64,000 nucleotides of DNA, from the NCBI GenBank assembly GCA_000004985.1, contig GG738850.1; one strand, 5' to 3'. Made by a program: the position numbers and the translations under genes. This stretch comes from Naegleria gruberi. Its lineage: Eukaryota. Shown here piece by piece: positions 1 to 64,000 of this stretch (its first letter is position 1; every line of letters begins with the position of its first letter). The notes beneath the pieces are model-generated. The model did not search any database, had not been told where the DNA came from, and worked only from the letters and a program-made list of their open reading frames with translations.

Positions 1-681
1 TTTCTTTCCAAATATTTGAACGAATAAATTATCTGAATTATCATAGTGAATTGGTGTCAATGATTGATCAGAAGAAATCCACATATTTCTATAAAATTGT
101 GAACTGCCAATCAATTGACTTTGTAAATTTTCCACATTTCCCAATTTTGATTTGGTTTGTTGTAATTGCCAAAATGCATCTCCCAACACCCGAGTGTCCA
201 TTTGATAAATGTAGTGTTTCTCATTGGGAGAGAGGAGAAACATTGGTTCCTTTTGTAGCTGTCCTCTCGTTCCAAAGACAAACGAGAGAGCTTGTTCCAA
301 ACTCATTGAAACAACCTTCCTTTGTGGCGATTGGACATTCTTATATCCATGTCCACCAGGAAACACACCATCAGTGGCAACATATAAATCAACTGTCTGT
401 CCACCCACTTGTGATCCATAATCCTTCACCAAATCCATAAAATCCTTCATAAAACCATCAACATTAACCAATCCATCAGTCGACTGCTGATCAATCACAT
501 GTGGTACAGCATGTAAGACCAATCTTTGCAAATTGATATTCTCTCCCCTTTTCTGTTCGGAATTGAAGGGATGAACAGAGAGTGGTTTGGCAGAACATTC
601 GAGACCTTGCCCGGTGAATTGTTCTAAAAGCCATTTGGAGAGTGAGCTACTACCAGTAACACCTTGATTGGTTTGAACCAT
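1..681 (-). CDS. JmjC/cupin-domain protein, N-terminal part (about 227 codons); the ORF continues past the window start
   Basis: ATG at 681-679 on the minus strand in an A-rich context. I translated it by hand and it stays open down to position 1. It is missing from the ORF track only because there is no stop inside the window. The last translated residues (...TPIHYDNSDNLFVQIFGKK) match the JmjC HxD...N..Q..G.K motif seen in JMJD5/HSPBAP1-type proteins. Confidence 0.55.
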   Translation of the reverse strand, partial: MVQTNQGVTGSSSLSKWLLEQFTGQGLECSAKPLSVHPFNSEQKRGENINLQRLVLHAVPHVIDQQSTDGLVNVDGFMKDFMDLVKDYGSQVGGQTVDLYVATDGVFPGGHGYKNVQSPQRKVVSMSLEQALSFVFGTRGQLQKEPMFLLSPNEKHYIYQMDTRVLGDAFWQLQQTKSKLGNVENLQSQLIGSSQFYRNMWISSDQSLTPIHYDNSDNLFVQIFGKK

Positions 682-839
682 TTTTTTATTATTTAAAATT
701 ATGTTGATCTTTGGCTATGAGAAAGATTTCGCAATGAAATTCTGCAAAAACGAATCACAGATTGGAACCAAGTTGGAAAAAGTTCACCGAGTCAGTGACG
801 TGGTTGTTCTGTATTCATATCAATGGTTAATAATCTTTA

Positions 840-1547
840 TTACAAATTCTTTTGAATGGCTTCTCTCATAACCTTGATGGTTTGTTGAGGTTGAGGAGAT
901 TTGAAAATTGCAGAACCAGAAACAACAACGTTAGCTCCTGCTTCAGCTGCTGGAACAATGGTTGTTTCAGTAACACCACCATCAACTTGAATATTCAAAT
1001 GTGGATACTTTTCACGTAAAATCTTGACTTTTTCCATTTGATCAGCCATAAAAGATTGTCCACCAAATCCAGGTTCAACACTCATAATTAAAATCATATA
1101 AATGGATTCAGTATGATTATCCAAAATAGGGAATAAAACATCAACTGGAGTCTTTGGTTTGATAGTAATTGAAGTTTTGCATTGTTTTCCTTGTTTTTCA
1201 TTTTCTTCTTTAATTAAATTCATAACTTTTAATGTAGATTCCAAATCACCATTTTCCGATTCGTAATGGAAAGTAATATTATCAGCTCCTGCTTCAATAA
1301 AATCATGAATCCATTTACTTGGATGAGAAACCATCAAGTGGCAATCCAAAAATCCCTTGGTATGTTTTCTCAATGATTTAACTACTGGTGCTCCGATAGT
1401 AATATTATTAACAAAATGACCATCCATCACATCAACGTGTAACCAATCGGCTCCGAAATCTAACATTTGATTGGAATCGGCAGCGAGAGTGGCAAAGTCA
1501 GCACTAAGAATTGATGGACAAATAATGGCTTGGAGTTGTTGAGACAT
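840..1547 (-). CDS. RPE: ribulose-phosphate 3-epimerase
   Basis: A 235-aa ORF. Motifs include ...DVMDGHFV, a GADxITFH-type region, SVEPGFGGQSF and VDGG, giving the typical RPE TIM-barrel pattern. Single exon with a TAA stop. Confidence 0.88.
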   Translation of the reverse strand: MSQQLQAIICPSILSADFATLAADSNQMLDFGADWLHVDVMDGHFVNNITIGAPVVKSLRKHTKGFLDCHLMVSHPSKWIHDFIEAGADNITFHYESENGDLESTLKVMNLIKEENEKQGKQCKTSITIKPKTPVDVLFPILDNHTESIYMILIMSVEPGFGGQSFMADQMEKVKILREKYPHLNIQVDGGVTETTIVPAAEAGANVVVSGSAIFKSPQPQQTIKVMREAIQKNL

Positions 1548-1681
1548 TTTTTTAGAATTAATTTATTAATTTATTAGAATATTGTGTTTAATTTGTTTAA
1601 TTTTAGAAGGCGAATTAGTAAACATTTTAGTAAATATTGTCGGTACGGGAAATAATTGTACAGTGTGATTTATTAATGAAA

Positions 1682-4359
1682 TTACAGTTTGTCGGATTGC
1701 AATGTGAAACGAGGGAAGTTAATTCTAGGATAAGGTGTTTGAGAGAGTTTGACTTTGGAGGCCTTCTTATTGGCAAGGAGTAGTGAGGCAACTTCCTTTT
1801 TCCAGTTGTCTGCTTCTTTTTGTAATCCTTCAAATTCTTCTAAAGCTATTGAGACATAGATAATTAAATCTTTTGGAATGTCGAGGGATGGATTGTCGCG
1901 TACGAGATCATTAAATGATTTGGAATCTGCCTGAACTGATTTAAGTGTTTGAATAAATGTTTCAACCTTGCTCTTCAAAACTCTAAAATAATTTTGTTTA
2001 AGGATATATTGAATTAAATTCTCAATACTTACAAATCAATTGATTCTTCAACTCTTTGGAATTCACTATCAACGGCCTCTTCAGCTTGTGCTTCCTTCTT
2101 CTTCTTTTTCAATATTGAGGATGATCTAATCTTTGATACAGAGCTGTAGGAAACAATAGACTCAATACTTGGACGAGTTCCAGATATTGAAGTTCTTCTT
2201 GGTTCCATATCCAAACTACGACGTATGCCTGTATCTTCAACTGAAACTATTGTTCTCTTCTTTTCATAGGCTGGTGGCGTAAGTGAGTTACTGTTAGATC
2301 TGTCTCTTCCAACTATTGGAGAACTTGGTTTATCCTTCTTAGGTTTGTCTTGAGGAATGGCAGAGAGTGGTGCAAATTCTGAAAATACTGACGAAGAGTA
2401 TCTTTGCAATTTGAAAAGAATAATTCTTTGGAAGATGCTTCTAATGTCTGCACTCCAATGAAGGAACAAGTGATAGAATCTATCTCTCAACAAGTCATGC
2501 CCAATAAATTTCATTCTTGCCCTTCCGTTGAACAAGTCCAGAATATTATACACGAAAATTAAAGTTCTCGAAACAATTTGGAAATGGTCTGTTTCAAGAA
2601 GTCTCGAAATTGCTGTTTCAAAGAACTCGAAATTGAAGCTATATCACAAATTAATTCTTGATTAAATTTTCTAGTATACTTACTTCTCAGGTAGTGAACC
2701 AATAAATAGTTCAATATTAGAGTCATTAGATTCCAAGTAGAAATAGGTATGTTGATGTTTTTGATTTCTGTACAGTAAATATTGTTGGAATTGGTGTTCC
2801 AAGTGTCTCACTTCTTCGAACCACTTGTCCGTCCAATCTAGAGTGTAGAAAACTTGATCGGGGTTATATCCGTTAGTGTTTGAGAAGAAAATTTCCATCA
2901 AAATGTTAATCACTCTAGGGTTACGAAGAGCAATCAGGGAGCATGACAACCATTGCTTAAATGCGATGGATTCGTGGCCATCCTCACCTCTTGCTGATTC
3001 TTCTAATCTTTGAATTTTTTGTTCTTGTTTGTTAGTTGTATCAGTTGATGAAACAATAGCATCGCTAAAGTTAATATTGATATGTTGTTTCAAATAAATT
3101 TCACCCAATTGAGTAAAATGAGTTACAAGAGTAGTATATCCGGGCACTAGTTGCCAATGTTTGTTTGATGTATCATGTTTCATAATCTTACTGATTTGAT
3201 CCACAAATTCTGAGAAGAAATAATTGAAAAAGTCGGCTGAAACCTTTGATGTTGGTACCCACACAGATGCATTCTTCATCCATTCACTCATCTTGATTAG
3301 AATAGACTTGGTATTTGGATCATTGAGTGGATCAATTTCAAAGAAGAATTTAAAGTAGCACAGAGCTGTCTTGAGTACGAATAATTTTTCCTCATCCTCA
3401 GCTGGCTCTTCTTTTGTCTTTTCTTCTTCATCTGAGTCATATTGTCCTAGAAGGGTCGAGAGACTGGTCATTGAAGGGACATACTTTAAGTTTTTAAAAG
3501 ACTTTTTCTTAATGTCCAAGTTAGTGTTCACAATATCAACAGTTTCAGGTTCCACAAAATCGGAATCAAATTGTTTCAAACAAAGGCTAGCAACAAACAT
3601 CTCAATTTGATCGACCGATAATAATCGGAAACAGTTTACGGCCAGAACAGAAGCACAAAATCTCATCAATTCAACAACGATATTTTCATGCTTCTTCGTC
3701 TTTAGTACTTGGTTGATGACGAAATCTTGAGTTCTCACCAGTAATTCCTTGTATTCCAATAGGACCTTCTTTGATAGTTCATCATTACCGTCGGATTTCT
3801 TCATAGATCCTAGTAAAGAGCTTAGGAAACCTTTCTTTTGTGGTTGGTTGTTAGGATTAAATGTTGGACTAATTTTCAAGAATGATAGATCTGTTTCTGT
3901 AGATGATGAGAGATCGGCACCAGTGTGTGATGGAGAGACCTCCTTTGTTATTTGATTCAAAATTAGGTTTTGGAAATACTTTGGGTGAAATTCTCTTCTC
4001 TTGATCAACAATAAAATTAACTTGTAGCAAGGTAATCTATAATTAATGCTGATCATATCTATTCTAATAATCAAATACTTCCACACATCCAGGAATAGCT
4101 GTGATGCTTGGAGTCTCTTCTTTGTAATGTTGTGTGTTTCTTCCAATCCAATAACTCCCACATTGTTATCAATTGTTAAACCTCCGAAATCAAATCTTGG
4201 ATCTTCTTGAAACATTTCCAAGAGTTGAGATAATACATTCTCTTGGATCGTTTGTGATGACAGTAATTGTTTACACAATTTCTCTTGCTTTCCTGTCCAC
4301 TTTACCAGAAAATCCCTTCTGCTGGTAAATTGTTGTGTAGGGTCTTCTATAGCGCTCAT
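1682..4359 (-). CDS. large conserved protein of unknown function (about 850 aa), three exons: 2684..4359, 2033..2638, 1682..1982
   Basis: Three ORF-track pieces (2680..4362, 2029..2553, 1682..1978) join in frame. Intron 1 is a 45-nt GTAAGT...TAG intron (2639..2683) that fuses ...SLPE to NFNFEFFETAISRLLETDHFQ... with the phase preserved. Intron 2 is a 50-nt GTAAGT...TAG intron (1983..2032). The true ATG is at 4359-4357; the ORF-track M at 4362 is a TTG. The ORF-track starts of pieces 2 and 3 are GTG/TTG, not ATG. I do not recognise the product. Confidence 0.55.
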
Positions 4360-4845
4360 CAAATTTAAAATTGACTAATATAAATATTAAAATATGATGA
4401 TGATTAGTCAAGATTGCCAAAGCTGCCTGATGATAGCAAATCTGATGATATGAAAAGAAAGGCTTTTTTTTATTTTTGGAATTTTGAAAATATAGGCCTT
4501 ATTTGTGAGTATGAAATGACTTCAACCTTCTCCGACCAGCCGTGATGCAACGGCTCTTTGGCATAATTATGGAAGACATTGATCCAATTTTAAATAGTGG
4601 TGTTTCATCAATCTTCCAAAGATTTTTGTATTGTCGCTAAAACCTTGTTGGCTGATATATATTGGTAGGAAATCATTCTTGTTATCAATTTACAAAGACA
4701 ACAATATCTCTGTTTGTGTAGAACGTTTGTTGGTATGAATTATATTGAATGTTTAGAAACCAATTAATTTCCCTTATCTCGGAACATTAACGAGGTCTGG
4801 GGTTGAAATTTTCTTCTTGAAATGCTTGAGTGATTAATTTGGTGC

Positions 4846-5874
4846 TTACAGTTGTTGATTGGTATTATTCATTCGTTGTAAATATTCGTTCAATCTGAGC
4901 TGAATGACAAACTTATTGAGATGATAGACAAAATATTCGTCAGAGTTTTCCATTTTGATTTCGTGAAGATCTTTGAGTTGAATCCAAGGTTTGGACTTTT
5001 CTATTGAGCTGAGCTTGTTCATGATCAGTTGATGGTATTCACTTCGTTTCTCTTCAGAGGGAAGATGATTTCTCACCTTCATTAATTGATCTCTTTCCTC
5101 AGAGCCATTTTCAAACCAGATACGTGGGGGTTTTCCTTGAATTAATCTCTCAGTTTCGTAACACAATCTTAGTGAGTGGTAGTAATTCTTTTGGTAACCT
5201 CGTTTGATTTTACCCTCTCCTTGTTGTAATTGTCTTTTAGCAAATGCACAATGAGATGAAATAACCTTCTTATTTAAGAATTGAATGTTTAACTTTTTCA
5301 AAGGTTCCCATTCTCTTGATTGATATTTATATGGGAAGAAATCTGGAACGAATAATGTTTGAAATACGAAAGGATTTCCATGTAGACACAATTCCAAATA
5401 TTTTCCAATTTCTAATTAATTATTAGATTAATCCAAATAATATAAATATTAATATTATTATTTTGTTGTAATTAATAGTAATAAATTAATAATAATTATT
5501 ATAATAAATAATGATCTGATCAAAGTACACAACCTACCAAAACATGAAATATCATTTCCATCCTTTGTTACGGTACAAATTCCCTTATCAGCCAAATTCA
5601 ACACCTTTGCCTTGGCACTTCCAATGCTACTAATATCAACATATGATAATTTTGGTTCATCAATAGAAAAAGAAGGCATTGATAGGAATTGCTCACACGG
5701 TAACATGTAAATCATGACAAAATCAAAATCACTCTTATTTTCATTCTTTAAATTGTAGAGTGTTGATCCGACAGCTGTGATGAACAGTAATTTAGCCTTT
5801 GGTGAAACATTTTCCTTCAGGAAATCCTCACCCATCAATTTGATAGAATTTTCATCGAATTGTTTGTTGTTCAT
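4846..5874 (-). CDS. small Pol-beta-superfamily nucleotidyltransferase (about 300 aa), two exons: 5538..5874 and 4846..5411
   Basis: ATG at 5874-5872 after an A-run. The exon-1 motif ...AVGSTLYNLKNENKSDFDFVMIY follows the G-S-x(9-13)-D-x-D-x-V pattern of minimal nucleotidyltransferases (OAS/SMODS/predicted-NTase type). A 126-nt GTAGGT...TAG intron (5412..5537) joins ...DISCF to EIGKYLELCLHG... in phase. The C-terminal half has a KNYYHSLRLCYETERLI helix typical of the second domain of small predicted NTases. Confidence 0.5.
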
Positions 5875-5884
5875 TTTTTTTAAT

Positions 5885-7490
5885 CAAATACCTAAACAGA
5901 AAAACCTTAGAGTACTTGGCCATTACCCTTGGGATGATACTTTGGTAACACAAGACATCCAATCCAAGATAGACAAATTCACAAAATCATTAAGATTTTT
6001 ACCATTATTCAAATTACAGCCAACAAACCTTAAAATAATTATGCATGCTAAAGCAATCAGCCTATTCACTCACCTCTCAAAAATCAATATAATCCCTTTA
6101 AAGAAAGCTCAGGAAATAGATCGTGCAATTAGAGGTGCAATCAGACGTAAATTATTAATGGACAGAGCAACTCCAACAAGTTTCTTTCACCTGCCATTAG
6201 AAGAAGGTGGATTAGGATTACCATCAATTGAGGAATTCTCTGAAAGAATGAATTTAAGAACTATGAATTTAATCGCCAATAATAAGAATAAGTTAATAAG
6301 AAAAGCTTTCAAACATGGTATCAAACATTGTGAGGAAACTAAAGATAATATTTATGCTAAATGGTTATCTGTACTTAAAGAATATAATCTCACATTTGTG
6401 CAGAATGATACGAAATTTAGAATAGCCAAAATTAAAACAGGGAATAGTTTCGATATCCATACAGATGGATCTAGAATTAATCAAAAGACAGGAATGGGTA
6501 TTAATATTTATGATACCTCAAATAGATCAGTTCCTTGTAAAACTTTATCCCTCAGAATCAATAATCATTATTCAAATAATATAGCCGAAATATGCTCTAT
6601 AATAACTTCTATTAATGTAATCCCACGAAACTCTAAAGTTACCATTCATACTGATAGTGAAGTTGCAATAGAAGTTCTCAAAGATAGATACAAAGGAGAT
6701 TTTCTAACATTAAAAGAAGCCTTCTTTAGAACAACCAAAAATAGAAAAATAGAATATGAAATTAAGAAAGTTGAAGCACACAAAGATAGCGAGAATATCA
6801 AGGTTGATTTAATAGCAAAGAATGCTACAACCAGAGATGATATTTTTGATATTCGTAATTTACTCAAGAATCAACACCTCCTTGTTAAGGATGGTGTTGT
6901 CATCTTCAATCATAAGAAGATGACCATAACAAGACATTTAAGTGTAAGACATAATAAGATGAATGAAAACCCTAACTTTATTCTAAACCAAAGTTGGTAT
7001 TCTCTTAATGTGCAATACCTTAAAACTCGTCTTACTCCTAAAACTAAATACTTTATATGGAGAAATTCCATCAATGCCCATATCAATTTTGGTAAGGGTA
7101 AAAGTTTCTGTTACGATTGTGGTACAGAATCTGATTTATTCCATTACATTCATGAGTGCCCTGGCTTGGATAGTGCCAGGTATTTTTGTCAGTCAAAGAT
7201 ATCTGATATTCTTGAAGGGAGAGAGTGCTTACTTTCTCATTTTCAATTCAAACCAGAAAAGCATCACCATGCATTACATTTCCATCATAACGGAATCACC
7301 TCTTTCGAAGATGGATACATGCAATTCCATAAAGACATCGCTAAGAAGTGGCCAGAGATCCAAGGTGCCATTTCTAACTTTGTCGGCCGTTCCTATTCTA
7401 ACTATTATATTGACTCCAAATAATTTATATAACCTATGAGAATCTGAATAGATTCGTTATTGTCGTAATAAAAGATTTTTTTTAATCAAA
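5885..7490 (+). mobile_element. 5'-truncated non-LTR retrotransposon (LINE) fragment: RT C-terminal region, RNase H and C-terminal zinc knuckle
   Basis: One long + frame (ORF track 5777..7423, non-ATG start) encodes RT distal motifs (...LRVLGHYPWDD..., FHLPLEEGGLGLPS). A clear RNase H follows (TDGSR..G.GI...E..AI...TDSEVAI...AHKD...N..VDLIAKNA). Then a Cys/His knuckle (CYDCGTESDLFHYIHECPG). No endonuclease or N-terminal RT is present, so it is 5'-truncated. It lies about 100 bp upstream of tRNA-Gly. The ends are approximate. Confidence 0.6.
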
Positions 7491-7583
7491 TTCAACAACG
7501 AATCTTGTTATTTTTGGATTTATTACAAAATCTTGGAAAACCGATGATGTTCATTAAGGATATTCTTAATACTATAACAAGAA

Positions 7584-7654
7584 GCGTCGATGGTTTAGTG
7601 GTAGAATACGGCGTTGCCATCGCCGTGACCCGGGTTCAATTCCCGGTCGACGCA
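7584..7654 (+). tRNA. tRNA-Gly (anticodon GCC)
   Basis: 71-nt cloverleaf. Acceptor GCGTCGA/TCGACGC; anticodon stem CGGCG/CGCCG with loop TTGCCAT; T-arm CCGGG-TTCAATT-CCCGG; discriminator A. A Pol III T-run (TTTTTT) follows 3' at about 7662. Confidence 0.85.
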
Positions 7655-8215
7655 GCCATTACTTTTTTATTTTATACTCACAAAACCTCAATAACTCAAC
7701 TTTTTGTACATAAAAGTAGACATGTGCTACTACCTATCACTGAAATTTCATCCTTCCATAATTTGTAATCATCGAGAAAATAATCACAGTTTTGCTGCCA
7801 TTTTTTTAAAAGAAAAAATATTAAATAAAAAATTGAAATCCATCAAAAATAAATAATATGAATAAACATTAAGAGTTCATCAGAGTGGTCTGATGTGTTA
7901 CATGATTTCTTGAGGAGATGAAGGCATGTAAATTAGATTTCCTAACTCCACTCTTGAGTAAGATTAGAGCTGAAAAGAAGAAGAATATTAAGGAGTGATA
8001 TTGGACTCCAAGTGACAATGCTCAGAACAGTACAGAACAGAGTAGAAGTTTAATCCTTTCTAATCATCTCTAGTGAATGAAAAGTTTCTTCACACTTAGA
8101 AACTTACTCCCATGGTTGCTGTCAATGAAAATTATTGCACTGTACAATTCCTTGCACACAACTTTTTTAATTACTTGTTAATCAATTACGCAATAATAAT
8201 CTATCAAAATTGTGT

Positions 8216-8857
8216 TTATTTCTTTCCACAGAAAGTCATCTTATCGGTACGACATTCATTAAGTCTTTCCAAATTAATGAATTGAACATCTTGCTTACAT
8301 GAATTGGTTTGCCAAATACGTTTCTCTGACCAGGTTGAATTACATGAGATGGAGTAACTTTCAGCACCATTAGAAATGCATGTATTCAATGGAGTTGCAG
8401 CAATTGATCTAACAACATCATTTTTACAATCAACCTTTCCATTGAAATTAACATGTCTGAAAGTCCACAACATTGCTGGATAATCATTGAAATTGAAAGA
8501 ACCACATTCGATGGTGTAAGGTTGCTCTGGATCACTACAAGTTTCATCTGGAGTATAAATATTATCACCTTCGGTTTCACAATTAGAACAATTACTATTG
8601 CACGATGTTCCCCAGGTGTATCTGACCTTACCTGGAGCAATTTGTGTGCATTGGGAGATTGAATAGCCATAGGTTGGATCACTAGAAGGAACACACAGAT
8701 TCGTCTTCTCAGCATAGATAGATTGGACGGTCCCAATGCATGAAGAACTACCTTTAGCATAATATTTGAATTTCACATATTGATTGTCTTGGTGAGAGTG
8801 GCAGATGGTGATGGCCAAGAAGAGGGTGAGGAGCAAAAGGGAATTGAATAATTTCAT
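8216..8857 (-). CDS. secreted cysteine-rich protein (about 213 aa)
   Basis: ATG at 8857-8855 after an A-run gives MKLFNSLLLLTLFLAITICHS, a signal peptide. There are about 24 Cys in the mature part (CxxxC spacings). The ORF-track start further upstream is a non-ATG extension. Confidence 0.55.
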   Translation of the reverse strand: MKLFNSLLLLTLFLAITICHSHQDNQYVKFKYYAKGSSSCIGTVQSIYAEKTNLCVPSSDPTYGYSISQCTQIAPGKVRYTWGTSCNSNCSNCETEGDNIYTPDETCSDPEQPYTIECGSFNFNDYPAMLWTFRHVNFNGKVDCKNDVVRSIAATPLNTCISNGAESYSISCNSTWSEKRIWQTNSCKQDVQFINLERLNECRTDKMTFCGKK

Positions 8858-9382
8858 TGTTTTTGTTTTTTTTAACGAAGAGAATGCAAAGATAAGATTC
8901 GGCCAGTTTCGAACCGGCAAGAGCTGTTCCCTTCAGACTCTTTTGGCTGCCTAAAGCAGATAGAATTTTGTGTAGTGGAAGATAAGTTTGACAGCCCCTA
9001 TCTATTTCAAATTTGACTAGGTTACAGAGAAACACCACGCTTGCTAAGTGTTCACCACAACTTTACAATATTCGAATTTGTGGCTGTAGACACTTCCATT
9101 AATAAACAAGTCCATTGGCTGCATTTCAAATTAACTTAGCAACATGATGTTTGTTCTTTTGCTTTGTATACTTCTTGGTTGCAAGTGCATTGCTACTCGA
9201 TACTTCATATGGTGCTTTGAGAACTCAATATTTGTATCAGGGCACTGGATGTCATTCAGGTGATTATTTCATGAAGTCCATTCGTGGTAGTGTTGCAGGA
9301 TGTAATGTAACTGAGTGTGCTCCATATGTTGCCGAACCAACTGTTCTCTCAAGTATGAATGTCCAACTTCATATCCAAGTAA

Positions 9383-11104
9383 TCCAGAGCTTGCATTTGG
9401 TGGAATTCAACATCTGATGATCATATCAGAGAGTTATTGACACGAGCAGGATACGACTCACCACAAAAGATTAACAGCACTGGAGCATTTGGTACTATAT
9501 TCAGGGTAGAAGATTCCATTCTAAAAGTTCTAAACTATTATAATTTAATGTCAAGTTTGCGAAAGATTCTAATTAAGGAGTATTATTTGGGAAGAAATGT
9601 TAGGGAGGAGGGAGTTCGGTACTATGGACTCATGTATAATGATGTCAAGAAATCTATTGTTGATATTAAGAGGATTATCATTCTCTCCAAAAACTTTGTT
9701 GCTCTCGAAATGAAATATTACAAATTTGGAGATTTGAGAAATTTGGTTTCTCCAAAATTGGCACTTCCACTTTCTACTCATATTTCCAGAAAGATTCTTA
9801 AAGATGTTTCGAAAGGATTGCTAAAATTGAAGGAGAATAACATTGTCCATTGTGATGTCAAGTTGGAAAATATTTTCATTGAGAAACTCGATCAACAAGA
9901 GGCAAGAATTAGAGTTATTTTAGGAGATTTTGGTGTTTCTACATTCGGAACTGATGATGAAACTCATCTTAAAGGTACAATGAAATATTTATCTCCTGAA
10001 GCTCAATATGAACATGATTATTCATCCAAGTCTGACGTTTATGCCCTTGGTGTTGTAATGAAATGTTTAACTCAAAACGATCCACATGTCAATAGAGAAT
10101 TTCTTGACAAGATGACACATCCAATTAAGGGTGAACGTTATGATATTGAGGATGTTAGAAAAAATCTTGATGATATCATCCTAATCAAGAGACATCCAAT
10201 AGATGTTCTTTCAACAATCAATGATGAATGTGAAATCATAGGCACATCAATTGTCTTGAATGGTTTCAGATATTCTGCCACTGAATACTTGGAAATCACC
10301 AATTTACAAACTGGAGAAACTTCTATGCGTTACTTCAATGAGTATATCAAATTAGCCAATTGGTGTCGCAGTAGAGATAGTGATATGTTCAATGCAAGTG
10401 ATTACTGTGGTGCCTTGTTCATCTTTCAAAACAGTAAGAATGTAATAATCCTATTCCAATCCGCCTATGACAAGGGTTTTGCTGTTTTTAATTTGAATTT
10501 TGCATTGACTCAAATTATTGTCTACCCGACATACTTTCCAAATACTATACTCGATATGAAAGTGCAGGAAGAAACCGTTTCAATTAAGACAAAGGAGGAA
10601 GATGGTGATGAAGAGTGGGTTGAATATCCACATCCGTGGTGGAATTCTGAAATGAGAGAAACTATTTTCAGTAATGAGGATGACAATTACAACGAGAACA
10701 GTGATTACACATATAGGCATCAAGTTGAAAAATTAGAAACCTATCTCACAACAAGTCATGATGAACCTCCAAAATCCTTTGCAGATGAGCTCAAACTATT
10801 CTCAAATTTTCCTTACAAAATTGAAAAACTTGAAAAGGAAACATCATATGGAGTCAATATCTATTCATTCCCATTAGAAAACTGTTTTGCAGGAGTGTGC
10901 ATCCTTTCAAAGAGATACAAAATATTTGAATACGTTGTGAACAATGTGAATGTTGATCATTTTAGTGATCCTGCTTTCCATCAAGCTCTAGAAAGAAAGA
11001 AAGCTGTTGTTGCTTGGGAATTCCTGTCTGATTACATTGTTATGATTTCAAATGTCCAAAAGATGACTCAAATAGCCGAAACCAATGAAACTTTGATTTT
11101 TTGA
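9383..11104 (+). CDS. protein kinase domain protein (Ser/Thr-like) with a roughly 250-aa C-terminal extension; the 5' exon(s) are unresolved
   Basis: Gly-loop-like STGAFGTIF, lysine in VALEMK, catalytic HCDVKLENIF, DFGVS, and GTMKYLSPE (APE-like). The frame is open from 9383 with no ATG; the ORF-track start at 9437 is TTG. An ATG at 9144 with a hydrophobic MMFVLLLCILLGCKC and a coding-looking 88-aa frame (9151..9417) suggest upstream exon(s) that I could not splice with confidence. Confidence 0.55.
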   Translation, partial: SRACIWWNSTSDDHIRELLTRAGYDSPQKINSTGAFGTIFRVEDSILKVLNYYNLMSSLRKILIKEYYLGRNVREEGVRYYGLMYNDVKKSIVDIKRIIILSKNFVALEMKYYKFGDLRNLVSPKLALPLSTHISRKILKDVSKGLLKLKENNIVHCDVKLENIFIEKLDQQEARIRVILGDFGVSTFGTDDETHLKGTMKYLSPEAQYEHDYSSKSDVYALGVVMKCLTQNDPHVNREFLDKMTHPIKGERYDIEDVRKNLDDIILIKRHPIDVLSTINDECEIIGTSIVLNGFRYSATEYLEITNLQTGETSMRYFNEYIKLANWCRSRDSDMFNASDYCGALFIFQNSKNVIILFQSAYDKGFAVFNLNFALTQIIVYPTYFPNTILDMKVQEETVSIKTKEEDGDEEWVEYPHPWWNSEMRETIFSNEDDNYNENSDYTYRHQVEKLETYLTTSHDEPPKSFADELKLFSNFPYKIEKLEKETSYGVNIYSFPLENCFAGVCILSKRYKIFEYVVNNVNVDHFSDPAFHQALERKKAVVAWEFLSDYIVMISNVQKMTQIAETNETLIF

Positions 11105-11288
11105 AAAATTTATTGGAAAGTATGAATTATACCTCTAAGGGTGTGTTTTCATCTTCATTTGGAGGTTCTTTATATCAATGTGCAAATAATGATGGAGATG
11201 ATAATGAATCATCAAATAGGTGGAATGACGTATAAATATTTATAATTTTAAATATATTGATTTTTTTTCAAAATAAAAATTAAAAAAA

Positions 11289-12020
11289 ATGGGAATTTTA
11301 TTTGGAAAGATGTGGGAGCGATTGTTCGGGGATGAACAAGTAAAAATTTGTATTGTTGGATTGGACAATGCAGGTAAAACAACAACTCTCTATAAATTGT
11401 ATGTTGTTTATTTGTGTGATTGTGTGGATTGAAAAATTTTGAATGATCATCGTGATGATTAAATTACTGATGATTATTTTCAATAATTTAATATTAAATA
11501 TTAAATTATTATTGTGGATATTTGTGATGATCGGAATTTAATCATCAACATTTTTAATTTACTGATGAATTATAGACATTTGGGTGAAATTGTAGAAACT
11601 CAACCAACGATCGGAAGTAATGTCGAAGAAGTCAACTATAAAAACATCAAAATGCAAATGTGGGATTTAGGAGGACAAAGTTCACTGAGAGCTAGTTGGC
11701 AAATATACTTTTCCAATTCACAAGGAATTATTCTAGTAGTTGACAGTACAGATAGAAATAGAATTTCAATTGTAAAGGAAGAATTATTCAGAATTTTGGA
11801 ATGTGCAGAATTGAAAGGAGCTTCAATTCTGGTTTTTGCAAACAAACAAGATGTTAAAGGGGCCATGACAGCAACAGAAGTGTCAAAAGCTCTCAATTTA
11901 CAAAATATCAAGAGTCATGATTGGCATATTCAATCATGTTGTGCCTTAACAGGTGATGGTCTTGGTCCTGGAATGGATTGGTTAACAGAAAGAATTTCCA
12001 GCCACAAGACATCCAAATAA
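11289..12020 (+). CDS. ARL5: ADP-ribosylation factor-like GTPase, ARL5 type; exons 11289..11398 and 11576..12020
   Basis: Exon 1 reads [37 protein letters not shown] 177-nt GTATGT...TATAG intron (11399..11575) follows. Exon 2 reads (L)[19 protein letters not shown]...WDLGGQ...NKQD...CALTGDGL. It is collinear with ARL5 ([14 protein letters not shown] / [10 protein letters not shown] / WDIGGQ / ANKQD / CALTGEGL). Confidence 0.8.
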
Positions 12021-13235
12021 TTCACTCTCAAATAATGTACATATAAAAAATAACTCTTATTTCAACAATTTATTAAAATTATTTATTAATTATAAATTAG
12101 CCGTTAAATTTTTCGCCAATTTTTTTCCACGACAAATTTTCGCCGCTGTTATTTTGGCTTATTTGTTGTTTGAGGTTTTTTGATGGTTTTTTCTTAAAGA
12201 GCGCAAAGAATCAAAGTTTCATTCCATACAATCATAAAACAAATACAACAAAACAATGTGTTATCAAACTACTTGCAGGTAAGTTGTACCAAGAGAGTAC
12301 TTGTAGTACTATTATTGCTTAGTAAATGTGGAAAAAAAACCTGGGCAGGTAAGTCATCGAGCTCGGAACAATTCGTATTGAATTAATTTTAATTTTGATG
12401 ATTTGATGATGATTTATAAATTAGGATGTGGAATGCACAAGGAAAGTGTCATGTCTCAAATTAAACCAGAAGAAAGATGTGCTTGTCCTAGAAATTAATT
12501 TACATCATCACCAGTAATAATAGATTAATTTTGAATTAATTATTACTGTTTTTACCTAGTTTTGTAAATAAAGATATGTTTTTTGAAATAAAGTAGCAGT
12601 ATATTCATCGGAATTGGTTCAATAATTAGATACTGATCCAGGGAAGATGGTTATGATGGTTTTCAATGAATACTTGCTAGTAGATTTGAACAAAGTACCA
12701 CTAAAAGAGTTGACATTCGAATAGGATTTGATTATGAAGAGGTAAATGACAAGAGATTGCTTGTTAACTGACTCTCAGTTGAATTTCTTTTCCGTCTGGA
12801 TTGGATTCTTTCGTTAATGAAAGCGGACGAAATACAGATATTGATCTAGGTGATTTGAATAATTATTCACCTGTAGTTCGAAAACACAATAAGAGTAACC
12901 TCTTAAAAAGAGCATACGTGTATCCAACGCATTACCATATCATTATCCAGTGTTTATTATCGAGAAGATAAATCAAATCCTTTGAATAGTTGTATTACGT
13001 CATTTTTTTTAAAAATTTAAAAATTTAATTAATTATCTAATTTTCATCATTTGAAAAAAATAGCATAAATATCTTCTTGTGTTATTGTTGTGTTTCCGGC
13101 GTTCATCATCACAATATTAAATCGATTCTATCAAGGCTTTTGCTCAATAAGAATCGAGTAGAATAATAATACACGGATATTTTGGATTTTTTTCAAATTC
13201 TAGAACAATTTTGATATAAACTGGTTGATCGGAGA

Positions 13236-16200
13236 ATGATCAATACAAATTTAAAAGGCAACAGCACCTCTTCGTTTGCTGAATCACCTACTGTTGCAAC
13301 AACGAGCAGTAATATGTATAATTCATCGAGAGAAATGGCTGGATTTCCTCTTCAAAAATTAGTTTTAGGAGAAGTAAATTCTCTCATTCTAGCCATGAGA
13401 AATATTCATTCAATGAGATATTCTAATAGATATAGATTTGTATGTATTGTTATTAGTTACAGCTTTGAATAATATTTTAAAAGCAATATGAAAACTTACC
13501 AAGACAAGGAGGAAATGAAAGTCCTGTCCTTGTGGGAATGAGAGCTTTACGAGAAAAAATCTGTAGTAACATTGGATGGCAATCCATGACTAGTTTGGAT
13601 ATTCTTCAACCTTTCTTTTCAATTATTAAATCGGAAGATACTGAAGGAAGAATAACATCAATGGCCTTACGATCCATTCAAAAATTATTGGAATCACCAA
13701 GTTTTATTTGTAGGTTTTATTGTTTTATAGTATTATTCTTAAGGTAAAAAAGCTCCTTTATCTAATTTAGAAGAAGCCAAGACGGCCATTCAAGAAATTG
13801 TTTCTGCTGTTCAACAATGTCAATTCGAGTTTAACTCTACTGATTCTACTTCATTGTCAGAATCGGGAGGACCTATTATTTTGGATCATTCTCTTGGAAG
13901 TGGACTTGGTTCTATAGCATCAGTTGTATCGGAGACTACACTTTTGGAATCTGTACTCATTCAAATAATTAATACATTCATGTGTTGCATTAAATGTGAA
14001 GCTGGATTTTTAATACCAGAAGAGATGATTCTTGAAATCTTAAAGAGTGTTTTGAGAATTGGAAGAGAAACAAGACCATGCACTGATTCCTTGAGAAAAA
14101 TAGCAGAAATGACAATGCAAGAAATTGTTAAAATTGTCTTTACAAGATATAAGAATATGGCTACCTCATCATCTCAGGCAGTCTATGGAGGAGAAAAGAT
14201 TTTTGAATTTATTTGCGACATGTGTGATATTTCTTCTAATACTTCAACTGAATCACCATCAACAGCAGCCATCAAATTAACTTCTCCTTCAACAGGACCT
14301 AATTCTGCTGGAGTAAATAGTATTGGTACTAGATATTTGGGAATTAGTCTTGCTTGTCATGCGATTGAGCTTATTGGAGATACCATTTCCAAAGATAAGA
14401 ATAACAAGATACTGAACATGATTTGTGATCAACTTTTTAGAGCCCTTTTGAGAAACACCAACATTTCCTATCAGACAATACTCTTTATGGCCAATGGTGA
14501 AATGATGTTCAGTCCAACTGTCCAATCTGGTATGGGGTCCTCCTCACCAATCACTTCTGCAGTTTTAATTGCTGCAAATGGTGGTAATTTACAACCAACC
14601 CATGCAAACTATGGCAATAACTTGATGCTCCTTTCTGCTGTTCTCAAATGTACCATATCCTACTTGGCAAGCTTACCTAATCTGAGATATTATTTGCATG
14701 AACAAATTGCTTCTATTCTCCTCACATTATTACAACATTTACCATCACCACAACAACAATACGGATCAAACAAGAAGAATTTTTCCAATTCTCCAATTTT
14801 AGGAAGTAATAGTAATATTTTCCTTCCATTCGAATTACAAGAATTAATTTTGGAATATTTGGTAGAAGTTTGTAGAGATTCAAACTTTATTACCTTCTTG
14901 TATAGAAACTATGATTGTTATGGATGCTTTGTAAAAAATAAGGATAACTTTATCGTCAATGTAAATACTATACCGAACCTTTTCGAACACATTTACCTCT
15001 ATTTGAATAGTTATATTGGACTAAACTCAAATTCAAACTCATCAAACAATAGCCAAAATAACTTCCATAATAGTGCTTCTATGGGAAATACATCAAGCCA
15101 ATTCAATAACTTTTCCAATCCTTCCTCATCTGGCTCTGGTAATTTGCATACTTTGCACGTGTTGGCATGGGTTGGCCTTTTGAGTGTTGTAAGGTGTCTT
15201 GCCGAACGATGCCAAGAACAACAAGAAAGTAGACAAACTTTGGACATGCAAATTGTTCACACTAAAATGTCAGAATTGAAAACTTTCAAAAAACAAAAGC
15301 ACAAGTATATGGAAATTGTTGCCCTTTTCAATAGTAGTCCACAAGAAGCCATAACACAATTATTGCAATTACACAATATTAGCATTCCAAAAGATTTGAC
15401 TCAATTCATCAAGAGTGACAGCTCAAACGAACAAGAAAGCACAACTGTCGACTGGAATGAGGCTATAGTTTTATTGCAAAGAGCTGCTGAAAAAATTTCT
15501 AAATTCCTTCTCGACTATAATATGTGGCTAGATAAGCAAAAAATTGTTGATTACTTTAATAGCTTCTCTTCTCCACCTAGTACAGTAGTGGATATTAAAG
15601 TAAATATGGGATCCATAGTAATACCAGAAGATCAACTCAATCACAACACTTATCTGATTCCAATTTTGAGTAAGACAAGAAAAGACCATCTCAGAAATGC
15701 CCTTCCTTTGGAAGTAATGAGACAATTTATGGATGGGTTTGATTTTTATGGAATGAGAATGGAAGAATGTATGAGATATTTCATTAATAGATGTAAGATT
15801 TCAGGAGAAGGACAACAAGTAGAAAGAATCATTAAACTCCTCGGTGAAAGTTACTACAGAGACAACAATACCCACTTTGCTTTGGAGAGAAATGATTCAA
15901 GCAAAAATCGTACCATACCAGCCATTCCTTACATTGACAATGGAGAACAAGCTTGGATTTTAGCTGTAGCTTTAATGCTCTTACACACAGATCTTCACCA
16001 TCAAAACAATAGAAACAGAATGAATTTGGCCGATTTTATGAAAACCATTGGATATCACGATGAGTTAAAGGGTATTCCTCAAGAAGAACTTCACAAAGTC
16101 TATCACTACTTATTGGCTAATGAATTTGAAGTCATGACAGGAATGACCGATGCCTACAAGACTGAAGCAATTTGGAAAGAAGTTATTGTTGACAAATCCT

Positions 16201-19200
16201 TTGCATATTATGATGAACATTTGAGTAACAAATCAGAAACCTCTGAAAATATCATTTCCTATGTTTATGATATGGACATGTTCCAAAGTATGTTTGGTCA
16301 TGTAATTCTTGCAACTACGACCATATTGGAACATACTGACGATATACAATTACTTGAATTGGCAATTAGAGGATTTTTGGATAGTGCTCGTGTTGCTGCA
16401 AGCTATCACTTGCATCATGTTTTTGATAACTTGGTCATTACTCTCTGCAAATTTACCACACTTATGGACGGTGTAACTCCACCTTCCATCTCTGCTGTTA
16501 GCTGTCCGAATACAAGTGAAAATACCACTTCACCACCAACATGGCCTCTCAATGCCAGTACTGCAACCTCAATTATGACTCATGATGGTGTTGTTATTTC
16601 AACAGTTAACAGTTCTGATCCTAACAGTTCAGCTTCTTCACCTTCTACAGCTCAAAGCTCTATTTCATCTAACAATAAGGGTGATGTTTCTCGTAACGAT
16701 AAGAATAGATCAATTCTCATGTTTGGCCACAATGAAAAGGCTAAATTAGCTTGTCGTACCGTGTTTGCCATCACTAGAAAATATGGTGATAATCTCAGAG
16801 AAGGTTGGAAGAATATTTTAGATCTTATCTGTAGAATGAGAGAATTGGAACTTTTACCAGAATCTATTGTTGAATCAAGACTTGTTCGTCAATTAAGAGA
16901 ATTCCAATTCCCATCTTCTAGTGCTGATTCTGCTAAACTTTCCTCTCCAAGAAAGGATAGTAATGATTCAACCATTTCCAGTGTTGCAACCAATCAACTT
17001 TTAACATCTGGTTCTTCCCTTTATAATCAAGTTATATCCAGTCTTTCAAAGAGTAGTACCAAGAAATCCAAGCCAAAATCTCAAAATGGAAGCAATGCTC
17101 CAATGAAGAGTGCAACATTCTCACTTCTCTCAACCATGTTTGGCGGCTTTTATGGCAGTGCTGACGACTCGAATAATGAAAAGAAGAAGAACTTGGACGA
17201 GGAATCTGATGATGAGGAAGAATATGAACAAGGACATGTCTCACAAAACTCTGAGGATGCCCACTTCTCTATTGAAATTAAACATGCTCTCGATGAATCA
17301 AGAAAGTGCATTGAACAATGTCGTATTGTAGAGTTATTAATGATGGATGCCAAGGAATTGAGTGGCAATTCATTGGAATACTTGTTGAGTGCCCTCATCA
17401 GAAATGGTAAGCCAGCAGGTATTTTAATGACCATGCACATTCCTGCTCCTCACTTGTTCACATTGAAAACAACCAAACAACAACAAAATGCAACTACCTC
17501 AACCTATTACTATTATGAAAGAGACTTAGATACTTCCCTCTTCTGTTTGGATTTATTGTGTGATGTTTTGATTAATAATAATTTGAATAGAAATACTGGT
17601 TGCGAAAGATTGAAACTTATTTGGAATTATGTTTACAGCCACGTTTACAAATTAATGATTTCCATTTTGCAATTATACCAACCAATCAGCACCATTCAAT
17701 CCATTTACCAAGTTAATAATGGACCTAATAGTGCTCCACCATCTGTAGGTTCATCCAATCCTTTCGGTACTAGTTCTGGTAGCGATAGAAACAGCCCACT
17801 CCCAGTAACAAATAATCAACCACTCAGAACAAGAATGACCAAGCAACATTACCACGTCTTGCAAAGATGTTTGACTTGTATTTGGAGATTGTGTATGGAT
17901 CTTTCTACACCATCTACCCAATTCAATAGTGTTGAAAATCAAGCAGAATGGGAGATTGTTCAAAAAGAAATGCTCTCTGTCCTTATTGATAACCTTGGTA
18001 AGCAATGGAGTGAAACTATGTTGGGTGTTTTCCATAATAGTTTACTTCCTATGATTCACATGTTCTTGTCGAGACAAGGTGAAACTCTACTCTCACCAAT
18101 GGCTACCAAATTCATTCAAGATCGTACAAATGCTACCAATCTTAATCCTTCCACAATATTTACTGATAGCTCATCAAGACTCATTGTAGATTTGTGGGAT
18201 CATTTAGTTTTCAAGATTTTGAGAAGTATTTCCAACGTTTCCTCCTCATGGATAAATAATAATCCTAATAGCTCACTCTTCACATCCATCAAACCTTCAC
18301 AACAATTACAATTAATTACCAGATCATTAGATGTACTTACTCTCAGTTTACAATACTCTACATTACAGGATGATACTACTCATTTCGGGTTATGGTTTGT
18401 TGTTCCTGATAATATCCCAACATTTGTCCAAAGTATCTTGTCCGTTTTGAGTTCTTCCATTACAACAAATGTAAATATTCAAAACACCTCCAATGGAAGC
18501 AATAGCTCCCAACAATTTGTATCCACCCTTAAAAAGCTTATGGCTCTCACAATGGACATTTTAATCATTTTGGAAAATTTGGTTATGGAAATTTTGAAGA
18601 GAATTGTATCCATTGCCTATTCATCTGCTAACTCATCCCAAAACGTCATCAAATTGGATAACAAGTGGATCAATGCTTGGCTTTCAATTCTTGAAGGTAT
18701 AGCAGTATTGTGTTGCACTGGTGGCATTAACACTAGTGGACCGGTCAATGTTCTGAACTTACTAATGTCACAATTGAATAATAGTCAAATTCAAATGTTG
18801 AGCCACCTCCAAAGAGATATTAGAACCCAAGCACTTTCAACCTTACAAAGATCTCTTGTTTATAGTTGTGATTTCAGATATTCATTCACTGCCAACCAAG
18901 AAGACTCACAAAATCTAAAATATCTCCTCAATGATCAACTCTTAATGATGTGTATGGATCGTGTATTGCTCAAGACATTTTTCCAAACTCTTCTCACACT
19001 CAAACCAAAGACAACTGAATATCAAACCAATCACAATACAGAAATGGATATTTCCTCTTTAGAAGAGCTTAGGGTCAGAGCCAACAACTTACTTGCTAGA
19101 ATATTCCTGCACTTTTTACCAAGAATGTTCCCTGTGAATAATACTGAAAGTCAACAAGATAATGGTTTCTCTTCATTGTGGCTCACCATTCTTCAAGTTA

Positions 19201-19577
19201 TGTACAACTTTTTACTCGTCAAACCAAAGAGTGATCATTTGAGGGAGGCTCTTCCAGAATTGTTGAAGAATATGATACTTGTAATGAATAATATTGAAGT
19301 ATTCAGACTTTCTCCAAAGTTGTGGGAGTTAACAGAGAAGGAACTTTCTCAATCTATTCCAACCCTTTTGGAAGATGTCAAACCCAGGATAATCAATACC
19401 ATGACACAACCTGCTGCTAACACTAACATTACAACACCTGTTGATAGTAGTGCCACAAGCAGTTCACAATCCAATGCAACTGCAAATTATACAACTGAAT
19501 CAACAGCCACCACAGCTGTTGCACAAGATGATAACCCAACAACATCAACCGAAACACCATTTAATTCACAACAATAA
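13236..19577 (+). CDS. Sec7-domain ArfGEF of the GBF1/Gea family (about 2050 aa); exons 13236..13439, 13484..13709, 13744..19577
   Basis: Exon 1 (...LVLGEVNSLILAMRNIHSMRYSNRYRF) and exon 2 (...FFSIIKSEDTEGRITSMALRSIQKLLES) match the GBF1 N-terminal DCB region (IIQGEINIVVGAIKRNARW / FLEVIRSEDTTGPITGLALTSVNKFL). Tiny introns of 44 nt (GTATGT..AAAAG) and 34 nt (GTAGGT..TTAAG) keep the phase. The large exon carries the Sec7 core (...CKISGEGQQVERIIKLLGESYY, a FRLPGEAQKIDR-type motif). The 34-nt intron call is the least certain. Confidence 0.65.
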
Positions 19578-19703
19578 AAGGAGTTCACACCTTAGGATAG
19601 AATGGGCAGAGATTTATAAATTGAGTAAAAAAAAAGAGTAGAATCTTAACAGTTATTATAATGAGTGTGAGGCAGAGTCTGGCCAAATCCTTTTTTTTGG
19701 ATT

Positions 19704-21323
19704 TTACTTAAACATCTGTTGGTTATGAATACTAAGTGATTTTAATTGTTTCATTTCACTTATTGATTTGACTCCTTCACCACCAATTTCATTGTAACAT
19801 ATATCAAGTGATGTTAATTGTTTCATTTCACTTATGAATTTGGATCCTTCAGCACCAATTCGATTCTTAGATATATTAAGTGATGTTAATTGTTTCATTT
19901 CACTTATTGATTTGACTCCTTCATCACCAATTCCATTTCCACCAATATTAAGTGATATTAATTGTTTCATTTCACTTATAAATTTGACTCCTTTATCACC
20001 AATTTCATTGTAACATATATTAAGTGATTTTAATTGTTTCATTTCACTTATTGATTTGACTCCTTCAACACCAATTTGATTGTTATAAATATAAAGTGAT
20101 GTTAATTGTTTCATTTCACTTATTGATTTGACTCCTTCAACACCAATTTCATTGTTATAAATATTAAGTGATGTTAACTGTTTCATTTCACTTATATATT
20201 TGGATCCTTCATCACCAATTTCATTTCCACCAATATCAAGTAATTTTAATTGTTTCATTTCACTTATAAATTTGGCTCCTTCATCACCAATTCCATTTCC
20301 ACTAATATCAAGTGATGTTAATTGTTTCATTTCACTTATTGATTTGACTCCTTTATCACCAATTCCATTTCCACTAATATCAAGTGATGTTAACTGTTTC
20401 ATTTCACTTATTGATTTGGCTCCTTCATCACCAATTCGATTGTTATAAATACTAAGTGATGTTAATTGTTTCATTTCACTTATTGATTTGACTCCTTCAT
20501 CACCAATTCGATTTTCACCAATATTAAGTGATGTTAACTGTTTCATTTCACTTATATATTTGGATCCTTCATCACCAATTTCATTTCCACCAATATCAAG
20601 TAATTTTAATTGTTTCATTTCACTTATAAATTTGACTCCTTTATCACCAATTCCATTTCCACTAATATCAAGTGATGTTAACTGTTTCATTTCACTTATT
20701 GATTTGGCTCCTTCAACACCAATTTCATTGTTATTAATACTAAGTGATGTTAATTGTTTCATTTCACTTATTGATTTGGCTCCTTCATCACCAATTCGAT
20801 TGTTATCAATATTAAGTGATGTTAATTGTTTCATTTCACTTATATATTTGGATCCTTCATCACCAATTTCATTTCCACCAATATCAAGTGATGTTAATTG
20901 TTTCATTTCACTTATGAATTTGGCTCCTTCAGCACCAATTCGACTGTAACATATATCAAGTGATGTTAATTGTTTCATTTCACTTATTGATTTGGCTCCT
21001 TCATCACCAATTTGATTTTCACCAATATCAAGTAATTTTAATTGTTTCATTTCAGTTATGAATTTTACTTGTTTAGAGTCAAGCAACCTTCTCGAAAATT
21101 TAAGATGAACAATACTATTCATAAATTGACTTTTCATGAATAATTCAATTCTTGTTTCTGTAAATTTTTGATTAAATTGAATAACAAGTTTTGAACGTTC
21201 CTTGATTACATTAAACCATTGTTTTGAAATCAATGAACAATTATTTAAAATAAACCACGCATCATCGAGCATGCAAATTATTTCAAAACAAACATCATCT
21301 GAAAATATTTCCCTCTCCTCCAT
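19704..21323 (-). CDS. F-box / leucine-rich-repeat protein with RI-type 24-aa LRRs (539 aa)
   Basis: ATG at 21323-21321. N-terminal F-box-like REIFSDDVCFEIICMLDDAWFILNNCSLISKQWFNVIKE. Then about 20 tandem 24-residue units (..SEMKQLTSLDIxxNxIGDEGAKxI..). It is a paralog of the + strand gene at 36031; the N-terminal 100 aa are about 90% identical. Confidence 0.8.
   Translation of the reverse strand: MEEREIFSDDVCFEIICMLDDAWFILNNCSLISKQWFNVIKERSKLVIQFNQKFTETRIELFMKSQFMNSIVHLKFSRRLLDSKQVKFITEMKQLKLLDIGENQIGDEGAKSISEMKQLTSLDICYSRIGAEGAKFISEMKQLTSLDIGGNEIGDEGSKYISEMKQLTSLNIDNNRIGDEGAKSISEMKQLTSLSINNNEIGVEGAKSISEMKQLTSLDISGNGIGDKGVKFISEMKQLKLLDIGGNEIGDEGSKYISEMKQLTSLNIGENRIGDEGVKSISEMKQLTSLSIYNNRIGDEGAKSISEMKQLTSLDISGNGIGDKGVKSISEMKQLTSLDISGNGIGDEGAKFISEMKQLKLLDIGGNEIGDEGSKYISEMKQLTSLNIYNNEIGVEGVKSISEMKQLTSLYIYNNQIGVEGVKSISEMKQLKSLNICYNEIGDKGVKFISEMKQLISLNIGGNGIGDEGVKSISEMKQLTSLNISKNRIGAEGSKFISEMKQLTSLDICYNEIGGEGVKSISEMKQLKSLSIHNQQMFK
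19720..21060 (-). repeat. tandem array of about 18-20 near-identical 72-bp units (coding LRR repeats)
   Basis: The string gatgttaattgtttcatttcacttat(t/a)gatttg(a/g)ctccttc recurs every 72 bp with only a few substitutions per unit. Confidence 0.85.
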
Positions 21324-21557
21324 ATGTATTACTATTGATCACAATTATTTTAATAATATTATTATTATTATTAGTATTCTTATTTGATAGTTTGTTGCTT
21401 TTAGACTTGACACCTTCTTGATATTTGCTTTTAAATATTTTTTTTAATGAAACAAAACTAATCAATGGATTGGATGATGTGAAGTTGGCAGCTAACTTAC
21501 GACGTTTGATGCTAACTTTACAACAAAAGAAAGACTAATAATTTATTGAGTGCTAAT

Positions 21558-24437
21558 TTACAATGTTTGTGGTGGATACTTTTCAGTAAGATAGGTATTG
21601 ATAGCAGGTAAATGTTTAGAAAGGAATTTGGCATTCTTTTCAATAGCTTCCAAAGTATTCGAATAATGCTTCATGCTCAATTTTTCAATATTTGGAGCAA
21701 AAAATTGAATCAATTCATCCCTTTCAAAGATATTAGTGAATAGAGAACCAACCCCATATACTAATCTATTACTGACTTGATCTTGTCCGCATTTTGAGAG
21801 AATGGCATCATATCTAGTTCTGACAAAATTCCAAGCAACGTTTGGTCCACTTGGTACATTTCTTGCAACTTCTCTAATAAGGAAGATACTATCTTGTGGC
21901 TTAACATGTGGAGAAAGGGCCAAATCCAAAGTCGTTTGCAAGAGTGGAATTTGTTGAGTGTATGCAAGTGCATACATTAACTTGGTTCTTTCCACAGAAT
22001 CTTGCTCAGCTTTGAATTGATTCAAAATTTGATAATATTCACGTTCTCCACCATTAGAAACAACAGCTCTATAAACAGCATTACGAAGAATTGGAGGAAT
22101 AATGGTTGAGTTTCTTTCTTGATAACGTTTAAAGGCTTCAGTGACACATTCAGTGAGACCAAAACGACAGGCCAAATTGAGAACAAATGGACGTAACTCA
22201 TCAAGATTTTCCTCATCTTCATCTGCTCCTGGTACATTGGTCCATCCAATTGATTCATACTTGTTTTTAACCAAATCTTTTACCATTCTAGAGAATGAGT
22301 TTGAAACACTTTCGGCGGCCAACAATTGATGAAGTTTGAGAATGGATTGATACATATTTTCCCACAAAATACTAGTGTCATCATTCTTCAAAGCAAGAAG
22401 CATTTCAAACATTAAAGAGGAATCAATATTTTCAACAGTTGATGTGGCAATAGAAAAAATGTCATTGAAAAGATCAAATCTATCCTCAGTGTCAAAATCT
22501 TCAATCTTGGCAATTAAATTCTTCCACATCTTGGTTGAGTAATTGACACGGTAGAAACCAGTCTTGTGATAGTTAAACTTGTAAACCTTATCAGTAATCT
22601 TCAATGATGGAACCTTACTGGACATTTCAACCTTTTTAACATCTCCATCAGCAGAGGTTACATATGTTAATGGAATCCACCATGTTGAATTTTTAAATTG
22701 GTCAACTTGTGTTGCATTTGCATATGAAAAGAATCTGTTTTGTGAGAGAGAAATAGTGCCATCAGCATTTTCATTGACTTGAACGATTGGCATACCTGGT
22801 TGATGTAACCATGTACCAAAGTTGGTAGCAGTTTCTTGAACATTTTGTACAGGAAGAAGTTCCAATAATTGCTTAGTTTCAGCATTTTGATTCTTGTACT
22901 TGGCAAAGTAGGAACGAATCCATTGCACGAACTTGTCTTCTCCCAAATAATTGAAGAACATACTCAATACAGCACCACCCTTGTCGTAGGTAATGGAATT
23001 GAACAAGGAATCAATTTCATCCTTAGATTGAATCTTGTCATATAATCTCACAATAGGATCAGCACTTGGAACAGAATCAGCATCAGCAGCATAAATAACA
23101 CTATTGGTGAGCTTTTTCAAACCTCTCTTCCAATCAGGATAGGTCTTATCCAAGGCGTATGTTTCCATGAATGTGGCAAAACCTTCATTCAACCAGAGGT
23201 GAGTCCAAAATGCACAAGTGATAATATTTCCATTGAATTGGTGAGAAATTTCATGACTCACAACTTCAATACCATTTTCCTTATCGAGTTGTGAAGCTGT
23301 AGCATTATCGAAAATAATATAAGTTTCACGATAGGTAATTAATCCAAAATTTTCCATAGCACCACTTGCAAAGGATGGAATTGAAATGTGATCCATCTTG
23401 TTAATTGGGTATTCAACTTGATAGAGATCTTGGAAGAATTTGGTGACCTTGATGGAAGCTTCAAGAGCAGCTCTACCTTGTTCTGATTTACCAACAGGTG
23501 TATAAATTCTATGTCTAATCTTTCCATCAGTTTTTTCAATATAATCATATTGTCCAATAATGAAAGCAATCAAATAGGTAGACATGAGTGGAGTCTTGTC
23601 AAATTTAACTTTAACTCTTCCATCAGGGAGGTTTGTTCTTTCAATTTCATCAGTGTTAAATAAAACTCTTGTTTTTTCATCCTTCAATTTTGTGGTAATT
23701 GTCATTTGATAGGTAGCTTTGAATTTTGGTTCATCAAATAAAGGAATAGCAGCTCTACCATCTTCACTTTCAAATTGAGTTGACAATACAGTAGATCCAT
23801 CTGCTGCCTTACTAGAATAAAATCCTCTCATATCAGTTCTAATTGGAGCTTGATATTCAATTCTCAAAATATAAAAAGCTCCCTTTTCAAGATTATTCTT
23901 TGTATGAACTTGAATCTTTCTATACTTTTCCAAAACTGCAGTTGAAAATCCACTTAATACTACTTCTGAAGATGTCTTTTCACTCTTAATAGAAATACCT
24001 GCTAATTTACCATCTACTGCTGGAAGAACACCATTTTTAGCATGTTGCTTCTTTTGATCTTCTGTTGCTTTGATAATTGCCACGAATTGCATTTCCTCAG
24101 CACTCAACTCTACAACATTAGTTTCTGTAGTAACTTCCAATCTAATAGAAACCACTCCATTAAAAGTAGTAGCACCATCCAACAATGCTTCAATTTCAAT
24201 ATCATAATGACGAGGAAGAATAGTATCGGGTAATCTGTATGGATAAGTCTTTACACCATCATCTTCTATAACTCCATCCCATCCACGAATTAAATAGGTT
24301 GCCCAAATGGTTACACCAGCCACAATTATAGTCAGGATGGCCACCACTACAATGGAAATAATGGTCAATCTCCTCTTCTCTGCTACATTTTCCTGTCCAA
24401 TACGAGTCGCATCGTGATGACCCGAAGAACTCAACAT
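21558..24437 (-). CDS. membrane-anchored M1-family aminopeptidase N (959 aa)
   Basis: ATG at 24437. An N-terminal TM segment (IISIVVVAILTIIVAGVTIWATYLI) suggests a type II topology. GAMENFGL exopeptidase motif. Zinc motif VVSHEISHQFNGN...WLNEGFATFME (HExxH-x18-E). Single exon. Confidence 0.88.
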   Translation of the reverse strand: MLSSSGHHDATRIGQENVAEKRRLTIISIVVVAILTIIVAGVTIWATYLIRGWDGVIEDDGVKTYPYRLPDTILPRHYDIEIEALLDGATTFNGVVSIRLEVTTETNVVELSAEEMQFVAIIKATEDQKKQHAKNGVLPAVDGKLAGISIKSEKTSSEVVLSGFSTAVLEKYRKIQVHTKNNLEKGAFYILRIEYQAPIRTDMRGFYSSKAADGSTVLSTQFESEDGRAAIPLFDEPKFKATYQMTITTKLKDEKTRVLFNTDEIERTNLPDGRVKVKFDKTPLMSTYLIAFIIGQYDYIEKTDGKIRHRIYTPVGKSEQGRAALEASIKVTKFFQDLYQVEYPINKMDHISIPSFASGAMENFGLITYRETYIIFDNATASQLDKENGIEVVSHEISHQFNGNIITCAFWTHLWLNEGFATFMETYALDKTYPDWKRGLKKLTNSVIYAADADSVPSADPIVRLYDKIQSKDEIDSLFNSITYDKGGAVLSMFFNYLGEDKFVQWIRSYFAKYKNQNAETKQLLELLPVQNVQETATNFGTWLHQPGMPIVQVNENADGTISLSQNRFFSYANATQVDQFKNSTWWIPLTYVTSADGDVKKVEMSSKVPSLKITDKVYKFNYHKTGFYRVNYSTKMWKNLIAKIEDFDTEDRFDLFNDIFSIATSTVENIDSSLMFEMLLALKNDDTSILWENMYQSILKLHQLLAAESVSNSFSRMVKDLVKNKYESIGWTNVPGADEDEENLDELRPFVLNLACRFGLTECVTEAFKRYQERNSTIIPPILRNAVYRAVVSNGGEREYYQILNQFKAEQDSVERTKLMYALAYTQQIPLLQTTLDLALSPHVKPQDSIFLIREVARNVPSGPNVAWNFVRTRYDAILSKCGQDQVSNRLVYGVGSLFTNIFERDELIQFFAPNIEKLSMKHYSNTLEAIEKNAKFLSKHLPAINTYLTEKYPPQTL

Positions 24438-24770
24438 ATTGTTGTTTATGTTTATATTATTAAAAAAAACTATATGTGATCAATGATGATCAAGATTAAC
24501 TTTCCAATGTTAATTATTTAAATGGCGATGGATGAAAATTAGCGACTCAACAACTAGAGATCTTGTTACGATCGGAATAAAAGAATAAAAGGTGATCGGT
24601 AAGAGTTGGAGAATTTTTTTTGTAAATTTTTTTTGGATTTTGAGAATCGATAAGCAGCCGAGTAACGAAATTTGTGGATTGAATCAATCTGAGGTATGCA
24701 ATAAGTTTCGTATTGCTATAAATAACAAAAATTGTGTAAATTGTGTAAATTCAAACATGTATCCATGTAT

Positions 24771-26333
24771 TTAAAGTTTCAAAATGGCATTTTTCAAATC
24801 AGTAATGAGATCTTTAGGTGATTCCAATCCAATACTTAAACGGAGAAGGGATGGTGGAGAGAAATTATCCCATTGGAATCTGTAATCAATGGATGATTCA
24901 ACTCCTCCTAATGAAGTTGCATTCTCAATGATGTTTAAGAGTTTAGGTAATTTTCTGGCTTCCAACGGATCAGATAATTCGAAAGAGAGAATTCCTGGAC
25001 CTTTTCCATCCATTTGCTTTTCACAAATTTCATAATTGGTGAGTTTTCTTTCATTGTTGGATGGTTCAGAAGTTTCCTCAATTGGTTCTTCTGCAGATTT
25101 TAGTTTAGGATAGTGAACTTTGGTTACTTTCATTCTAGTTTCCTCATTTCCAATTTGAGATTGCAACCAATTGGCAACAATTTCAGCAGATTGTGATTGA
25201 TAATTCACTCTCACATTCAAAGTCCTCAAAGATCTCATCAGTAGATAAGCTTCCAAATTTCCCATCACTCCTCCCATCACTGATCGATACGATTTCACGC
25301 TGCTAATCAATCCATTCGATTTTCCAGTAATCATTCCACCCAATAAATCACTATGGCCTCCCATGAATTTAGTTGCACTGTGTAATGCAAAGTCTGCTCC
25401 CCATTTCAATGGTTGTTGAAGAGCTGGTGAAGCAAAGGTTGAATCAACAACCACAAGAGCACCCATTTGTTTTGCCTTTTTAGAATAATATTCAATATCT
25501 TCCAGGTCACATGTTGGGTTGACTGGAGTTTCCAACCAAATAACATCTCCAACATAGAGTCCACTCTTTTTCTCATCAAGTGGTTCCTTTTCTAAATCCT
25601 CCAAATCATGCAATTCCAAAAACATATTTTCCTTATCAAGTTCTTCATTCAATTTCGTATTTGGATTCGAATTTTCTTCACTTTCCAAATTTTTCTTGAC
25701 TTGTTTTTTCAAAATTCCAGAATAGTGTTTTGCAAATGTTCTCAATAGGTCCATAGCATCACTGGTGCCAGAATATCCAACTGCATCATCACTCTCAGTA
25801 AATTTCTTTCCAAATTCCTTATCATGAGGTTTCATTCGTTTAAAGATTCGTTTCGGTCTGAGTGTGAAAAGAAGTGTGAAAGTTGCAGCTTGTCCACTGG
25901 CAAAGGCAACACTTTTGTATTCTTCACTACCTTCTAGGTTTGCTACGAGGGTTTCTAATCGACTTCTTGTTTTGTTATCTTGTATTTCTTCTAGTTTCGA
26001 ATAATGATTAGTTTACTTACGAACACGTGAATAAATATTTCCATCATTTACATCAGAATCGAGAGAGAAAGTTGTGGAAAGATGAAGAGGAGGTGCCAAA
26101 TCACTAACCTTCTCTACTTTCCTATCGGAACAAATTGCAAGAGTAGAAAAGCTCAATTCGTTTGCATCATTCGAAACTTTGGACGAATCTAGAACTTGTT
26201 TAGGTTCGGAAATTGTAGCAATTGGTGAACTTATCACAGAAGCAGTTGGAATTTGTTGTTGCTGTTTGTGTGCATGATTGCTAGAGGAGCGGTCATCAAC
26301 TTCCTTCTTTTTGAACAACTTGAGAAACGACAT
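24771..26333 (-). CDS. cystathionine gamma-lyase / Cys-Met-metabolism PLP enzyme; exons 26021..26333 and 24771..25990
   Basis: Exon 1 (ATG 26333 after A8) ends ...APPLHLSTTFSLDSDVNDGNIYSRV, matching CGL ISLSTTFKQ...FEYSRSGNPT. A 30-nt GTAAGT..CTAG intron (25991..26020) follows. Exon 2 continues (Q)EIQDNKTRSRLETLVANLEGSEEYKSVAFASGQAAT...WLETPVNPT...VVVDSTFASP...HSATKFMGGHSD, collinear with CGL/CGS. There is a roughly 60-aa N-terminal extension. Confidence 0.75.
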
Positions 26334-26804
26334 TTTTTTTTTGGATGTTTTTTTACAATTCAAGTTCAATGTTCATTTGATTCAGTTTCACTCAGTGATC
26401 AATTGAAAACTGTAGAATTTTACAACGAACCATTATAGAAGATTCAATGTTGTTTAAGATTTTTTGATAATTTTAATAACTCTTTCGGAAGACTGTTTGG
26501 TGATTGGAAAGCAACAAACTTTCGAATAAAAAGTCTTGAAAGTTTGCCAAGATGTTTTATTGTGAATCTGAATTACCATAAAGATCTCAATAGTGAAAAT
26601 TGGTATTTTAAAAGTGAATGGATAATTTTCATCTCTTTCACAATCAACAATTAATTTCTAAATTTGGAAATTAGACAACATGGGTAATTGAGTTTCATCT
26701 TCACAAATCATTGAATCTCTACCATCCTCATGCTGAAATAGTATAAATACGACCCTCAGAAGAAACATTGACTTTCAAACAAAAACAAAAAAAAACAAAA
26801 CAAA

Positions 26805-27935
26805 ATGTATTCGAATAACAAAACTATCCGAAACACCTTGAGCAACTTGTTGCTCCTCACTCTCCTTTCATTGACATTCATTAACTGTTCCTCAATGCAA
26901 AACAACCTCTTTTCATCCAACTCGAGAGGAATTAACGTTGCTGGAGGCACATCAGTGTCATCTGCCAATGAATTTCCACACATGGTGAGCATTCAATACT
27001 ATTCCAGCTCATCAGTTGCCACAGGAATCCACTTCTGTGCAGGAACCATCATCTCCCCACTCCACATTGTAACTGCCTCTCACTGTGATATTGGTGTCAC
27101 TTTAGATAAATTGAGAATCATTGCTGGTAATTCGAATAATCAATGCACTGCTAGTTCTACCTCATGCACCATTCGTAAAGTAACCAAATTCACCAGACAC
27201 CCAAGCTATGACAGTTCTACCATAAAGAATGATATTGCAATCATTGAATTGGATCAACCAATTCCATTGGATGGAGTTAGAGCAGTTGCCGCCAAAATTG
27301 AAAACTTGACTTTGGATCAGTTTCTGTCATCTAGTACTAGCTCAATGGTTAATATTGCTGGTTGGGGAAGGACTACAACTCAATCGAGTGTTCAAGTGAT
27401 TCAGAAGGCTATGGTTCCAGTTTCGCCAATTTCTGTTTGTAATGCTAAAAATTTGGGAGTTTCTTCTCCAAATCAAATTTGTGCTGGTAATGGAAATGGT
27501 GTTGATACTTGTGGTGGTGATAGTGGTGGTCCACTTTTCAGAATTATTGCTGCAGGAACTGCCAACAATAATTTGCCAATCTTTGTCTTGACAGGTGTCG
27601 TTTCTTATGGACCTCCTGGATGTGGTGGCTCAAATGTTGGTGCCTACACCAATGCAACTCAATATATCTCATTTATAAGAGACCAAGTTGGTTCCTCATA
27701 CACAGTTGAGAAGTACGGAGATAGTTCAAAGCCAATTACTCCAACTCCTGTACCAACTCCTTCTCCAGTTACTCCAGTTGTTCCTGTTCCTTCCAATAAT
27801 AATCAATCTTGTAAATGCAAGTGTTATTGTAAGAAGGTTAGACAAATGAGGGAAATGAGATTGAGAGGTGGAAATAATGTTGATGAAAGTCAGTTTATGA
27901 AATGGATAAAGTTAAATCCATTCAAAGCATTGTAA
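26805..27935 (+). CDS. secreted trypsin-like (S1) serine protease with a Thr/Pro-rich linker and Cys-rich C-terminal tail
   Basis: ATG 26805 after an A-rich leader. Signal peptide MYSNNKTIRNTLSNLLLLTLLSLTFINC. INVAGG (an IVGG-like N-terminus), TASHC (His), DIAII (Asp), GDSGGP (Ser). Then TPTPVPTPSPVTPVVPVP and CKCKCYCKK. Confidence 0.85.
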   Translation: MYSNNKTIRNTLSNLLLLTLLSLTFINCSSMQNNLFSSNSRGINVAGGTSVSSANEFPHMVSIQYYSSSSVATGIHFCAGTIISPLHIVTASHCDIGVTLDKLRIIAGNSNNQCTASSTSCTIRKVTKFTRHPSYDSSTIKNDIAIIELDQPIPLDGVRAVAAKIENLTLDQFLSSSTSSMVNIAGWGRTTTQSSVQVIQKAMVPVSPISVCNAKNLGVSSPNQICAGNGNGVDTCGGDSGGPLFRIIAAGTANNNLPIFVLTGVVSYGPPGCGGSNVGAYTNATQYISFIRDQVGSSYTVEKYGDSSKPITPTPVPTPSPVTPVVPVPSNNNQSCKCKCYCKKVRQMREMRLRGGNNVDESQFMKWIKLNPFKAL

Positions 27936-28100
27936 ACCATGAGTTTATAGCATAATATTAGAGTTTTCTACAAAAAGTGTAGAAAACAATTTGTAAATTA
28001 ATAAAACACAATTTTGCCTAAACCTTTACTTAGTGTTATATGTTTCATTTGAAGAAGTCGAACTGTTTATCAATAGTATTTAAAACACTATCAACAGACA

Positions 28101-28325
28101 TTAATGTCCAAAGTTTTTTAAACGCTCCACTTCCTCTGGCGTGAGCGATAATTCTTCTTCTTCTTCATCCTCATCGTTTTGTTCCACCTCTCTTTTTTTG
28201 TTGTTTATAATATCATCCATAAGTTGCACAATTTGTTGTGAGTTAATTTCAGGTTTGGAAGATGGAAAGACAAATGTTGTTGGAGTTATGTTAGGAGAGA
28301 ACGATGGTGAGGGTGAGCATGACAT
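28101..28325 (-). CDS. small acidic protein (74 aa), function unknown
   Basis: ATG at 28325 in an aaaaaATG context. The protein reads MSCSPSPSFSPNITPTT...EVEQNDEDEEEEELSLTPEEVERLKNFGH. The overlapping + strand ORF 28141..28395 is Ser-homopolymer/low complexity and less protein-like. Confidence 0.4.
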   Translation of the reverse strand: MSCSPSPSFSPNITPTTFVFPSSKPEINSQQIVQLMDDIINNKKREVEQNDEDEEEEELSLTPEEVERLKNFGH

Positions 28326-28497
28326 TTTTTATGTAGGAAAGAATAAACGAACAATGGAATCAATAGAATATTACAGATTTAAATATTTGACTTGAAAATT
28401 TATTCATAAATTATATTGCTTAACAATAAGAAAATTCAAGGCATCCTTAATGTTATTCCTTAATAAAATACAACAACTGCCCAAAACCGTTAAAAGA

Positions 28498-28585
28498 TCC
28501 GATGAGACGGAATCGAACCGCCGACCACAGGATTACAGTTGTTTCTTGCTACAGTCCCATGCTCTACCAGCTGAGCTATCATCGG
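28498..28585 (-). tRNA. tRNA-Tyr (anticodon GTA) with a 15-nt intron
   Basis: Minus-strand sequence CCGATGATAGCTCAGCTGGTAGAGCATGGGACTGTAG[caagaaacaactgta]ATCCTGTGGTCGGCGGTTCGATTCCGTCTCATCGGA. The acceptor is 7 bp. The D arm is GCTC/GAGC. The anticodon stem TGGGA/TCCTG has loop CTGTAGA. The intron is 1 nt 3' of the anticodon, as in eukaryotic tRNA-Tyr. T-loop TTCGATT, discriminator A, 3' T-run. Confidence 0.85.
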
Positions 28586-28984
28586 TTACGTTAGTTTCAT
28601 TAAAAATCTTTTTATCAATAATATTACATGTTGAAGTTATTGAAAAATTAAAACAATTTTTTGTATGTACTGTCGCAACAATTACAACAAGGTTACTACA
28701 GTTCAGGAAAATTCACCTTCCTTTTCTCAATATTCTCTTCCAATTCACGATTCTTCCTAATGCACATCGCCGTTAATTGTCAACAGTCACCAAGTTTAAG
28801 CAAGTTTCTGAACCATTTCAAAAAAAAACGTAATCTTATTTGCAATATCATTGTTGCTCTTATCTTCTTCAACTATTATTGCTTTTCTATCAAATATTTT
28901 CTTCTCTACATCTTGAAGATAATTTGTCTCCATATTTACTGTGAGCGGTCATTATTCGAAACTCTGTCACCTGTCCTTTCAAAA

Positions 28985-31294
28985 ATGATGGTCATTATGA
29001 AAGCAAAACAAAAAATGTTCGAACGAAAGACTGCAACTTCAGTAACCACTTCTTCTGAAGCACACGATTCCAACAGCAATAATAACTATACAACAACAAA
29101 TCAAGCACCATCTCTCTCCATCAATAGTAGTGTAGGCCTTCCAGAACACAACCACCATCAACAACACTTTCCTTCCTCATTATCGTCATCCTCTTCTCAA
29201 CAACATCAACAACCTCTGACTAATTCCCCTTCCAATTTATCAATTTTGCGAGATTATAAACATCATCAACAACAACAAGGTAATACTCACCACAACAATA
29301 CCTCACCACAAACACCACCACACTCTCCCCGCCAAAATTCAAACAACACCACCACCAACGGTAATGCATCACCATCTACGGCTAGTAGCACCACCAACAC
29401 CACAACAAACACAAACAAACGGCTAAGTATCAAGTTAGCCTCCAACTCGAGTAAGCGTCTCTCGGTAAATTTGCTGCTGAACAAGCTGAGCGGCGTAGGA
29501 GGTGGTAATAATGATAATGCTGCTCTTCAGCATCACTTGCAACAATATTCGTCATCCATGATGAGACATGGCTCTGGAACTGGTGGTGGTGCTCAAGGAG
29601 GAGTAGGAGGAGGATCGAATAGTATTGCTCCTGGAGGAGGAGGTATTGGAAGTAGTAATGCATTGATTGGAAATATGGATTCAATGAATAATGCTCTGAT
29701 GAGTAGGGAAGGCTCACAGATACTATTGGGTGTTCCCTATAAGGAGGGATTGGGTTATAGAAAGACTTCTCACTGGCCCTATCGTTATAATAAGAGATAT
29801 TTCGTTCTGAAGAATCATCACTTGAGAATTTATCGAGCCATTAATGACTATCAACAACATCAACAGTATTCATCCATTGTCAAACATGCACTCAAACAGC
29901 AGCAACATGGAGATTCGAATATGAATGGAAATGTTGTGGCCATTAATAACATCATTAATCATGATTTGTATAATTCTAGGGATGACAGTAATAATTTGAG
30001 TAATCATAGTATTGTCTCTCCATATTCTAGTTTTACTTCTAATATGATAACCACTCCATCTGGAGATATGATACCTAAAGTTGATACTTCTTCATTCATG
30101 CTCTACAAGATTCCTCTCAAATACTGTAAAATATTCAAGTTTCATACTACTAATACTAATGAATCGACTAATTTGGACTATAGAAGTAGTGCATCCGAAA
30201 TGAATGCAAAGGATGTACCAAGTAAATCATTTGCTACCACTGATAAAAAGGACGAAAAGAAGGAAGATGACGAGGAAGAAGAATTTGAACTTCATTTCCT
30301 TCCTCCTCCTACATATACTGGACCAGGAGTTACAGGACAAAAAGCTTACAAATTACATGAAAATGAGGAGGGCAATACAAACAATATGTCGTCATCACCT
30401 TCATCGGTAATTCATGGAGATGAAGTGGCTTCTGGCTCTGGAGCTAATTCAGCCATTTTCAAGCTGAAATTTAAAGGAACTGCCAATGATTGGTTCAAAT
30501 TATTGGATAAAGCCATCTTTTTGGCCAGTAAAACTGGAGATAATGAGGAAGAGGATGTTTGGAATCAAGAACAAAAGAAGGATTTCGATGAGGAGGAATG
30601 GTTGTCACAATACAAGAAGGAACAACAACAAGATATGATGGATTTACCAGTCTTTTTGAGACCACTTCAAATGCAAATTAAACAACACAATGATGAAATG
30701 CTAATTGACCACCAAGAAAAACAAAAGCAAATTTCTGCCGAGAAGAACATGTCTCTTAAGAAACGTCTCTCTCAATACTTCTCAGGAAGTGGTGCCAGCA
30801 ATGCTAATTCGAATAACAATAATAAGAGAAATTCAGGCAATTCATATGCATACGTCTCTGAAAAACCATTTGATTTGAAGAGTGATAATCTTGTAGATAG
30901 TATTTCCGAGTCAACAACAAGTCACAACAGTAGTAATGAGAAGAGAAAGAGTGGTTATGTTATTGATGATTCGATACCCGACATTACTGACATGAGTCAG
31001 TTACAGGACTTGATTAGACAACACGACGATGATGATTACTCTCAACCATCTCAACCAAAGTTTGCATCGGATCATAAGACTACTAACCATGCAGTCTCCA
31101 GTTTAAAGACAGAAGAAAAGAAAAATTCTGCTCTCCATCGTTTATCAACAAACCTTAGCGAACTATTTTCGAAAAAGAAGCAACAATCAAACACACAAGT
31201 GCCAGATAACTCTGACACCATCTCAGTCGATGGAAAGAAGGAAAAGAGAAAGAGTGTATTCGGAAGGCTGTTGAACATCAACAAGGAGAAATAA
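28985..31294 (+). CDS. Q/N/S/T-rich low-complexity protein with a central PH domain (about 770 aa)
   Basis: First ATG in frame at 28985 (MMVIMKAKQKMF...); the ORF-track start at 28661 is upstream non-ATG. Long homopolymer-rich tracts (QQQQ, TTTNTN, GGGGAQGG). The PH-like core reads KEGLGYRKTSHWPYRYNKRYFVLKNHHLRIY. Confidence 0.6.
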   Translation: MMVIMKAKQKMFERKTATSVTTSSEAHDSNSNNNYTTTNQAPSLSINSSVGLPEHNHHQQHFPSSLSSSSSQQHQQPLTNSPSNLSILRDYKHHQQQQGNTHHNNTSPQTPPHSPRQNSNNTTTNGNASPSTASSTTNTTTNTNKRLSIKLASNSSKRLSVNLLLNKLSGVGGGNNDNAALQHHLQQYSSSMMRHGSGTGGGAQGGVGGGSNSIAPGGGGIGSSNALIGNMDSMNNALMSREGSQILLGVPYKEGLGYRKTSHWPYRYNKRYFVLKNHHLRIYRAINDYQQHQQYSSIVKHALKQQQHGDSNMNGNVVAINNIINHDLYNSRDDSNNLSNHSIVSPYSSFTSNMITTPSGDMIPKVDTSSFMLYKIPLKYCKIFKFHTTNTNESTNLDYRSSASEMNAKDVPSKSFATTDKKDEKKEDDEEEEFELHFLPPPTYTGPGVTGQKAYKLHENEEGNTNNMSSSPSSVIHGDEVASGSGANSAIFKLKFKGTANDWFKLLDKAIFLASKTGDNEEEDVWNQEQKKDFDEEEWLSQYKKEQQQDMMDLPVFLRPLQMQIKQHNDEMLIDHQEKQKQISAEKNMSLKKRLSQYFSGSGASNANSNNNNKRNSGNSYAYVSEKPFDLKSDNLVDSISESTTSHNSSNEKRKSGYVIDDSIPDITDMSQLQDLIRQHDDDDYSQPSQPKFASDHKTTNHAVSSLKTEEKKNSALHRLSTNLSELFSKKKQQSNTQVPDNSDTISVDGKKEKRKSVFGRLLNINKEK

Positions 31295-31406
31295 ATCCTC
31301 TTCATTCAATAATTTTTCAATAGGATGTTACAAATACAAATATAAATATTGAAGTCTTGTCTAACAATTTTAGAACATAAAAGGTCAAATTGAACAAATC
31401 CTTTAA

Positions 31407-34400
31407 TTAAGAAATATCTCCAACTGAAATCATATCTTCACCTTGATCCAATTCCTCCCAACAAGCATCCTTTGAATTTCTATCGAGAACACTCAAATTG
31501 TTGTGCTTTTCAAAAATAGTGGCATTGAGAACTTGTGGTGTTGCTGAGCCAATACTACTTTGGAATGTAAAATCATCCACCTCTGATCCTATATCATTCT
31601 CAGTGTCCAAGTCAGCTTCCTCATTATCACTTGCAATAACCTCGCCTGGATATGATGAATTGGTGTTAGTCACAGCTGTAAAATTGTGTTCAAAAGTGTC
31701 TGGCACTGATGATGATTCTGAGGCCTCACCCATCAAGTCATTCTCTGTTGGATCTTCAAGGTAAGGGTTTTCATCATCTTCAATTGGCTTGGAAAGAATG
31801 TTACTATTATTTCTCTCGAATTGAGGTGAAAAGGTGTCACTTTGATCCATTAAATGTAAGCTATAAGGGAAAAGTGGCATATTCTTTCTATTATGGAAAT
31901 AGGTATCTGACATTACATCTCTATTGTCATCTGTTGCACTGATTGTATCCTTAACTCCAACTTGCTTATCCTTCTTGTTTTTCTTTTTTGGTTTCTCTGA
32001 CATGATGAGATTATCAGCAATTTTGTGCCATCTGAAAATTTCGTCTTCCTTCTTCTTTTTCTTTTTAAGATTTTTGAGAATCTTTTCAACAGGTGGTTTT
32101 TTAGAGCTTGGTAAACTTTCTTCCTTCTTTGATTTCTTGAAAATCTTTAAAATTCCAAGTGGAAGAGCTGTTTTCTCAGATTTAGTTTCAGGTTTGCTCT
32201 CAGGTTTATGAGAGGAAAGACTGGCACCACTAGGAGATGCTGTTTTTGGAAGGGTTTGTTCTTCTTCCTCATTGACTGGTGGAATAGGTTCATTTGGATC
32301 AATTTGTGTTTCCTTCTTCTTCTTGGCTTCTTCAGATTGTTTTGCATCGGTGGTTTGTGATGGCATGTTGTTCAGGGTTGGAGAAGTAACTTGTGGCTCT
32401 GATGGTTCGTGACCTGGTGATACTGATCCAGATAACACTGTTGGAATTGGTGGTATTACTACTTGTTTTGGTTTCAATGCTTGACTCAACTTTTTTCTGT
32501 AATAATTCAAGCAATAGAGACGATAGGATTCAAAAAATAGTTGTGGAATATTTGTTCCCAGACGTGTATCGAACTCTACAATGGTCAATCGTTGATTCTT
32601 CTTCATTTGGAATAATGGTACAGCTTTTTGGTGGAAATGATAGTAATGTTTTGGTTTTTGAACAAGACCAACGTTGGCACTAGAATCCTCAACACCTCTT
32701 CTGAGAAGAGCAACTTGTTGCTTTGTAGATTTGTTCAATTCAATATGACCAGCAAGAAGGAAATTACCCTGTGACAAAAAGTCTGGATAAATTTGATTAA
32801 TTTCCTTCATCCAAGTCATGGCAGTATTTTCCAATGAATAATTGGAATTGGTGTAACTATAGGCAAAAATTACAGTTGTTGGAGCAATGGTTTGATTGCC
32901 CTCTGTGGTTTCCTCCAAAATCATTTGTTTGTACAAGGCCTGTCTCAATGAAAGTGCATGTCTAGAGCCAGTGTGACAAACTCTGAACATTATCTTTCTC
33001 CTTTCATTGGTTGACGTGCGGTTTTGTTTCTCAAGAACTGACTCGAAAAACTCCTCCTCATCAATTGATATTAAATCTTCCAAATTAATACCTGTATTGA
33101 GTAAATCATTGGCTAAACTCGAAATTTGATTTACTTCATTCTTTTCCAAAAACTCATCAACATGATTTAAATAATCCAACGAACAAACTTCTTCGATATA
33201 CCACTCAGTGACTCTCTTATTCTTTCTCAAATAGTAATTGAGCTTGTGTGGACTTTTTTCCGTACTTTTAAGATTCGAAGATGATGATGAGCTCTTCTTG
33301 GCACTACTACTCAATATATTTGTTGTTGATTGTTTGTGAGTATTGTTACCAGATGGAGGAGGTGCTGCTACAGATATTTTCACTTCCTGATTCTCATGAA
33401 GAACCAACTGTTGATGAATATGTTCTTGAATATTTTGAATATTTCCTTGAGAGGAATCTTCAGTACTTGCTTTTCTTCTTGAAGATTCTGAGCCATTAGG
33501 AACCTGGAAGGAAACGCTCAAACTTCCACTACTCGATTTATGATGATGATGTTTGCTAGCACCACCACTATTAGAACTTCTATGATGTTTTGGTCGTTGA
33601 TGATTTGGGCCATGTTCTTTGTGAATTACATTTTCATCATCATCGGATTCAATATTCTCTGATTCCTTCTTATGATTACTGGCTCCACCACTGCTACTAT
33701 CATTCATTGGACTCATTTCATCCAATGAATTATCTCCTGTGATGATAATATTCATGATATTGGTATCCGAAAGTTCCTTTTTTGGCTCGTCCTTCTGCTG
33801 ATGAGAATGTTTTTCATTGGCACAACAAGGAGGTGATTGCTTCTTCAATTGTTTTCCAGTGGTATAATACCTCAATATTTGATCAACCTCCTTTGGAAGA
33901 GAACTAACAATTAATATCGGAACCACTAGCCATTCATCGTTTGATTTGTTATTTTCCAAATCATCTGTTAAAGTAGCAGCACCAGCAGCAGTTGTTGTTG
34001 TATTGCCAATGTTATTATTCTGAGGAGAGGTTGAAGATGAAGGTTGTTGTTGTTGTTGATTAATTATATTTAAATTAGAAGAAGGTAAAACGGAATGTGG
34101 TGGTAAATTATTTGAATGATTAGAAGAGTTTGAAAGTGGTTGATAATTAGAAGCGTAGGAAGACAAAATTCCATCACTCACACTTCTTCTTCTATCTGAA
34201 GAAGGTGAAGATACTCCAACAACTGCATGAGTTGATTGTTGTTGTTGTTGTTGTTGTTGATGCTCAGAAGATCCCAGCAGAGGAATTAACAAATTGGAGG
34301 GAGAATGTGTTGATTGTCCTCTTCTTCTATTAGTAATTGTCGTCGAATGTGTTGTTGTTGTATTATGAGTACTTGTATTATTGTTATTAATTAATGATGA

Positions 34401-34628
34401 TGAAGATTGTTTATCATCATCAAGAATGGCAGTAACACTCGTTAAATTCATATTATTATTATTATCCGCCATCACTGTGCCATATTGTTCTTCTTCTTCT
34501 TCTTGTTGATGATCATACTGATTATTATTATTATTAGAATAAGAAGTATTATTATTGGTAGGAGGAGAATTTGATGATGATTTTGATGAGGTAACAACAA
34601 GCGTTCGGGGCGATTGTTGTTGTTGCAT
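31407..34628 (-). CDS. large Q/N/S-rich protein (1073 aa), function unknown
   Basis: ATG at 34628. Poly-Q (CAA)n and poly-N tracts. A His/Ser-rich middle. A C-terminal basic/Lys-rich region. Single long ORF. Confidence 0.55.
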   Translation of the reverse strand: MQQQQSPRTLVVTSSKSSSNSPPTNNNTSYSNNNNNQYDHQQEEEEEQYGTVMADNNNNMNLTSVTAILDDDKQSSSSLINNNNTSTHNTTTTHSTTITNRRRGQSTHSPSNLLIPLLGSSEHQQQQQQQQSTHAVVGVSSPSSDRRRSVSDGILSSYASNYQPLSNSSNHSNNLPPHSVLPSSNLNIINQQQQQPSSSTSPQNNNIGNTTTTAAGAATLTDDLENNKSNDEWLVVPILIVSSLPKEVDQILRYYTTGKQLKKQSPPCCANEKHSHQQKDEPKKELSDTNIMNIIITGDNSLDEMSPMNDSSSGGASNHKKESENIESDDDENVIHKEHGPNHQRPKHHRSSNSGGASKHHHHKSSSGSLSVSFQVPNGSESSRRKASTEDSSQGNIQNIQEHIHQQLVLHENQEVKISVAAPPPSGNNTHKQSTTNILSSSAKKSSSSSSNLKSTEKSPHKLNYYLRKNKRVTEWYIEEVCSLDYLNHVDEFLEKNEVNQISSLANDLLNTGINLEDLISIDEEEFFESVLEKQNRTSTNERRKIMFRVCHTGSRHALSLRQALYKQMILEETTEGNQTIAPTTVIFAYSYTNSNYSLENTAMTWMKEINQIYPDFLSQGNFLLAGHIELNKSTKQQVALLRRGVEDSSANVGLVQKPKHYYHFHQKAVPLFQMKKNQRLTIVEFDTRLGTNIPQLFFESYRLYCLNYYRKKLSQALKPKQVVIPPIPTVLSGSVSPGHEPSEPQVTSPTLNNMPSQTTDAKQSEEAKKKKETQIDPNEPIPPVNEEEEQTLPKTASPSGASLSSHKPESKPETKSEKTALPLGILKIFKKSKKEESLPSSKKPPVEKILKNLKKKKKKEDEIFRWHKIADNLIMSEKPKKKNKKDKQVGVKDTISATDDNRDVMSDTYFHNRKNMPLFPYSLHLMDQSDTFSPQFERNNSNILSKPIEDDENPYLEDPTENDLMGEASESSSVPDTFEHNFTAVTNTNSSYPGEVIASDNEEADLDTENDIGSEVDDFTFQSSIGSATPQVLNATIFEKHNNLSVLDRNSKDACWEELDQGEDMISVGDIS

Positions 34629-34819
34629 TTTCTTCGTAAATGTTGTATTTGCACGAATGGGGATGTGAAAGGAGAGAGAAGTGATTGGTTTTGGAAATCT
34701 TATTCGAGTATTGAACAGATTTGGTGAATGGGATTATGTTCATTAAATATTATGAAATAGTATTTGATGTTGGAAAAAATACTTGAAGAGCACATTTTAA
34801 TATCTTTAACTGATTCGAA

Positions 34820-35857
34820 TTATTTATTAGAAAGAATTCGAAGCTCAGAATCTATTTGAACAATATTCAATTGACCAAACACAACTCCAATTCTAACAAC
34901 ACCTCCAACAGCATTTTGTAAAATGATATTGATTTGCTTATTCACATTATCAGCAACCACAAGATTTGAATTGAAACTATTTGGATAAGTGATCGAAGGT
35001 TGTTTCGAATAACAAACACTATACGACTTATAGCTGTCATCCTCATGAGACAAATCCTTCAAAGTAATGGAAACATTAAATCTTCCCACAGATGGAACAT
35101 TATTCCATTCAAGAACTACTTGATTTTCCTCGTTTACAATATTATCAATGACTTTGCTATTCTTTGTGTTTGGAACGAAACTAAACTTTGCTTGGAATCC
35201 CTTAAAAGTTCTGCCAATGAATTTGACAGAATTCTGTTGAACTGTAGTTGGGGCAACATTAAAGTAAATTATGAAAAAGTTTGTGTTTTCGTCTGGTCTT
35301 GTGTAGGGAATAATAATGGTGGCATTGTTTCCCTCAAATGACCATGTGAAATTATTCTTATTTGGTTGACCAGTTGTAAGGGAAGCAAACATTGTCAATG
35401 GAACGTCATATTTGCTTTGTTCTGGAACAAAAGCATATTCCAATTCCATAGGTTTACCAACTGGCAAACCATATACTGGAATAGTGGTATACCAATGAGG
35501 TGTCTTTCTGTCAAGTGTATAAATTTCATTCTCATCATCATTGATATCTGGTTCCCTTGCATCCTTTGGTGTGTCAGCTAACAGACAAACAGTTTGATCA
35601 CTATTAGTTCTAATAGTTGGGCATTTGACACATGCCACCATTCCTTCCTCAGGAGTAACTGTTCCTCTAGGACATGGATAATTATTACCATCTCCTGGAC
35701 AATATTCTGCATAGAAACATTCATGACAAGATGGTCTGTGCAAAATCTCTTGATAATAAGTTCCAGGTGGGCATGTACTAGCATCAATGACAACTGTTAA
35801 AAGTTGGAGGAGGATGAGAAATAAAACGACAACAACAAGGAGGTTTGTTTTATTCAT
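34820..35857 (-). CDS. secreted protein with an N-terminal Cys-rich (TNFR/EGF-like) module (345 aa)
   Basis: ATG at 35857. Signal peptide MNKTNLLVVVVLFLILLQLLTVVIDAS. Cys cluster CPPGTYYQEILHRPSCHECFYAEYCPGDGNNYPCPRGT...CVKCP, followed by a Cys-poor beta-rich domain. Confidence 0.55.
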   Translation of the reverse strand: MNKTNLLVVVVLFLILLQLLTVVIDASTCPPGTYYQEILHRPSCHECFYAEYCPGDGNNYPCPRGTVTPEEGMVACVKCPTIRTNSDQTVCLLADTPKDAREPDINDDENEIYTLDRKTPHWYTTIPVYGLPVGKPMELEYAFVPEQSKYDVPLTMFASLTTGQPNKNNFTWSFEGNNATIIIPYTRPDENTNFFIIYFNVAPTTVQQNSVKFIGRTFKGFQAKFSFVPNTKNSKVIDNIVNEENQVVLEWNNVPSVGRFNVSITLKDLSHEDDSYKSYSVCYSKQPSITYPNSFNSNLVVADNVNKQINIILQNAVGGVVRIGVVFGQLNIVQIDSELRILSNK

Positions 35858-36030
35858 TTTTATTATTCGATTTAGTATGATTGTTGGAAGAATCTTGTAG
35901 AAAGAGTCGTTCCACTACGGAGAAAGATAATGTTACATAGCACAGTGGAATTGCTTTTTTTAAATCAATTGGATCGAATTCATCGAAATTAATTCCTGCT
36001 TTTTCAAAACGCAACAAAATTCAAAAAAAA
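35858..36030. promoter_or_regulatory. 173-bp divergent intergenic (bidirectional promoter) region
   Basis: It lies between ATG 35857 (minus) and ATG 36031 (plus). Both ATGs are preceded by A-runs. Confidence 0.4.
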
Positions 36031-37683
36031 ATGAGCAAACAAAAAAGACAAGATTTTGAAAAGCAGGAATTAATTTCGGAGCAGCTATTGGTGATCAATA
36101 AGATGGAAGAGAAAGCAAAAAAAGGTGTAAAGTTTGAACGAGAAATATTTTCAGATGATGTTTGTTTTGAAATAATTTCCCTGATTGATGATTCGTGGTT
36201 TATTTTAAATAATTGTTCATTAATTTCAAAACAATTCTTTAATGTGATCAAAGAACGTTCAAAACTTGTTATTCAATTTAAAAAGAAATTTACAAAGAAA
36301 AGAATTGAATTATTCATGAAAAGTCAATTTATGAATAGTATTGTTCATCTTAAATTTTCAAGAAGGTTGCTTGAGTCTTTTCAAGTCAAATTCATAACTG
36401 AAATGAAACAATTAAAATCACTTGATATTGGTGAAAATCAAATTGGTGCTGTAGGAGCCAAATTCATAAGTGAAATGAAACAATTAACATCACTTGATAT
36501 TATTTACAATCGAATTGGTGCTGTAGGAGCCAAATTAATAAGTAAAATGAAACAGTTAACATCACTTGATATTGGTGGAAATCAAATTGGAGATGAAGGA
36601 GCCAAATTCATAAGTGAAATGAAACAATTAACATCACTTAGTATTTATAACAATCTAATTGGTGCTGTAGGATTCGAATTCATAAGTGAAATGAAACAAT
36701 TAACATCGCTTGATATATGTTACAATGAAATTGGTGATGAAGGAGTCAAATCAATATGTGAAATGAAACAATTAACATCACTTAGTATTTATAACAATCG
36801 AATTGGTGATGAAGGAGTCAAATTTATAAGTGAAATGAAACAGCTAACATCACTTGATATTAATAACAATCGAATTGGTGTTCAAGGAGCCAAATCAATA
36901 TGTGAAATGAAACAATTAACATCACTTAGTATTTATAACAATCAAACTGGTGCTGTAGGAGCCAAATTTATAAGTGAAATGAAACAATTAACATCACTTG
37001 ATATTAGTGTAAATGAAATTGGTGTTGAAGGAGCCAAATTTATAAGTGAAATGAAACAATTAACATCACTTAATATATGTTACAATCGAATTGGTGCCGA
37101 AGGAGTCAAATTAATAAGTGAAATGAAACAATTAACATCACTTGATATTGGTGGAAATGAAATTGGTGATGAAGGAGCCAAATTCATAAGTGAAATGAAA
37201 CAATTAACATCACTTAATATATGTGAAAATCAAATTGGTGATGAAGGAGCCAAATCAATAAGTGAAATGAAACAATTAACATCACTTGGTGCTTATAACA
37301 ATGAAATTGGTGTTGAAGGCACCAAATTAATAAGTGAAATGAAACAATTAACATCACTTAATATATCTAAGAATCAAATTGGTGATGAAGGAGCCAAATT
37401 AATAAGTGAAATGAAACAGTTAGCATCACTTGATATATATTACAATGAAATTGGTGATGAAGGAGTCAAATTAATAAGCGAAATGAAACAATTAAAATCA
37501 CTTAATATATCTAAGAATCAAATTGGTGATGAAGGAGCCAAATTAATAAGTGAAATGAAACAATTAACATCACTTGATATACATTTCAATGAAATTGGTG
37601 ATGAAGGAGTCAAATTAATAAGTGAAATGAAACAATTAACATCACTTAGTATTTATAACCAAAAGATGAAATCTATCAATTAA
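36031..37683 (+). CDS. F-box / RI-type LRR protein (550 aa), paralog of 19704..21323
   Basis: ATG 36031 after A8. F-box-like REIFSDDVCFEIISLIDDSWFILNNCSLISKQFFNVIKE. About 20 tandem 24-aa LRR units (SEMKQLTSLDIxxNxIGDEGAKxI). Confidence 0.8.
   Translation: MSKQKRQDFEKQELISEQLLVINKMEEKAKKGVKFEREIFSDDVCFEIISLIDDSWFILNNCSLISKQFFNVIKERSKLVIQFKKKFTKKRIELFMKSQFMNSIVHLKFSRRLLESFQVKFITEMKQLKSLDIGENQIGAVGAKFISEMKQLTSLDIIYNRIGAVGAKLISKMKQLTSLDIGGNQIGDEGAKFISEMKQLTSLSIYNNLIGAVGFEFISEMKQLTSLDICYNEIGDEGVKSICEMKQLTSLSIYNNRIGDEGVKFISEMKQLTSLDINNNRIGVQGAKSICEMKQLTSLSIYNNQTGAVGAKFISEMKQLTSLDISVNEIGVEGAKFISEMKQLTSLNICYNRIGAEGVKLISEMKQLTSLDIGGNEIGDEGAKFISEMKQLTSLNICENQIGDEGAKSISEMKQLTSLGAYNNEIGVEGTKLISEMKQLTSLNISKNQIGDEGAKLISEMKQLASLDIYYNEIGDEGVKLISEMKQLKSLNISKNQIGDEGAKLISEMKQLTSLDIHFNEIGDEGVKLISEMKQLTSLSIYNQKMKSIN
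36400..37675 (+). repeat. tandem array of about 18 near-identical 72-bp units (coding LRR repeats)
   Basis: The string aagtgaaatgaaacaattaacatcacttgatat recurs with a strict 72-bp period. Confidence 0.85.
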
Positions 37684-37926
37684 AATCCAAAAAAAGGATT
37701 TGGCATGGATTATAAATAGTGATATTTTGCATACAGAGCTCTACTTCAATGTTGTTGCTGCTAGTATGAAGCGTAGATCAGTTACAGATTTTTATTGTCG
37801 TCAGATTTCATAAATCCACTAAATTTACGATTAAACAAATAATCAGTCAGTTCATATTTGTTCAGATACTACAAAAGTAATTGAATAGTAATTAAGAGGA
37901 TATGAATAAGTAAAATTAAAATCACA

Positions 37927-37997
37927 GGGGGCGAGGGGGAATCGAACCCCCGGCCACAGCTTTGGAGGCTGCGATGTTACCATTACACCACCGCCCC
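37927..37997 (-). tRNA. tRNA-Trp (anticodon CCA)
   Basis: Minus strand GGGGCGGTGGTGTAATGGTAACATCGCAGCCTCCAAAGCTGTGGCCGGGGGTTCGATTCCCCCTCGCCCCC. Anticodon stem GCAGC/GCTGT with loop CTCCAAA. T-arm GGGGG-TTCGATT-CCCCC. 3' T-run. Confidence 0.85.
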
Positions 37998-38331
37998 TGT
38001 TTCATCATGATTAAGAAGATCAGGAGTCATAAACCTACACGATATGGTTGTATCAATGATTCTTAGTGTTTCCATACCTCAATGGTTGGCCATCCTTTTC
38101 TAATTCCGAAGTTCGCTCCACAAGAACACTCGCCACATGTCACGGTATTATCATTTGACAAGTGTACATACCCAATTGTAACTGTATTTCCTTTTGTTCA
38201 GTTCGTGTGCTGTTACAGAGTCGGTTTGATTTAAACCATTCAGTTTCCAATAAAGTATCCTACTGATTTGTATCCGGCAAATAATATTATTAAAAAAACA
38301 AACTCTAATAACACACATTGTATTATTAAAG

Positions 38332-41300
38332 ATGCCAGAGGTTGTCACTATTGGTAGCACTACTGCTGCCAAACAGACAATGGGCTTCAATGTTTCATTG
38401 TTGGTAAGTTATGGCAACTGACATGTAATCCTTAATATTAAATTCTCTAATTCACTTCTTGATGTTTGCCTATTTGCATGCTCATTAGAAAGGAGGTACT
38501 ATTACTCAAACAATTGTAAGTTTCGAATAACAATTAAACTAAACATATCCTAAGGTTGGCGCAATCATCTCTGGTATGGTTATTGCTTCCACAGTTGCCA
38601 CCATCTTGATGGTTTCCTTGATTTCCTACCAAAATCCAATTGCTGTAGATGACACAGCATCCACCTACAAGAACGTTGCTCTTTCCATTAATGTTTTATC
38701 TAACGATTATGATCCAAAGGGAAATAACATTTCATTGGTTCAAGTTCTCGTGTCTCCAAGTTATGGTTCTGCTTCAATTTCCTCTAATAGTCTCATTGTC
38801 TACAAATCAAATGGTACTTATGCAGGAAATGACACTTTCAGTTATCAAATTACAAATGGTTACTTGACAGCTAATGCAACAGTTGTTGTGAGTGTGGTCA
38901 ATCGTCCTCCAGAAGCTATTCCAATTGCTGTAACTGTCAGTAAGAATGTACAAAACACGCTCATTAACATCTTCAGTTATGTTGGTGATAATGATGAGCA
39001 AATTAGTGATCCAGACAGTGTCGATATTCTCTCTGCTGTTTCTTACTCGAATCAAACTATTGTTAGTGGCACAGAAGGTGGTTACGGAACAATCAAGATT
39101 GATTCATATAATGGTTATTATTATAGTCCAGCAAGTGGTTTTAATGGCGTTGAGCAGTTTGTCTACACCATTTCTGATGGTTATGATACATCTAGTTCCA
39201 CTATTACTGTAACTGTGGCCAATGACGCTCCAACTGCTGTTGATGATTCTTACAAGATTCCAAAGTATGCATCATTGGTTTTGGATGTTTTGGCCAATGA
39301 CTATGATGTCAATGGTGACGATTTCAATATTACAAGTGCTTTGGGTACTGGCTATGGTGCTGTTAGTGTTTCTGAGAAGTCCATTACCTACATTACTGCT
39401 GGTTCTGTATCTACCAAATACACCGATTCATTCGAATATACAATTTCAGATGGAGTTGCCACTTCATCTGCCATTGTAATCATCTCAGTTTACAATCAAG
39501 TTCCTGTTGTCTATTCCAAGACTGTTACTGTTGCCAAGTCATCCACTAATAATTCAATTTCAATTGATTATTATGATGCTGATAGAAGAGATTTAGTCAC
39601 TGTTAGTACTATTTCTCCATCATTGTCCTCTATTTCACCAATTGCTTACTTGCAATTGACCACCAGTTACAATCAATTATTCTTTGATTGTTGTGAATGG
39701 CTCACTGTTGAAACTAACAACTATACCATTCTTTTCACTCCAACTACTGATACTGTTTACACTCAAACTTTCACAGTTGTCTTGTCAGATGGCGAAGGTA
39801 CTGGAACTGGCACAATCACCATCCAAGTGGTCAATACTCCACCTGTTGCTGTTGATGATTCTGCTCAATGTAATAAGAATCAACAAGTTTATGTCAATCT
39901 CGTTGCCAATGATTATGATGAAAACAGTGGAGACACTGCCAAGATCAAGTTGACTTCAACCGGTTGGAATTCAACTACACTCTATGGAGGTTCTTTAACT
40001 ATTTTCAATTCTACACATGCTCTCTATGTTGCTCCAAGTGGTTTCTTAGGAACTGACTCTGCCACCTATGTAATTACTGATCAAAGTGTTGATTCTAGTG
40101 GTAATGCTGATTCCACTTCATTCTCTTCTGGTAAACTCTATGTTACTGTTATTAATAATGCTCCAACTCCTGTTGATGATTCATTCACCATCTCAAAGGG
40201 TGTTACCTCTACTTTGAGTGTATTAGATAATGATACTGATCCAAACGATGGTTCTGGTTCAATTTACATTATCAATTCTGTTACTGCCTCTTCTGTTAAG
40301 AATATTCAAGCTTCTATTGTTGCAACAAGTGGTGCAAGAGATACATTGTCTTATGTTGCTTCCAATGCTGAATATACTGATTATTTGACATATGATGTCA
40401 AAGATCAAGATGGTATGAAATCTACTTACAAGGCCACTGTTACATTGTATGTTATCAATGATGCACCTGTTGCTGTTGATGATGCCTACTCCACTTTGTG
40501 GAATAGATCAGTGGACTGCTCTGTTAAAAGCAATGATTCTGATAAGAATGGTGATCTGGATGATTCTACCATTAGTATCACCACTTCTCCATCTCATGGT
40601 ACAGTAACCATTTTGAATAGTGTTGTAAGATATACTCCAACCAATGGCTACGTTGGTACTGATACCTTTGCTTACAAATTGAACGATGGTAGCTCATTGA
40701 ATGCTGACTCCAACATTGCAACTGTAACCATCACAGTTTACAATAATGCTCCAGTTACCGCTGATGATTATATCACTACTCACTGGAGAAACCCAAGTGG
40801 TGTATTGGTAACTCCATTGTCCAATGATAGTGATCCAGATGGTGATGATTTGATTGTTGAATCTACAACTGCTTCTTCCTCTGTTGGTACTGTCACTGTA
40901 GCTGATACCACAACCATCAAATTTGTCCCAACCACTACTTCAGCCACCACAGGAACCAAATCATTCACATACTATGCCTATGATTACAATAAGAAAACTC
41001 TAGGCACTGTCTATGTAAACATCACCAATACCAAGCCAACTGCCAATGGTGAATCTTATACTCTCCATTGGGCTGCTTCAGCTACTTCTTTCTCAGTTAT
41101 GGATAATGATGTTGATGCTGATAGTGATACTATCTCTTTATACTCTGTTAGTGGTAGTACTGCTGCTGCTATCAGTGGATCTTATATCAAGTATACTCCA
41201 AAGAAGGATGGTGTCACTGATTCATTCCAATACGTGATTACTGATACTGTTACTCCATCAAATGCTGCTACTGTTACAGTCAGTTTTACAAACAGCGATA

Positions 41301-44300
41301 CTCCAAGTGCTTCTAATGTTGCTACTTCAATCCATTGGAGAACTTTGGCTTCTCAATCTAATTATCAAGATTTCACTGTCATGAGTTCGACAACTGACGC
41401 TGATGGTGATTCTCTCACTTTGTCTGTTACTACAACTGCCTCTGGTTTGTCTGGATCTTCTTGTTCCAAGACCAGTGATTCTGTTCCAAAGGTGAGAACT
41501 ACTGCTCCAACCAAGACTGTTGGTACAGTTGCTTGTTCTTATTCAGTTTCTGATGGTTTGGCTTCTAGTGGAACCAAGACTGCAACATTGACCATTACAA
41601 ACAATGCTCCAACTTGTTCAAACATGACTGTTTCATTCAATCCAACCTATGTTTCAACTGGTCAAAACTATTCCATTTCCTCCTATGTCACAGATGCCGA
41701 TTCCAATGATATTCCATATTTGGTGCCAGGAAGTGCAACCATCGTTGGCTCTTCCTATTCTGGTGATTCATTCACTATAGTTGGAAGTTATTTGAACTTT
41801 AAACCAAACAGCAATCTTGGTACTCGTACCTATGCCTACACAGTCACCGATGGTTTGGCCACATCTTCTAAATGTTACATTTCCATAATTGTCAGCTCTC
41901 TTAGTAGCACTAATTATTACCAAAGTTATGATGTCCATTGGAATGCTTCTAATTATGAAGTTCCAATCTTGACAAACTTGCCAACTTCAACTATTAAGGC
42001 AATTGCTTCTCAATCTTACTCAACTGTCACTTTGTCAGGTGGAAAGATTTACTTTACACCATTGAGACAAATCTATGTTGATACCTTCACTGTAACTGTC
42101 ACTGATACTGGTGTTGATAGTCCAGTTTCTGTTACCATTACCACTTACAATAATGTGCCAACTGCCAGTCTCTCCACTCAAACTATTACTTGGGGAAGTT
42201 CAAAGACACTCGACTTGTTGACTAATTATGCTGATGATGACTATACTGCTGGTAGAGAAAGCAAGGGAACTGTCAAGAGCATTGATACTTCATCTACTTT
42301 AGGTAGTGTCTCTTCAGTTTCTGGAAGTTCAGTAACTTACACTTCTCCATCTAAATATGTTGGTTCTGATACCTTTAAGGTAACTGCAACTGATGGTTTG
42401 GCAACAGTTACTTTCACAGTAACATTCACCATGACCAATACTGCCCCAGTTACCAATACCAAGTACTTTAATGTTCACTGGGCTACTCACAAGACTGGTT
42501 ATCAAATGGATTTGAGTACTGGTGTAACTGATGCAGAAGGAAATACTTTGACTTACTCAGTTACTTCATCAAGTATTTCTCCAACAACTGCTGGTTCAGT
42601 TGCATTGTCTACTTCTCCATATGCTGTTGCTACTGCTTCCAGTACTGTCTATTTGGGTGCTTTCACATTCACTTATGGAGCTAGTGACTCAATTGTGTCA
42701 ACTCCAGGTACTGTTTCTGTTACTGTTTATAATAACATGTCAACTCCAGTAGCAAGTACAGGAAGTTGCCATTGGAAGCAAACTGGTGTTACTCTCAGTC
42801 CATTCTCTACTTTTGCTCCAACCTTAAAGGATGGTGATGGTGATAGCTTGTCGCTTGTTAGTGCATCAGCTCAAAAGGGGTCAGTTTCAGTTGCTACTTC
42901 AACAATTACTTATAACGCTCCTGGAACTTACGTTGGTACCGATGTTGTTACATACAAATTCACAGATGGTGCTCAATCACTTCAAAGTACTGACACAGTT
43001 GTCAATGTCAATGTTTACAACACTGCTCCAGTATGTGTTGACAAGACTGCCACAACTCTTTGGACTACAGCTGTAACAGTTGACTTGTCCAGTGGTGCTT
43101 GTACTGATGCTGATACCTTGGATACTGCTTACTTTAATGGAGCTACTTCAAGTGTTGTTGGTGGAAGCGTTTCAGTTTCTTCCAAGAAAGTTACCTATAC
43201 TCCATCTTCAACTTCTTTGACATTTAGTGGATCAAGTGGTTATTACACTGCTACTGGTTCATTCCAATTCCAATGTACTGATGGTATGTCAACTGCTGCC
43301 AGTGCTGGTAAGGCTACTATCACTGTATATAACAATGCTCCAACTGGTACTGGTAATACTGTATCAGTCAACCGTGATTACACTACCTCCACTTATGATT
43401 TCACATGGGCTACCATTGCTACTGCTACTGATGCTGATGGAGATTCCATTTCTTATACTAACTTTGCCTCATCTGACTCTACCATCACAGTTTCTAATAT
43501 TGGTACAGGAATCAGATTGACCACAAGTAACAAACTTGTTTCTGGAACCAAGTATATTACATTCAAACTCTATGATGGTCTCCATTACAGTACTTCAACC
43601 TTAACATTCACTGTAACTTTTGTCAATACAGCTCCAGCTTGTGTTGCTTCTTCAGTTGCATTGAATAAGAAGGGGACTGTTGATTTGTCAACCTTGTACA
43701 GTGCTACTGATGCCAACAGTGATCCAGTCACATATTCAGTTGTTTCTAGCTCAGTTTCAAGTACCTATGGTTCATTGTCTGGTACTACTTTCACTGCTTC
43801 TTCCACAACTAGTGGAAGTACAACTATTAGTTACACTGCCACAGATTCTCAAGCCACAACTACTTGTTCCATCTCGGTTGTGATTAGTAACCAAATTCCA
43901 GTTGCTGATGATATCACTTATCAAATTGTTCCAGTTTCAACCAATTATGTCCACAAATTCACATACACTGCAACAGATGGCGACTCTTCAGATACATTGA
44001 CCTATTCTCAATCAAGCACAACTTGTTCATCATCTTTGGTTACTGCTTTGAATATCACCACTGCTGGTCTTATTACCTTTGTTAGAAAGTCAACTGCAGT
44101 TAGTGGAACTTGTACAATGACTCTTTTGGTTGTTGATAACAACTCTCCAACTGCTGGACAAGATACTGCTGTTGTGACATTTGTCATTTCTTCATCGTCT
44201 CCCGCTGCCAATGATGACAGATTCTCAATTAACCAAGGTCAAACTATCAGAATTTACAATTGGCAAATCCTCCAAAACGATTATGATGAATTTGGCTCGA

Positions 44301-45468
44301 ATACCACTTTGACCTTGACATCTATTTCATGCCCAAGCTCCTCCTATTGTCACGAAACTCCTAGACAAGTTACAGTCAATGGATTAGATGCTATTGAACT
44401 CGATTCGGATACTTCCACTTGTCAAGCTGACTCATTCCAATACACCATGAAAACTTCTTTGGGAACCACCAAAACTGCTACTGTTTACGTTGAATTCAAG
44501 AATTGCTACTGTTCTGCCAAGATTGACTTCCTTTTCTTGCTTGATTCTTCTGGTTCAATTGGTTCCACCAACTTTAACAAGATGAGAAGTTTGGCAAAGA
44601 GTATTACAGGTAGAATGTCTATTTCTTCTTCTGCAATTATGGTTGCCATTGCTAAATTCCACTCAAATGGTACCTTGGCTTTGGCACTGTCTTCCGATGG
44701 TACTACCATTAATAATACCTTGACTAATATGGCCTATGAAGGTTAGTATTATTTTCTTTAAGGATTTCTAATTTGGTATCTAATATTATTGAACAGCTGG
44801 TAACACTGCAACTATTCCAGGTTTGAGAGTTGCTGTCGATGCTTTGAGACCTGCCAATGGTGGTAGAGCAGATGCTGATAAGGTTATTTTCAGTAAGTTT
44901 CTTAATTTCAGATAATCTAATTATATTCTAAATAGTTTTGACTGATGGTTTAGCAAACGTTCCTTGTTCATGTAGTTCTTGTGTTAGTGAATACCAGGCA
45001 AAACCTAGTGTCTTCTCAAACTCTATTCAAACTAACATTTTAGGAAAGTATACAGGTTCTGCACTTACAACCCAATTACAAAATCTTTGCAAATATCAAT
45101 ACACAGATTCGACCGTATTGAGTGGAACTACATGCAGCTACTGCTCCACTAGTAAGACAGCTTACTGTTTGCCATGTTCTGATGCAGTGCCAATTGCTGA
45201 AAAGATTAATACATGGCAACGTAATTCTACTGGAATAGTTCCATATGATTTGGATAATCCTTACAATGGAAATAATAATGTCCAATGGAAGATTGTTGCT
45301 ATGGCCGTAGGTGATGCCATGTCCAATACTTATGGTGCTAGACAAATTGAAGGAATGAACTATGATCCAAGTAGAGCTATGACTGTTTCTTGGACTGATT
45401 TGGATTCAACAATGAGCGAAATCGTTGATCAATCTTGTAATCAAGTTTCCACAAGTGACGCTAGTTAA
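38332..45468 (+). CDS. giant membrane-anchored protein of about 20 cadherin/VCBS-like roughly 100-aa repeats plus a C-terminal von Willebrand A domain (about 2290 aa); exons 38332..38403, 38489..38515, 38555..44741, 44797..44892, 44936..45468
   Basis: ATG 38332 (MPEVVTIGSTTAAKQTMGFNVSLL). Two short 5' introns (85 nt and 39 nt, GTAAGT..AG) lead into the hydrophobic anchor VGAIISGMVIASTVATILMVSLI. Repeats of type TVTVxNNAPxAVDDSY...NDxDxDGD...YTP..GYVGTDTFxYxxxDG recur about every 300 bp. The vWA domain (DFLFLLDSSGSIGSTNF...) is split by 55-nt and 43-nt introns: ..AYEG / AGNTATIPGLRVAVDALRPANGGRADADKVIF / (I)LTDGLANV..., restoring the canonical vWA LTDG motif. Confidence 0.7.
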
Positions 45469-45754
45469 GAACATGGTTAAATAGATATCAACAATGTAAT
45501 AATAATGTAATAATATAATATTAAATAAAAAGTGTAAAATTGTGAGCCTTTTAAAACTCTTCCGAAGTCAAGTATGCAACATTTGATATTAAATGATTTG
45601 TTTTTGTTCATCAAAAAGGTTCTTCCCGCCTTCATGAACGTTTCTTTTCATTTTTTAAAAAAATTATTTTGAAATATCGGAATAAATTAGAGATTCTTGT
45701 CTGTTGGCTTAGTGAATAATCCCTTAAAAAGAAAGCAAAATAGAATACATTCAA

Positions 45755-47598
45755 TTACCTTTTTTTACAAATTAAATCAATGCTTTGGTAAAATTGACTA
45801 AGCAGTTCTCTATCTTGCACATGATATTGTCTGATTGTATCTACTTTTGCTCCAATTTTGTTTTGCATGAGCGTAGTTGCAAATTGTTCTGGATTCTCTT
45901 TGGCAATTTCGATAGCAATTTTAACAGGTATTAGAGATGATTGACTGTATCCATTTGCAACAACTTCCAACAAGGTACCAAAAACATTATCCTTTGGAAG
46001 AGCCAACAAGTTCTTGTGAAGTGAGATTACATGTGGAGGTAAAGTCTTGGAGAAGAGTTTGGAGAATAAGGGCGCATAAGTTGCTACTAAAACAAGGTTT
46101 GGTGAAGATGCAAGACATTGGTATTCTTCCTCGCTCAACTCTTCAATAAATAATGGATAGAATGTCTCCAACACTGAAGAATAATCGCAGGGCTTCCATA
46201 TTGCGTCTCTGTGTGCCACAGCAACTCTTTGGAAAAGGTAGATTAGAGGATTGTAAGTATTGCGAACCATTTGGAAAATCACAGAGTGGCATAAAGTGCA
46301 TTCTCATCTTTTTCAAACATTGAACTATTACTGAACTTTTCTTTTTAAAATCCGTGATTGATAAGCTGGTATCAATAAATGTATGGAATGGAGAAAAATT
46401 CAAATAGTCTTTGCTTAATTGTGAAAGTTTGTTTTTTTGAATTCCCATAATAAGATCCAAAACATCTCCTCTAATATTCTGTATTGCACTGATGAAAATA
46501 GGTCATTAGTATTGCAACAAATTTCAGCAGAATTTTTTCCATTCTTATTTAACATCTGCTTCAAAATAGTTGAGGATTCAATAGATTGAAGCACCTTTAC
46601 AGAGCCAACAGGAATACTCTCATCCAAGTAAACAATTTTGATAATTTGATCTGAATCAAATCCACATTCCTTAATGTATTCAAATTCGGTAGATATATTA
46701 GAGTAATATTTTCTGTCAGATTTCAATACTGGGTATTTGGCGATTTGCTTTTGAATAAATCTTAAGAATTGTTTCCATTCCAAATATGTTGGTGCATCCC
46801 ATATGGGATTTGGTTTTTTCGAACGTTTTCCATGTACCCAACTTGGAAATGCAAAACTTGGTTGTGTTAGAAAAATTTGGTAGAACCAAATTGGTTCATG
46901 TCTCAATCTCAATACTGCTGAATAAACAGGCTCAGTAAGAACGTACTGACTTGCTGGAAGTATTTGAATCATATCAAGAGAAATTCTTGAGTTGGAGAGT
47001 ACTATATCAGGATTTCTAATACATTGATAGAGACTTTCCCACATCAATTTTACAATCAATAAATCATAACAATCATCAATGAGAAACGAATAAAACACCT
47101 TCTTTGAAACTCTAATAAGATTGTAAAATTGAGAAACCAGTTCATCAATAACCAATTGTCTCACAAACAAGCTTTCAGAACCAATAAATTCTTGTCCATT
47201 ATGATTAGTTCCATACATGAGATATCCAGAACAATATTCTTCCATCCACTCAATAACCCTTTCATTTGAAAATATACTATGCAACACTTGACTCAGAACT
47301 AATGTTGACTTTTTGCGATCATTGAAATCAATATTCGAACCACAGGTAATCTTTTCAAAATGTGAATAAAAAGGTAATCCAGCACTTGTAGCAACACTTC
47401 AAAGGATAATTCATGAAAACGAGTCTTGATCCGTTCCTTCTTGGTCAATGGAAGATGATGAGATTTTGAATGATTTTTCTTTCGTGATTGTTTTTGTTTT
47501 TCATCATAATCGGAATTATTTTCATCATAGGATTCATCATCTGTGAAATCGCCCTCTAAATATTCTAGTAAAGCAGAAGCTGAAACACCTTTAAACAT
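45755..47598 (-). CDS. multi-exon F-box-like protein of unknown function; exon structure unresolved
   Basis: ATG at 47598 after an A-run (MFKGVSASALLEYLEGDF...). F-box-like LSFEVLLQVLDYLFIHIL. Three further long minus-strand ORF segments (46415..47287, 46143..46460, 45755..46282) sit in shifted frames, which implies introns. I could not place canonical junctions. Confidence 0.35.
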
Positions 47599-48342
47599 TT
47601 TTTGTTTTCTTCTTCGAAATTGAACAACAATTACAGCAATCTTGGTAAATGATGTTGCATCCCTCCACAAAAAACCGTTAATAAAATTAATTAAAAAATA
47701 AAATTCAAAAGAATAAAAAAAAGCCTTTTTCGCCATCACATTGATTTTATGTGCAGCACAACAAAATACGTAAAATAATTAGGCTTCACTTACGCCCTAT
47801 TACAATTACCATCACATCAAACAAATTATCATCATTTGTATGAATACACCCGCGGAACCCATCATAAATTAAAGCACTGTAGCTATCACACGAATATGTT
47901 TGGAACATGTAATACAATCTTCATGATGCAACAGCTTATTCTGGTCTTTAGAATGGGCTGTCGTCATTATTATTCCAATATTCATGAAGCTGGTTCACTT
48001 AATTTTAACACTTGACTTTCCGAGTTTGTATTTATTAACAATTATTGCATACGATTGGAATGGACAGCTCACTTTATTAGGGCTTGTGCTTGCCTTACAT
48101 GAAAGGTGTGTTATTGTAAAGCAAGTGGACTTTCCATTATCCAATCGTTTAGTTTGATGATTCGTCTACAATTAGTCAATACGGTTCACCTTTCTTCCAG
48201 TTTATGATACCGCAACACGATCTATTTGGTGTGGTGACTACAAACAATACAAGATCTAGTGAAGAATACTGCACAATGTTGGTGCATAAATTGAGTGAAT
48301 GGAAGAGACACTTTATTTCTCACTTTGAAAAAAACAAACAAT

Positions 48343-51300
48343 ATGTATTACAACAAACATTGTAGTACAAGAGTAATTCTTTCATTAATTAGCACAATTT
48401 TATTGTGTGTATTGATTGAAAGTATTATTGTAGAAGGTCAATGTCCTCATCAACAAGTTGGTTTGGTCAATTTTAACACATTAACTGGTTGGAATGTTGC
48501 CAATTATGATATTGTTATTACAAAAGCTGTCAAGTTAAATATTTCTCCTCCAAACAAATTACGTTCAATCACTGTTAAATCAGGTGGTTCTTTAATTTTT
48601 GATAATATTGATCTCAATTTGAATTTGAATTTCATTAGAGTTGAATCAAATGGTAGTTTTATAATGGGTAGTTCAAATTGTCCAATCACTTCAAAGGTTA
48701 TCTTGACATTGTATGGTGATCGTGTCAATAGTTCTATCAATGATCTTGGTAGTGATCCATTCGATGGAAGTAAATTGGGTTCAAAAGGTGTTGCTTTCTT
48801 GAGTGGATCTATTGTTCAAATTTATGGTAAAGTTGATGGACCAAGTTGGAGTGAAATTATCAAGAATTCCACCAAGGGAAGTTCACAACTTGAATTGAAA
48901 GAAGCTGTTCAATGGAGAGTTGGTGATTCAATTGTTGTTGCTTCAACAGATTATGGTGAATTATATGATTATAGAGTTGAAAAGAATGCTTCATTGGGTT
49001 GGATTCGTGGTGAACCATTTCCAAATCAAAATGAAGAGAGAAAGATTATTCAATTATTGAATGGAAACAAGACCATTATTTTAGATAGAGCATTGAATTA
49101 TACTCACTTTGCAAGTGTTGATGGAAAGATTCGTGCAGAAGTTGGTTTATTGACAAGAAGAATTGTTTTCAGAGGTGATGATTCATCTGAAAGTTCACTT
49201 TTTGGTGGTCACTTTATTATTCGTTTGGTTGATAAATTTAATATGGAAGGTGTTGAAATTACAAGATTTGGTCAACAAGGTTTAATGGGAAGATATAGGT
49301 ATGTTTGGTGTTGGTAATCATTTTTATTTAACTTGTATTTAATATTGTTTTTAATGATTTATTTAACTATTACTTATTATTCATTAATAGTTTCCATTTC
49401 CACTTGTTACAAAACAAACCATTTGGATTGAATTTCACAGTTAAGGATAATACAGTTCATCACAGTTTCCAAAGATGTTATGTTGTTCACGATACTAATT
49501 ATATTTTATTGAAGAATAATGTTTGTTATCGTGCATTTGGTCATATGTACTTCTTGGAAGATGGATCTGAAGTAGGAAATGAATTTAACAATAATTTGGG
49601 AGTTGATCCAATTCCAATCTCAAGAGAAAATCCTCGTCAAATCATTTTATCTGATTCTGATGTTTCAGTTTTTTGGATTACTAATCCAAACAATACATTC
49701 ATTGGAAATCATGCAGTTGGTGGTCGTTTCCCATTTTGGTTTACAATGCCAACATTCCCAACTGGATTGAGTGCAAATAGATACGCAGCTGGCTCTATTA
49801 ATCCAAGAACTGCTCCTCCAAAACCATTCGAAAACAATGTTGGTCACAGTTCATCAGGAAATGCTCTTCACATTGATGATATGGAAAAAGCTGATGGAAG
49901 TACAGAACTTGCTGGTTATTTTCCTTCAGGTGTTGTTGAAGCACTTTACAATGGATTTATTGCTTATAAGAATAGAGGATATGGTGTTTGGGCACGTGGT
50001 GGTTTACTTCGTTTCAAAAATTTATTCTTAACTGATAATAGAATTGCCATGAATTCTCCACCAGGACCAAGTATCATTCATGACAGTACTTTTATTGGTG
50101 AATCTGAAAATGTTGGTGAATTTTCATACAGACCAAAGATTGATCTTGGAAATAGAACAAGACCAGGTCAATATGTTAGTTCCAATTTGGATTTGATTAA
50201 GGGTTATGAAACTTATGATAATGGTGGTCCACAATACTTGAGAAATATCACTTTTATCAACTTTGTTACTGATTCATTCAAATATGCAGGTTCCTTATCT
50301 TCATTGAATAATTACTTTAAACATCAATCCAAAAACAGATATGCCAATTTAAAGTTTGTTAATGCAAACAGATATATGGTTTTCCCTTGGAATTATCCAA
50401 CTTATTATGATAATCACAAGGCAACTGCTTTGATGGATGTGGACGGCTCAACCACAAGTATTTCATCAATTGGTGGTTGGATCACTGGTAATGACACAAC
50501 CATGACATTCACACAATGTCAAGCAAGAACTGAATGGAATGCCTATCAATGTCCATTCTTTGGTGAATCTTTTGCTCAATTCAGAGTTGTTAACTGGAAT
50601 TTAACAAGTGTTAACACAACTGGAAGTGATGGTATTAGTAGACCTGATATTATTAACACTGGCAAGAGAGTTCCAAGAATGATTCTTGTTGATTTATTGA
50701 GAAATCGTGAATCCAATGTTATTGGTGCATTAATTGGTGCTACTCAAGAATATTTCATGCAAAGTAACCTGATTGCAAGAGGTTTCTATGGGCTTCGTTG
50801 GCCATACGACATTCCAACACCAAAAGATTTGAGTTTCTTCCTTGATTCATGTGCATCAAATGATTGGATTGTTGTTTCTGTTCAATATCCAAAAGGAACA
50901 ATTTTCAACATTAGATTCTACATGAGTCCAACAACAATTAACATGACCAGAACTGCAAACTTTACAACCATGTTGAGTGAGCCGACCAAATATTATTATT
51001 ATGATGATGCCACTGAACATTTGTACTTGAAGATCCAAAATAATGCACCAAGATCCTGGTATAGAGTTGTTGATAGCTTTGTTGATTACTATTCAACTGG
51101 TGTTGTTTATTTGAATGCCACATGTCCGAGAGGTATTTGTGCACCATCAAAATTCTCCAATCCAAGCAATGCAGGAACAACATATAAGACATTAATGAGA
51201 GAAGATAGATTTGTTGGAAGATTGGAAACATGTCAACAAGCAAGTGTGAAATCATTGGCTGCCAATTCCACAAGTGGAAGTGGTTATGTTTTTGCATTCT

Positions 51301-52283
51301 TGAATTCCAAAACAGCTTCTCTTGATTTTACTGTTCAACACAATTTGAACGATATTGTTACATCAATTGATATTGGATTTGGACTTGCAGGAAAGGAAGA
51401 ATACATTTCCACACCAACCTCAAAGATTATTCCCTATACTCAAAGCAGATTTGGTTACACCTTGTCATATGAAGAGTGGAATTATTTACTCCAAGGTAAA
51501 ATGTTTGTGAAATTATCAACTACTCAAAATGCAAATGGACATTTGAGAGCTCAACTCTATATTAACAACGCTACATCAACAAGTTGTAATTTACCACCTT
51601 TGGTTTCAAATGTTAAACCGTGTGATGCTTTGAATTTGAAGAATTCTTCCCATGTTATTTCAATTTATAGTGAAGGTCCAAAATTGACAAATGAATGGTA
51701 CATGTATGCCTATGTTCCAGCTGATATTAGAAATACATTTGTTAATGCTAGTTATGCACCAGCTATTTGTGGAAACTCATCAATGCATTTTGGTTTCAGA
51801 AAGGGAAATATTTCATTCAACAAGATTGGTTCCAATAAGATTTATGTAGATACCAGTATTTATCAATACTTTGAATTCTTTATCAAGACTGTCAATAATA
51901 CTGGAAGTGTTCCAAGTTTGACAATTGTATTTGGTTATTTGAATGATACAAAGGTTGTTGACTTTTCTAGAATCAACACACAAGCTAATCACACTCAATA
52001 TTTAAAGATTGATGGAAATACAGTGACTCGTGTGAGAATTCCACTTTCTGAACTTGGTTTTGCACCAATTCAAAACATTCACAGAATTATCTTGTACTTG
52101 CCAGATCAAACTAATTTCATTGAATTCTTGATGGATAATATGAGATTTGTTGGAGCACCAGCAACAGCTGAAAGCACAGCAAGAACCATGACTGTTTCTC
52201 AATGTAAATACTTTGGTGGTGTTTCATCATGTGGAAGTTTGGTAAATCCAGATCCAGATCCATTAGGTATTAGAAAATTGTAA
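48343..52283 (+). CDS. secreted G8-domain / right-handed parallel beta-helix protein (CEMIP/TMEM2-like architecture, about 1280 aa); exons 48343..49298 and 49391..52283
   Basis: ATG 48343 with signal peptide MYYNKHCSTRVILSLISTILLCVLIESIIVEG. A 92-nt GTATGT..TAG intron (49299..49390) joins ..FGQQGLMGRY to (S)FHFHLLQNKP.., recreating the G8 GRYPIHFH-type motif. Many PbH1-like NxxxxN/GxxxG turns follow, with N-glycosylation sequons. Confidence 0.6.
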
Positions 52284-52342
52284 TCCAAATAAACATTATT
52301 TCATCTCTTATTACAAATTATTTCGAAAAAATATTAAAAAAA

Positions 52343-54100
52343 ATGGGAAATCAAAAGAGTAAGGGAACTTCTCATCCCTCCATTCATACAAAAGACATCA
52401 AGACTGATACAAAATTGAGTTCTTTTCGGTTTTTCCCACTCAAGAGTTCCTATACTTGTGGTAATTCAATGGCAAGGTTGTTACCTCCTCGGGATGTAAT
52501 TTGCAAGTTAGCCTTTGATTTTTTGGAAATTTATGATATTAATCAATTGGCCCAGAGTTGTAAATTAATTTATTATTGGTTGGTTTGTGATGATGCGAAA
52601 AAGGGTGATGGCGGATTTTGGAAGAGGATTGCTAGACGAGATGGATTTTCTGAATTTAGGGAAGAATTATCAGGTGATGAATGTAGGAAAATGTATTGGA
52701 AATTGATGGAGAGTAGATTGATATTTGAGAAGGACTTGAATTGTTTGGAATCACAAACATACTCAATTCGTAATCTTCATTCGGAAAGTTATGAAAAGTT
52801 TAAGGAATTTGTGGCTACTATTAACCATGATTTTGGTCAATTGTTGTATATTTTAAGGAATACTAGGAGGAATGTATTGACTAGAGCATATATTGCAGTT
52901 TTTGGGCTTGTAGATCATTCAGATAGTTCATACAATGAAAAACTGGAGAAAATGGCAAGATTAGCCATGTTGGTTGAAGATGGAGCTATCTTTCAAACAA
53001 ATTTACAATATTTCGGTTTGGTAAAGAGTAATATTGTAGCTTGTTTGTTTAGCAATATCTATCTACGGTCAAATACTGAGCTCGAAAATCATTTTGTGAT
53101 TACTACTGCATTTAGGACCAATTATCCTTTGGAATCGAGTGCAATGTTTGTGGAGAGTGCAATTATTTTGTTAGAAAAAAGATTTAAAGAAACCCAAAGT
53201 GATACAGACCAGTTTTATAGATTATTTTGTACAGTTTTGGGGAATCCTGAAAAGAGAAAGATCATACGGAGGATTAATGAAATGAAAATATTCGTTCAAT
53301 TGTTTTTACAATACAAAGGAGGAGATGAGATGGTTGATATTATTTTAACGTTGTTACTGTGTGAAGACAAATGCGGACGCGAGTCAATCAGCTCAATTAC
53401 ATTTTCAGTTTTACAAGAATCAATATTTGTACATCCTTTACTATTAGAAGGATTAATGAAAGAGGAATTCTATTCGAATAATTCATGCCATCCTAATTAT
53501 TTAACTGTTGTTGGGAAATATATTTCCACTCCCGATTTGAATATTGATTGTGGATTAAGAGAAAGAGCTTTAAACCTTATGGTAAATATGTGTAATATTA
53601 AGAATAATAAGGATGTAAGAGATCCTTTCCTGTATTTCATTCCTTGGGCTGAGATCAGAAAGAATCAAGCCTTTCCAATTTTGGAATTCAAAGAAAATGC
53701 CCTCTCTGAATTGAATGATTGTATATTTGATTGTATTAAGAAAGATTTAATTGTTTACTACCTTGGTATTGTTATAGAACTAGCTGAACATGATTTGAAG
53801 AAAACTGTGGATAGTATGCTGGATATTAGAAACTTACCTTCTATTTCTCATACTTTTATTCGGATTTGGTCGGAATTATTTAGAATATTTGAAAGATATT
53901 CCAAAGTCGTTGAACCAAATGAAACAGAATTATTCTTTTCTCGATTGGTTGAACTCCTTCATTGCTGCTGCCAAGAATCAATGTATCAACAAAATATAAC
54001 CTTGTTGGAAATGATAGAAAAGCAATTGAAATGGATAAATCCTAAATATTCCAATACAGAACATGTAGAAAAGGTGTTGATATCCATTAGAACAAAGTGA
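52343..54100 (+). CDS. N-myristoylation-motif protein with an N-terminal F-box-like segment (585 aa)
   Basis: ATG 52343 after A7 gives MGNQKSKG, an MGxxxS myristoylation consensus. F-box-like VICKLAFDFLEIYDINQLAQSCKLIYYWL. Single exon. Only 59 bp downstream of the previous gene's stop. Confidence 0.55.
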   Translation: MGNQKSKGTSHPSIHTKDIKTDTKLSSFRFFPLKSSYTCGNSMARLLPPRDVICKLAFDFLEIYDINQLAQSCKLIYYWLVCDDAKKGDGGFWKRIARRDGFSEFREELSGDECRKMYWKLMESRLIFEKDLNCLESQTYSIRNLHSESYEKFKEFVATINHDFGQLLYILRNTRRNVLTRAYIAVFGLVDHSDSSYNEKLEKMARLAMLVEDGAIFQTNLQYFGLVKSNIVACLFSNIYLRSNTELENHFVITTAFRTNYPLESSAMFVESAIILLEKRFKETQSDTDQFYRLFCTVLGNPEKRKIIRRINEMKIFVQLFLQYKGGDEMVDIILTLLLCEDKCGRESISSITFSVLQESIFVHPLLLEGLMKEEFYSNNSCHPNYLTVVGKYISTPDLNIDCGLRERALNLMVNMCNIKNNKDVRDPFLYFIPWAEIRKNQAFPILEFKENALSELNDCIFDCIKKDLIVYYLGIVIELAEHDLKKTVDSMLDIRNLPSISHTFIRIWSELFRIFERYSKVVEPNETELFFSRLVELLHCCCQESMYQQNITLLEMIEKQLKWINPKYSNTEHVEKVLISIRTK

Positions 54101-54147
54101 GCTTTCAAATGGTAGTATTTTGTAAAGTGTTAAACAATCAAAAAAAA

Positions 54148-56112
54148 ATGGATGAACATGATAGGAAGGCATTCCTTCCTTTTTGCTTTCCTACATTTAA
54201 AACGCTTCCCTGTAAATCATCAGATGGCGATCAAAATTCCGATGATGAAGAAAAATCTATGGAAAATAATTCAACGGTGATGAGAGAAAGATTTGATTTG
54301 AATGTTCTTTTACATAAAATTGATCCGGACTTGAATATATCAGTGGATGGAGCTAGAGAATTAGGACATTGCTTAATGATGCAAATGTGGTATTTAGTAT
54401 TGAAATGTCCGGAATTATTTCAACCAAAGAAGGAATTTGAAAAGGACGCCAGCTTGTTGGAGGACTATGTTGTTAAGAGACAACACGAGTATTCGAATCA
54501 AATATTTTATGATTTGTTGTTTTATGATGATTCTGTGAAAATGTCCAAGATGAAAGGAGGCGAATCAAAACAGAAAAAACAAAAGACCCAAAAGAAGGGA
54601 AATCAACAAACATTGAAATCATATTTGAGTGATTTGTTACGCTGTTGTTTGACAAGTGAATTGGCGAAAGGTGCTCTGGAAACTTTTGAACAATCTCTTT
54701 CGCTAGACCATAATATTTCTCCTTCTATCAGTCCAGAAGATTTGAAGGAATTAATATTGCAAATATTTACCTTCAATAATCCACCAAACATGAAGCAATG
54801 TAACATTGAGGATGTGCTTTTGTGCTTTGCATCAGTAATGGAATATTTGGCATTAGAAGTGTTGGAAGGATCTTGCTCTCTTACAAATCAAGCTGGATTA
54901 CAATTCATTTGGTATCCAGCCTTACAACAATCCATATATATAGATGAGGATTTGGCTTCTACATTATTTAATCATATTGGACTTATTCCTAGGGTCGATT
55001 TAAGATATTTTTACGGAGCTAATACTCGAAATGAAACTGTAAATTGGACTGGCATCTCAAATGATATTGTGTTTGAGATTTTATCTAAATTTGACAGCAT
55101 GAATGACTTGATGCAGATGAGATTGATCTGCAAGAGTTGGAATTATACAATTTTGACAAACATGCTCATTTGGAAGAATCTCTCAAGGAACGTAATGGTT
55201 AGAGAGGCTTTGTTTTCAGTGTGTGATACTAGTTTTTCTGCAGAAGAATTGGAAGAAACTCTAGGCAGAGCACAAGGTGAATTACCCAAATCAGCTCTTT
55301 CAAAGTTCCTCCTCCAAAAGAAAGATTGGTCAGGCATTTATTTCGGCAATGTCCACAATCATTTACAATTTGTAAAGGATTCTGAAAAATTACTTGAACT
55401 TGGATTTGAATGGCTTCCAGATCCAGGAGACCAATCATTGTCATATAGCGAGTTGAAAGAGGTTTTCCAAGAGTATATTGCAAAGGTTAGGTTCGGAGCT
55501 AGGAGTGATCCCCTAACTCAGCAACCTGAGGAGCCCAATTTTGAAAAAATCATGGTACCAAAATCTCACTTTGACGAATTCAACAAAATTGGAAGAAACT
55601 ACACATATCTTGGAATGATGGATTTTTCACAACTTTCATCCTTAGTTTCGTGTAGAAACTTCCCAAAATCTGGTTTATTGTATTGCTTTTATGATTTTAC
55701 AACTGAGATTGGATTTACACCTTTCTGTGAAGAAACAAACTTGATACAATTTACAATCAGCGATACTACCTTCCAAGTAGCAAAACCATCAGCTACTTCT
55801 TCGTCTTTCATGGATTCAGTGATGGTCAATTCCATTCCTTCTCATCCACTCTTATGGATGCAGTCACCATTCCTCAATAATTCAAGGAGTCATGTTTTCC
55901 CAAGTTTTGCTTTCGTTAAGAGTACTCGAATGGAAACCCTACCTGCAGATATTTGCCTGCTTTCTGATTCATTTTATTTGAATAGTGAAGACGAGGATGA
56001 GGAGGCTACTTGGACATTCGCAGTGTACATTTCACAAAATGATTTAAGAAACAGAAATTTCTCAAAAACAACTACCTTAACAGTGCCACACTACCAACAA
56101 TTTTTGAGGTAA
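54148..56112 (+). CDS. F-box protein containing a histone-H2A-like fold segment (654 aa)
   Basis: ATG 54148 after A9; the ORF-track start at 54097 is non-ATG. Residues about 210-290 (..NIEDVLLCFASVMEYLALEVLEGSCSLTNQAGLQFIWYPALQQSIYIDEDLASTLF) align with H2A alpha2-L2-alpha3 ([49 protein letters not shown]). F-box at about 330 (ISNDIVFEILSKFDSMNDLMQMRLICKSWNYTIL). Starts 47 bp after the upstream gene's stop. Confidence 0.5.
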   Translation: MDEHDRKAFLPFCFPTFKTLPCKSSDGDQNSDDEEKSMENNSTVMRERFDLNVLLHKIDPDLNISVDGARELGHCLMMQMWYLVLKCPELFQPKKEFEKDASLLEDYVVKRQHEYSNQIFYDLLFYDDSVKMSKMKGGESKQKKQKTQKKGNQQTLKSYLSDLLRCCLTSELAKGALETFEQSLSLDHNISPSISPEDLKELILQIFTFNNPPNMKQCNIEDVLLCFASVMEYLALEVLEGSCSLTNQAGLQFIWYPALQQSIYIDEDLASTLFNHIGLIPRVDLRYFYGANTRNETVNWTGISNDIVFEILSKFDSMNDLMQMRLICKSWNYTILTNMLIWKNLSRNVMVREALFSVCDTSFSAEELEETLGRAQGELPKSALSKFLLQKKDWSGIYFGNVHNHLQFVKDSEKLLELGFEWLPDPGDQSLSYSELKEVFQEYIAKVRFGARSDPLTQQPEEPNFEKIMVPKSHFDEFNKIGRNYTYLGMMDFSQLSSLVSCRNFPKSGLLYCFYDFTTEIGFTPFCEETNLIQFTISDTTFQVAKPSATSSSFMDSVMVNSIPSHPLLWMQSPFLNNSRSHVFPSFAFVKSTRMETLPADICLLSDSFYLNSEDEDEEATWTFAVYISQNDLRNRNFSKTTTLTVPHYQQFLR

Positions 56113-56262
56113 TAATCAACTACAGTTTTGCTTGTTAAAAAAACAAAATAAATCCATTCATGGCAACCATCGTTGGTCTCTTTATTGTCATTTTGATTGT
56201 AAATAAAGGAATTAGAAGCCACTTGTAAAACTTGTGTACAACAAAGGAACTAGTTCTAGATA

Positions 56263-56990
56263 ATGGTGAGGTACTATGCTCACGTGATGAACCATGCACC
56301 AATGGACAAACTTGCTTATATATCTATGGTAAAGCTGGTGTTTGTGGTACTCCTAAAAAGGATGGAGAAACATGCTCCCACAAAGCATACTGTCTTCCTA
56401 ACAGGAAGTGATTCAGACACCAAATGCATGTCGATTGGTAAGATGGGAGAGTATTGTGACTCTCAAGCTGATTGTGTTGGAGGTTTGGAAATTCCATCTG
56501 GCTATTGTGAGAGTGGAATCTGCAAGGATTTTTCCACTCTGACAGGATGCTCTTCATGTACAAATGTTCATGTGGAGGCGATAAATGTGTTGATACATGT
56601 TTAGGACCACAAGCTGATGCTGAAATGTGTTTGTACAACATGGGAGCTGCCTATTTGGTGGGAGCTGACTATAGTTTCTCACTCATTCCAGGAATTTCTA
56701 CTTATCAGTGGTATGATGAAAAGTCTTCCCTATTCAAAATTGCAAACCTATTTCCAACATCATAAAAGCTGTATGAAGGCTAAATTGGCAGCAACAGGAA
56801 TTGTTGGTTTTGAATTTGGATAATGATGAGGGAGAACCATTGATGCCACTTCAACATATACTCCTGATCAGAAGGCTTCTAGTGCTGTTGTGCTTAGTGG
56901 TGAATTCATATTGTTCGCCTTGTTGTTATCATTGATCCTTGTTGGGTTTGATGAGAGCTACGAAGTTAACTTTGCCACATTTTTTTCTAA
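56263..56990 (+). CDS. putative multi-exon small secreted Cys-rich protein, possibly GPI-anchored; model unresolved
   Basis: Several short coding-looking + frames carry colipase/Dickkopf-like Cys spacing (CSRDEPCTNGQTCLYIYGKAGVCG; KCMSIGKMGEYCDSQADCVGGLEIPSGYCESGICK; CSCGGDKCVDTC). The terminal hydrophobic tail (SGEFILFALLLSLILVGF) resembles a GPI signal. Frame shifts between segments imply introns. Confidence 0.3.
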
Positions 56991-57096
56991 TTATAATTAA
57001 AAATTAAATTTGAAAATATTTTATTCAAATAAAATTATTTTAATGTGTAACGGTTATGGCGGCAATTTTCTCCCCAACTTTCCTCTGTCGATGTAA

Positions 57097-58704
57097 TTAA
57101 TTTCTTGGAACTGTTGCTGCATCAACAGTAAATTCCAATGACTTTTCAGGTGTGAAATTACATCTGCAAACATTAACTCCCAAACAATCAGGATCTACAG
57201 CCTTTCCACAATTACAATCACAACCATCGTTGGCTCCCCAGAATGTTTTATCACATGTCCATTCAGATGGTGCTTCAGTATTCTCGTAGAGACAGTTTCC
57301 ACTTGTATGAGAGCATCCACTCACAAATTTTCCTCTCACATGTGGACAATTTTGGATACTACTCAATTGAACTAGATCACAATCTGGATCATAGGCTCCA
57401 CAATTACAATGACAAATCTTTCCATCAGAATATTCCTCATGTTTACATGTCCATGACTCTGGCACTGAAACATCATGCAAAAATCTCGATTTCTTTGATA
57501 AATTTTCAGAACTGTAATACTTTTCAGTATTCCACGATTCAATCAATACTGGTTCTGATGTGTTATATTGATATCTTTCAATGAGATAGGCAATTTCCTG
57601 ACCTATTGTCTCATCATGTCTATAATAAATTTTGATATAATCATTGGCTGATCCATCAATCCAAGAACCAGAATTAACATAGAGAAAATCAGGTCCCTTC
57701 TTACTTTTCAATTCCTTGACAAGTGGAATGTGAGTGTGACCTTGGAGAACAATCTTGTCCATGTGAGGATCAATGTTTCTATGCAAAATGTCATCATAAT
57801 TGTTACAACTGGCTCTGACCATATCGTCCACTTCCCCAGATGAATAATCCTCTCTGTATCTACTTCTTAAATAGGAATATTTCTGATTGGCTAACTCAAC
57901 TGTGACATCTACACTTGAACATTCTTCACAATTAGCCCAAAAACAGGCACCTTTGAATATTGTCGAGTCATTGTGTGGATATTCACCAAAGGCTTTCTCA
58001 ATAGCCGAAACTCCAAGAATTTCACCAACTGGACCACTTGCCAAACTTCCAATAAAGAATGGAACAAAATCACAAATTTTCTGGAAGAATTCAGGAGCTG
58101 AAGTAACACCACTTGTAATACTTGCTCTTGCAATGAAATATCCAAAAGATCTGATTTTATCTGGATGTGGAGCATTGAAAAAATCACTCTTGTGTCCATG
58201 TTCAAATCTCACTCCCATATCTCTGTATTCCTGACTTGTATAAATCATATCCAATCCATATTCATTTTGTAAAATATCCACATCATGTTCTGTGAGTTCC
58301 ATATCATGATTTCCTTGAGTGAGAATTAATTTTGCTCTATTAACATCTAGAACATTTTTCAATAATTTAAGAATTTTTGTAACATCAACTCCATAACGAT
58401 CTTTGCTTCTAATCAATTCAGAATTCTTGATTGGCATCTCATCAATGTGATCTAACCAAAATTCAAAAATATCACCATTAATCACAACATCCATCAAAGG
58501 AGGTCCCTCTCCTCTCACCTTTGAATTTGGTTGAGCCAAATCTTGCAGAAAATGTGTTAACAATTCATGAGAAGTTTTCGATTGAAACCAAGGTCCTCCG
58601 ATATGCAAATCACTCACAACAATTGTTTGCCTGTCAGCAATCACCAACACTGTCAAGCAAAAAATCGCAATCAAGAGTGAGTATAAAATATTCTTCCTCA
58701 TCAT
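57097..58704 (-). CDS. secreted calcineurin-like metallophosphoesterase fused to two C-terminal CxCNCG...DPDC cysteine modules (535 aa)
   Basis: ATG 58704 after A8. Signal peptide MMRKNILYSLLIAIFCLTVLVIA. MPP motifs VVSDLHIGG, GDIFEFWLD, GNHDMEL, GHTH. The tail repeats CKHEEYSDGKICHCNCGAYDPDCD and CDKTFWGANDGCDCNCGKAVDPDCL. Confidence 0.7.
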   Translation of the reverse strand: MMRKNILYSLLIAIFCLTVLVIADRQTIVVSDLHIGGPWFQSKTSHELLTHFLQDLAQPNSKVRGEGPPLMDVVINGDIFEFWLDHIDEMPIKNSELIRSKDRYGVDVTKILKLLKNVLDVNRAKLILTQGNHDMELTEHDVDILQNEYGLDMIYTSQEYRDMGVRFEHGHKSDFFNAPHPDKIRSFGYFIARASITSGVTSAPEFFQKICDFVPFFIGSLASGPVGEILGVSAIEKAFGEYPHNDSTIFKGACFWANCEECSSVDVTVELANQKYSYLRSRYREDYSSGEVDDMVRASCNNYDDILHRNIDPHMDKIVLQGHTHIPLVKELKSKKGPDFLYVNSGSWIDGSANDYIKIYYRHDETIGQEIAYLIERYQYNTSEPVLIESWNTEKYYSSENLSKKSRFLHDVSVPESWTCKHEEYSDGKICHCNCGAYDPDCDLVQLSSIQNCPHVRGKFVSGCSHTSGNCLYENTEAPSEWTCDKTFWGANDGCDCNCGKAVDPDCLGVNVCRCNFTPEKSLEFTVDAATVPRN

Positions 58705-58800
58705 GTGTTATTTTTTTTCAAATATTGAAAACGATCTTTTTTGGCGCCAAACTTGATAAATAATTGAACTTGGAACTCTGTGGCACAACTCAAAAAAAAA
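58705..58800. promoter_or_regulatory. 96-bp shared divergent promoter between two metallophosphoesterase genes
   Basis: ATG 58704 (minus) and ATG 58801 (plus) are both flanked by poly-A runs. The whole intergenic interval is 96 bp. Confidence 0.45.
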
Positions 58801-59715
58801 ATGTCATACACGATATCAACTTCCATGGCCAACACGCTCGAATGCTCCATTGACAACCTGCCCATGATGGAAAAACATCCACATCACAAACTCACCATCG
58901 TCCACATGAGCGATAGCCACATTTCTCATCAATTTTTAAAATCCATTCCTGATGGTGATATTTTCATTCATAGTGGTGATATTTCGCATAAGAGTGAATG
59001 GTATGATTGGCAACAGAAAATTGAGAAGGAATTGGAGAAAAATCCAAATTTAAATAGAGAGGAATTGTATGAGTCAACTCCGAGTATTAGTTCTTTTAAT
59101 GAATGGATTGGAGAATTACCTCATCCTATAAAGATTGTAATTGCTGGAAATCATGAGATGGGATTTAATGGATTAACGAGGAGTTTTATTAGGAAAAATA
59201 TACTTCCGAATGCGATTTATCTTCAGGATCAAACATTGATCATTAATTATAAAGGACAGGAATTGTTGAGATTATATGGAACACCTTGGACAACTAGCTC
59301 AAATATGGGATTCTCAATATCAAGACACAGAATTAAAGACAAGTGGGAGAAGATTCCAATGGAAACAGACGTTTTGATTACTCATTTGCCACCATTTGGT
59401 ATAATGGATCTTGCATCAGGGAAGGATCCAGCTTTTTTCTGTGATTACTGCAAAAAGGAACACAAATATAGAAAACATTGGGGTAATGTAGAGCTGAGGA
59501 ATAAGGCAATTGAATTAAATTCCAAAGGTTGCTTACAGGCCCATCTATATGGGCATGTTCATGAGTTTCATGGCACAACTGTTGAGCCAATTACAAAAGA
59601 TAGCTCACGACCACTCCTCTACTCAAATGCAGCATCTGTTGGCTCTCATACTGATAAGAATATTTTGAAACCTAATGTTATAGAGATTCTCCCACGCAAA
59701 TTACAATTAATATAG
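58801..59715 (+). CDS. cytosolic metallophosphoesterase (MPP superfamily, 304 aa)
   Basis: ATG 58801 after A9; the ORF-track start at 58780 is GTG. Motifs LTIVHMSDSHISH, IHSGDISH, IAGNHEMG, THLPPFG, GHVHEFHG. Confidence 0.7.
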   Translation: MSYTISTSMANTLECSIDNLPMMEKHPHHKLTIVHMSDSHISHQFLKSIPDGDIFIHSGDISHKSEWYDWQQKIEKELEKNPNLNREELYESTPSISSFNEWIGELPHPIKIVIAGNHEMGFNGLTRSFIRKNILPNAIYLQDQTLIINYKGQELLRLYGTPWTTSSNMGFSISRHRIKDKWEKIPMETDVLITHLPPFGIMDLASGKDPAFFCDYCKKEHKYRKHWGNVELRNKAIELNSKGCLQAHLYGHVHEFHGTTVEPITKDSSRPLLYSNAASVGSHTDKNILKPNVIEILPRKLQLI

Positions 59716-59888
59716 TTCAAAAGATTATGAAGGAATTAAAAGTGGAACAATTTTTTGTCATGCAATTCGAATGATAGCAATACGAGTTTAATTTTATGTA
59801 TGTTGTTTATTTACAATGTTAAAGAGAATGTATTATCGTATAATTGATATTCGAAAGTGAATGATGATGGAATAATGTGTTGATCTAA

Positions 59889-61271
59889 TTATTGAAAGTT
59901 TTCGTATTCTGAGCTGTCACTTTCACTTTCCTCCTCTTCTAGTTTGTCCAATGCCACAAAATAATGTTTCAATTCAGGTTCATTTCGTAACTCGTCTGAA
60001 GCATATTCAATTAGGAGAGGATGAATTCTAACAGCTTCTAATACGACCTCCTTATCAGATTGCAATCTATTCGAAACATATTCAAGTATTTCGTGTTTCT
60101 GCGATAACAACTCTAAAACGAATGGTTTGTCATCTTTCAATTCATCACATGCATATTTAAAGTTGCTACATTCAACTTTTACAATTTCTCTTATAATTTC
60201 CTTGTTAGAATTCAAACATTCTTTCAATCTCTCAGAAATATAGGAAAATATGTTGCATTTCTGTTCTAACAGCTCCAAAACGAATTCCTTATCAGATTTC
60301 AATTCATCAGCTGCATATTCAAATAGATATCCACACTTTTTAACTGATTTCTTAACAATATCCTTGTCAGATTTCAATCCATCTGACACGTATATGAATA
60401 TTGTTTGTTTCTGCTCTAACAGTTCCAAAACGAATGATTTATCATCCTTCAATTCATCACATGCATATGTAAAGTTGCAACTTTCAAGCTTAACAATTTT
60501 TCTTATAATTTCCTTGTTAGAATTCCAAGTTTTTTTCAATCTCTCAGAAATATAGGAAAATATGTTACGTTTCTGTTCTGTCAGCTCCAAAACAAATTGT
60601 TTGTCATCTTTCAATTCATCACTGGTATTTTCAAAGTTAACAAATCCAGCTTTTACAAATATCTTCTCGACTTCTAAAATGTCTTTGTGTGATCTCAGTT
60701 CTTGTGATCGATAATGGAGTAAAGACGGATCAGTGGTTTCTAATGGTAAATCACTTTCGAATTCTTTTGGAATAATCTCCACAAGTTTTATATTAAATCG
60801 AGGAGAGGAGATCAACTTTTGAAGGAGAGGTTCATAATTCCACAGCAAGAACACCTTTGCCATATTTAAAACCATATCAACCGAACACTTTTCCATCATT
60901 TTACAAAGAATTGAGAATGCAACCTCTCTATTAGCCATCAAAGTTGCATAATTCCAATTCAATTCACGATCAAGATAAGCTCTTCCACTAATCACGATCC
61001 TATCTGATGAATCAGATCTTGTACCGAAAGATTTGACATAGCTCATTGCCATGATCATGTCTTTTCTAGTGAGTCGTTTGGGGAATAATTTCTGTTGTAA
61101 TAAGATGGATTTGTAATTTTCATCTAGTAAGAGAATGAAAGTGGAAGGAGTTTTGGTATTTTGTACCAATGGAATGGTACTTGTGTTGTTGTTATTGTTG
61201 TGCATGAGAGTGGTTGTATTAGTAATATTGTTATTGTTGTTGTTTGAGATGAGAGTAGTTGAGTGTTTCAT
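59889..61271 (-). CDS. DUF4116-repeat protein with an N-rich N-terminus (460 aa)
   Basis: ATG 61271 after an A-run. At least four tandem roughly 45-aa units of the form F/YACDELKDDKxFVLELLEQKxxIFxYVSxxLK (DUF4116 signature ya.deLk.Dkefvleav). Confidence 0.65.
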   Translation of the reverse strand: MKHSTTLISNNNNNNITNTTTLMHNNNNNTSTIPLVQNTKTPSTFILLLDENYKSILLQQKLFPKRLTRKDMIMAMSYVKSFGTRSDSSDRIVISGRAYLDRELNWNYATLMANREVAFSILCKMMEKCSVDMVLNMAKVFLLWNYEPLLQKLISSPRFNIKLVEIIPKEFESDLPLETTDPSLLHYRSQELRSHKDILEVEKIFVKAGFVNFENTSDELKDDKQFVLELTEQKRNIFSYISERLKKTWNSNKEIIRKIVKLESCNFTYACDELKDDKSFVLELLEQKQTIFIYVSDGLKSDKDIVKKSVKKCGYLFEYAADELKSDKEFVLELLEQKCNIFSYISERLKECLNSNKEIIREIVKVECSNFKYACDELKDDKPFVLELLSQKHEILEYVSNRLQSDKEVVLEAVRIHPLLIEYASDELRNEPELKHYFVALDKLEEEESESDSSEYENFQ

Positions 61272-61425
61272 ATTTTTTTTGGTTATTTTTTTTTAAATCA
61301 ACAATTTTTTCGGTTTTTTATTGCATAAGAAAGCAAAACTTTTTGCTGGGAGCAAAAGAAAATCCAAATTGTAAAAATAGATTACATTGTATTCGAATAG
61401 AATCGATTCACCATTTATTTTTCAA

Positions 61426-62070
61426 TTAAATATGTTGATAATATTCTATTTGAAAGTGATGTTGATTATTTCCATAATTAATCGAATTGCTCAATTCCTT
61501 CTTTCTGTTGTTACAAATTGCACATGAAATTATTCCACAACAAACAAGAATAACAATAAGAATGACAACAACACTAACAACCAATCCACCACCTCCAAAG
61601 AATAAAACCATGAATATTGTTAATAAATCCCAAAAAGGGGTGTCAGGATTTGGATTTTCAGATTTGGCAACTGTCAAGGAGTACAATTCAATAAAGTCAC
61701 CTTTTTGACCTCCACCTTTTCCATACACACCAATGTAATAAGTTTGATTTAGTGTATTGCTAATGGAAAGAATGGAATCACTCTCTGTCAGTAAATAATC
61801 ATATTCGGTCAGGGATGGTTTCGAATTGACTTTAATATAAACATTGACGATGGATTCATTCCAATTAGTGAATGAAATGTTCACTACTTTTTGTGTTTCT
61901 TCCACATTGGTGTAATATTGATTCATTTGGCCTTTTACTACAAAGCTGGAAATAGTTTTGAGGTTTCCCTTAATTTCGTCCGGAGTTTGTGCATTGGTTG
62001 ACCAAGTTGTGAATGTCATCAGAATGACAAGAAGTATGAAGAAATTGTTGGCTTGGTTGTTGATGAACAT
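61426..62070 (-). CDS. type I membrane protein (signal peptide plus C-terminal TM), unknown function
   Basis: ATG 62070 after A9. Signal MFINNQANNFFILLVILMTFTTWSTNA. Ectodomain with N-glyc sequons. TM FMVLFFGGGGLVVSVVVILIVILVCCGII. Confidence 0.5.
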   Translation of the reverse strand: MFINNQANNFFILLVILMTFTTWSTNAQTPDEIKGNLKTISSFVVKGQMNQYYTNVEETQKVVNISFTNWNESIVNVYIKVNSKPSLTEYDYLLTESDSILSISNTLNQTYYIGVYGKGGGQKGDFIELYSLTVAKSENPNPDTPFWDLLTIFMVLFFGGGGLVVSVVVILIVILVCCGIISCAICNNRKKELSNSINYGNNQHHFQIEYYQHI

Positions 62071-62382
62071 TCGCTTTTTTTTTCTTTGAATTTCGAATAA
62101 AACAATCAATGACCTTTTATTAAGTGCCCAATTGACTTGCCATAAGGAGTTTCACAGGAGGTATATTAGAATAACAATCACACAACTTTGTGACTGGGGT
62201 GCATTAACTTGGATTGTGTTTAGAACAAATTTCGAAACATTAACATTCCGCAATTTCAGCGCAGGTTACACATTGTTTGATGGACTAGAGATTTTCACCC
62301 TCATATCTTCCTCTATTCTTGAAAGCCATTAATTCCATACTGAAGAGAAAATAAAAATACACAATCCTAGTTTTAATTTCCG

Positions 62383-62398
62383 GGTTTACATGTAAACC
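62383..62398. repeat. perfect 16-bp palindrome GGTTTACATGTAAACC
   Basis: The sequence is its own reverse complement. It lies about 120 bp upstream of the transposase-like ORF start. Confidence 0.7.
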
Positions 62399-62515
62399 TA
62401 TAAAAGCAAGTTTCAAAGTGGATCCAATTACAAAATGTAACGGTAGTGTAGCGGTAACATTACAAACCTTTATTAACATGTCGAGGTATCGAATCTCGTT
62501 ACATTCAAAATTAAA

Positions 62516-64000
62516 ATGCCAACTTGTGTAACTTTTGTTTGTGTGTGTGGTAGTAAGTTAAATTCAAGACAAGCAAAATATAGGCATTTGAAGAAATGTT
62601 CTTATTTTGATAGAGCAAGACAATTTATTCGAATTACCATTCCCCAAACAACTCTATGTAAAATAATTGATCCACAAGTTTCGAATAATATTGCCACATT
62701 CGATTCTGATAAACCTGATCCACATGAAGCAGCATATATGAAGATGGGAAGAGCTGTTGTTGGTGTTATTAAAGACCTCCCAATTACCTCGCCTATCAGG
62801 AAGCCATTGATAGCCAAAATTTGCAAAACGGTTAGACCAAAGGATGCCAGAGAAATCTTGAATTTGGATGAATCAACAATCAGGAAAGCCAAGAAGAACA
62901 ATGATAATTCTATCCTCATGATGAAATGTAAGCCTAATTGTACAAGAGAGAAAATTACCAAGAAAGAAATTGATCAGATTCAAAGATTCTGGCTTGATTC
63001 GTGTCGTGTTTCATCTACAGAAGTTCTACAAACAACAAGAAAGAGAGGTGAAACACCTGCCATTACTGTTCCAAAATATTGGCAAGATCAACCTACATGT
63101 TGGATCTATAAACAATATGTTGATTATTGTGAGGAGAGAGTGTTGGTACAATTTTCAGTTGGTACGTTTGTCAAGTATAAGCCAAAGAATATTAGACCAT
63201 CCAAAAAGTTGGAAGGAGTATGTCCAATTTGTAAAGATTTCAATCAGAATGGCGAGAAGTACCAACAAGCTTCTGAATTATTACATCATGTAAGAATTAA
63301 TCCAGACTGTGAGTGTGAGAAGTGTCAACATTTTGCTAATTGCTCCAAGACAGAATTATTAGCACTTCAAAAGAAATATGATAAATACTTACTGCATGAT
63401 AAGCTGGTCAAAGATAAGGATCAATATTGGAAAAAGGTAAAGGCCGAACTAAAAGAAGATGAACTCATCGTTGTGATGGATTTTGCCAGTGGTTGGGAGG
63501 TTGTTGATAAAGCCGTAGAGACTACCAATGAATTCTTTGAAAAGTTTTACATCAAGGATATGATTGTAGTGGTAATCAGAAAATTGGGAGATGAATTCGA
63601 ATATTATTACATTGATATTCTAAATGACAATCATAATTCAGATCATCATTATGTAAGAGAATCATGGGAGTATTTGTTATCTAATGAGGAGATATTTGCT
63701 GGTAAATCAAAACTATTCCTGTTTTCAGATGGTGGCCCTGCTCATTACAAGACCTGTAAAACGGTTGTTATGGTTGGCGAAATGTCTCGTAAATTTGGTA
63801 TTCCTATTGAGTATAACTTCTTCCCATCACATCATGGAAAAGGACCTTGTGATGCACACACTGGAGTAGGTAAGAAGTTTATCAAAAACAAAGTACAAAG
63901 TAGACAAATTGAAGTGCAAACTCTTGATGATATTCAACAATTATTACAACAGCTCAAGAATACAAAAGTCATTCATCTGGAGGACATTGAAACATTTGAT
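62516..64000 (+). CDS. transposase-like ORF (over 495 codons, open to the window end): N-terminal Cys/His zinc-binding region plus a C-terminal DDE/D-type catalytic signature (Tc1/mariner-like spacing)
   Basis: ATG 62516 (MPTCVTFVCVCGSKLNSRQAKYRHLKKC...). I translated it by hand in frame 2; there is no stop through 64000, which is why it is absent from the ORF track. Candidate catalytic residues: VVMDFASGW (D1); about 83 aa later LFLFSDGGPAHYK (D2, compare Tc1 DNAxxH); 40 aa later FFPSHHGKGPCDAHTGVGKKFIK (D3, compare SPDLNPIEnvWxxLK). Cys/His clusters CPICKDF...HH...CECEKCQHF lie upstream. The minus-strand ORF 62602..62961 overlaps it and is probably spurious. Confidence 0.45.
   Translation, partial: MPTCVTFVCVCGSKLNSRQAKYRHLKKCSYFDRARQFIRITIPQTTLCKIIDPQVSNNIATFDSDKPDPHEAAYMKMGRAVVGVIKDLPITSPIRKPLIAKICKTVRPKDAREILNLDESTIRKAKKNNDNSILMMKCKPNCTREKITKKEIDQIQRFWLDSCRVSSTEVLQTTRKRGETPAITVPKYWQDQPTCWIYKQYVDYCEERVLVQFSVGTFVKYKPKNIRPSKKLEGVCPICKDFNQNGEKYQQASELLHHVRINPDCECEKCQHFANCSKTELLALQKKYDKYLLHDKLVKDKDQYWKKVKAELKEDELIVVMDFASGWEVVDKAVETTNEFFEKFYIKDMIVVVIRKLGDEFEYYYIDILNDNHNSDHHYVRESWEYLLSNEEIFAGKSKLFLFSDGGPAHYKTCKTVVMVGEMSRKFGIPIEYNFFPSHHGKGPCDAHTGVGKKFIKNKVQSRQIEVQTLDDIQQLLQQLKNTKVIHLEDIETFD

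Follow-up and report, generated by a model that had tools for sequence, protein, structure and literature searches.

Within the window, the 64,000-nucleotide stretch of Naegleria gruberi DNA that was analyzed, a complete open reading frame runs on the plus strand from an ATG at 54148 to a stop codon at 56110-56112. It encodes a protein of 654 aa, the length given in an earlier note on this DNA, and it is collinear from end to end with N. gruberi proteins of 666 to 673 aa. These proteins belong to a family in which two histone-like folds precede an F-box and a C-terminal domain of the YwqG/DUF1963 type (Table 1). The family hidden Markov model scored the window protein at 663 bits and detected no second member within the 64-kb window. 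The neighboring genes are cellular and include a GBF1-type Sec7 gene, an M1 aminopeptidase (69% identical to the N. fowleri protein and 54% identical to that of Willaertia), a ribulose-phosphate epimerase, and tRNAs. The GC content is uniform across the locus. The upstream gene (52343..54100) lies 47 bp away, as had been stated; its description as F-box-like was not borne out, since neither the whole protein nor a 65-aa candidate segment matched a Pfam F-box model at E ≤ 10, and hhalign found no match to the family.

Table 1. Features of the histone doublet-F-box gene and its predicted product
Feature	Coordinates	Strand	Basis or details
Whole gene, single exon, complete, 654 aa: H2B-like fold, H2A-like fold, F-box, helical linker, YwqG/DUF1963 (TYPP)	54148..56112	+	Continuous ORF
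H2B-like histone fold	54286..54702 (aa 47-185)	+	α1 51-58, α2 66-85, α3 156-167, αC 170-185
Family-specific insertion of ~70 aa within H2B-like α2/L2	54403..54606 (aa 86-153)	+	AF2; position common to the family
Lysine-rich cluster KMSKMKGGESKQKKQKTQKK	54538..54597 (aa 131-150)	+	Read from the sequence
H2A-like histone fold	54724..54978 (aa 193-277)	+	α1 196-206, α2 220-248, L2 249-255, α3 256-265, αC 267-277
F-box	55051..55188 (aa 302-347)	+	Pfam PF12937, PF00646
Predicted helical linker, low model confidence	55189..55542 (aa 348-465)	+	AF2 helices, pLDDT mostly <50; no Pfam match
C-terminal β-rich YwqG/DUF1963 (TYPP superfamily) domain, degenerate here	55543..56109	+	Profile and fold match

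Taken alone, the window protein provided suggestive evidence of a histone relationship. Its Smith-Waterman score against human H2A was 46, a value that was reached by 5 of 500 shuffled sequences (1%). Neither the whole protein nor its fragments matched the Pfam Histone model (PF00125) even at E ≤ 10, no PDB sequence was found by phmmer at E ≤ 10, and all 15 family members lacked a Pfam Histone match at E ≤ 0.01. It was the homologues and the profile built from the family, not the window protein alone, that made the histone assignment decisive. An exhaustive phmmer search identified 13 relatives (best E = 1.7e-71, aligned over aa 45 to 641), which word-indexed protein searches had missed with either the protein or the family alignment as the query, although the collection searched contains them. 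The family is small and, among named genomes, confined to Heterolobosea (Naegleria and Willaertia), and the same architecture was found in several paralogues from N. gruberi, N. lovaniensis, and Willaertia magna. These relatives are far more canonical in sequence; for instance, P0001 contains LLEYLAADMIELGGNAARD and P0004 contains KYLPGEVAKHA. The best matches of the family profile were engineered single-chain H2B-H2A chimeras (E = 1.1e-14), which scored ~10 bits higher than H2A alone; H2A and H2A.Z were matched at E of about 1e-10 to 1e-11, and hhalign of the family gave a probability of 97.8%. A leave-one-out profile, from which the window protein was omitted, still scored 122.6 bits over aa 49 to 290 of this protein and 43 bits with human H2A. 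The profile search proposed in the earlier note had a split outcome, negative for the window protein with Pfam and positive for a family-derived profile that reached H2A at about 1e-10, and the histone assignment of the window protein itself is a transitive one, made through its family.

These results bear on the simplest alternative, that the protein resembles H2A by chance or that the fusion is an artefact of assembly or annotation. The single-sequence searches described above fit this alternative, and many reported eukaryotic histone "fusions" are indeed mis-annotations (PMC9145170). However, the matches of the family profile to the chimeras and to H2A, together with the leave-one-out profile, effectively refute it, and its remaining probability is negligible. 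The gene is real, as the reading frame is uninterrupted in the raw DNA, the architecture recurs in several species, and the neighbors are cellular. We are highly confident that it contains a true doublet derived from H2B and H2A, joined to an F-box and a TYPP domain.

Examination of the H2A-like fold located all three motifs that had been quoted as matches to H2A: ASVMEYLALEVLEGS at aa 228, AGLQF at aa 249, and IWYPALQQSIYIDEDLASTLF at aa 254. An ungapped alignment across α2-L2-α3 places window residue n opposite H2A residue n-176 (H2A residues 52 to 97), so that the two longer motifs occupy homologous positions. The AGLQF match did not survive this alignment. At aa 249 to 253 it lies in loop L2, opposite H2A N73 to R77, and not before α1, where H2A has its AGLQF and the window protein has PSISPEDLKELIL instead; the match is a coincidence. 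The window protein has the order α1-L1-α2-L2-α3-αC and the H2A signature (LEYL.AE.LELAGN..RD ... DEEL), which is clearer in its homologues. In the AlphaFold2 (AF2) model, helices span aa 196 to 206, 220 to 248, 256 to 265, and 267 to 277. The equivalents of the H2A acidic patch in the window protein are E232, E237, E240, D266, E267, and D268, and the corresponding H2A positions E56, E61, E64, D90, E91, and E92 are acidic in 9, 8, 7, 10, 5, and 10 of 10 members, respectively. This retention could reflect residual ancestry rather than selection.

The fold directly upstream resembles H2B. Its α1 reads LLHKIDPDLNIS compared to VLKQVHPDTGIS in H2B, the sequence IDPDLNIS recalls HPDTGIS of the H2B α1-L1 region, and its αC contains TSELAKGA where H2B has PGELAKHA and P0004 has LPGEVAKHA. 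Human H2B alone matched the profile weakly, at 6.2 bits compared to 4.5 bits for the best shuffled sequence. The H2B-like half is thus weak by sequence, and its assignment draws on collinearity, the PGELAKHA-like motif, and the predicted structure, in which the two folds pair as in an H2A-H2B dimer. That model, computed from a 15-sequence alignment, had a mean pLDDT of 55 over its whole length and a pTM of 0.46; a single sequence gave a pLDDT of 34 and no usable model. The insertion in α2/L2 is predicted to form an extra helix (aa 95 to 122) followed by a disordered stretch, with pLDDT below 50 at aa 118 to 152. The lysine-rich cluster near its end, which in homologues reads KKRKV or KKRKI, is a possible nuclear localization signal by its resemblance to the SV40 type. 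In its subunit order, the doublet is comparable to engineered single-chain H2B-H2A and H2B-H2A.Z proteins (PDB 7ybf, 2jss, 4m6b, and 6w4l), but these are artificial and made of canonical histones, whereas the window gene is natural and highly diverged.

Several features set the doublet apart from a histone that packages DNA. First, it is acidic, with a pI of 4.4 to 5.7 in all 10 members (~5) compared to 10.2 for a canonical histone core. Second, the DNA-contact positions are rarely basic in the family: R77 in 0 of 10 members, R42 in 1 of 10, and R29 in 2 of 9. In the window protein, AGLQF stands in place of the H2A sequence NKKTR, which includes the K74-R77 contacts. Third, basic tails are absent, the H2A-like fold beginning directly after the H2B-like αC. 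Finally, the H2A docking domain is missing; αC is followed by the family motif P.VD.NYFYG and then the F-box, and hmmalign left H2A residues 98 to 129 with no aligned counterpart. What the doublet keeps is the acidic-patch residues and the hydrophobic core. Because the charge is acidic and the DNA-contact arginines are replaced, a doublet of H2B/H2A derivation that was remodeled in this way would no longer wrap DNA. As a basis for the chromatin-directed targeting that had been suggested, direct nucleosome-like binding to chromatin is unlikely for the same two reasons.

These features also weigh on a second alternative, in which the protein is a chromatin-incorporated histone variant that replaces an H2A-H2B dimer and tethers an SCF ligase to chromatin. 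The precedent is macroH2A, in which, as in other histones with large appended domains, a histone fold is likewise covalently joined to a nonhistone domain, and the fold, the subunit order (that of H2B-H2A dimers and of nucleosome-forming viral doublets), and the retained acidic patch agree with such a role; the lysine-rich cluster could even provide some DNA affinity. However, macroH2A has one H2A fold, which is basic, carries a docking domain, and is incorporated into nucleosomes, whereas the window protein has an acidic fused pair with no such domain. With the pI near 5, the loss of L1/L2 and α1 arginines in nearly all members, the P.VD.NYFYG motif in place of the docking domain, and a ~70-aa insertion that breaks the H2B-like α2/L2, the region through which H2B joins H4 in the four-helix bundle, we regard incorporation into nucleosomes as quite improbable.

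The F-box that follows the doublet is genuine. The F-box-like model PF12937 matched aa 305 to 347 at E = 2.8e-6 (27.4 bits compared to a cutoff of 24.3 bits), PF00646 matched at E = 0.0019, and an F-box-like domain was detected in 14 of the 15 family members. At its start, the window protein has IS, and the canonical Leu-Pro is absent. The earlier note was right about its presence downstream of the H2A-like segment but overestimated the gap, which is ~25 to 30 residues from αC and not ~40. The C-terminal domain, which that note did not mention, matches YwqG/DUF1963 both by profile and by fold and is a more conventional substrate-binding candidate than the doublet. Burroughs and Aravind proposed extended-peptide binding and a chaperone-like role for the TYPP fold, listed a GGxP motif and a conserved Gln as features of YwqG/DUF1963, and noted the family in "a small group of eukaryotes" and in bacterial BRCT fusions (PMC4275035). 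Both features are kept in P0004, P0008, P0010, and P0012 (GGNP, GGFP, and QIN), whereas P0005 has QIN but GGIL where GGxP is expected. In the window protein and the N. gruberi proteins closest to it, GGxP and the QIN glutamine have been lost (EKIMVP and GMMDF), and peptide binding by the TYPP domain of the window protein may therefore be altered.

In having an F-box and, C-terminal to it, a candidate domain for substrate binding, the window protein resembles F-box proteins with a receptor domain of bacterial ancestry (TYPP: YwqG/DUF1963, PDCD2, and Tsr4). Related proteins have unknown-F-box-DUF1963 or BRCT-F-box-DUF1963 architectures. Since the N-terminal modules of these relatives vary, the F-box and TYPP domain are the core, to which an exchangeable N-terminal module, chromatin linked in the two identified cases, is joined. 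The claim that an H2A-derived fold and an F-box in one polypeptide constitute an unusual architecture has stood up; no account of a histone-F-box-TYPP architecture, nor of an F-box-TYPP protein, emerged when the literature was searched for the concept and for N. gruberi locus tags, and DUF1963 together with an F-box returned nothing.

From these features, the gene product would serve an SCF-type ubiquitin ligase as its substrate receptor in a heterolobosean of the Naegleria clade. The central F-box would bind Skp1 and so recruit Skp1-Cullin. The N-terminal module would be a natural single-chain pair, with its H2B-like and H2A-like folds packed as in the H2A-H2B dimer, that offers a docking surface resembling H2A-H2B, probably in the nucleus. 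This surface might bring the ligase to proteins that read H2A-H2B or its acidic patch, such as chaperones, importins, and chromatin factors, or alternatively present such readers as substrates, and peptides would be bound at a second site, in the TYPP domain. The H2B-directed targeting that had been suggested is unlikely to work by pairing with free H2B because the H2A-like fold already has an H2B-like partner directly upstream in the same chain. The doublet is most likely a protein-docking module of an SCF adaptor rather than a nucleosomal histone, and we consider the full proposal, mechanism included, somewhat more probable than improbable.

The doublet could instead act within its own chain. 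In the Ras exchange factor Son of Sevenless (SOS; PDB 1q9c and 3ksy), a tandem histone-fold domain packs onto the catalytic unit and is autoinhibitory, and by analogy the doublet, until released, might keep either the TYPP domain or the F-box masked. The sequence of the SOS module does not follow the H2B-H2A order, whereas the doublet family has recognizable H2B-then-H2A signatures, an acidic patch, and an F-box protein context. The AF2 model has no confident interdomain contacts (pTM 0.46 and linkers with pLDDT below 50), and a conserved acidic patch on the surface suggests an external ligand. An intramolecular regulator is, on this evidence, rather unlikely, and docking by the doublet in an SCF adaptor remains the preferred reading.

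The origin of the doublet is a separate matter. One scenario, compatible with the docking mechanism, is that an H2B-H2A doublet was transferred from a giant virus to a heterolobosean ancestor and fused to an existing F-box-TYPP gene. Fused doublets in the H2B-to-H2A order are otherwise confirmed only in Nucleocytoviricota (PMC9145170), and amoebae of the Naegleria group have been discussed as known or potential giant-virus hosts (PMC11702301). A search with a 5-sequence alignment of the H2A-like fold returned 14 giant-virus loci. The viral doublets share the junction, in which the H2B αC is followed by ~22 to 26 aa and the L[QT]F of H2A α1 with no H2A N-tail; however, engineered single-chain H2B-H2A has the same junction, so that this geometry may be convergent. 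The best viral doublets scored 50.6 and 49.5 bits with the family profile compared to 48.0 for a concatenate of human H2B and H2A, differences that are trivial and uninformative as to host or virus, and only 50 to 80 positions can be aligned. The placement of the locus among ordinary cellular genes with uniform GC also speaks against this scenario.

The viral doublets differ in character as well. Those of Marseilleviridae such as Melbournevirus (PDB 7n8n and 9cvt) are basic, keep the KKxR DNA contacts in L2, and assemble into nucleosome-like particles in which the viral genome is packaged (PMC11222145). In the window protein, by contrast, the charge is acidic, these contacts are lost, 70 aa have been inserted, and an F-box and a TYPP domain are joined to the doublet, whose gene lies among cellular neighbors. 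A viral origin is possible but doubtful. Still more speculative is the combined scenario in which an ancestor of Willaertia and Naegleria took up a giant-virus doublet that then lost its DNA binding and came to serve an SCF ligase as an H2A-H2B mimic. If this were true, the ligase would dock onto or ubiquitylate the histone-handling machinery (chaperones, importins, and acidic-patch readers) of the cell or of an infecting virus.

No fused histone doublet has so far been confirmed in a cellular eukaryote, and this family would provide the first. Its members go unrecognized by the Pfam Histone model and so escape surveys based on Pfam. Fused doublets (Talbert et al.) lie at the heart of a dispute over viral histones, which may be remnants of early nucleosome evolution or later acquisitions, and the family adds a cellular example with an uninterrupted reading frame, several heterolobosean species and paralogues, the H2B-then-H2A order, and a virus-like junction. 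It may also provide a natural, monomeric, non-DNA-binding mimic of H2A-H2B for studies of chaperone and acidic-patch interactions, and functional tests look feasible because N. gruberi can be grown in axenic culture. For the family itself, the proposed mechanism would put the H2A-H2B dimer surface to a new use, as a docking module that is built into a ubiquitin-ligase adaptor and has given up DNA binding while retaining the acidic patch.

The plus-strand ORF at 54148-56112 is uninterrupted from its first ATG at 54148 to its stop codon at 56110-56112 and encodes 654 aa; the three motifs quoted in the earlier note are all found in the product, at aa 228, 249, and 254. Taken by itself, however, this protein offers weak evidence of H2A likeness. 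A Smith-Waterman comparison with human H2A gave an ungapped stretch of 46 residues (window 228-273, H2A 52-97) with a score of 46, which was matched by 5 of 500 shuffles. Neither the Pfam Histone model (fragments included) nor a phmmer search of the PDB gave any match at E≤10, and AlphaFold run on the single sequence was uninformative (pLDDT 34).

No other family member is as degenerate as the window copy. An exhaustive phmmer search with it found 13 relatives, the best (E=1.7e-71) aligning over aa 45-641 in one stretch. The named relatives are all from Heterolobosea (several Naegleria gruberi paralogues, one from N. lovaniensis, and several from Willaertia magna) and are annotated merely as "F-box domain-containing" or hypothetical. 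The family alignment showed that the H2A-like segment is present in related species and clearer there, the histone motifs being far more canonical than in the window protein. For instance, the H2A-like motif is LLEYLAADMIELGGNAARD in family member P0001, compared with 18 letters of H2A, and DYLIAEVVELAGNASRDN in member P0004. Farther upstream, P0004 carries H2B-like motifs, KYLPGEVAKHAHNEAVKFV against H2B LLLPGELAKHAVSEGTKAV and VLNQVHYDMKI against H2B VLKQVHPDTGIS. Two gene-model irregularities were seen. P0003 (241 aa) and P0007 (420 aa) are one family member called as two proteins on the same 2730-nt ENA contig, and the N. gruberi version of that gene, P0016 (XP_002674684, 719 aa), was modelled with a ~110-aa tail that is unrelated; both appear to be annotation problems, not biology.

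Profiles built from the family point to a tandem H2B-H2A doublet. The full-family profile had engineered single-chain H2B-H2A chimeras as its top PDB match (E=9e-12). The profile of the doublet region (window aa 45-290) matched 7ybf_A with E=1.1e-14 and 2jss, 4m6b, and 6k0c with ~2e-13, in alignments spanning H2B alpha3/alphaC to H2A alpha3/alphaC, compared to ~1e-10 to 1e-11 for H2A or H2A.Z by themselves. Thus, the histone profile match proposed earlier was obtained with family-derived profiles but not with the Pfam Histone model, which misses 15 of 15 family members. With hhalign, the doublet profile aligned to a human H2B+H2A concatenate at 97.8% probability (E=1.2e-12). A leave-one-out profile omitting the window protein scored 122.6 bits over its doublet region, end to end, and gave 43 bits for human H2A and 45 bits for H2A.Z. 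The H2B-like half is weak on sequence alone (6.2 bits against human H2B; best of 200 shuffles, 4.5), and what speaks for it is its collinearity, its motifs, the ~10 extra bits of the chimeras over H2A alone, and structure. AlphaFold2 run on the shallow 15-sequence family alignment had a whole-model mean pLDDT of 55 but reached 70-89 for aa 50-115 and 155-270, and the predicted helices lie exactly as expected of two histone folds, in line with the fold proposed for the H2A-like region. In Foldseek, the model matched the Melbournevirus doublet as well as single-chain H2B-H2A (TM 0.70-0.79) and the Son of Sevenless (SOS) histone domain (0.77-0.82); its matches in a library of viral structures were giant-virus H2B/H2A fusion proteins. 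We are therefore confident that this is a real H2B-H2A-derived doublet fused to an F-box and a YwqG/DUF1963 (TYPP superfamily) domain. A chance likeness to H2A, or a fusion artefact, can hardly be credited given the doublet-profile and leave-one-out scores and the continuous ORF conserved across species. The doublet might also be an SOS-like intramolecular regulatory module, although we consider this unlikely.

Features of the window protein (aa) and of the surrounding contig (nt)
Feature	Position	Strand	Remark
H2B-like fold	aa 47-185
H2B-like helices (AlphaFold2)	alpha1 51-58, alpha2 66-85, alpha3 156-167, alphaC 170-185
H2A-like fold	aa 193-277
H2A-like helices (AlphaFold2)	alpha1 196-206, alpha2 220-248, alpha3 256-265, alphaC 267-277
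Family motif P.VD.(N)YFYG			between H2A-like fold and F-box
F-box	aa 302-347		after family motif
Helical linker			after F-box; low confidence
YwqG/DUF1963 (TYPP) beta-domain	aa ~466-654		C-terminal end
Upstream gene, 585-aa ORF	52343-54100	+	47 bp from target; no Pfam domain at E≤0.01
tRNA-Gly(GCC)	7584-7654	+	without intron
tRNA-Trp(CCA)	37927-37997	-	without intron

Some trends in the doublet were apparent. First, it is acidic: its pI was 4.4-5.7 in 10 of 10 members examined (5.21 in the window protein), compared to 10.2 for the canonical H2B+H2A core. Second, basic residues are mostly gone from the H2A DNA-contact positions (R77, 0/10; K75, 0/10; R42, 1/10; R29, 2/9). AGLQF (aa 249-253), earlier taken as an H2A motif match, aligns with H2A N73-R77, where it takes the place of the L2 DNA-binding loop, and is not homologous to the pre-alpha1 AGLQF of H2A; opposite the latter, the window protein has PSISPEDLKELIL and P0001 has LTFKIEELRDMVL. 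Third, the acidic-patch positions are largely retained (E56, 9/10; E61, 8/10; E64, 7/10; D90, 10/10; E92, 10/10), and the window protein has all six equivalents (E232, E237, E240, D266, E267, and D268). Finally, the basic tail is absent, only ~10-25 residues separating the H2B-like alphaC from the H2A-like alpha1, and the doublet has no H2A docking domain. Together, these features suggest that the doublet no longer wraps DNA and has kept both the core of the H2A-H2B dimer and the surface by which that dimer characteristically binds proteins. Inside the H2B-like fold lies an insertion of ~70 aa, made up of a helix (aa 95-122) and a disordered stretch rich in Lys (KQKKQKTQKK in the window protein, KKRKV/I in homologues), possibly a nuclear localisation signal. 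A true nucleosome-incorporated variant is very unlikely in view of this insertion, the acidic charge, the lost DNA contacts, and the missing docking domain.

The F-box was detected by Pfam (F-box-like, aa 305-347; E=2.8e-6; 27.4 bits against a gathering score of 24.3), and the DUF1963 match (aa 482-525) was sub-threshold. Burroughs and Aravind (PMC4275035) list GGxP and Gln motifs as characteristic; other members keep both (the latter as "QIN"), but they have been lost from the window protein and from the N. gruberi proteins closest to it. Some relatives match through the F-box and C-terminal region alone: P0009 and P0010, from JGI metagenome contigs, are unknown-F-box-DUF1963, and P0011 (576 aa, ENA metagenome contig) is BRCT-F-box-DUF1963. 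This means that F-box plus TYPP is the conserved core, which seems to take differing N-terminal modules. Both identified modules, histone doublet and BRCT, are of chromatin or DNA-damage type; YwqG-BRCT fusions in bacteria were noted in the same paper (PMC4275035).

The upstream gene had also been called F-box-like, which was not borne out: neither Pfam (E≤10) nor hhalign detected an F-box, and the resemblance of its aa 46-95 to an F-box by eye has no profile support. It is unrelated to the target family, of which the family HMM detected a single member in the window. The window is an intron-poor eukaryotic chromosome segment (GC, ~34%) with ordinary cellular genes, including a GBF1-type Sec7 protein, LRR proteins, a kinase, ribulose-phosphate 3-epimerase, a Cys/Met PLP enzyme, a trypsin-like protease, and an M1 aminopeptidase (69% identity to Naegleria fowleri, 54% to Willaertia magna). 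These identities place the source within the Naegleria clade of Heterolobosea; an exact look-up of seven window proteins in a 15-billion-protein collection matched none of them. Other genes were also observed. The 2056-aa ORF at 38576-44746 (+) has 12 Big_9 "bacterial Ig" repeats, bacterial cadherin-like domains, and the start of a VWA domain at its end, a bacterial-style adhesin architecture within a eukaryotic contig. ORFs at 48295-49317 (+; G8 domain and first 37 positions of a CEMIP beta-helix) and 49404-52283 (+; remainder of the helix, CEMIP_X, and CHRD) look like the two parts of one CEMIP/TMEM2-like gene, separated by a short intron. A pair of divergent calcineurin-like metallophosphoesterase genes (57097-58704, -; 58780-59715, +) is arranged head to head with 75 bp in between; the larger has a Cys-rich C-terminal extension. 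The 460-aa protein at 59889-61271 (-) combines an Asn-rich N terminus with five DUF4116 repeats (E=1e-54). In the 548-aa ORF at 5777-7423 (+), RNase H is the sole domain detected (E=6e-11); the ORF might be what is left of a retroelement or, alternatively, an RNase H1-like gene of the cell.

Among the closest known things to the doublet are engineered single-chain H2B-H2A, macroH2A-type histone fusions, the SOS histone domain, in which tandem histone folds form part of a cellular signalling protein, and the doublets of giant viruses, which have the same order and junction but are basic and wrap DNA. At 14 IMG/VR giant-virus loci with H2A-like matches (L001-L014), 12 ORFs were H2B-H2A doublets of 216-339 aa; in L005 (315 aa), L006 (334 aa), and L008 (339 aa), the ORF continues C-terminally past the doublet. 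The best viral doublets scored 50.6 and 49.5 bits against the family profile, and the human H2B+H2A concatenate scored 48.0. Because these scores are alike and the junction geometry shared with the viral doublets is identical in engineered chimeras, host fusion and viral capture are both possible; capture from a giant virus is a tentative, somewhat doubtful option. A large Pfam-based chromatin survey including N. gruberi reported H2B+H2A doublet genes for giant viruses only, consistent with the failure of Pfam Histone on this family. No description of a histone-F-box-TYPP protein was found by concept or locus tag in the open-access literature or bioRxiv. The histone-fold pseudo-dimer module is of a known kind, in a new architecture and lineage.

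We infer the function of the window protein throughout. It would be an SCF substrate receptor whose F-box recruits Skp1-Cullin and whose TYPP domain, proposed to bind extended peptides in a chaperone-like way (Burroughs and Aravind, PMC4275035), would supply a peptide-binding site. The acidic single-chain mimic of H2B-H2A would offer a docking or decoy surface to protein readers of H2A-H2B or of its acidic patch, probably in the nucleus. We give this mechanism an even chance of being right. For the field of chromatin evolution, it is surprising to find in a cellular lineage a fused H2B-H2A doublet that is acidified and tied to a ubiquitin ligase, and the family offers a way to test whether histone doublets came from hosts or from viruses.
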